The notes under the pieces are model-generated. The model was not told the DNA's origin and searched no databases. It was given only the letters and a program-made list of their open reading frames with translations. A DNA stretch of 64,000 nucleotides from Tubulanus polymorphus. Its lineage: Eukaryota; Animalia; Nemertea. The translations under genes and the position numbers were made by a program. Below, piece after piece: positions 1 through 64,000 of the stretch. The DNA is taken from assembly GCF_964204645.1 (NCBI RefSeq), contig NC_134025.1, positions 17,273,101 to 17,337,100 on the forward strand, given 5' to 3'. How positions within the stretch are numbered: position 1 is the stretch's first letter; each line of letters opens with the position of its first letter.

Positions 1-40
1 CGAGGCATTCGAGAAATTAGAAGATGTTCGGGAGAGAAAC

Positions 41-960
41 TTGCATGGCTTCGTAAATCAGGTTAAATCGGAACCCCGCGGAGAAATTAAAGGGTTAAAA
101 GAACAAGTCTCTCAACTAACCTCAATGGTGAAGCAAGTGTTGACTCAGCAAAGCCCCCAGGAGGGTGCCGGTAGGCGTTTCCCTAATCGCATCGTCTGTT
201 ACGCCTGCGGAGAGCCTGGCCACATTTCTCGAGAATGTCGCAGATCGAGGCCTCGGGGAAACGAGGGACGGTTGGCTCCTCGAGATTCCGGCCAAATTCG
301 GAGAAATTCAACGAGCATAATCATACAAGGGAAGATAGGAGAAATCAATGTAGATTATTTGATTGACATGGGAGCTTGCGTCTCCGTTGTAAATAGCAAG
401 ATTTATAATCAACTACGCCCCGCGATGAAAGATAAATTAGAGATGTCGGATGTTGCATTAAGTACGGCCAATGGCTTAGGTATTGAAGTTGTCAAAGGTC
501 AGATGGAGATCGACGCTAAGATTTTCGATAAATCGACTCCCTGGAAATTTGTGAATGCTGATATATCAGAAGATGTCATACTCGGCATGGATTTTCTAGA
601 ATTTTTCTGTACTGTCTTCTAGACTGTAAGATATTCCCCGGACGAAAGAGCTTGATTTTGGGTGATGAGCAACTGTTTTACGGAAGCACTGTAATCTTGA
701 CGAGAATAATACTCGAGTACGAAGCCGACGGAAGGTTATCCTTCGGCCATTTTCGGAACAGATACATGTAGTTGATGGACTCGTAGATATTCAACACCAT
801 ACTGGAAAATGGACAATAATAGTCATCGCGACTTACCCATAAACACCAATTTCTCACCGCACGTATAGTCTAGTAGACACAGAAGAAATTTCTGCCAGCA
901 AGGGTTATGAATCCGACCTCTGAAACGATAACCATTTATAAAGGTTCAACCCTGGGTTCA
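41..960 (+). pseudogene. gag: Ty3/gypsy LTR retrotransposon gag-protease fragment
   Basis: ORF 41-622 has a CX2CX4HX4C zinc knuckle (CYACGEPGHISREC) and a retropepsin-like motif (YLIDMGACVS...DVILGMDFL). Degenerate spacer follows, and the element is truncated near 970. Confidence 0.8.
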
Positions 961-2240
961 ACCCATCTCAGCACCATCAGTAGGGATTTCAGGTCACGTG
1001 ATCAAAATGTGTCATAATTAGCGTTTTCCACGCTTCAAAATTTCAATCGCTCATAAAAAACGTATTCTATATCCAATTAAAGCCAAACTTGCTCGGTATA
1101 TTCAATTTACCGGTTATTTGTTGTGCTGTAAATTTCATGAGTGTATCCTGCATAGTTATGGAGCAATAAGTCGTAGTTCAGCGCGCGTCGGCTCATTTCT
1201 AGGAAACAAGATGGCGGCCATGTTTTTCATGCATTTTTCAAACACGTGAAAAACGCACGCAATTTTTGGGGTCAAATCCACGAGCCTGCTGCTGATTGGC
1301 TGGATATTTGACCTCAGAATATTTTAAGAACATGTTTCATATAGAGCATGTCGGTGCGTGCAAGTTTTGGTAGGCCCTGTATCACTCGGAAAAAGTCGTA
1401 AACAATTCAAAGTGCTCATACGCTAAAATTAATAATTTTAACAAGTTGCACTCTACTACATTATAAAATAAGATACTTTATACGTGTAAATTGTTTTCAA
1501 TTATTACTTTTAAGATTGATTTAGTAGTCTTTCGCAGATTTTGACCTAAAGTCGGCAAGGCGCTTCAAATTGTTTACATCCGGGTCACTACCGGCTCCAC
1601 ACCGGCTGATCAATCAAAACACTTCCGGGTTCATTTTTACCACTCTAAACGACAATTTAGCAGGTAAAGCACCACTTTCACTCAATAAATTCATACTTTA
1701 TTATGAAATCGGCAATATATTAGACCAATAATGGATAGGCCTACCTAATTTAAAAACTTTGAGTATTTTGCTCAAGAATCTTAAGTTTTGTCTAAATTTT
1801 AGCTCATTTTTTGCTAAAAAGAATTTTTTTTTCTAATCTGCTTCACCTTTAGGTAATAAAGTAGTCATTTTAATATCTCATCTTGAATACTAGGATATCC
1901 TTCTGAAAAGCAGTTGTTATTCATTTGTTCATGGTTTTTCAATTCCAGTTGACCCTTTCGCTAAATAACTGCCGCTGCTAGGCCTATAATACCCACCAAC
2001 CAATGGTTAATCAAATAGATTCTAGAGGATTATATTATCAATTTTCTTTTTCATTCGAATGCCTAAAAGGAGACCTTTAATTAGATACCAAACATGACGC
2101 ACTTAAAATTGACTTTCTGATGAAATATCGACGCAAAACAAGATGGCCGCCATTCCTCGAGCCTCAATTTGAGATATCTTGCTATAGATATTTCATGGGT
2201 AGAACTGTTAGGGCCTAGGGATCTCTAAAGAATAAAGCTA

Positions 2241-3180
2241 AAATACGAACCGAAATACGAAACGAAATGGTCACATTTCAAACACACGCCCATACTATGG
2301 TCAAAGCTCGTTATAACGCTATATCGTGCTCTACCACAAGAAAGTTACATTGTAACAGTCTAAACACTTACACAGACAATATTGCAGCATATTTTTGATT
2401 TATCTGTTGCCGGCATATCGGGCTACGACTTACGCGAGGTATTTTGAATGAAATCAGAAGATTTGGAATTTATAATTGATACGACTTATAAAGTACGAGT
2501 TATAAGCAATATTTTATAAGGTTTAAAGAAGAAAAAAATCGGGACCAAAATAATTATACGAGAGATGTGATGATACGACTAGTTCGATGACGACTTATGC
2601 GGGGTTGACTGTAGCAGAAAGGAAAGGCAAGCGCTTCACGTTCTTGGACACCGGCCGACATATCTGAACCTGTATAGTATCGATCATTTAGCTCAGAAAA
2701 AATTAATGTTCAGGGTAGATTAGCGGCCGGTCGGGTCAACTTTTAAGCTCCTCAGCAGAGGAGAAATGAGGTATCAATTTTTTAGCCTAGCACTGGTCGA
2801 TATATTTTAAGGCACACTTCGTTCTCTAACCCGTAATTTATTAATCGCTACCTTCCATTTGAGTATGAGCATGCGCAGATCATTCTCCCTGATGGCATCG
2901 CTAAACTCAGTCGCGGCACGGAACCCTGCCACACTAGACCGGGTGCGCATGTTTAAGCCAGCTCCATGAGTCTGCTGCTATAGCGCAAAAAATTACAAAA
3001 TTTTCGTTTCGTATTACATTTTATACTTTAGCAGGACCCGCGAAAAAATGACCATTTCGTTTCGTAGTTTAGCATTTCGTATAGTATTTCGTTTCGTACT
3101 TTCTTAATTTCGTTTTGCATTTCGTAATTTCGTTGCATATTTCTTAATTTTCGTAGTTTCGTACTTAAGGAGTACCCATA
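2241..3180. mobile_element. Degenerate non-autonomous DNA transposon (MITE-like) with TTTCGTA subrepeats
   Basis: AAATACGAAACGAAATGGTCA (~2253-2273) is an inverted match to TGACCATTTCGTTTCGTAGTTT (~3049-3070). Tandem TTTCGTA units run 3055-3165. Ends are uncertain. Confidence 0.45.
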
Positions 3181-3472
3181 TAGACGATAGATTAGATAAA
3201 TGTTATAATGAAATAAAAAGTAAAATAGAAGAGAAATATTTTGAAGGATCTGGTTTAATATTTCATGAAATAATATTTATGGCTTTACATGTATTCAATA
3301 CAAAATATAATAAGTTAACTAAATCAAAACCAATAGATGAAAATAATTTATATTATAAAGATGATAATATAAATGCATCAAGTTATATTAAACTACCATT
3401 TAAAACTAATGCTGTTATAAATGTACAAAATGAAGATGATAAATGTTTTCTTTGGACAATGATTAGTTGCTT

Positions 3473-5885
3473 TGTCACCCTGGTATAATTTGCATACTTC
3501 GTAATCATATAGATCTACAATGTCATATCGAACAGTTCATAACATTTCATAGCTCTACTACTACTACATAATAATAATAATAATAATATAATATAACTTA
3601 TGACTATAGTGTCAATATGTGCTTTAAGGTCGTAATCTATGGAAGACCTCAGACGACATACGAGATATGAGATATAACATACGAGATATGAGATGCAACA
3701 TACGAGATACGACATATGACATACGAGATACGACTTATTTACAGTACGGGTGTCCGTCCGCTAGCGCCACCGCAGTGTATATTTTTCAACATCTACTCGG
3801 CGTTGCGGCGTATACTACGACACGTGCGCAGGCAGTGGCGTATACATTAACTATGAATATCAATATGCAAAAAACGTTTCATTTGAAACGAAAAACATTT
3901 AAAAATATTCGATCAACCACTCCCGGGGACCGGCTTCTCGCTGTGACGTCAGTGGGCGGCCACTCTTAGTGTGAGACACCGATGGTCCGGTGATTCGAGT
4001 TGGCTCCAAATACAGGGCTACAGCCCCTAAATCCACCAAAAACGCCTCAAATTCCATTTTTGAGTGTACAAAAATCCCTCAAAAAGAGTTAGCCATGGCC
4101 CCTTCAAATTGGTGGTCAGTAAGAATTGCGCCTAGTCAAGGGTTTAAACTTCGCGTTCGATCGAGTGTTTTCGATGAAGAATGAAAGATGTATGTATATT
4201 ACGAATGCCGATGACCAAAGAGTTTAAAAAAAGTCCGACACACGCGGAATCTGTGTTTAGTGTACTATGATTTCAACGAATGAATTGAAACATGGACATG
4301 AATTAAAAATACTAAAGATAACATAAATCTATTGAATGAATTATTCATTAAATATCAGAATGGAGTTCCATTGTATCACTCTCAGCTCCTGGCCCTAGTC
4401 CAGCTGATTTCATTTATCACGACGTTTTTTGCGACGGGTGCAAACGCACCATACGAGCAACGTTCCGGTGTTCCGCTAATTCCCTGTCTAAAGAAATGTT
4501 ACTTGATATTTCCATGGATCTCTTATCTTTACAAATGTAAGAGCTCTGTTGTGTTTTGCTGAAGACTTATTTATGTGGTTCCTGTACTTTTGTCAATAAA
4601 CAGTTTTAAAACTGGCCATGACAATTGATAAGAATGATCTTAAATTGGATTCTCCGATTATGAAAGTTATTCAGATTCAGCCATTGGCCCTTTTCATGAA
4701 AGATGTCAGAAAAGAAAGATAGCCAAAAAGCCCTCAGAATACTCAAGTACCTAAATTGAACAAATTTTCAGGGGAGGACCCCAGACTATGGCTTCAGAAA
4801 GACAGTGCCGATACTGCCCTGACGGTTAGCGAAAACTGGCCAGTCTCGACTCTCAACGGGTGGTCTAGTGGACTCACCAGTCAGCCCCGGTAGCTCGATA
4901 TGCTGGAATTTAGCTGGGGATTTCAAACCTTGAGAGAGAGCACGGGAGTTAATCTGGATACCAGGGCGATGTACGGGTTCCCGGGTTGTTTGGGATTCAA
5001 GAACTTTTTTAGAATTTTGATTTCTGATGCAGAAAAGCCGGCGGTTACGGCGGGCGGTGAACAGTAGTTATTTTTTCTGCAGGCATTGAGTAACCGGAAC
5101 CCCGGCTCCTGAACACCAGGCCGTTTTCAGACCAAAGGAAGACAAGAAATAGCATAATATTATGAACTTGAACAGTTTGATATCTTTTTAGTTTTGTGAT
5201 TTGAAAAACTTTTCGTCGCCCGCGGGAGGGGAACGGCCGGCGCGCCTAATTAGTCCAGGGTGTTCACAGTATGGCCTAATATCGTTGTGTCCGGTCCAGG
5301 TGTCCATTATCCAAAAGACATCTATTTGTTTTTCTAAATGTTGACTATGTTGGTTTTCATATAATTGACGATGACTGTATGCGTCACCATGTTAAACGAT
5401 TTATATGCAGTAAATATTGAAAAACATAAACTGCGGTGGCGCTAGCGGACGGACACCGTACTGTAAATAAGTCGTATCTCGTATGTCATATGTCGTATGT
5501 TGCATCTCATATCTCGTATGTCGTCCGAGGTCTTCCATAGTAATCAACATGTGACATTACTCAACATGTTTTCACGATAATTAGCTATAGTCAGTGCTCA
5601 TCGATAATTAATTAATGTCTCTCAAACATGTCACTAGGTGTTAGTTTGTGAGTCCTGATGTCTACAACTTGTCTAACTCCTAGTTCTCACATTATACTCA
5701 TGATTCTGTATATAAAGACTATGTAAAGCTATGATAATCATTCTCATTCCGGGATGCAATAAAGATTGTACATATAAGGTTTAACTGCCTTGTTGTTCCT
5801 GATGGATGGAATCCTGTACCACTGGTGTAAATGCTAGTTCCCCAGCCAGCCTGCCGATACAACAACCAGCCGGTTACAGATGGTG
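3473..5885 (+). mobile_element. Solo-LTR-like insertion in polB
   Basis: Runs TGTCACC (3473) to GTTACA (5878), then GATGGTG. Flanked by GCTT at 3469-3472 and 5886-5889. TATATAAA near 5709 and AATAAA near 5758. Excision restores ISC-LHPV. Confidence 0.7.
3637..5540. mobile_element. Non-autonomous DNA transposon with long TIRs, nested in the LTR
   Basis: Termini CTATGGAAGACCTC...GAGGTCTTCCATAG, with ~130-160 bp imperfect TIRs built of CATACGAGA subrepeats. TSD is TAAT (3633-3636/5541-5544), or GTAATC if the termini are TATGG/CCATA. No transposase ORF. Confidence 0.85.
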
Positions 5886-6922
5886 GCTTACATCCAGTTG
5901 AAGATTATAATCAACATACTTATAGATTAACAAATTATAAACAATTTGAAAATAATTATAAGATAGACAATTATCCTGTTAGAATTGAAAATATCCCAAA
6001 AATAGAAAGAGATAATAATTTGAAAATAAATGTATTCGATTTAATCAAATTACCAAAAACAAAAGGCAATAAAATTGAACATTTTACATTAGAGCCTTTG
6101 TATTTATCAAAAGATTATGATTCAAATGGTGTTATAGATATGTGGATAAAACAAATCGATTTATTTTTTAAGAACAGAAAATAACCACAATAAAATATAT
6201 CTGTAGAAAATGTTTGCATAGATTCAGCAATGAAAGTACATTATTAAATCATAAACAATTATGTGATAATCATGATTATTATAAAATGATTTTACCAAAT
6301 GAAAAATATAAGATATTAAAATTCAAAAAATATGATAACAAGAATAAAGTACCATTTGTAATATATGGAGATTTTGAATCATTAAATAAAGAATTAACTG
6401 ATCAAGATAGAAAAGAAATATATTATAAAAGAAAGAAATTCTAATGAAAATGATGTAATTGATTATCCAGATCCTCTTATTATTAAAAAGATTCATCAAT
6501 AAGCTGCAGCTTTTGGATTATATATAAAATCTGATTATCCAGAACTAATGAAAAGTGAATATTATGATTATAGAAATGAGAATGTTATCAATCGTTTTTG
6601 TGACTTATTAATTGCGTATGAAATGAAATTTAATGAAACGTTAAATGAAATAAAGAAATTATAATGACAGAAGATAAAGAAGAATTTGAGTTTGCGGATA
6701 AATGTTTTTATTGTGAAAAACTGTTTAATTTTAAAGATACAGAAGTTAGAGACCATGATCCTTTGAATGGAAAGTTTAGAGGTGCAGCACATGAGAATTG
6801 TAACTTAAAAGCCAAGAAAATAAATTTTGTTCCAGCAATATTTCATAATTTATCAGGGTATGATGCACATTTATTCATCAAACAGCTATGTCATAAAATA
6901 GAAGAAATCAATAATGAAATAG

Positions 6923-7939
6923 TGTCACGAGGTACACGTGACCGAGAGCGACTCCTCAGAAAAAGAAAACCGAATTACTGAGATAACTCTTAAATATAAT
7001 TACAAATAGTTTAATTAACACAAAAAAAACGGGAAAAAAATAAAATAGAAATACTACAATTTGAATCTGATTGAAGGCAGTGGTCACATTGAAGATGGTC
7101 GTTTATGGATCAGCGGAGATATCCGTCTACTTGAGAAAAGTTATTCTGATGATTAGGCGACGTCCGTATATGACGGCGTTTACGGTGACGATAGTCATCC
7201 GGGTCAGTTCGGTTAATAACTGATTGCTGACTGCTGACGAATCTCAGTCGAGTCGGATGTAGTGATATGAGTATTAATGATTACAATATACTATTGATAC
7301 TAACAACAGCAAGAAGAAGGAGCTGCAAATATACACATAACGAACATTTACAATTCAAATATACATATGATCACAAACATATGATAAGGTGAAACAGGAA
7401 TTCATACATCTATAAACGCCTTGTTTTATAGAGACAAGTATTTGAGTTATTCGAATCGAATGACCAAATGACAAATTACGACAATTAGCCAAAATAGTAT
7501 TTGAAAACATGAAATAATTACCAAATCCGCTAATTATTCTACCTAAATTGAACTAATTAACATTACTAGCAATAATACTACTGGTTTATACAAATAATTT
7601 TTCCTTACCCCATTACACGCGGCAAACATCTCTGAACAGCTGTAGCCTGTCCGTGCTTCACGGGCTTGCAAATAATTTCTGACCACGAGAAATGGTCACC
7701 AGGTCTTATATAGACTTACCACAATATGGAATGCAACGATATGATAGGTCGTCGATAGCATTTCAACGACCACAAAGAAACTATAGTTTGCCCACTTCGA
7801 AGGACGGCACGCATTCGTCGCTACACTGCTTCGTCAACGAACGTCAAAAGACCCTGCATGAGTAGTTAAATGTACACTAAAGCTTATATGAACACGGCTG
7901 AATACAACTAGGAGAGTTAACAAAATTTAGCTCGTGACA
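6923..7939 (-). repeat. 3' LTR of the Gmr1-like element (1017 bp)
   Basis: TG...CA termini next to the PPT. Positions 7636-7939 are repeated at 12143-12447. Confidence 0.9.
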
Positions 7940-8182
7940 ATGTCTTCCCCCAATAAAAAAATGTGCCAACATTTTTAAGCTGGAGCAAAAATTTTGTTAA
8001 ATCTGTTACTCTACCTTAACCAATGCTCATAAGAATTACTTCAATGATAACTAGTTGTAACATATATCACATCGTATGAAACAAAGAACATCAATACAAA
8101 TTTAGTATTAGAAATTAATGAGACGTATTTATCTCTGAAATCTATAAACGTATTTACATATTTAATATCGAAAATGCAGAAC

Positions 8183-10129
8183 CTACATTGAAATTCTACT
8201 TAGGAGATCCGCCCCAATATTTTCAGACCCCTTTATAGCGACAACTCTGAACCTGAATTGTTGCAAGCTTAATGCCCATCTCATCAATCTGGAGTTGTTC
8301 ATTTTAACACGATTCAAATGAATTAATGGTTGGTGATCTGTTTCCCAAACAAAATCGCACAACCATAAGTATCTTGCTAATCTGTTGATTGCCCAGAAAA
8401 TAGCTAGGCATTCACGCTCAATGACGGCATATTTCTTTTCGCTATCTGTCAATTTACGGCTGACGTAAATTACTGGTTTCTTAATTCCATCCTCCTCTTG
8501 TAAAAGGATGGCACCTATACCTGCATCAGATGCGTCAGTTCGCAAATATAATGTTTTTGAGAAATCAGGAAGTTTCAAGACTGGCTCATTTGCCAATGCT
8601 TTTTTTAGGGTTTGAAACGACTTTTCTTGAGCTGGACCCCACTTAATCTGATTAGGTTCTCCTTTTCGTGTGAGGTCAGTTAGTGGAGAAGCGATGGCTG
8701 CACAATCTGGAATAAACCTGGCATAAAATGACACGGTTCCTATAAATGACCTTACCTCTTTTTTGGTTTTCGGTCTTTCCAATTTCAATATGGCAATGAC
8801 TTTATCATGATTAGGTTCGAGACTATTGCCTCCCAGCACGAAACCTAAACAATCTAACTTAGAATAACCAAAGAAACATTTTGTAGGCCTGGCTGTTAAA
8901 CCATGAATACGCAGTTTTGTCAGAAACTCTCTAATTTTCTGCAAATGTTCTTCCCAGGAGGTTTCTCCTGTAATTACATCATCTACAAAATGATCAATGC
9001 CTGACATACCTTTAAGTAACTTGCGCATGAGTTTATTGAAGGTCTGTCCCGCATTAACCAAGCCGAAAGGCATGAACTTGAACTGTTTAAGCCCTTTACC
9101 TGTCTGAAATGCAGTTAATTGTTTCGATTGCTCCGTTAAGGGAACTTGCCAATAGCCTTTTGATAAATCAAACTTTGTACAGTACTTAAACCCGTTCATT
9201 CGACTAAAAATTGCATCGCTATCACACATAGGTTCAGCATCAAATACTGTTATTCGGTTAATATTTCGAAAGTCAATACATATCCTGTTTCATCCATCTG
9301 GTTTTTTTACCATCAAAAGTGGTGATGTATAAGGAGAGATGGAGTCTTCTATTATACCCATTATTTCCATTTCTTCTACCTCTTTTTCGATGACGTCGGC
9401 AGATTTAAATGGTAAAGGATATTGTTTAGTTCGCACTGGCGACGACGATGTTAGGACGATGTCATGTTCTATCAAGTTTGTGAGTCCTGGTTTATCAGTT
9501 AAAACGTCAGAAAACTCACTCAACAACTCTCTCAATTGTGTTTTCTGAGCCTCTGACAGATCAGGACAAATATTAACGTCTTTATAACACTCACCGTTAG
9601 ATCTTTTATCGGTTTGAAGGAGTAATTCTTCGAATTTTGTGTTATCCTCTACATCATCCAAAGATGTACTTTCAATGATGCCTAAATTAATGACGGCAGG
9701 CATATCATTTTGAGACTGACCCTCATCAGGAATTACATCTTTCTCAAAGTACTGTTTTAACATATTGGCATGAAATATTTTTTTCCGACCTGCAACATTT
9801 ACCTTAAAATCTACATCGCCAATCGTCTCCAGGATGTCGTACGGACCTTTCCATTGCATTTGAAGCTTATTGCGTTTTGTTGGTAGCAATACTAATACTT
9901 TATTTCCTGGTCTCAATTTAATCTTACTGGTCTTTTTATTGTACTGTCGCTGCTGTTTCTTTGCAGCAATGGAAAGATTTTCATGCGCTAACTTACTTGT
10001 AAACTCTAGACGTTCACGAAGATCGACCACATACTGGTACACAGTTTTGATATCAGGATCCGGTACTTCTTTTGTCCACAATTCGCGTAGTATCTTTATT
10101 GGTCCACGGATGGGAAAACCATATATCAT
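8183..10129 (-). pseudogene. pol: Integrase C-terminus, reverse transcriptase and RNase H
   Basis: ORF 9290-10129 has WKGPY and SPYTSPLLMVKKPDG. ORF 8183-9229 has DLSKGYWQ, MPFGL, FVDD, TDAS, IERECLAI, ETDH and ADLLSR. One frameshift separates them. Confidence 0.92.
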
Positions 10130-11259
10130 TTCAAAAGGGGTAAAAATCCTGTACTTTGTTGTGGGACATCACGATAAGCAAACAACAAAGCATTGAGATA
10201 CCTGTCCCGATCACAGGGCCTTTCAATACACATTTTCCTCAACATGGATTTCAAGGTACCGTTATATCGTTCACAGAGTCCATTAGCCATTGCATGGTAC
10301 GGTGAAGTATATAATTGCTGAAAAGATAAAAGTCTACTTACCTCTTTCATAATTTCGGCACGAAACTAGGAACCACGATCGGACAGTACTTCCCGTGGTA
10401 TGCCTATACGAGAAAACATAGTAAGTAAAGCCTCGGCCACGGTTTCTGTATCGATATTTCTCAACGCCATAGCTTCAGGATATCGGGTGGCAAAGTCAAC
10501 CATCGTTAATATATACCTATTTCCTCGATCGGTTATGGGACTTAAAGGTCCTTTCAAATCCACAGCAACTCGACGAAACGGTGCATCTATTAATGGCATT
10601 TGCCCTAGCGGCGCTTTCTTAACCTTACCTTTAGGGAAAGTTCTCTGACAGGCATCACACGACCGACAATAGCGTTGTACATCGGCGTTCATCCTGGGCC
10701 AATAAAATTCTGACGAAACGTTATCTAGCGTACGTTTCGTAGCTAAGTGCCCAGCCATAATGCAATCATGAGATAATTTTATAACTGTTGGCCTGTACAA
10801 CTTCGGTACGACTACCTGTTTAAATAAACGACCACGACTTACTTTTGGTGACTGAAAATGCCGGTATAGTATACCGTTCTTAAATACAAACTTCGTTTCA
10901 CTACCATTCGATTTCCGTTTTACTGTACCCTCTTTCGCCAACTCATAAACCTTTCCCAGAGTTACATCACTTTTTTGATGTACTTTAAGTTCTTCAGGAG
11001 TTAGATCCATTAACTTACTAACTGGAGGTACGACGAGAGGGGTCATCGGTTTCATTTCACGTTCTATTTGAGCTCGAGTCTTGACAGCCTGTGCTACAGG
11101 ACAGGACTCTAAATAAGGGGCTTTTGCTCCAGGGGCATTCCCGACAATCACGTCATAAAAAGGAGATTCTAAACGCCAGGCTTCAACTTCACCGTCGAAA
11201 TACGGGGATTTGATATGTACAACTGCCGTAGGAACCTCAACGGGACTACCGTTAATCAT
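10126..11259 (-). pseudogene. pol: Retroviral-type integrase lying upstream of RT
   Basis: HHCC zinc finger (SHD..AGH...CRSCDAC) and the DDE core (VAVDL, SDRGS, NGLCERYN). Confidence 0.92.
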
Positions 11260-11275
11260 ATAAAATACCTTAGTT

Positions 11276-12142
11276 TTACCGGTGAATAGTTACCAATGAC
11301 GCTCTTACTATAACACCATTGCATCCAGTGTCACGTAGGACGGAGACTACATGTTCGCCCACCCGACCTTTACAAACTGGCATACTTTGGTTTTCATAAG
11401 TGACTAGTGCGTCGTCGTTTTGACGCTCAGGACTAAGTGCTACTCCACCTTTTTTACCTGGTCTTAAGTTGGGATGCTTCGAGTAACAGTTGTGTTCTTC
11501 GTGACCCTTCTTATTACAAAAGCTACAGGATTTTATAGGCGGTTTACTCTCTTTGAATTCACTACTGATTTGAACTTTCTCTCCAATCTTCGGAGGTGAT
11601 CTTTCTTTTAACTGACGGGATAACTTAACACTATTACCACCCCTTGCTTCACAGAATTGATCGGCGAGTTTGGTCATGTCTGACAATGATGAAGGGGTCC
11701 TTTCCTTCAAGAATAACGCCGGGTCACGACCGCACGTGTATAGAAATTGATCTCTTAAAAGGAAATCGGAGATTCCTTCAAATGTACGGACAGTTCCAGC
11801 CATATCTATCCAACGATTTAAATAATTTTCCAAGCGAACAGAGAACTGTGAAAAAGTTTCACCCTGCTCAGGGCGGGCACTACGAAACTTATTTCTAAAT
11901 CCATCAACGGTAAGAGCAAATCTTTTTAACAAAGCCGATTTTAATGCTTGATAATCATGTATCTGCTCGGCAGGCAATAATGAATAAACATCCAATGCTT
12001 TGCCAGTTAAAAGGGCACTCAAATGAATCGACCACATTTCAGTTTCCAAATTTTGAGATGTTGCATAACGTTCAAAGCGTAACAAAAAAGAATCTATATC
12101 ATCTCTCTTTTCATCAAAATTTTGTAATTTTGGTAACCTTGT
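11276..12142 (-). pseudogene. gag: Gag (SCAN-related capsid, zinc knuckle) and aspartic protease; 5' end deleted
   Basis: LPKL..FDE..DDIDSFL.RFE, ALLTGKAL, FRNKFR, CSFCNKKGHEEHNC, VLRDTG. The N-terminus of the predicted ORF is LTR-derived. Confidence 0.88.
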
Positions 12143-14098
12143 ACAGCTGTAGCCTGTCCGTGCTTCACGGGCTTGCAAATAATTTCTGACCACGAGAAAT
12201 GGTCACCAGGTCTTATATAGACTTACCACAATATGGAATGCAACGATATGATAGGTCGTCGATAGCATTACAACGACCACAAAGAAACTATAGTTTGCCC
12301 ACGTCGAAGTACGGCACGCATTCGTCGCTACACTGCTTCGTCAACGAAACGACAAAAGACCCTGCATGAGTAGTTAAATGTACACTAAAGCTTATATGAA
12401 CACGGCTGAATACAACTAGGAGAGTTAACAAAATTTAGCTCGTGACAAATAGAAAGATTAAATTCAAATAGATCAAAAGATAAAATACCAACTTATAAAT
12501 TTAAAATGTTAGCTAAAACATCTGGGAATTATATATCTTTCCAATTTGGGTGTCTAAGATTTATAGATTCATATAGATTTTTAAGTAGTTCATTAGATAA
12601 TTTATCAAAATTATTAGTTGATGATGAATTAAAAATATTAAAACAACACTATCCAAATAATGATGATTTTCAATTAATGAGATATAAAGGGGTAATTCCA
12701 TATTCATTTTATAAATCGCATAATGATTTCAATATAACCGAATTATTAAAAGAACAATTTTATGATGAATTAAAAAATGAATATGTTAAAGATGAAGTAT
12801 ATAATAGAACATTGGATATTTGAAATCATTTCGGAATGAAAAATCATGGACAATTAGTAGATTTATATCTAAAATCAGATGTATTATTATTAACTGATAT
12901 ATTTGAAAGGTTTAGAGATGTAAATCTAAAATATCTTAATATTGATCCTTGCCATTGTTATTTTAGCCCAGGTTTAACTTGGGATTGTGGATTAAAATTT
13001 ACAGATATAAAAATGGATTCGTTAAAAATATAGATCAATTATTATTATTTGAAAAATCTATAAGAGGAGGAGTTTCGGGTGTATTAGGCGATAGATATTG
13101 CAATGTAAATGATAACCCTGGATATAAATTATTATATATAGATGCAAATAATCTATATGGTTAGGCAATGATGGAACCTCAACCTTATGGAGTATTTGAA
13201 ATAACTGAAGTTTTACAACATGAAGATAATGATAAATTTGATTGGAAGAAAAGAATTCTAGATATTGCAGATGATTCAGACACTGGTTACTTTTTTGATG
13301 TAGATTTAGAATATCATGAAAACATTAAATTTATATCTAGAAATCTAGCATACTGTCCCGAACATAAAACTGTTACACACGTAGAATTATCAAATTATCA
13401 AAAAAGAACTAAACCTGAAAATCATGTTCATACAGAAAAGTTAATGGTAATTCAGGAAGATAAATATAATTATGTAGTACATTATAGAATTTTAAAATTT
13501 TATCTAAATCAAGGAATGATTCCAAAAAAAGTACATAGATATATTTCGTTCAGTCAATCTAAATGGTTAGAAAAATATATAGATTTTAACACCAAACAGA
13601 GAACTAAAAAACTGATTTCGAAAAAGATTTCTTCAATAATGCATTCTATGGTAAGACTTGTGAAAATATTAGAAATAGAAATGATATTGAGTTAGTCAGT
13701 AATGGTAAAAGGATAAGGTATTTACAAACATATCCTAGATTTATTGGTAAGAGAATATTTGATGAAAATTTAGCTGCAGTTAAAATGAAAAGAACTTCTA
13801 TGAAATTTAATAAACCAATTTATGTTGGTGCTTCAGTTTAAGAAATATCGAAACTGTTAATGTATGAATTCTATTATAACGTATTACAACCTCATTTTGG
13901 AGAAAAGCATATAGAAATCTTATATTTTGATACTGGCAGTTACATATTAAAGATAAAACCTAATAATCTAACAAATGATTTAAAAACATTAAAACATCAT
14001 TTTGATTTCAGTAACTATCCAAAAGCTCATGAATTGTTTAGCAATGATAATAAAAAGGTGCCCGGTGAATTCAAAGATGAATTGGGAGGTGAAGAAAT

Positions 14099-27416: not shown

Positions 27417-29673
27417 TGTTCCGCGGTCCCTTTCTCTATTGTCTTTTTCCTCTATTACAAACTCCGGTCCCTGGCGAGAAAGTCGACCACGAACACAGAA
27501 ACCCGAAAACCAAGGAATAAAAGGAACTCCGGATTTAAATATGATAATACTCAACTTTTATTCTACAATTTAAACTGAACTTTAGTCTCAACAATTTATA
27601 AAATTCCCTACATTTTAATTTAGAATTTTGTTACAAATCCCGCACACAAGAAGATGCAATTCAACCGGATAGCCGAAAGTTATCTGTTCTATAGTCTTCT
27701 AATGCTTCCCCTGAAAATGCTTTCTAAAAGAGTTCGCTCTCTCTCGAGGTGCGGCCCCTTTTATACGGCTGCGTCCACACCCAAGAAAAATCCAGAACCC
27801 TGAAATTGAATGAAAGTATCTTGAGACCGCTGCCTCCGCTAATACAGTAAAAAGTCTAGCACTTAACACCACCGCAATTACGAAGTTTGAAAATATACCG
27901 CATGAAGACGCATCAGCAACCACAACAACACAGTACGCCATGGACGGATGAATGACGTTATCCAACGCAGTTCCTCACAGCCTAATGATACACCATCCAG
28001 CACGAACACACGCAATATCAATGGCTTCAACGTAGAACCAGATTTACGATACAGGAGTCTATAACTTCTCCACAGTTTATATCGCAACATACGAGTCGAA
28101 AATACCACAACGCTTGTAGTACAACGAAGCTGAATACAGCGCGCTGGAACATTGAGTTCATACATCCGCCATTTAGATCGGTTTAACGCAAATGTCGTCG
28201 GCGAATTTCACGATTTCTTGCATGCAGCCAGGTGTTTTGTCCCCAAGGAATTATCACAAGTCCGTGAGTATAACGTTTTTCGCAAGAGGGACAACACCAT
28301 TAACACTGGCTGACTGCATGACTAACAAGACACTGATACATACATCTCCAGGCCTACGCCTAAACGCAACTGTATAGGCCGGATTTCTTGTCATCGACGG
28401 CCTTGCATCTTTAAAAATGGACGTGGCTCCGAGTGTCCTATGTCCCGACCATACCAGTTGTTGGCTCATGCTGTTCTATGCGTCCAGCAATAGAGTCTCG
28501 GGATACCTCCCAACAAGTCCCCATCTCCACATGGTCACTATCAGGGAAGTACCCCTCAACGTCTAACGCAGCAGACAGGAAAAAAAACGGTCTTGCATCC
28601 AAGTGCTGTCATGTTGGTCGGTCTCAAACCACTCGAAACGGGTACCCTACAAGCAAAAGACAACGACAATATTACAGAACAATTAAAGACAACGACGGTA
28701 TATTATACAAATTCCATAATCATATTACAAGTCTAGTCTATTGTATCGACATTGTTAACAATGAAAAATAAAAGAAATAGAGACTTCTGTTTTAATCATC
28801 TACTGCTATCCATTCAGTCAACAAAACTTCGTCGCTATGATGACCCTACTCGTTTCATTGTTCGTTTAATTAATTGTATAAATTAATGCGTAAACGTATA
28901 TCCGACATGAATATCACCTAAAGTAACAACTTAGATGCGCATAAAATATCATATATGGTTATAATATATCGTATAACTATCCGTAAACGAAAATTACATG
29001 ATCAGCCTGATCAAATAAACAATTGCAAATTAATCTTATCACGACTATACTTACAAAGCCGTCTTATAAATTCAGGAAAAAGTGCCTATAGGACACTCCT
29101 GCCAGAATATTAACATCGCGAGGAGAGTATAACACTGATTCCTCCAAATGCGATGAGCTCAGACCACTATTCCAAAGTCTTCTATATCCTATAGTAAAAA
29201 CATCAAATTCAAGGGTCAATTTCACATATACCCGCGAAAATTCAGGGGAAATCCAGCTTATGGCTCATAAACGAGAATCTTAGCTACGCATTAACGTGGT
29301 TTTCGCCCCACATACCCAACCTCACTTTTGAAATAATCAAACTTTTATAGATTAGGGGTCCCCCAACACCAGGTACACCCGTACATTGGAGCCGAATTTC
29401 GCAGGGAGTCCCCCAATGTGTTTAGTTCTATCACTCCATTGAAAATAGTTCCAAGAAATCCCTGATTTTATTATCAATTTGTCTCACAGTACCTACAGAT
29501 TTTATACCTATAACATATTACCGTCACGTCTTCTATTTGTGTAACCATGGCAACTTAAATGGGAACCCTGCAGTTGATTTTAGGTACTATTTTTGGGGTC
29601 CTGCACTACGCGTCTTGAGGCATACTGACCTAATTGTGGTCTCATGCCCGATGTTACTTAGTGATTCAAAATC

Positions 29674-30330
29674 TCAATAAAGACGTGGATACAGACGACC
29701 CTCATTTGCCAACATCGATCGCCTAGGTATGTCGAAGGACGGAGGACCTGATGGCAAATGATTGGCCAACGACGATTCTAGGACCAGAATGCTCGGTTGT
29801 TGACTGTCGGTCTGAGCTTCAACGTCAACAGCGACAATTTCAGGTTCAACTGATGACACTACGAGTTTCGCCGCTTCTCTCAGTTCCACACTCAATGAAC
29901 GATAATTATCCACAACGATTGCTTTACTAGATACCGATAACATCTGCCTCATGTCAAACAGACTTATCTTCAGAGGCACCGAGCATGATTTTGGTAAATT
30001 ATAAACCGTCCCTTGTGAACAGGTCATTTGTTTTTCGTGCCAAGTTAAATTCAATCGAGCAACCCCACAAGTGACCTGTAAGGCGACTCTAGTAAGAGCT
30101 GGTGGCTCTAAATAACATTAAGATTTACATCCAGACAGCGTTAGTAAAGGTAAATCGAGCCTATGTATTCCATGTTTAATTCGCATCATCAATCTAACTG
30201 GATACTTACCAGGCGAGCACGCTGCAGGTAAACAATGCCTGCATCTATAAAATAAAGCACGTAACAATGGTCGAAAAACAATTATCAAAATTCCCACTAC
30301 GATTAACAAAAACAGAACAACAGGGGTGGA
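29674..30330 (-). pseudogene. Possible C-terminal part of an env-like ORF3
   Basis: A hydrophobic stretch (LIVVGILIIVF) is followed by a basic/Cys segment and ~200 codons with one stop. It lies in the 3' half of the LTR element on its sense strand. Confidence 0.4.
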
Positions 30331-32272
30331 TATGGGACCCCCGTTACAGGATGACTAACGCCAATCAGGGCCGCACATATTGCTATTTTTGTGGTGCACA
30401 CGACCACTTTTACCGAAGTTGTGAAAAGATGATGAAAGCCAAGATTGCGGAACAAAAATCAAATGAGTAATAAGTAGCCCAGGTGAAATGATTCCCCTAG
30501 ATGTTCCCCTAGCTGCATTCAATATTTTATCAACCTTTTGCTCTTCTAAATAGGTTTTTATATCATTACCTATACAAGTTTTGAAATCTTCAACTAGCAT
30601 TAATTGACGTAATTTTTCAAAATCACTATCTACCCCTCTTGAATCGCACCATCGATCAAATAGACTCTCTTTATCTTTAGCGAATTCTACAAAAGTTTCT
30701 GAATCAGTTTTTCTCCGATCGCGAAACCTTTGTCTATAGGCTTCAGGTACTAACTCATTGCCTTCAAAATAGCAATTTTAACTGTTTCATATTGAGCACT
30801 TTGTTCAGAATTCAAAGCCAAAATATAGCTGCATAGCAGCGATAACGGGTTTCTGCCTAACTTTCATATGTCGCACTGGCGAATGACGAACTACTTACTA
30901 GCAACCTGGCAGATTGTCACTAGCTATGAGTGGAATCCTCAATTGCCACAGCAGCACTGCAGGAACCCCATTGTACTGTGGCAGTCGCCATGCCATCAAG
31001 CTCAAATCCTTGCCAGGGACAATGTAGTAAATGACATCAGAACTTGGCCAAGCATATGGGGATAAGCACCAAATTTGGAAACAATAATTATACACAACAC
31101 ATATCATCATACCATCCACCTTTTATTTATATTTCATCCCACAACATTGATTACAAACATTTCTGAATACTATCTCACTGCACAATACAAAATACATACA
31201 TCGCCACAAATGATTGCTACATGATCAATTACCATTTCCTATATATTCAATACAATCCTTCATACAGTTCCATACATAATAATTCATAAGACTGTACATA
31301 TGTGTTTAGTAATATTAATGGTGGTAATATATGTACAGTGTTATCACATCAAAACCTATGGCAACAACGCATCAATATCCCCCAGCATGAAATAATACTC
31401 ATTTTGTACACTGTACATAGCTGTTACATTCCAACACATCCATTCCACACAGTGACTGCTTCATCCCCATGACAGCTAGATATATACATCCACCACCATA
31501 TCTTACTGTTACATTGCTACATATCAATCACAATGTCAAATATCATTCATGCCCCATTACAACTATCTACATACTTTCCCCAGCTTATACCACTGTTACT
31601 TAACAACATATCAATTCCAAATACACACTGTTTCATTCCCTAGAAACTAGGTACATCAATTTACCCATTTACTATTGTCACACAATCTTCAAAAACACTA
31701 AAATATAAACCCTGTCACTCATAAATGAATTCACATAAAGGTCACATAAAATTAAAATCATAACTACACATGCCTGTATATACAAAACCCCACTATTGTA
31801 ACACACCTGACCCTCCTATATACATCCACATAGATGTTTCCACATATCGAAATCAAAACATACACTACATACACACCACTACACAACACCCTGCTTCATT
31901 AATACGCGTCACCCTCTGACATATATTCGCAGAGGAGACTCTACAGAACGAAATATTATAACCTCCCATACACATTTACACAACCCAGTACCATAACCTC
32001 ATACACATGTGTCATGATAAGCAAACAACATCGAAATTCAAATGTGTACAAGTGGACAGAATTAAACAACATAAACCTATTACCAACTTGTGACATTATC
32101 ATATTATAACATTACAAAACCCATCCAAATAGGAGACTCTGATAATCGAAACATTTACTACATTTGCACCAGCACACAACTCCCCTATAAACAAATCTGC
32201 CTGAATAACCATAAAAGCGATAACATTAAAAACCTCATTTTCTAATGAGTAAATACAGTTTATAAACTGTAT

Positions 32273-34807
32273 TTACTCATTAGTTTTTTCAGTATTTTGT
32301 CGCTTGCCACACCAAGAGCAAATACATTCCTCAGATTGTTTCACACATGACACAACTTCATAGTGTACACCTCTGCAATTTTTCAAATAAATGTTGCCAT
32401 TTAATTCACACACGATTTGGTGCACTGAAAGTAGAACCAGCGAATCGTAACCAACCATTGCCTACAAATGTATATATATCAGCATGCAGTAAATCAGCTG
32501 TTGCAAGAATTTCAACCTCTGTCACCCAAGTACCTGTATATTTCATACGGGATTCATCAATATACTCATTTATAGTAAGTTGTGGATTTCTCAGATGTGG
32601 TTGGAATTTGTCGGAATTCTGCCGCATGTGCTTTAAAACTTCGGTGCGTATAGCCCGATGATATTGCTCAGTTCCACAGATTGAATATGAAATTGCCCGA
32701 AAAAAACAGCTTCCATCGCCTTTAATTTTCTGCGTATTACATGGAGAGTAGAGTTGTCCATCATATTTGGGCATACATTCATATCCGAGAGTTGAGGGTC
32801 GACAATGAATACCTAGAATAGAGCATAATGTTTTGCACTGACCTTTTTCTAGTGGGTTGTAAATTAAATCATCATGCTGCACGGATTCACTAGTAATAAT
32901 TACATCGCATTCATCTACTTTTGGGTTTGTATAGGGCAGTTCATCCTCACTACTTGTTTGTTGGTAGTTTGGAGAGTATGTAGTCGTTGTTTCGATAATG
33001 CTATTCTCTACAGTAGTTTCAATTTCATGGTTGATAGAAGCCACTGTAATTTCATACTGTATTGGTTGCCTCTGATTCATTGAAGCTGCAAGATTCTGAC
33101 AATGTTTGACAATACAATTAACACAAGAGTACCTTACTAATACAGCATGTCCATCAGCGGTCATCATTCCTGATGCATCTCTCGAATGTGAATCAAATAC
33201 CCAGTACATGTCATCCTGTTTTAAAACACAAAATGTATTTCCAGCAAATGTTATAAAGCATGTGTCGTAATTAAGCAGATTATTGTGCAAACATTCATGT
33301 AGTTCACTGATAATTCCAAAATTTCCAGCTCTCATTTCATCAGATAATTCAGATATAGCAACTTGAGGGGATCCAACAGTCACATTATAAATGGAATTTC
33401 CAATCTCAACAGCAGTTGGTAGCTCACTGATCAATAAATACATATTTGTTATTGTATTCATATTAGTCAATGTTGCGTATAAATCATTTCCAATATTCAA
33501 TACTGAATCAATATCATGAGGCATCCAGTTTATTACAGCTTTATTTGATGCATGAATCATTGCAGCTAATGCATTTGTTACACATTGCTTACCTGAATGA
33601 ATATCGTATTTTGGATGACCCTGGTGGAAATTTCCATGAATTGATGAACATCTCATATTCTCAGCACTTAAACATGACTCACTGTTACCAAAATTGCCAT
33701 CACAATCTCTACACGAAATCATACTCGAAATTGGTTGAATAGATGAGTCAGCTTTCATTTTCGATGAGGTTTCATGTATATTGTGACCAGCGTTATCATG
33801 TTGAATCTTATCACAGTTGTCAAGTGTAATCTTTTCACAGATTCCATATATAGCCTTATCATAGTTGCCTTGTTTAGTCTTATCATAGTTGTCATGCATA
33901 ATCGTATCACAGTTGTCATGATTGAAGTCACAAAAAACTGATTTCACTTCAATTGTCTCAACTTTGTTTTTTGTCATATCTTCATTCGAATTAGTTCCAC
34001 AATTTTGATTCATAGTCTGATCATAGATCTCATTAATATTCATTTCATGTTTTTCAGTCATTTTCATTTCATCTTTTTCATTTGTTTTCAAATCATAGTT
34101 TCCATTCATATGCATTTCATATTTTTCATTCATTTTCATTCCATGTTTTTCAGTCATTTTCATTTCATCTTTTTCATTTGCATTCAATTCATAGTTCTCA
34201 TTAGTTTTTGGTTCAAAGTTTTCATTGATTTTCACTTCATACTTCTTGTTTTGATTGTTATCAGAGTTTTCTTTTTGCGTTTCGTTAAAGTTTTCATTTT
34301 GAGCGTTTTTTAGGTTTTCATTTAAGATTTCATTTTCAACTCTTCTGTAGTCTTCATCTTGAGATTTTTCATAATTTTTTTCCATTGATCCTTTTTTCAT
34401 CTCTCTGTTTTGTCCAGTTAGGGCTGAGGGAACTCCAACCACCTCCACCTTCTGAAAATAGAAAAAAAATTCATTCACTATACGTTCGTAGAATTTTCTA
34501 ATGAGTTCAATTCAATTCAATAGCTTATAATTATCTCAACAAGAACCAGGGATGATACGACACTGGTCAGTTACACACCCTCTAAGCAACTGGTTTATGA
34601 TTTACTGATATGGTTTTTTCTGATAAAATACCAAAATCAGGCACCAAAATATTGCGCAGCTAACACATGCGATGAACAGTTTAATGAATTTTTTACTCGG
34701 AAAAAAGGCCTACATACTTCTTACTAGAAGATTAACATTTGCCTATGAAAAGAGGGTCTTACCTTCTTCGGCTGAAAGCTACCAGCTCTTCTTTTCCTTT
34801 TAGGCAT
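32273..34807 (-). CDS. Spliced Helentron gene: NLS-like exon, repeat region, herpes-tegument-like (peptidase C76-like) cysteine protease and OTU domain; frameshift near the 3' end
   Basis: Exon 34807-34763 (MPKRKRRAGSFQPKK) ends at GTAAG. The acceptor TTTTCAG joins in phase to 34451 of ORF 32406-34478. Motifs: GNFHQG..SGKQCVTN, FDSHSR; OTU GDGSCFFRAIS, W..EVEI.A.A, HYEVV. Confidence 0.78.
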
Positions 34808-35404
34808 GATGAGTAATGTACTGATCAATATCCTATTTCAAGTATCAACAAGTATCAAGTATGTGACCTATCACAAAAGAAACATTATCACAGCATTATT
34901 AATCAGCCTGTAGGAACTTTCTCTAAAATTTCGAAACAATAGGTGACACCTGCTACAAATAGGTATGGTGTGTTGAACAAGCAGCCTGTCAGCTGTGATA
35001 GCTCCGCTGGGTTTGGTTGATGGCAAGATTGGAAGAAAATTGAATAAAATGTGTTGAAAACAATGCATCAAAAATGTCTCCAAAACTAAACAAATTAACT
35101 GGATTTTGTTTGCAAACTTTTGGAATAAACCCTATAACCCACATAGGCTAGACGTAGTATCCTGAACAAATGTGCAACGACGAGTATTAAAACAGGCAGT
35201 GAACACTATTATGGTTCGCCCGATTACCGATTGGTGGCTCATTTTAAGATGGGTTGAAACAAAAATAAAAGGGTGGTCTTCCCTCTGAAACCTGTTGTTG
35301 CGGGGAATACCTGCATGATGAGTCTTGTTTAAAAAAATAAATAAATAGGAAATTGAATAATTGGTCGTCAGGTTCCGTTTTAGAAAAGGAATGATGCCAA
35401 TACA

Positions 35405-36229
35405 AATATCAACAAATTCAAGTTCTGGAATTACTCGTATGATGGCACTAGTCAGAACCGGAAATTGGAACCTAAATCCACCTTGTTTTGTTGATTTGCA
35501 ATAAAGATCTCTCGCTTCAAGTTTTTAATGAGCATTTTTTTTCACTAAATTTGTGATTTTTGGAAAATTTTTGACAGTTGAAGTAACGTTTTGTCCAATC
35601 TAACAGATTTCCAGGATATCATACTTAAAGGATTAAACGTGATGATGTATGTACGTAAAATACACTTACTAAAAAGGAAGTGCATATTTAACCTGGATCC
35701 GGTCACCGACTTCTGAACGCTATTTTGCCAAATCCATTTATTATGTAACAATTAAATCATTTTATTGGGTTTAGGGTAAGGGTTTGGATAGGGTTAGTGT
35801 CAAGAGGGTGAGAAGAGGGTCCACAGGGTTCGATTTCACAAGTAGGGATAGGGTTAGGGTTAGGTGAGGCTAAATGTAGCTAAAACATTCGGATGGTTTT
35901 CAATGAGCTCTGTGATCTAATAGGAAGACGCTAGGCTAGTAATTCACTGGTCCGGGTTAACTCTGTTCTCCACACTTCCTTCCAATTATCTAAGCCGCGC
36001 ACCTCTTTGCGCATGTGCGTAGTAAATCAGCCAATTTAGAGACAATATTTGGCAAAATAGCGTTCAGAAGTCAGTGACCAGATCCAGTAAAATAACTACT
36101 GCCTACTAAAAAATTGAGAGGCCAGATTTTTATTGCAAATAAACTAGAACATGGCAGATTTAGGTACCAATATCCAGTTCTAACTAGCGCCATCAGTCGA
36201 GAAATTCAAGAACCTGACATTGTCGATTT
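35405..36229. mobile_element. Older inverted-repeat element surrounding a younger MITE
   Basis: 35410-35510 and 36124-36227 are diverged inverted repeats. Confidence 0.55.
35676..36103. mobile_element. Mutator-like MITE with a 9-bp TSD
   Basis: GG...CC ends, ~60-bp imperfect TIRs (GGATCCGGTCACCGACTTCTGAACGCTATTTTGCCAAAT and its inverse), TSD TACTAAAAA (35667-35675/36104-36112), internal GGGTTA-like repeats. Confidence 0.8.
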
Positions 36230-37371
36230 CCCCAATAATTAGGCAGGCACAATTAGGCCTATGGGCCTAGGTAGATTGAATATACAAACAGTAGACTTAA
36301 GCTTGAATCAGATCCAGAAAGCAGGATACATTTTTACACTCCCAAATGGTCTGACATGAGTGGGCGGAGTGTACTGTAATTTATGTATAATAGGCCTTCA
36401 ATTTGAAATTAGCTGACATACGATTTCAATTAAGATATTTCTGTGTTCATTAAAATTGGCAGTCCCTTCTTATAGTATTTATTCACATTCACGAAAACCT
36501 GATGACTTGTTCGCATTCAGCAGAATCGGGTGGCTTAATCATAAGTCACAGGGTCAGGGAGATGGAGTGCTCCCTGCTCTCGCACACAGACACACACACA
36601 CTAGTGCAGTTCAAATCCCATTATTCAATATTTAAGCTGCTGTCTATATAGGCCTAAATATTTTCTACCCATACCACAAACACTATTATTAAATCATACG
36701 CATTGGGTCAACCTTAACACCTAGCCCAAATTTGGCCTTTTAAAAGCTACTTCTATGTGTAAGTCATGCGGGATTCGATATCGATCTCACACCAACCAGA
36801 CCCGACTGCTACCACAACGCGCGGATCAAGACGAATTCCGGTCGGCTTTTAATACCAGTCGTCAGATTACGTGGAAAAATACATCATATTAGGCCTAACC
36901 GTTATATATACATACCTCTCTGAAGATTGGTCACAGAAACACACAACAAAGTCGTAAAAATGCAAGTAACGTAGAGTGGCGTCGCACGTTGTAAATAAAG
37001 AAAATGGCGTCCGAGCTAAATTGACGCATGCGCACGAAATCTGAAAACATTGAATGGATGTCGTAGGTCGAACCCCGATTTATAAATCCGAATCCGTGAT
37101 TTATTTTGAAGCTCAAGGTCGTCGGGTAATTTGCAGGCTTTTCACGATGTACATTTATCAATGGATGATGATTCTTGCGACATTCTTATTTCCTGTTTAG
37201 ACCAAATAATTACGCGGGATTAATTCATAATCAATTATAATACGCAAATTGGAAATGGTCAGGCGCTGAGTTATATTTCTTTCATAATTGAAAATTAGGT
37301 TTATAAGCTGCTAGTAGTCGAATCTGAGAGGAGTTACATTTTATGAAAAATTTTTGGCTGGAAAGGGGAAA

Positions 37372-37372
<1 letters not shown>

Positions 37373-37413
<41 letters not shown>
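37373..37413. repeat. (AAT)n microsatellite within the Helentron 5' end
   Basis: Seen directly in the sequence. Confidence 0.95.
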
Positions 37414-38525
37414 CAACAGAATTACAAGAGGGTTTCTGCGAAAGCAGCAGAAACCCTAATAAGCTTCCTGGGCTTTGCCCACTAGAACACTTTGCAGGAG
37501 CAGTGTCCAGCTTTCTCGGGGCCACTTAAGATTGTTCGCTACCTTCTCAAAGTGACGAAAATACTTATCTACTTCCGACTCCTGGAATCTGGGTACCATT
37601 CTGATGTGACGGGTGACGTCAAATTCGACTTCATTATCTCGATATCTACTGGTAGACGCACTGATTTCCAATTCACGCATCCGCACTCTGTGTTCACCTT
37701 CCATCCGCTGTAACGATAGTTAGAAGTGCCTTTCTCGCTCTTTTTCTCTCTCTTGAAACTCCAGTTCGATACGTCGAATGATAACACTCTCCGGAACATC
37801 GGACATTTTAGCTGGAACTGACTCAAACTGATCATTACTAACTACACCAGATTCAATCAAATGTCGCACAATTACGTCCTTTAAATCCGCTTTTGTTTGG
37901 GACGTTTTAACAGATACGTTATAATGGACTGCCAAATTAAGCAACTCGGACGTTTTTAGAACATTAATACTTTCTCGGCTAGGTATATCGATAAACGTCT
38001 GTAATGACGAAGTGGCCATTTTAATCACGAAGAGAACTTAAACAAGAACAGGTACAGTACCTTGAAAATATAAGCAGTAGCGCTATCAACACTGACGCCG
38101 CGAAAAACAACAAATCTCGCTTCATGAGTTAGCTCTGCCACGATATTTGAAGTAAAACTGTGTCGAAACTCGGGTCTAAATATCATTCACATTCGCATGC
38201 AATGAATACGGACGAGCCCCCATTTTCTGTTACGGCCTCCTTCAGCCATGGTCGAAATCCACCAAACTCAACGACAAACGACACAAAACGACGAATGTAG
38301 ACTTGACTTCAATATAACTTTAATGTGGCAACGGCGTGAACTAACTGGTACTGGTCAGGGAATGCACACATTTATACCAAACCTGACAGATAAGAATTAT
38401 GGAGGCGTAAACCCTGACAAACACCAAACCGTTCAATAGACGACATAATACAGATACAAAATCTATACAAAAATATTCATACTTATATACTTATATTCGT
38501 ACTTATAAACCCAACAGAGGTAACG

Positions 38526-39945
38526 GCGGGCCGTATTGTCGATTCGTCACTGGGCGGCCATTCCTCATAGGATGTTCGTTGGCTACAGTGGGGCGACCAT
38601 TTATGGTGGTTCGACCCCACCCTTGCTGGTCTCCTACAGGATGAGGTCCCATGGCGTTCCCTGATTTGGCCAATTCAAACCTGTGCGTTGTTTGCTAAAT
38701 CTTCTATTGTTGTAATAACGTCTAGAGTTTGCCGAGCTAGAATTATTAAGATTTATGTCATCTGGGCGCCTCTGATATCCCTGATCCACTTGCCAGGTAG
38801 GGCAGTTACGGGCGTAATGTCCCGGGGCGTGGCAGCGGTAACAAATCACGCTCCCTCCGCTTGATCTCTGTAGAAATCGCCTTTCATCTGGAGATACTCC
38901 CTCTCATGCTGGTCATGGCGTCTAGGGTTCGAATCCCTATTCTGAAGTGACATGAGTTGTTTAAACATGTCACGCAATTAAGCCATGACTTCTCGTACCT
39001 CCTGATTCGGGCTTGCCTCAGGCTGATTAACCGAGGGGGCAGTTTTCTTCTTTTTCTCTATGTGTTCTGCCATCCTACCGGCATCCCAGGCATCTCTAAA
39101 AGTAGCGGGCCGCTGGGACAGCAGATAAAAGGAAATTTCCGGTTTCGAGTTGTTAATTAACAACATTTTCTTCTGGTGATCAGAGAACTTTAAGCTAGAG
39201 GCCAACCGATCGATGTCCTCGGCAAATTGGTCAAGCGGTTGCCCCTCCCCCTGTTTCATGGTTGTCAGGGCAGATTCCCTGACTATGGCCCAAGTTGTCG
39301 GGCTAAACTGTTTTATGAAAGCAGCAACGATATGATCCCAAGGGGTAATTTTTAAGTTGCCAGCCGCATCAGTCTCTTGATCGATGTGCAGATCGTTGAA
39401 AAGGACCAAAGCTGGTCCGGACAGAAACCAGAAAATCTGTTTCTTTTTGACCTCAGCGGTCCAGCCTCTGAGGTCAGCAAGCCTATCAAATCCCCTAAAC
39501 CATTCATCCACATCTTGATTGTCCCGGCCTGTGAATTTCGGAAGGAGGCTGTAATTTCTATTGTTAAAATTATTATTACTATTACCGATATTCTAACTGA
39601 TATTATTATTATTATTATTATTATATTATTATTATTATTATTATCCCTAAAATTCGTATGAATAATGCCAATGTATGAAATTTATTGAAAGATCATCGCA
39701 TAAAACCTAGAGCTTTCCGCCCATGAGGGGTCCTTGTGCTCTTTTCCCAGCACTTCCGCGGTTTCTACGAGGCAATTTTGAAGGTGCCTTAATTTTGGCC
39801 CATGAGCATTTACAATAAGCTCAAATGTTTCCTCGTCACCGGATGCGTTCGCATCCTGCTCCGCCCAATAGAGACCGTATAGGCCATCCGTAAATACTTC
39901 TAACAGAAAATCATTTCTTGGGCCTCTATGATCTCTTCATCCATA
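38526..39945 (-). pseudogene. gag: Gag of the tRNA-Phe-primed gypsy element
   Basis: FTG..QDVDEWFRGFDRLA..GW...LSGPA, MKQGEGQPLDQF, zinc knuckle CYRCHAPGHYARNC. Confidence 0.82.
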
Positions 39946-40050
39946 ATTCAGAAATTATATATAATACTATCGTATAAGAAATTCAGAAATTTTTTGTGTT
40001 ATTTAAATTGGAATTTAAAGTAGCTAATTTATTATATATTATTTCGGAGT

Positions 40051-40068
40051 TCCCGGGTTTCGGCACCA
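40051..40068 (-). promoter_or_regulatory. Primer-binding site complementary to the tRNA-Phe 3' end
   Basis: TGGTGCCGAAACCCGGGA on the - strand, 3 nt inside the LTR end at 40072. Confidence 0.85.
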
Positions 40069-40071
40069 ATA

Positions 40072-41153
40072 TGTTCCGCGGTCCCTTTCTCTATTGTCTT
40101 TTTCCTCTATTACAAACTCCGGTCCCTGGCGAGAAAGTCGACCACGAACACAGAAACCCGAAAACCAAGGAATAAAAGGAACTCCGGATTTAAATATGAT
40201 AATACTCAACTTTTATTCTACAATTTAAACTGAACTTTAGGCTCAACAATTTATATAAAATTCCCTACCTTTTAATTTAGAATTTTGTTACAAATCCCGC
40301 ACACAAGAAGATGCAATTCAACCGGATAGCCGAAAGTTATCTGTTCTATAGTCTTCTAATGCTTCCCCTGAAAATGCTTTCTAAAAGAGTTCGCTCTCTC
40401 TCGAGGTGCGGCCCCTTTTATACGGCTGCGTCCACACCCAAGAAAAATCCAGAACCCTGCTTGCGGCCAGCCGTAAAAGGGAACGAGCAACCAACGCAGC
40501 ACCACAACGCAGAGCTGGGGTCCTGATTCTAAGACTTTTCATTCGCTGCTAACTTTAACCCGACCCTCGACGTCATGATACCTGCCGGTCTGCTCTCCTT
40601 CTCAACCGCACCGAAGAGATTACATATATACTATTTTTCCAACCCTCGAACTCATTTATTTTAACTTATCCAATGAACACAATTCCCATAATGAACGATA
40701 TTTAATTTTGTCTAATTAGTAATATACAATGTAAGCCGAAATATCATCTTTCTTATTTATATTCTTTATCATTATTAGTACATTCAAATTTAAACACACA
40801 AAATCTTATTAATTAAAATAATAAAACTCTTTAATATTACTTTTCAATATTATTCTTTAATATTACTCCTTATTATCGATTTATCAGACTAAGGGTCAGC
40901 GAGTGTTTCATAAGTTTATTTCATAATTGCTCATTTCCACGAATTCTTCTCATGACTACAGCGCCGTGATTACCTTCAAATGATTTAGAATGCTCGTCTG
41001 ATACAAGTATAATGTTTCAGACAAACAACCATTAAGGCGGATAATGTATTATCATACATAACGAACAATGCGTGTGTTCTCCCAGGACATGCCAAGAAAC
41101 CTACGTATATAAATCGTTTGATCTTTTTGAAAGTACAATTCAGCTGCGGATCA
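40072..41153 (-). repeat. 5' LTR (1082 bp)
   Basis: TG...CA termini, adjacent PBS, duplicated in part at 27417-27802. Confidence 0.9.
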
Positions 41154-41157
41154 GTGT

Positions 41158-42420
41158 GTTGTGTCGAAAGAAATGGATGGATGGACAAATACTCTTTCAG
41201 ATCGTTCTACCAAAGTCCGAGCACCCGATGGTATTACGCTTGTTGCATGGTGAGATGTCACATCCAGGTCGGGATCGTACTATGGCACTTGTAAGTAGTA
41301 GATTTTTTCTGGCCAGGGATGAAGTCGGATGTGGAGAAATACCTCAAAACGTGTTCGCGCTGTGTCTTGTTCAAAGTACACCTTCAGTTGCACCTCTAGT
41401 TCCGATAGTGACAACATATCCTATGGAAATGGTTTGCGTTGACTTTGGAAATAAAATTGGAGCCCTCGGGTGGTTACGAGGATGTGCTCGTGGTCACGGA
41501 CATTTTCACGAAGTACGCGTTAGCTTTTGCAACTCGAAGTCAGTCCGCCGTCGGTGTAGCTCGTATTTTACATGACCATTACGTGACAAAGTTCGGAATT
41601 CCTGCCGTACTGCATTCCGATCAAGGGAGAAATTTCGAGTCGAAAGTGATCGCTGAACTTTGCAAGATATTGGGAATGTCGAAGTGTCGCACTACGCCAT
41701 ATCACGCTATGGGTAACGGTCACTGTGAAAGATTTAATCAGACTCTGATCGGTCTGTTGGGTACGTTAGCTAACGAGTCGAAGACCAAGTGGCGTGAGTA
41801 TCTCCAAGCGGTTGTTTTCTCGTACAATTGCACTCCACATCGTATTACGGGTTTCGAGCCGTATTATCTTATGTTCGGCCGGAAACCTCGGTTACCAGTG
41901 GATTTGACTATGGTATTTCAGATGGAACAGATCAACCTGCAGAATATGGCACAAAGATTGGGAAGAAATTAGAGGAAGTTTGGGAAGTTGCAGCAAGAAA
42001 CATCAAGGAGGCAGGTGAGCATAGCAAATTCAGGTATGATGCGAAAGTTAAAGGAGGAGCTATCGATGTAGGGGATTTGGTTTTAGTGAAACAGGTTGGA
42101 TTCTCGAGTCGACATAAAATCGCGGATCGATGGTAGGAAGTTCCGTACACCGTAGTGCTGAAACCTGCTGGGGATGTGCCTGTATATATGGTGAAGAACG
42201 TCGAGACGGGAAAAACTCACTACATAGGAACCTGTTGTTGCCATTAGCCGAACCTCTGAGATCTTTGGAACCATTACCTCTGCCACTGGAACCGGAGTTT
42301 TGTCGAGGGGACCCGGAGATAGGTGAGATTCCAGAAGAATGTAAGACAGACAGCAGTTGTTCGGAGGATGAAGATGATGATTGCTTGATGGTGGTGAGGA
42401 AACTTGGTTTCTTTGAGGAA
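41158..42420 (+). pseudogene. pol: Gypsy integrase, continuation of pol from 27416
   Basis: LHGEMSHPGRDRT, MVCVDF, TDIFTKYA, HSDQGRNFES, NGHCERFN, YNCTPH, KIADRW. Confidence 0.9.
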
Positions 42421-42594
42421 GATTCACGCTCGAATTTATTTTTATTTTTTATGAGTTCGACCCTTCGACCTTTGTTATGAACCCCCATATTACCAATTAC
42501 TTTAATATTCATATATATGAATAACATATAAATGGATAACATTTATACATGAATCACTTCTAAAATCAATTTTAATAAAAAATTTGATATTAAA

Positions 42595-42948
42595 ATGGAG
42601 AGTAAACAAGTACACGATGAGAACAACAAATCATTTCTAGATAGAATAAAAGATATCACAAATGCTAAATCAGTAGATTATAAATTTAGGAAGTTAACAG
42701 AATTAACAATTCATAAGAAATATTTAATTACAAATATTGATACAGTTACTAACAAATATGGAGATAAATTAGTTATCCACTTAGAATATGAAGGATTCAA
42801 AGGAAATAAATATAAATTCAGAACATATTTACCAGATAGATTTCATAGATTATCAAGTGAAGATTTAGAAGAATTATGTTCTGGTGATTTCTATTTCATA
42901 TATAAAGGTAAGAATGAAAAAGGGCATCATGAAAAAGATTTCGAATAA
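42595..42948 (+). CDS. Small Polinton protein, possibly an OB-fold/ssDNA-binding type
   Basis: Intact 117-aa ORF (KLTEL..KKYLIT...NKYG.K.VI.L...YLP.RF...Y.GK). A homologous 3' remnant lies at ~45390-45467. The fold is inferred. Confidence 0.55.
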   Translation: MESKQVHDENNKSFLDRIKDITNAKSVDYKFRKLTELTIHKKYLITNIDTVTNKYGDKLVIHLEYEGFKGNKYKFRTYLPDRFHRLSSEDLEELCSGDFYFIYKGKNEKGHHEKDFE

Positions 42949-42962
42949 AATATGTAAAATAA

Positions 42963-43522
42963 ATGGTAGAATTAAAAGAATACAGAATATTTGTTGATTC
43001 TAGAAGACTTACAAATTATAAATCACATAATTTACTAGTACAATTAGATAGAGAATTTAAAAATTGTGTTGATTTAAAATTAGTAAATGTAAGTTTATGT
43101 AACTCATTTTTCAATATATCGGATAAATCTATTGAACATAGAGTCTTTTTAATTCATGATAGAAATAAAAGTAAATGGTTTCATCTTAATCTAAAACCAG
43201 GATTATATAATTTAGAAACATTAGCTCAAGAATTAATAAAAGAGCACGCTCAAAAATGGGTGCATCTGCTGGATTTGGATTAAGACTTATTAAAAGTGAT
43301 GGCTCTGATAAAGTAAGAATAAAATTAGGCAATGAAGATCAACATCAATTTCTAGTTAAAAAACCTTTAGCTAAAATTTTAGGAATAACCCCAGATGTAA
43401 GGATACGTAATGCTGATGTTACACCAAACTTAATACCCTTTACACACTTTAATATTTATTGCTATTTAATTGACCCTACAGAGACATTCGAAGCAACCAA
43501 TAAGGGTAAAAAAATATTTTAA
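42963..43522 (+). pseudogene. Minor capsid (penton-like) protein, frameshifted and truncated
   Basis: Pattern VSLCNSFFNI...PGLYN...LAKILG...FNIYC.LI. A homologous segment lies on the - strand at ~63840-64000. Confidence 0.65.
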
Positions 43523-43649
43523 AGCGTAAGGTGTCAGCGAACTCTAACTCTTTTTCAATTTTCAACTTATTTTAATAAAAATTTGATATATAAATGTGCT
43601 CAAGATTAATTAAAGTTCCCGCGAAAGAAATGAAAAAAAAATACATAAA

Positions 43650-44458
43650 TTCAATATTATATTATTTAACTGTGAATGTTAATTTAGCTGATATTTCAGG
43701 AGTAAATATAAATAAGTATTATAAATCAGACTAAAATGAATTGATTGAAACGTCAGATATATTTTGCGATAATATAATGCTGTATAAAATCATGAAAACC
43801 AGCCTTTACTGTATCATATTCTAACCATATATTTGATAATTTATAACTCATATCTTTAATTACACTAGATAGTACAATTTCATTTACAGGTGTAAAAGTT
43901 ATTTCAAACATAATGATTTCTTGTATTGCATATTTGTACAAAGGAGAATTATTATTCATTAATTCACAATATGATGGAATTTTATATCTACTATCATAGG
44001 TCATTTTAATTAAATTATCTGCGGTATTATCTTCTATTGCGTTATTAGCTTTTGAACTCAATTTATTTTGGTTTTCTGTTTGAATTCCTTTAGATATCAT
44101 ACTATTTCTATTCTCTTTTGTTAACTATAAATCTTTATAATGTGCAATTAAATCATAATCATCAAATGTAAAAACAGTTTCTGGTCCAATATTAATAGTT
44201 AATTTTTGTATCAAATATCTACCAACATTATCTACAACATAATTATTATCATTACCAGATACTTCTATATCAGCTGATAAATATATTAAATTAGGTACAT
44301 AAAAAGTATTTTGTGTTAATCTCGGAATTCTAACATATAAAGTTTCATTTGGATTAATATTACTCAGGTTATGAGTAATTATGTGATGAGATCTTTCTGC
44401 TTTAATTGCATTAGAATATTCTAGAATTCTTAGAAGGATTTATATAACTTCCACTCAT
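43650..44458 (-). pseudogene. Major capsid protein, copy C (partial)
   Basis: Clear homolog of 48252-49650 (AERSHHIITHN..NINPNETLYVRIPRL; FEITF.PVNEIVLS..Y.LSNI.LEYD). Confidence 0.78.
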
Positions 44459-45932
44459 TTATCTAAAAAAATATTACTTATTTATTTTTTTATCATATTA
44501 ACTAATCCAAAAACAATAGCACTAACATCTGTAATTAAAAATAAAATGATATGTTCAGCAGCAAAACTAATGAGATTTCCAGGAGATTTTAAAATAAAAC
44601 TAACAATTGATGCTATAACTCCAGGTAAAGCTGCAGCAGATTTTTTTAGATAATTCCCATAAATATTTTGCTAATTTTTTTCAAACCACCTTTAACTTTA
44701 TCTTCTATAGATTTATTATTCGGACGTTTATCAGGTGGTTTAGGATTTGGTGTAGATTTTAAAGCATTTGATACAGATAATCCTATTTTTGTAAATACCA
44801 TAGTTACAGCTGTTAGAATTGAAAGAATTGTTGAAAGAATACCTTCAAATTTGAATAATAATTCTATTCTATCTTTCAATGATATTTTAGAATTTGGTTT
44901 TATTAAATCTTTAACAATAACTTTTAATCCATTAATACAACAATCATATGATTTCAATAATAATTTCATTTCTTCTCTCTGAAATACAATATTATATTTT
45001 AAATAATCAATTTCTTTTTCTAAATATGCATTTTTTTAAAATTCAATTCCTTCAACAACTTTAAATCATCTATCTAATTCTAATTGTTCTAATTCTTTTC
45101 TGGTATTAAATAATTTATTTTCTAAAGGTTTAATTTTATGATATCTAATCATTTTTTCGTGCGCAATTTTTTCAGCTTCATTTCATATACTTATTATTTC
45201 TCTAATTGCTTTTCCAGAAAACATACTTAAAGAGCACATGCCATCATGCATGACCGTTTTTTAAAACCACATTAGTAATTGAGAAATGTGGGTTTCATAC
45301 CAGAGGGCGAAGTTACTGTAATGTTAGTACAACGCGAGAATTTAAAGTATTTTACATGATAAATGGGTTTCATTGTGTACAGAGGAATTAAAAGATTTAG
45401 AAGGATTTAAAATAATCTATCATGGAAAAAATGAAGGTGGTCATCATGATTTAGAAATTGTTTACTAAATAAAAAAACGAAATAATTAAAAAAATAAATT
45501 AATAAAATTAAAAAAAATAAAAATAATGAATATCTAGAATCCGAAATGACTTATCTGGACAGTTTAATTGCTCCGCATAGATGGACAAAAGAAGTGAGAT
45601 ATTCAATTAATTAAAAATAAAATTATTTTTTTGCTTTTTTTTCTGAAATATTAATCCATTTTTTTTATAGTGAACTTTGGAATTTCAACAGTAGTAGTTT
45701 CAGATTTATAAGTATCATAAATTTTATTTGATTTTTTATACCAACTACATCCAATCAAAATGAATACAATTACAAATCCAGTTGTAAAATATATATATTT
45801 ATCATATATTCTATTATTAGAAGGAGTAGAAATAACAATATTTTCACCATTTTTATTAACATCTTTATCATTTATTTTATCTTTTTTAGCTTTTTATATT
45901 CTAGTGTTTTAATTCCTAATTGCCGAGACCAT

Positions 45933-46537
45933 TCAATTTGTTTCTGTGATCTCGGTTTTTTCTTCACAGTTAATCCTTTCACCTCTTCCACCTCGCTCAT
46001 TTATTGTAGAACAATTTTTACTTTCAATATTTGAAAATGTTATAACTCCAGTTGATAATAATGTCATAAATCCACCTAATTGAAATGATAAATATCCAAA
46101 CCATTTATTTAATTCAGTCATAACTAAATAATCATTTTTTAAATCGGAATATAATATATTTTCATCTTGAATTGGTAGCATATAATTACATAATTTACTA
46201 TAACCCTTACTGCATTTTCTGATATCGCATCATTAATTCTAGCTATTCTCGCAGTTTCAAAAATCTTAAGTAATTTAATCATTTCGTCTGATTATATTGT
46301 ATCTAATTCATTATAAGTAACATTTTTACTAATAAAACTTTTACATTTCCTAGATGCAATAAATATTTCTAAGTGATGTTTGCATTAAAGATAATATTCA
46401 TAATTATTATTCGTCGTAATATCATTTAAAGCACCATTATCTTGTGTTAGTTTTGTTTCTGTTATACCCAAATCATTCAAAGTTTTTTCAATTGGAACAT
46501 CACTATTTTTAGATTTTATTTTCTTTTCACCTACCAT
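45933..46537 (-). pseudogene. Small Polinton hypothetical protein(s)
   Basis: ATAAATG start at 46537. Broken ORF ending in LKNDYLVMTELNKWFGYLSFQLGGFMTLLSTGVITF. Confidence 0.45.
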
Positions 46538-46571
46538 TTATATAACAAAAATTATAATTTGTGTTGTTGCA

Positions 46572-46850
46572 ACTAGAATTCAACTAGAATGTAACTAAAA
46601 ATAAACTAAATTAACAAGCTAGTTGAAATATTGTTTTAATTTATTTCTTGTTGAATTTTATTTGATTTTTGTTTCAACTACCATTAACTATAATGTAACT
46701 AAAAATATACTAGATTAACAAGCTAGTTGAAATATTATTGTTTTTATTTATTTCTTGTTGAATTTTATTTGATTTTTGTTTCAACTACCAATGACTAAAA
46801 TGTAACTAGAATGTAACTAAAAATATACTAGATTAACAAGCTAGTTGAAT
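46572..46850. repeat. ~105-118 bp tandem repeat (~2.5 copies) with AACTAG/CTAGTT subrepeats
   Basis: TTAACAAGCTAGTTGAA occurs at 46611, 46715 and 46833. Confidence 0.8.
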
Positions 46851-47335
46851 TTAAATAAATTCATATTTAAATGGGTGTTGTAATCGAAATAGTAATTTCA
46901 ATTTATCCATATATTCATTTTGTAAATCATGTGGAATAATATCATTTTCCTCAAGTGCATTTTTCATCGATTTTCTATCTTTATTGTAGAATAATACTAA
47001 AAATCTATTGTTTTCTCTTAAATCTTTATCAATTGAATTATATTTTTGATTTAAAACCCACGTTGCTATCCCAAAATGTCTCCCAGAAAAAGCTAAATAA
47101 CATAATTCACTTTCTTGTATTTTTGAATCATGTAAATTAGCACAATCATCGATAATAAATAATGTATTTGTTCCTCTATAAATATCAATTGCTATTTTAA
47201 TACAATTATCTAAATTTGTTTTAATCTGTGTAAGGGTCTAATAGAATAAATTTATTATTTCCAGTAATATATCTATCATAAGTTTGATTAAATCTATACG
47301 TTGGGCAAAATAATACTATATTATCAAAATCGATG
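46851..47335 (-). pseudogene. A32/FtsK-like packaging ATPase, 5' end (Walker A) deleted
   Basis: Manual translation gives FDNIVLFCPTY..NQTY and a Walker B motif (TLFIIDDCA). Confidence 0.75.
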
Positions 47336-47339
47336 GTTT

Positions 47340-48226
47340 TGTTGTTATTACCTTTTTAGTTTTATATATTTCTCTAGTAAAATTACGATCGTATCCTTTG
47401 TCAAATATCTTTTTATACTAAGAAATTCTGACATTTAAATTTAGGTTCACCAAAATCATCAGCTACATCTACAAGAAATGCTCCGTATAAATTATTCCAA
47501 AAAATTTCAGCATTTTCAGGTTTTCTAGCATCAATAGGTTTCATTCCAATAGAGGAATGATAAGAATTATTATATCCTTCAATTAGTTTTGGTAAAATAT
47601 CAATCCATTTAAAAGTATTATTTGCTGTAAAATATTTACACATTCTTGTTCTTAATGTTCTATTAAATCGTTCAACAACTGCTTTTTTATCCGATTTTGT
47701 TGAAAAATATTTAATATTATGATAATCTAAGAGTTCATGAACAGATCAATTACCAAATTCTTTTCCATCATCAAATTGTATTTTTTCTGGCTTTAGTTTA
47801 CCACCTGAAAGAAATTTTCTTAAAACATTTGAAGTTTGTACAGCATCTTTTCTGAATAGTGGAAAACTCCAAACATAACGACTAAAAATATCAATTATAT
47901 TTAATATCCACCAATAATCAATTTTTTAAGATTTTTCATATCAATTAAATCTCCTTGCCACTGTTGATCTACATAACTTACCATAGTTTTACGAGTTTTA
48001 TATTCTTAACAATGTTTTAATGTGTTGTATATGTTGGTTGTTCTAACATAAAATGATTTATATCTTTATATTTAACTGAATGTCGTGGGATTATCTTATC
48101 TAATTTATCTTGTTTTACTTGGCGCCATATGTTTTTGGTAGAAGAATAAGCAACCGAACACTCAGGGTTATAATATAAATTTCTTAAATATTGTTCTTTA
48201 GTATTACGAGTTTTTTTATTCCCCAT
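47340..48226 (-). pseudogene. int: Polinton retroviral-like (rve) integrase
   Basis: LYYNP, QQWQGDLIDM, IIDIFSRYVW, QFDDGKEF, KAVVERFNRTL, WIDILPKLI..YN.SYHSSIGMKP, FDKGY..NFTREIY. Confidence 0.92.
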
Positions 48227-48251
48227 TTATATATCGTTAATTTTAACTTTC

Positions 48252-49650
<1,399 letters not shown>

Positions 49651-49821
49651 TTATTAAGAAATGAAATTTTCTTATTTATTTTTAATCATATTCACTATAA
49701 TCCAAAAATAATTGCACTTACAACTGTAATCAAAAACAAAATTATATGTTCAGCAGCAAAACTAATAATGTTTCCAGCAGATTTTAAAACAAAACTAACA
49801 ATTGATGCAATAATTCCGGTT

Positions 49822-52800
49822 ATGGCCAAAAAGGACAGAATTTCAGTCCCGGATGATTTACCGATAACACCAGTCTAATAATGCCACCTATTAACGAGTA
49901 TTATCTACCCTATACTTATTCATCATCGACATCTTCAGTAATAACAAATGTCAATACTTTGATGTAAACTCTACTGTAGAGTATGAAAAGCAACATTCTT
50001 CAATCTGTCTTTTAAACATTCGTAGTTGTAACAGAAATTTTGATACATTTTCATATTTTTTGAGCAATTTAAAAAATGACTTTTCTATTTTCGGGTTAAC
50101 TGAAACCTGGACTAGCGAACTTCATGATAATGGCAGGCTGTACAATCTCCCAGGTATGAAAAGTGTTTTTAAGTGTAGAAAAAATTGTCAGGGAGGAGGT
50201 TTGGCCCTATTTTTCAAAGAAAGTTTTAATGTAAAACTTAGACCAGATCTATCCGAGAATAGAAATACTTTTGAATGTCTATTTATTGAATTGATTCTTG
50301 AAAAAGAAAAAAATAAATTAATTGGTCTGATCTATCGACCACCCGGACTAAGCATAAATGGCTTTAATAATGAATTAATTCCACTTTTAGTGAAACTTAA
50401 TAGAGAAGACAAAGTATGCTATCTTATGGGCGATTTCAATATCGATTTACTACAAGTTAACGTCCACAGACCAACTGATAACTATCTAGAAAATATGACT
50501 TCATTTGGGTTCATTCCATTAGTTGATAAACCTACAAGAATTAACCCACATCCTCGACGCTTATAGATAATATTTTTTGTAACGATATTCGCCATGTGTT
50601 TAGTACGGGTATTATTTGTACCGATATTTCGGATCATTTTCCTATTTTTACTGTCTGTAATCACGTTGAGTCCAAAATTGACCAAGAGAAACTATTGTGA
50701 ACGTAACATTTCGAATTCAATAGAGCTCTTCTGGCCAATGATTGGTCGGATATCTATAGTAATGCAGACCCGCAACTCGCATACAGCGCATTTAACACTA
50801 AATTCATGGAATTATATAATGAATGTTTTCCTTGTTCAACTCCCCGTAAAGTAAACGAAAATAAATTACATAAACCGTGGTTATCATCTGGATTATTGAA
50901 ATTTATTAAACACTAAAATCCCTTGTACAGAAAATCTTTGCGTAATAGAAAACATTTGAAAAATTATTTGAATTACAAACGTACCTTGTCTCGTACACTC
51001 AAATATTCCGAGAAAAAGTATTATGAGACAAAATAACTTGCAGCCAAATCCGATATGAAAAAAACATGGAATATCTTAAACAGTCTAATTGGAAAATCTT
51101 CCAATGATCGGAGTAGATTACCTTGCTCTTTCAAAAGAAACGGTATCATTGTAAACGGCTATGAAAATATCGCTAATGAGTTTAATTCTTTCTTTGTAAA
51201 TATTGGTAGCAACCTAGCCAATCAAATACCAGATACAGGTGTCCACTTCAGTGAATATCTGTCAGATCCAGTAAATGAAAACTTTTTCTTTTTCCCGACC
51301 CACCCAGATGAAATCAGTCAGATTGTAAATGATTTCTCACCCAGCAAAGGCGCTGGTGCTGATGGTTTCTCTGTAAAAGTAGTTAAGAAAATAATTGATT
51401 CTGTAAAATACCCGCTAAATCATATATTTAACTGTAGTTTAAATTCCGGTATAGTGCCGGCTGAACTGAAGGTAGTGCGAATACGTCCACTCTATAAAGC
51501 TGGCAATAATGACTCTTTTGATAATTACAGACCGATATCCGTACTGCCTTGCTTTTCTAAAATTCTCGAAAAGATAGTGTATAATCGATTAACCGAATAT
51601 TGTAACAAGTTTCATATCATTCAACCAAACCAGTTCGGCTTTCGAAAGAACCATTCAACTGCCATGGCCTTAACATTGATAACTGACGAAATTTAAAATT
51701 AAGAAGAAAACAAATCAACTATTGGGGTATTCTTAGATTTATCAAAAGCCTTTGACACTGTTGATCACGAAATCTTATTAAGAAAATTATGTTTTTTTGG
51801 AATAAGAGGCATCTCTAACAACTGGTTTGAAAACTATTTGAAGAATAGAAAACAATTTGTTCAAATTCAAAATTATAAATCCTCGTTATGTACCGTTAAA
51901 ACTGGAGTACCCCAAGGCTCAATTCTAGGTCCCTTGCTTTTTTTATTATATGTAAACGACTTTATTAAATTTTCTAAGGTTTTAAAACTTATATTGTTTG
52001 CCGATGACACAAATGCCTTTTATAGTGACATTAACTTAGACAGATTGGTACGTACAGTAAACATTGAATTATCAAAATTGTATACCTGGTTTCAAACAAA
52101 CAAGCAGTCATTAAATGTAAAGGAGACGTCATTTATGGTGTTCGGTAAACTATTGAAACATAACTTGAGAATATCAATTAACAACATAGAGATCAAAGAA
52201 GTCAATGTCACAAATTTTTTTTGAGTTTTTATTGACAGAAATCTAACCTGGGACGATCAAATAAAATCAGTTGAAAAAAAAGTTTCTCCAAGCATTGGTA
52301 TAATAAATAGAGTAAGATATAAGCTGCATGTGAGTTCTCTTCGTACCCTTTATTTGTCGCTTATTGATCCTTACCTCCAGTATTGTAACTTAGTTTGGGG
52401 ACGAAATTTCGAAAATAAACATCAGCCATTAATTGTATTGCAAAAAAGAGCTATCAGGCTAATTTCTAATTCCTATTATTTCGCGCACACTGACCCTATA
52501 TTCAAATCGTTTAATATCCTCAAGCTCAAAGATATTAATAAACTTCAGCTAGGTACTTTTATCTACAGATCTGTCCACTCCGAATTACCGAAATCATTCG
52601 AAAATTATTGGAGCCGAAATTTTCAAATCCACAGTCACAATACTCGGCGACGTCAGGATTTACAAACACTTTCTTTCAGTAGTCAAAGAAGAAAATTTTC
52701 AGTAAAAGTATCCGGCCCTTTACTTTGGAATAACATCAGTGAAAATCTAAAAAACATGGAAAATTCTAAACTGTTCCTAAGAAATTATAGAAAGCTACTT

Positions 52801-53142
52801 TGTGCTTGATTTTATCATAGAGTTATTCGAAATAAAATTATTGTTTTTGAAATATTACAGAAAACTACTGGCTTATTAAATGATTATATCTTAATCAAGC
52901 TGTTATCATAGTTTACTTTGATTGCATTTTGTGTGTTAAGGGTTGACTGTGAGCATATTATTTTCTTTATTGCATTTCTCTTTTTTTCTTTTCTCTTTTG
53001 AGGGACCTGTTTTATACAAACTATTCCTTAGTTTCTACAGGCCCCTCCAGGTCTAATTTACTGTATTTTTGTATTATGCTTTGTACACTATGCTGTAAAT
53101 TATATTTGAAAAATAAAGTGTTCAAATCAAATCAAATCAAAT
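49822..53142 (+). mobile_element. CR1/L2-type LINE, 5' truncated (ORF2 APE-RT, 3' UTR, (CAAAT)n tail)
   Basis: LNIRS, GLTETW, GGGLA, IYRPP, GDFN, YRPISVLP, QFGFR, GVPQGSILGPLLFLLYVND, LFADDT, LQKRAIR. AATAAA is followed by four CAAAT units at 53123-53142. Confidence 0.93.
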
Positions 53143-54205
53143 GCTGCAGTAGATCTTTTAGATAATTCCCATAAATATTTTGCTAATTTCTTTAAACCAT
53201 TTTAACTTCATCCTGTATAGAATTATTATGACTTGGAGGTTTATCCAGTTTATTAAGACTTGGTGAAGATTTTAATGAATTTGAAATAGCTAAACCTATT
53301 GTTGTAAATATCATAGTTACAGCTGTTAGAATTGAAAGAACTGTTATACCTTCTAACTTAAATAATAATTTTCTTCTATCTTTCAATGATATTTCAGAAT
53401 TTGGTTTTATTAACAAATCTTTAAAAATAACTTTCAATCTATTAATATTATAATCATATGATTTTAATAATAATTTAATTTCTTCTTTCTGTAATTCTAA
53501 ATTATATTTTAAATCATCAATTTCTTTTTCTTAAGTTTTCTTAATTACTTAATCAACTTAATTCTTTTTGTCTTTATTCCATTTCATCAATTACTTGATG
53601 ATCTAAATCTGATTTTGATTGCTTTAATTCTTCATTTGCTTTAGATAATTCTTTTTCTATTAATTTCAAAATCTCTTATACTTTTATCGTGTGCAATTTT
53701 ATCAGCTGCTTTATCAGAAAATATATTTAAATCTTCTAATTCTTGATATACTGCGTCAAAAGTCCATTTTGTAAAAGTTTTTCAGTTTGAACTCTTCTTG
53801 AATTAATTTTAATGGTTTTTGAATTAATAACTTCTTTAGGAATTGTTTGTGGTTCTAAATTTTCATTATCTTCAAAAAATCATCATTTCTTCGATTAAAT
53901 TCTCTTTTATTTAGAGTTATCTCTTGTTCTGTAACATCAGTTATAACATCAAAATTGATTTTCTTAATTCTAGATTGTTCTAATTCAATTAAAGTTCGTT
54001 TTGATATTATTTCATTAAGACTTTTACGAGAAGATATCTTAAAATAATAGTCATCTTTCAAATGCCAATAATAATCACCAATTAGATATTCCAAATCTTT
54101 TACTAAATAATTCACACCTTTATTAGTTATCTTGAATCCAGATTTTTTAAATATTGGTTTAAATTTTTCAATTAATTCATCATATTCTAATTCTTTTTGG
54201 TTTAC

Positions 54206-55721
54206 CTATGTTATGGCTGTTGATTGGCAGTCTGCCAAGAGTATGTTAAATCGCGGCACAAAATGTATTGATAATACTTACGGCGTTGTCTTTTATGGTG
54301 AAGCAAGTAGAATTGATGCGCTGAGGTCAGGCCGGTAAGCTTCGAACGGCTGATGCAATATTTTTCGAGAAAAACGCGATAAACATCGAAAATTCTTCGC
54401 TTTCTACAAGTTACTTGTGTTGACCTATATTTGTGTTTCCGACGTGAATACGGGAAATCCTCAGAATTTCCGGGAATTTCGGCACATCTGACGTAATTTT
54501 GGGAGTCACAAAATGGTGAGCAATTCATTTGACATTCGTGCCGTGCTTAGTTCGCTTAGAGTTTGTTCGTTTGTGAGGATTATAATGGAGTCGGCTATCT
54601 AATTTAGCGTCTCGAACTTAGTAAGTGTGGCAATTTCTATAGTCCTAGCTTGGCTTTGACTACAAAATACATTCCTTCTTTGAAAAAGTAATAGACGATG
54701 GCGCCAGCCCGAGCCGGCGGTGATAACAACGTTTTTGGAGAAAGGCCAGTCGACAAATGTTTGGCATCGTTGAGTTGAAATGAGAGTTAACTAGTCCACA
54801 CAGTTGTGTGCGCTTTTTCATTTGCAATTGCCATAGGCTAATTAGTGTGTTTGACGATGTTTTTGCGGTATAATGGCATTCTTCGCGTAACAGCGCATAC
54901 ACGTTAAAATCCGCGCACTACGTAAATCAGCTGATCCATATATCTAACATACGTACATAGAAAGTGTATGTACGCTCTGTATTCACGTGCATACACTCGC
55001 GCTGCACTTCTTCGCTCTCCTAGCGCGTATTATAAATACTGTCATACGCTGTCTGTTCCTAAGAAAGAGTGGGAAATTTTCCGTTTTAAAAAACGGTTAA
55101 TTGCCAATTAAGTTTTGATATTTTCTGTTTTTTAACCTGCATTTTGATCTATTTTCAGGAATATTCAGTTCAGAATGTTTGAGCTTGAGATTTTTCAGAG
55201 ACCTCAAGATTGTAGGGGACTCCCGCATGATAAAATATTCAACGTTTATTTGTTCTAAAAATATATTAAGTGGCAATTTCAAAAAGTCTATAAATTATGG
55301 TATGTCACTTTCTGATGAGTATTTGTGCTGCCTCATCATCTATTCCTATCTGCATTCAAGATGCTGTTTGAAACTCCTGGAATGATTGGATAGAGCATTG
55401 AACAAAATCTAAACCTAAAGGAAAATATTGCCACATTCATCAGGAATAAAATGAGCTGTCAGGCTTAAGATGAGAATTTTGGAACTGTTTAATTGGCTTC
55501 CTGGATTTTTATGCTAAATACAAAGAATTGCTACACACAGCCAATATCAAAGTTTGTGTCATGCTTCCTAGAGCCCTTAGTTTTCTGGTCATATTAAAAC
55601 CAAAACTAACAGCCACGCAAGTGAAAATCAAAATGAATACATGTATAATTGTACGTTCTTTTAGATAGTAGAAAGGTAAACCATTTAGCTTGTGGCAAAT
55701 TATTTTGTTATTTCTGTTACT
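54206..55721. mobile_element. Unclassified GC-richer non-coding insertion
   Basis: Abrupt composition change interrupting the Polinton gene. No paired termini or credible ORF found. Confidence 0.5.
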
Positions 55722-55852
55722 CTGTTTCATTATCGTTACTAAAACTTGTATCACTAAAATCAGGTTGTTGTTCATCGGTTATACCAAGTTCATCGAAAGT
55801 ACCCATTTCATAATCTTCTCCACCTTCTACATCCATTTATATAATAAAAAAA

Positions 55853-57248
55853 TTAAAATTTAGAATATAATATTCCTCCTATTATAATACCTATACAAGT
55901 TATAGCTAATTTAGTATTTTCATGTGATTTATTATCATTATTACTTTTAATTATTTCATGTTGAATAATATCAGTCTTTATATTTTGTGTAGTATGGTAA
56001 TCTTTTATTTTAGAATCATTATTTAATTTAATATTCTTTGTTTTAGTTTCTCTTGATTGAAAATGGTTTTTAATTTTTTCACCTTTCATTAGTTTTGGAG
56101 CAGGGATAATCTTTTTATTTATATCATTTAATCCAAACTTATTATTTATTGTTGCAGTTTTAATTGAATTATTATAACCAATTATATTTCCCATCTTTAA
56201 TATTAAATCATCAGAAATAATTAACAAATTAGAACCTATACAATAATTTAATCTAATATGTGATTTATCTAAATAATTTTGATATCTTACTATATTTTCT
56301 GGAATTGATCTATTTTTATCATTATGAATTGAAACTTTTACAAAATATTACAAACAAATATTACTTGAATTGTTTCTGTGTATCAAATGATGTATTTAGA
56401 TTTCCAATTATCGGGGATCTCGTTTCAACCTGTGATCCTAATATACAAATCAAATAAGTTCTAATTGATTGATTTATTCGCTGTATACCTGATTTTGTAA
56501 ATCCTTCACTATTTTCTAAAATAAAATAAACCCAACCATTAGTATTTTCTTGTTTTAAATTATCATAAAATTTCGGTAATTTATTGAAATTTAATGTTTT
56601 TAAATCCATAGTTTCTATTTTACCATAACCTAATTTATGACTATATATATTGTAAAAACTATTAATTGGTAAGGGAAGTGCACAATATTGTGCACTATTT
56701 TTAGGGCAAGGAAGTGATCTTATTGTTCCAATTTTTGTTCTAAAATCAGAATTATTTTTATTTATATTAAATTCATTACAAATTTTATAAAACTTTGATA
56801 AATTAATATTATTATCTAATTCTTTAAAATATCTAGATCCTGGTTAAGGACACTCTAATTCATTTAATATTAATCTTATTGGAAAGTATGTATGAAATCT
56901 AAATAAACATTAAATTAATTTATATTTAGAATTATTCAAATGATCATTCCAACTACTTCCACATCCTGGTGTTGCGCAATAAACTGCAAAATTTAATTGG
57001 TTCTGTCAATACTTCATATTATATTTTAATAACCATTGTTTTGCCTCATTAAAATTTTTAAAATTAATTACGTAAATATTGAATATATTCTCCACCTTAA
57101 CATTAAAATTAGTAGTTTCAGTAACATAAATATCTAAATTAATTAATGAATCTTAAACTTCATTTCTATATGAAATATCTTTATTAAAATCTATTGCTGG
57201 AATATTATATTTAATTGATTTATTATATTGGAAAGCTTTTATTGCCAT
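55853..57248 (-). pseudogene. Conserved Polinton hypothetical protein with a C-terminal TM helix
   Basis: QLNFAVYCAT.GCG, FHTYF..R.IL, GFTKSGI.RINQSIRTY..CILGSQ..TR, ending LAITCIGIIIGGILY. The 3' end is repeated at ~63750-63830. Confidence 0.65.
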
Positions 57249-57262
57249 TTATATAATAAAAA

Positions 57263-57694
57263 TTTAATAATTCATCTATTCTTTTAATTTATCTTGTTCT
57301 TCAATTGTTATATTACCATTTAAACTAATAATATAATCTAATTTTTTTTTCAATTTATTAATTTCTTTTATATTAGATTTTATTTTTTCTTTATTACTTT
57401 TTATTTCTAATTTTGAACTTATGCCGGTTAATACACTTGAACTTAAACCTAAAGCTCCAATTGAGATAGCTAAAGGTGTTAATGGTAAGAATATTGGTAG
57501 AAATGTTATTACAGAACTAATTGCAACTGAACTACTAATAATAAAATAATATATAATTTTACTTTTTAAATATTTTTCTTTTTAATTTTTAAATCATTTT
57601 CAAATTCTAATATTTGTTTTTCCAAATATAATTTTTATTTAGTTTTATTTATATCATGAGGAATAATATCAATATTATCAACTTTATCATCCAT
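57263..57694 (-). pseudogene. Small Polinton membrane protein
   Basis: ATAAATG start, with a hydrophobic segment (ISSSVAISSVITFLPIFLPLTPLAISIGALGLSSSVLTG) flanked by Lys-rich helices. Confidence 0.5.
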
Positions 57695-57712
57695 TTATTT
57701 TGTAAAAAAATT

Positions 57713-58171
57713 ACTAATTAGTAAATTCATAAGCAACAAATAATACAATAATTGTTCCACATAAAATCCAAATTATTTCATATTGTTGTTTTTCTTTACT
57801 TGGGGTATAATAATCTGATACTTTAGGTTTATATAGATGTAATTTTTTCACGATTTGTTATTGCGTAATATAAACTCATAGCATCATCAACTGACTTAAA
57901 ATCTCTATGTGAAATATTTTGATTATATAATTCTTTGTTCTTATAGTTATAATTCTTTGATTATATAATTCTTTATATAATCCATATAATTTTGCCTCTT
58001 TCCTCTATATTCATCTGCAGCTTTATTATATTTCTCTAACTCTAAGTTATGTCTTTTTTCTTCTGCTAATGAACAATTTTTATCAATATGTTTAAATATA
58101 TATCCCCCGCCAGTAAATGCTAAAGCGTTAACAATTGCCGATCCTATAATAGTTATAATTGCAGATGCCAT
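57713..58171 (-). pseudogene. Small conserved Polinton protein (GSAIVNALAF.G...EEKRH)
   Basis: ORF 57947-58171 plus a frameshifted tail ending in a hydrophobic stretch. Confidence 0.6.
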
Positions 58172-58561
58172 TTATTTAACAAAAAAATTACGCGTCAATA
58201 GGAGGAATATATTTTTGTTTTCTAAATAATCAATTGTTAATTAGATAAAATAACTGCTAATGTTAATTTCAAAATATCATTGATATCAAATCTATCAACA
58301 TAAATACTTCCCATTTTAAATACTTTTTTAATACCATTGTATAACCAACAGTTCCCACTGATAATAATGCTCCATTATATTAACCAGTTATTATCCACTA
58401 TTATCCAAAAAAATCACTATCTTCAAAATATTTAGTTATCTTATTTATAATCATTTCAACATTTATAATATTATTAGTTTCATTTTTATATATTTCAGTT
58501 ATTTTTTAATATCATCAATGATAAAATCTTCATCTAATTCATAAAATCTTAAAGACCTGAA

Positions 58562-59630
58562 ATGATTTGGAAAAGACCTTTTCTATTTTATGACAAGAAT
58601 AATATAAAAGATCATTTCTGTGAGCCTTGTCAAATAAAATATAGCCCTGAAAATATAGAAGATTGGGAGAATCATCAATTTCGTAAAGCACATATAGATA
58701 AAATTTCTAATAAATTTGAAGCAGAATTTAATGAAAGAAAAAATAATATATTAGAAAAAATAAAACATGAGAAAACGTTTCCAGATAATAAAGAAACACT
58801 TGAAAAGTTAGAAAAACAATATAATGAATTAGTAAGAAAAACATATTATTGTAAATATTTTACATTGATTATTACAACAAGTAATTCAAATCTAGATAAT
58901 AGAACAATAAAACATAAAGAAAACGTAAGAAAATACCAACAACTTAATGAAGGTCTATTGCCAAGATATGATAGAAAAAAAATTCCCACAATGTATTTAT
59001 GAGTACTTAAGACAAGAAGATTCTGTGATACTTTGTAATGAATGTGGATGGCAAAGAAATTTATGCGGTGATGAAAAAACTAGAGATTTTCGTTTAGAAC
59101 CAAAATTAAAATATCTAGATGAAATTTTTCTACGTAAGATCATACCAGAATATAAGCAATGGCTTGAAAAAATTAAAATGATAGAAAATAAAAATGGTGA
59201 AATAACTAAGAAAGATATAATAAAAACAATTATTCCATCAACATGTAACACTAAAGAAAAGAAAATGTATTTATATTTATTATTTAACGATCATTATGAA
59301 AAACCTAAATTAACAAAAGAAGATATGGAAAATATAAAATAAACATTCACAAACATTAAAATATTATGTGGATAACAAAATAACAGATTCAATTAATTAT
59401 GAATTCTTTTAAAATAAGATTGTAAATTTTTTAAACATAAATATTATAATTACATTTGATGAATTAACAAACAAAAAGAAAGCGAGAGAAAATGTGGAAT
59501 AATATAGAATTTCATCTAAATGAGAAAAATGAAATGGAAGAACCTAAAGAAATTATAGAAAATCAATTTGATGAAAATAAAGAAACCAATAGTGATTTCG
59601 AGTATGATGATATTGATTTTCTGTTTTAAT
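58562..59630 (+). pseudogene. Zinc-finger-like accessory gene convergent on polB
   Basis: FCEPC...WENH..RKAH (U1/matrin-like C2H2 spacing), a further CNEC, and an acidic tail. Frameshifted. Confidence 0.5.
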
Positions 59631-60068
59631 AACCATAAGGTAATGTTTTTATTCCATCACCCAAAATATATCGTCGAATGGATTCAAACTAGTTTTTTCA
59701 ACTTCATTAATTTTCACCTCGTTTTCTTCTGATCTTAAACAATTCATTTTATGTTTCATTACAATTGAGTTATATAAACACTTAATCTTGAAATTCTATA
59801 TGCTTGTCTACCACATGCTTTGTTATTCCTTTTAACTTTTTAGCTTCATGATCTTTTGTTCTATAACTATACATTTGACTTCTTATCCCAATAAATTCAA
59901 TCATTTCATCACCCCCTAATTCATCTTTAAATTTACCAGGCTGCTTTTTATCACCATTGCTAAATAATTCATGATCTTTTGGATAATTTCTAAAATCAAA
60001 ATGATGTTTAAATGTTTTTAAATCTTTTCTTACGTCATTTGTCTTGGTTTTAGTATGTAACTGTCAGT

Positions 60069-61428
60069 ATTTAAGCAAATTAATGGAAATCCATAGTTAA
60101 ATGTGCCATCTTCAGTTGACAAATCATAAACATAGTAAGTTGGGTTGGATGTTTCAAATAAATAACTTCTTCAGTTATTTCTTTTTCTGCATGCCTTAGA
60201 TTAAAACAATTTGGTTTAGATTTAATCAATCCAATCATATTAAAACCCATCCTCCCCCGGCAGGGATTCGAACCTGATGGCATCGAGATTGCCACGGCAC
60301 GAAACCCTGCCACAATCGACCGTGTGCGCAGATACATGCGCAGTTCAGATGATGTGATTTTTAGCCAATCACAAATCCCGTTTTATTTTAGCCCGGGTTT
60401 TCCCATTATAGTTCCTCCTTGAAATTTGCCTCAACGATTATACAACGAGCAATCTGATTGGTGCCGCCAGTTTTCGTTCAGGTCGTCTATGGCAGGGGTT
60501 CGTGCCGTGGCTGAGTGTAGCGATGCCATCAGGTTCGAGTCCCTGCAGAGGGAGGATGATTAAAACCTAATGAATTACATAATATATTTAATCCTGATAT
60601 AGCAACTTTTCCTTTTTGTGCAAATGTTATCTTTTTATCCTTTGTATATTTTTTTGTTCCATTTGCTGCGTAGAATCCTATAAAATACCATTTTCTTAAA
60701 TTATATTTTGCATTTAATACATAATCTGGAACTATCTTTTCTTTTGTTGAAGTATTAGTTTTCACTATTGCATGATTATAGAATTCATCATTATATTTTA
60801 AAGCAAAATCTTTAGGGTTATTCACAAGTATTCTATAAACTGCCGATGATTTCATATGATATCCACGATTCTAAATGTTTTATTTAAGATAAACTTCTTC
60901 ACAGTATTTATATTCTTTCTAATAATTTCAAACCTTGATTGCATAAATACCAACAATATTTATTACCACTAACATAATTATACACACCTGCTGAACCATC
61001 TCCCATAAAACATCCTTTAATAATATATTCTTTTTCTTCTAATGTTTCTGGTTCTATGTAATGAATAATGAAAAATGATTCATTTTTGGGTAAAATCTTT
61101 TATGTAATAACTCATCTCCAATTTCTATATCATTGGTTTTATTTCATCACCATTTTGTTTAATTAAACTGTGATCTTCAGTAATATCTACAAACCTTAAT
61201 TTAGTTCTAACTCTATAATTTTTTTAAATTTGTTTTATGCCTAATAATATTCTTTAATTTTTTCCATCCATTTCTTGTCCAAACATCCATTAATCCATTT
61301 ATTTGTATTAATTCTTTTTCACCATATGAAATATAAGATTTATTTTGATTAGGAATTATTTCTGAAATTTTTCTAATTAATATTTGATTATTGTATTTTA
61401 ATAATATTGGAGTATCAGCTGTTACAGA
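60069..61428 (-). mobile_element. Intein with LAGLIDADG homing endonuclease (degenerate)
   Basis: Block A SVTADTPILL; VWTRNGW...IIRHK; block B VDITEDHSL; LAGLIDADG-like KGCFMGDGS and FIGFYAANG; block F YVYDLSTEDGTF; block G LICLN followed by extein Thr. Several frameshifts and one MITE interrupt it. Confidence 0.93.
60248..60558. mobile_element. 311-bp MITE with a 9-bp TSD inside the intein
   Basis: CATCCTCCC..GCAGGGA(T/C)TCGAACCTGATGGCATCG TIRs (~70 bp, imperfect) and TSD ATTAAAACC (60239-60247/60559-60567). A related fragment lies at ~2889-2950. Confidence 0.9.
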
Positions 61429-63835
61429 ATCAAAATATAATATTTCAATATGGTTTTCCCCAAAAGGTGGGGACGATGATCTCTAGAGTGAGATCGAAAC
61501 GTCGTGTCTTATATATATTTTAGATTGAATAAATAAATTCTTTTAATCTGTAAATAGTGGGATTTTGTCTTATTATCCGTTCACCACGTTTGAGTGTGGT
61601 TATCGTTCTACTTGTGGTGATGAGTGAGGAAAAAGAAATTACTTGTGGTGATGAGTGGTGTGTCGCCCTCTCGCCCTCTGGTATGAAACCCACATTTCCC
61701 AATTACTCACATTGTTGGAAAGAACACCTATCAATGAACAGTAACTGAGCAATTTTTTAAAAATTCTTTTACAGTTTTAGGTAATTTGTAAGCTATTTTA
61801 TGTTGCTATCATTATTTTCTATGCTAGCTTTCCTTGACAGATGGCAGCACAGAATCAGTGACGTGATAGGTGCTTAACATCTCAGTGGTTATGATCGCGG
61901 TGCATCAAACAGTTCATACCATCGCAGATCTGGAACCCTGTGGTTTCCATGCCCTCAAACCTTCTGTAACTGAGGTCAGGCAACTACTACATTCAAGAGC
62001 GAATAATACTTAAGTTTTCCCATCCTGGTCATACACTTCTCTTTAATCCTCTGGATTTGTTTTCTTGTATAAATTCTAAAAGAACACTGATAACTTAAAA
62101 TAATTTAAATTTAAGCATGGAATTCAAGTTTTTGTGGGTTAATCTCTTATCTTGTGCACAACGAAGCTAGAGTATGCTAACAAATGACAAATATGTTAAG
62201 AAATGACTATTTTGTGGATTTACTTATTATCTCATGAGTTGTGTGCTGCTATTTTGCTTTAAACACCGTCTAAATATAATGTTTCAACTTGGAAATTAGT
62301 TCTGACACTTTCTAATGTCAACAGTGACTTAGGTATCCTCGGAATATACATACTCGCGAATGCAACAGGACTTTAAAGCTGACTTTTTCATTGCATTCTT
62401 AGTGCTAGATTGGAAAAGTTGTGCTCTTTATTCACTCTTGCCTGTTAGTAACAAGCAGCTGGGGTCCAGCGAAGCAGCGATGCTCAGTGTTTTCTAGCTC
62501 GGAGTATGGCTACTTACAGCTGTCAGTATCATTTAAATCGTTGTTGATACTGGCTCTGAGAATGAAATACCGCGATCATAACCACTGGGATAGACTTACT
62601 TTTACTACTATAGTCAGATGAACTTGATTCAATGCCGCCTTTGTTGTCAGAATTAGGTCTATTGACTAGTTCAAACATATATATGGTTGGATAATATTAT
62701 CCACCGGTGTGAACTTCAAATCACTGAACCTTTTGGTCTTTTATTAAGAACGTTTATAATGACAATCTAAGATGTATAATGAATGGTACTCTACGGTTGT
62801 TTAGCACCAATCACGTCATAATCCACGCCATCTTCCGGTGAAAATTGGGAACTTACACAGCTATTTTTAGCAGAAAATCTGAGGCTTGAAGACAAGATTT
62901 AAAACCATTTTTTCAAATGACATACTTATTTTTCACACACGAAATTTATATTTTGAACATATACCTAACACATGATAAAGAAACTATGGGCAGTCAGGAT
63001 GATGGCATGTGCTCTTTAAAGATTCTATTTCTTGATCTGTTGCATCTAATAATCCTTCCGGTGAAAGTTTTTCAGTTTGAACTTCCATTGATTTAAGTTT
63101 ACTGGTTTTTGAATTAACAAATTCTTTAGGAATTGTTTCTGGTTCTAAATTATTATTGATTATTTCAAATAAGTCTTCAATTCTTTGTTTAAATACTCTT
63201 TAATTTTGGTTTATTTCTGTGTCCGTAACATTTTCTATTTCATTACAATTACTTATTCTTTTAATTCTAGGTAGTTCTAATTTTTTCAAAGTTTATTCTG
63301 CTAATATCTTATTTTGATTTTTATAAGATATTAATATAATAATCATCTTTGCAAACGATAATAATATTCGCCATCTAAAAATGTCAATTCTCTTACTAAA
63401 TGTCTAGTACCTCTATCATTTATATTATATCCAGAATTCCTTAAAACAGGCTCTTATTTATACATAGATTAATTATACTCTAATTTAAAAAATCAAAAAA
63501 ATCTGGATTTTCATTTTCAACATCTATTCTAGATTTGGCTCTTCTATCAAACTCCCCTGTTGATGGTCCTTTAGAACCACTATCTGCTAAATTAGAATTA
63601 TATGCTGTTTCGTTATCATTACTAAAACTTGTGTCAGTAAAATCAGGTGGTTGTTCATCAGTTATACCAGGTTCATTGAAAGTATTCATTCCAATTTCTT
63701 CACCACCTTCTACATCCATTTATATATACAAATTTTATACATTTTAAATTAATGTTCCACCAATTACAATTCCAATATAAGTTATAGCTAATTTAGTATT
63801 TTCATATGATTTATTATTATTATTATTACTTTTCC

Positions 63836-64000
63836 ATTATTTCACGCTTTAAATGTTCCGAATTCTTTAACATTCTTCAATGGTAAAAAATTTACAATAC
63901 TAGAATTACAAAATGTACTTTTATTTGCTTCAAATGTTTTTGTAGGATCTATTAAATTGCAATAAATATAAAAATGCGTAAAAGGTATCAAATTTGGTGT
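63836..64000 (-). pseudogene. Penton-like fragment from a further, oppositely oriented Polinton copy
   Basis: The - strand reads TPNLIPFTHFYIYCNLIDPTKTFEA, matching TPNLIPFTHFNIYCYLIDPTETFEA at ~43421-43495 (+). Confidence 0.7.

Follow-up and report, generated by a model that had tools for sequence, protein, structure and literature searches.

The question raised by this locus is whether the catalytic motif of a Polinton DNA polymerase, integrated in what is likely an animal genome, has been invaded by a self-splicing homing intein, and from where such an element could have come. The locus lies in a stretch of 64,000 nucleotides (hereafter, the window), and a first-pass annotation had read it as an intein of the pol-c type that may have moved between a nucleocytovirus polymerase and a Polinton polymerase. 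The observation behind this reading is confirmed. On the minus strand, motif C is split as YFD|S...N|TDS, with the Ser encoded from position 61428 directly after YFD and the Asn ending at 60069, followed by TDS. The insert spans 1360 nt, and removal of 320 nt, corresponding to a MITE plus one copy of its target duplication, leaves 1040 nt as had been estimated, that is, around 347 codons, a length inside the 333-354 aa range of 13 intact Polinton inteins. Blocks A, B (TxxH), the two LAGLIDADG-type helices and F/G are present as pieces in shifting frames. The copy retains Ser1, the TxxH of block B, the Asp of block F, the terminal Asn and Thr+1, and lacks the penultimate His, a residue that is usual in class 1 inteins, not universal. 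Among 25 matched relatives the penultimate residue is His in 20, Lys in four and Ser in one, these records having been chosen by a pattern demanding Ser1 and Asn and being therefore not independent for those two residues.

The assignment of the insert to the Hint/LAGLIDADG inteins is borne out by a profile built from 37 non-Polinton inteins, which recovers six collinear pieces in the window (68.8, 56.4, 36.6, 35.2, 23.7 and 8.9 bits). In a control in which all 1862 segments of the window were shuffled 20 times, the profile scored 12.3 bits at best, and the five collinear pieces of 23.7-68.8 bits rule out a chance motif. Library HMMs are weak on single pieces of the window copy: TIGR01445 reaches 20.1 against a cut-off of 24.5 (E=9e-4), and Pfam gave no match on nine single pieces of the intein locus. 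Positive results came from the custom profile and from the intact relatives P0161 and P0156, both of which pass a Hint/intein HMM cut-off. Over 314 columns, the window intein is 60% identical to that of the intact P0175.

The flanks of the insert reveal the nature of the host gene. As had been claimed, they rejoin into motif C of a protein-primed Polinton polymerase (pPolB), and the window copy groups with an empty paralog in the same window and with P0007 (SH-aLRT 99.9; supports on exteins come from a fast search with 44 exteins). P0007 is an intein-free polymerase of 1319 aa that reads YFD-TDS at the matching place and itself gave no match to PF03175. Upstream, the N-extein remnant is limited to 14 codons (61429-61470), after which a high-copy repeat follows; downstream of Asn|TDS, around 145 codons of the polymerase C-terminus are left. 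In the empty paralog, further pieces of which lie at 3165-3473 and 5888-6921, the site falls between 13931 and 13932; identity to the filled copy is 36 of 42 nt on the upstream side and 16 of 18 nt on the downstream side. When compared with this paralog and with P0007, the insertion lies exactly between D and T, without duplication.

The window is full of broken Polinton copies, Gypsy elements, one of them with a SCAN domain (PF02023, above cut-off), and APE-RT LINEs, and no host genes were found in its 64 kb. The SCAN-domain Gypsy and the APE-RT LINEs are presumably animal-type elements, and judging from this repeat content the genome is likely that of an animal. A packaging ATPase fragment and an integrase remnant, located 12-13 kb from the intein among nested Polinton copies, were assigned to a neighbouring copy. 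A capsid candidate gave no usable Atlas match, and self-comparison and a motif scan of the window detected no Polinton termini (terminal inverted repeats, 6-bp target duplication), the copies being fragmented. At least three to four related Polinton copies, 72-84% alike, are nested at 3100-16600 (plus strand), 43400-49900, 53100-59400 and 62900-64000. Several other elements of the window deserve mention in their own right. In the SCAN-domain Gypsy at 8186-12202 (minus strand) the integrase lies upstream of the reverse transcriptase, an order that we take to be Gmr1-like. A tandem array of units of around 200 nt at 14097-15448 truncates the empty-site polymerase paralog, and a GC-richer segment at 61859-62818, with inverted repeats at both ends, is probably another small transposon. 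Finally, an open frame of 701 codons at 32409-34511 (minus strand) encodes a Herpes_teg_N domain and an OTU deubiquitinase domain, each scoring above its cut-off.

Table 1. Features of the intein locus and of its surroundings (window positions)
Feature	Positions	Strand	Evidence or remark
Decayed Hint and LAGLIDADG intein at pPolB motif C (pol-c site), interrupting MITE included	60069..61428	-	Sequence, profile matches
Intein N-terminal splicing region, begins at Ser1	61216..61428	-	TIGR01445 E=9e-4, under cut-off; 56.4 bits (non-Polinton profile)
Block B piece with TxxH, other frame	61128..61223	-	36.6 bits (non-Polinton profile)
First LAGLIDADG helix region	60911..61099	-	35.2 bits (non-Polinton profile)
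Region of the second LAGLIDADG helix, which here lacks its acidic catalytic residue	60568..60870	-	68.8 bits; 77% to P0001
Blocks F and G with terminal Asn	60069..60170	-	23.7 bits (non-Polinton profile)
High-copy MITE with terminal inverted repeats	60248..60558		311 nt; X5 depth ~3700-5700
Remnant N-extein, 14 codons ending YFD	61429..61470	-	36/42 nt identical to empty paralog
High-copy repeat occupying the place of the remaining polymerase	61472..61610		X5 depth ~2100-3200, ~2000 loose ends at borders
Polinton pPolB C-extein (TDS onward), itself broken	59629..60068	-	73% to P0007, 124 columns
Decayed intein-free paralog, same pPolB family	12446..14099	+	73-84% to P0007; 83% DNA identity to C-extein
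Polinton-type packaging ATPase fragment, neighbouring copy	46854..47237	-	PF04665 25.3 bits, cut-off 22.8
Integrase remnant, neighbouring copy	47416..47745	-	PF13683 E=0.008, under cut-off

The window copy cannot function. Its frame is broken by frameshifts, stops and the MITE, whose terminal inverted repeats of 38 nt (60248-60285 and 60521-60558) are flanked by an exact 9-bp target duplication (60239-60247 and 60559-60567), and the acidic residue of its second LAGLIDADG helix is gone. A short arm akin to this MITE was also observed at 2888-2949. Sequencing reads give an idea of how general this decay is. Four of 10 read runs contain 8-15% of the words searched for; they belong to one study on organism A, the same organism or a related one. 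In raw reads of run X5 (around 12% of the run read, 85% likeness), depth is around 100-230 over the intein and 3700-5700 over the MITE, with 32 in the lowest bin, and 44 reads span the MITE site without the MITE. Reads differ from the window copy at two of the frame breaks (140 of 164 and 104 of 117) and at the second endonuclease helix (124 of 132), and about one quarter do so at three other breaks. The N-junction is bridged by assembled contigs X1 record 6 and X3 record 24 and the C-junction by X1 record 2, and none of the listed read contigs covers the entire stretch. Depth over the empty site is around 480, as measured with reads on the empty paralog at 80% likeness. Runs X6 and X7 contributed no reads. 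Since reads span both the filled junctions and the empty site, filled and empty copies coexist; empty copies probably outnumber the filled ones, a rough comparison because the likeness cut-offs differ (80% versus 85%).

Intact relatives of the decayed copy have been found elsewhere. In the NCBI record P0001, the C-terminal half of the intein is joined in frame to a pPolB C-extein, with 77% likeness to the window piece 60568-60870 and a match to PF14528 at E=2e-4. A profile of eight Polinton-borne pieces, scored against 7995 candidates, retrieved 41 matches, of which 23 have pPolB-type flanks and 18 lie in PF00136 polymerases. Unbroken frames encoding pPolB plus intein, 1476-1693 aa in length, occur in several Polinton lineages and include P0175 (1693 aa), P0176 (1603), P0161 (1537), P0172 (1509) and P0174 (1504); P0175, P0161 and P0176 pass the cut-off of PF03175. 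P0161 exceeds the curated cut-offs of Intein_splicing (PF14890, 37.7 against 35.8), Hom_end (PF05204, 31.1 against 21.1), LAGLIDADG_3 (PF14528, 24.8 against 22.5) and TIGR01445 (32.9 against 24.5) as well as that of DNA_pol_B_2 (PF03175), and eight of the 10 intein-bearing proteins scanned are under the PF14890 cut-off. Ser1, the acidic residue of each LAGLIDADG helix, the block F Asp and the terminal Asn are conserved in every one of the 13 displayed intact Polinton inteins, and the intein, broken in the window copy, is in frame in these relatives. An AlphaFold model of the relative P0157 reaches a pLDDT of 92.5 with an alignment of 73 rows (31.5 for the single sequence). Its best PDB matches are the inteins TliVMA, PI-PkoII, PI-PfuI and PI-SceI, and its best matches among viral models are polymerases of a phycodnavirus, Pandoravirus and Megavirus, so that P0157 is predicted to fold like PI-SceI-type inteins.

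The hosts of the intact records would be animals as well, as inferred from the many near-identical copies on contigs of 95 kb to 1 Mb and from P0171, a record labelled as a MAG of a clam symbiont that is probably host DNA inside the symbiont bin. Six other records (P0006, P0014, P0020, P0033, P0048 and P0054), located on ENA contigs 21-358 kb long, represent many degraded members of a single intein-bearing pPolB family, which suggests a eukaryote with a large family of this kind. A Polinton pPolB with the same intein was also observed at L002 2-4189, open over 1203 codons and broken within the endonuclease region. Related-locus searches with the intein gave no match in viral contigs or metagenome contigs, and a DNA pattern search of the viral contigs gave 0 matches. 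In the phage collection there was no match for the N-terminal piece and there were weak ones for P0001 and P0157, and the Atlas matches were limited to generic LAGLIDADG/intein clusters.

Comparison of filled and empty alleles provides the signs of homing. Besides the window paralog, empty sites are found in P0007, P0204, P0205, P0207, P0208 and P0215. Of the 136 members of the P0161 cluster, 40 were read and 15 were classified, the latter on contigs of between 57 kb and 1 Mb. Seven of the 15 carry the intein (1537-1539 aa), four have a matched but empty site, three are partial and the remaining one is unmatched. Over around 1040 N-extein residues, three of the empty polymerases are 98-99.5% identical to the filled ones and the fourth is 95% identical. 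Eleven columns carry fixed differences, meaning that no residue is common to filled and empty members, and all of them lie between -7 and +44 of the site, with none among the other 1093 columns, although the columns are not independent. In the cluster of P0168, three filled records share 98.8-100% identity with the empty P0215 on either side of the site. Differences clustered at the site are what homing predicts, and the patch may reflect either co-conversion of the flank from a donor lineage or empty alleles that escape cutting.

Regarding the origin of the intein, Polinton-borne inteins are 41-49% identical to those in RNA-primed hosts, whereas the 140 flanking extein residues are 15-32% identical, which indicates that the intein moved between Polinton and RNA-primed genes. 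In a tree of 51 inteins, the 14 Polinton rows form one clade (SH-aLRT 90.9, bootstrap 92) whose sister is P0191, a non-Polinton viral row on a long branch; in reduced sets, after removal of 22 rows that were near-duplicates or on long branches, its SH-aLRT is 100. When rooted on four pol-b-site inteins, the Polinton clade is nested among RNA-primed pol-c inteins, and a tree holding all non-Polinton rows together is rejected (AU p=0.035), the rooted tree being a quick LG+G4 search with four distant outgroup rows and 22 rows left out. The insertion at YxD|TDS and the grouping with other pol-c inteins agree with the allele named in the first-pass annotation, and the separate trees that it called for place the intein among RNA-primed pol-c inteins and the extein among Polinton pPolBs (SH-aLRT 99.9). 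The neighbours of the clade, in no settled order, are P0177 (Pol-delta-like), T4/RB69-like phage polymerases and a group including an IMG/VR giant-virus MAG. Outside the Polintons, the closest inteins form a subgroup whose terminal block is of the GxPLIV(K/H)N type and which is hosted by Pol-delta-like viral polymerases (one of them on the IMG/VR giant-virus MAG) and by T4/RB69-like phage polymerases. The phage names T4 and RB69 are presumably those of the matched PDB entries. The immediate donor may therefore have been among pol-c inteins of either the giant-virus type or the T4/RB69-like phages, and of the suggested move between a nucleocytovirus polymerase and a Polinton polymerase, the transfer between RNA-primed polymerases and pPolB holds. 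Overall, intein identity, the pol-c site, the Polinton extein and a link to giant-virus-type inteins are supported.

Other members of this intein family were encountered in these searches. P0004, P0016 and P0030 are T4/RB69-like phage polymerases whose pol-c inteins, 39-41% identical to the window copy, are close to the giant-virus-type ones. P0003 is a type II topoisomerase with an intein of the same family at D|TDG, a site resembling the D|TDS of polymerases, and P0002, a PolB of viral type, carries three inteins, of which that at pol-c is shortened to 246 aa. A giant-virus contig also carries an open frame (L001 11724-12413) that, by motif, may encode a microbial rhodopsin.

Within the Polintons, intein and extein trees are largely congruent in the main group, where empty polymerases are interspersed, and they agree for three subgroups; this congruence fits long vertical inheritance. 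One could thus envisage a real splicing intein that no longer homes, derived from one old entry and inherited vertically, with filled and empty pairs produced by ordinary recombination or precise loss. Such a scenario is unlikely, albeit the most credible of the rivals considered. It would account for the agreement of both trees in the three subgroups, and it would take the patch of flanking differences as a mark of cutting-resistant empty alleles rather than of co-conversion; resistant alleles, however, imply past cutting as well. Harder for it to explain are the fixed differences clustered at the site, the acidic residue maintained in both LAGLIDADG helices of the 13 displayed inteins, and P0176. 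This ENA record is a member of a remote pPolB family, separated by 3.4 changes per column and bearing a VSR-like motif, and its intein, placed inside the Polinton clade, is 42-49% alike to those of other members in a polymerase that is 22-32% alike. On the other hand, the nested place of P0176 is not significant, a clade without it not being rejected by the AU test (p=0.33).

Two further explanations concern what the locus is. An integrated piece of giant-virus PolB, an assembly chimera or a contaminant could be suspected from the lack of host genes in the window and of any listed read contig spanning the whole stretch, but is very improbable: the tree places both flanks among Polinton pPolBs (SH-aLRT 99.9 for their grouping with P0007 and the window paralog), the intein is interrupted by a host MITE that made a target duplication, each of the two junctions is bridged by contigs, P0001 has the identical in-frame C-junction, and the surroundings are packed with Gypsy and LINE elements. 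Equally slight are the chances of a Hint domain that does not splice (Hedgehog-like or BIL-like) or of a fused nuclease retained in the protein. Hog-Hint domains do occur in animals, and the penultimate His is absent from the window copy and from five of the 25 matched relatives. Moreover, fused nucleases such as the HNH and VSR inserts are carried by pPolBs (PMC10748475). Yet this insert splits a catalytic motif of which empty alleles exist, a LAGLIDADG domain lies at its centre and Ser1, TxxH, the block F Asp, Asn and Thr+1 are all present, the fold matches of its relative are inteins, and the viral pol-c relatives likewise end in KN. It is very probable, then, that the locus is a dead intein copy in motif C of a Polinton pPolB, in a likely animal genome, whose intact relatives are predicted to splice and likely home. 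Somewhat more likely than not, it belongs to an active clade of self-splicing homing inteins that parasitise Polintons of animal germlines, have a giant-virus-type origin, crossed between pPolB families and still convert empty copies. The intein is no single accident, as it occurs in several Polinton lineages in which intact and empty alleles coexist; the animal host is deduced from repeats.

At the mechanistic level, the conserved residues and the site of insertion allow class 1 splicing to be proposed for the intact copies, following established intein chemistry (PMC7765530). Ser1 would undergo an N-O acyl shift aided by the Thr and His of block B, Thr+1 would accept the N-extein with the participation of the block F Asp, and the Asn would then cyclise, leaving a rejoined YxD-TDS motif that would restore the polymerase. 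With the catalytic motif split by the insert, intact copies would have to splice before they could replicate, and this need would keep the splicing domain under selection. The LAGLIDADG domain, in turn, is predicted to cut motif C DNA in a Polinton copy that lacks the intein; repair off the filled copy would then install the intein plus some flank, either between integrated paralogs or between replicating elements. As the trees suggest, a pol-c intein of an RNA-primed viral PolB most likely gave rise to the lineage in a single event. Thereafter the intein would for the most part have followed one clade of Polinton polymerases, being gained or lost repeatedly and jumping at least once into a distant pPolB family. 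The window copy would have died later through frameshifts, stops, the MITE and the loss of its 5' part. Splicing, cleavage and expression of the intact Polinton inteins are, at this stage, predictions from sequence.

Various known systems help to place these inteins. The pol-c site was defined in PMC549080 (Ogata 2005), and the inteins of archaeal and Mimivirus PolB described there occupy the same site (YGD|TDS there, YxD|TDS here) and share Ser1, the terminal Asn, Thr+1, a length of around 350 aa and a LAGLIDADG domain. They reside, however, in RNA-primed PolB, whereas the host gene here is a protein-primed Polinton pPolB (PF03175) carried by a multicopy element, probably on an animal chromosome. 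Endogenised DNA polymerases of viral origin with inteins have been reported in Klebsormidium, Tetrabaena and Hondaea (PMC10710043), on eukaryotic nuclear scaffolds as here; those hosts are algae and protists and the genes are viral-like DNA polymerases, whereas here the carrier is a Polinton, present in each host as numerous copies with and without the intein. Nuclease domains within Polinton polymerases are also known from the HNH and VSR inserts of pPolB (PMC10748475, Jeong 2023), suggested to stem from intein invasions (PMC11071308, Krupovic 2024). In the available text of these articles such inserts are not described as splicing, and neither Hint nor LAGLIDADG occurs in the main text of PMC10748475; the Polinton intein, in contrast, interrupts the active site and comes with a complete splicing domain. 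The insect-infecting Chilo iridescent virus mentioned in PMC549080 shows that an intein in a DNA virus of animals was already known, but that intein is of the glutamine type and belongs to an iridovirus, not to a germline-integrating transposon-like element. No Hint-bearing intein in a Polinton or other protein-primed polymerase was found in the literature lying outside subscription journals, Repbase and supplements, and the available portions of PMC12220804, PMC5718144, PMC13768754 and PMC8502044 hold nothing on inteins in Polintons. The locus represents a known pol-c intein allele in a new kind of host gene and probably on animal chromosomes.

Inteins are given as absent from metazoan genomes in the accessible text of PMC5784728 and PMC8529194, and the Polinton-borne family would be an exception to this reported absence, though in a viral-type gene rather than a host gene. 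As intact copies must splice to make polymerase, a spliced junction peptide would mark the expression of Polinton polymerases in animals. With dozens of copies in one host, some filled and some empty, there would also be a natural system in which homing, co-conversion and escape can be followed among paralogs, one that needs neither mating nor horizontal transfer. In practical terms, unspliced inserts will distort the annotation and the trees of pPolB. Transfer between polymerases that are 15-32% alike bears on how inteins reach distant homologues and on the encounter of animal Polintons with large DNA viruses in one cell. If the reading of an active homing clade is true, protein splicing and intein homing would be encoded in metazoan chromosomes, and these inteins would be a molecular trace of Polintons having co-occupied cells with large DNA viruses.
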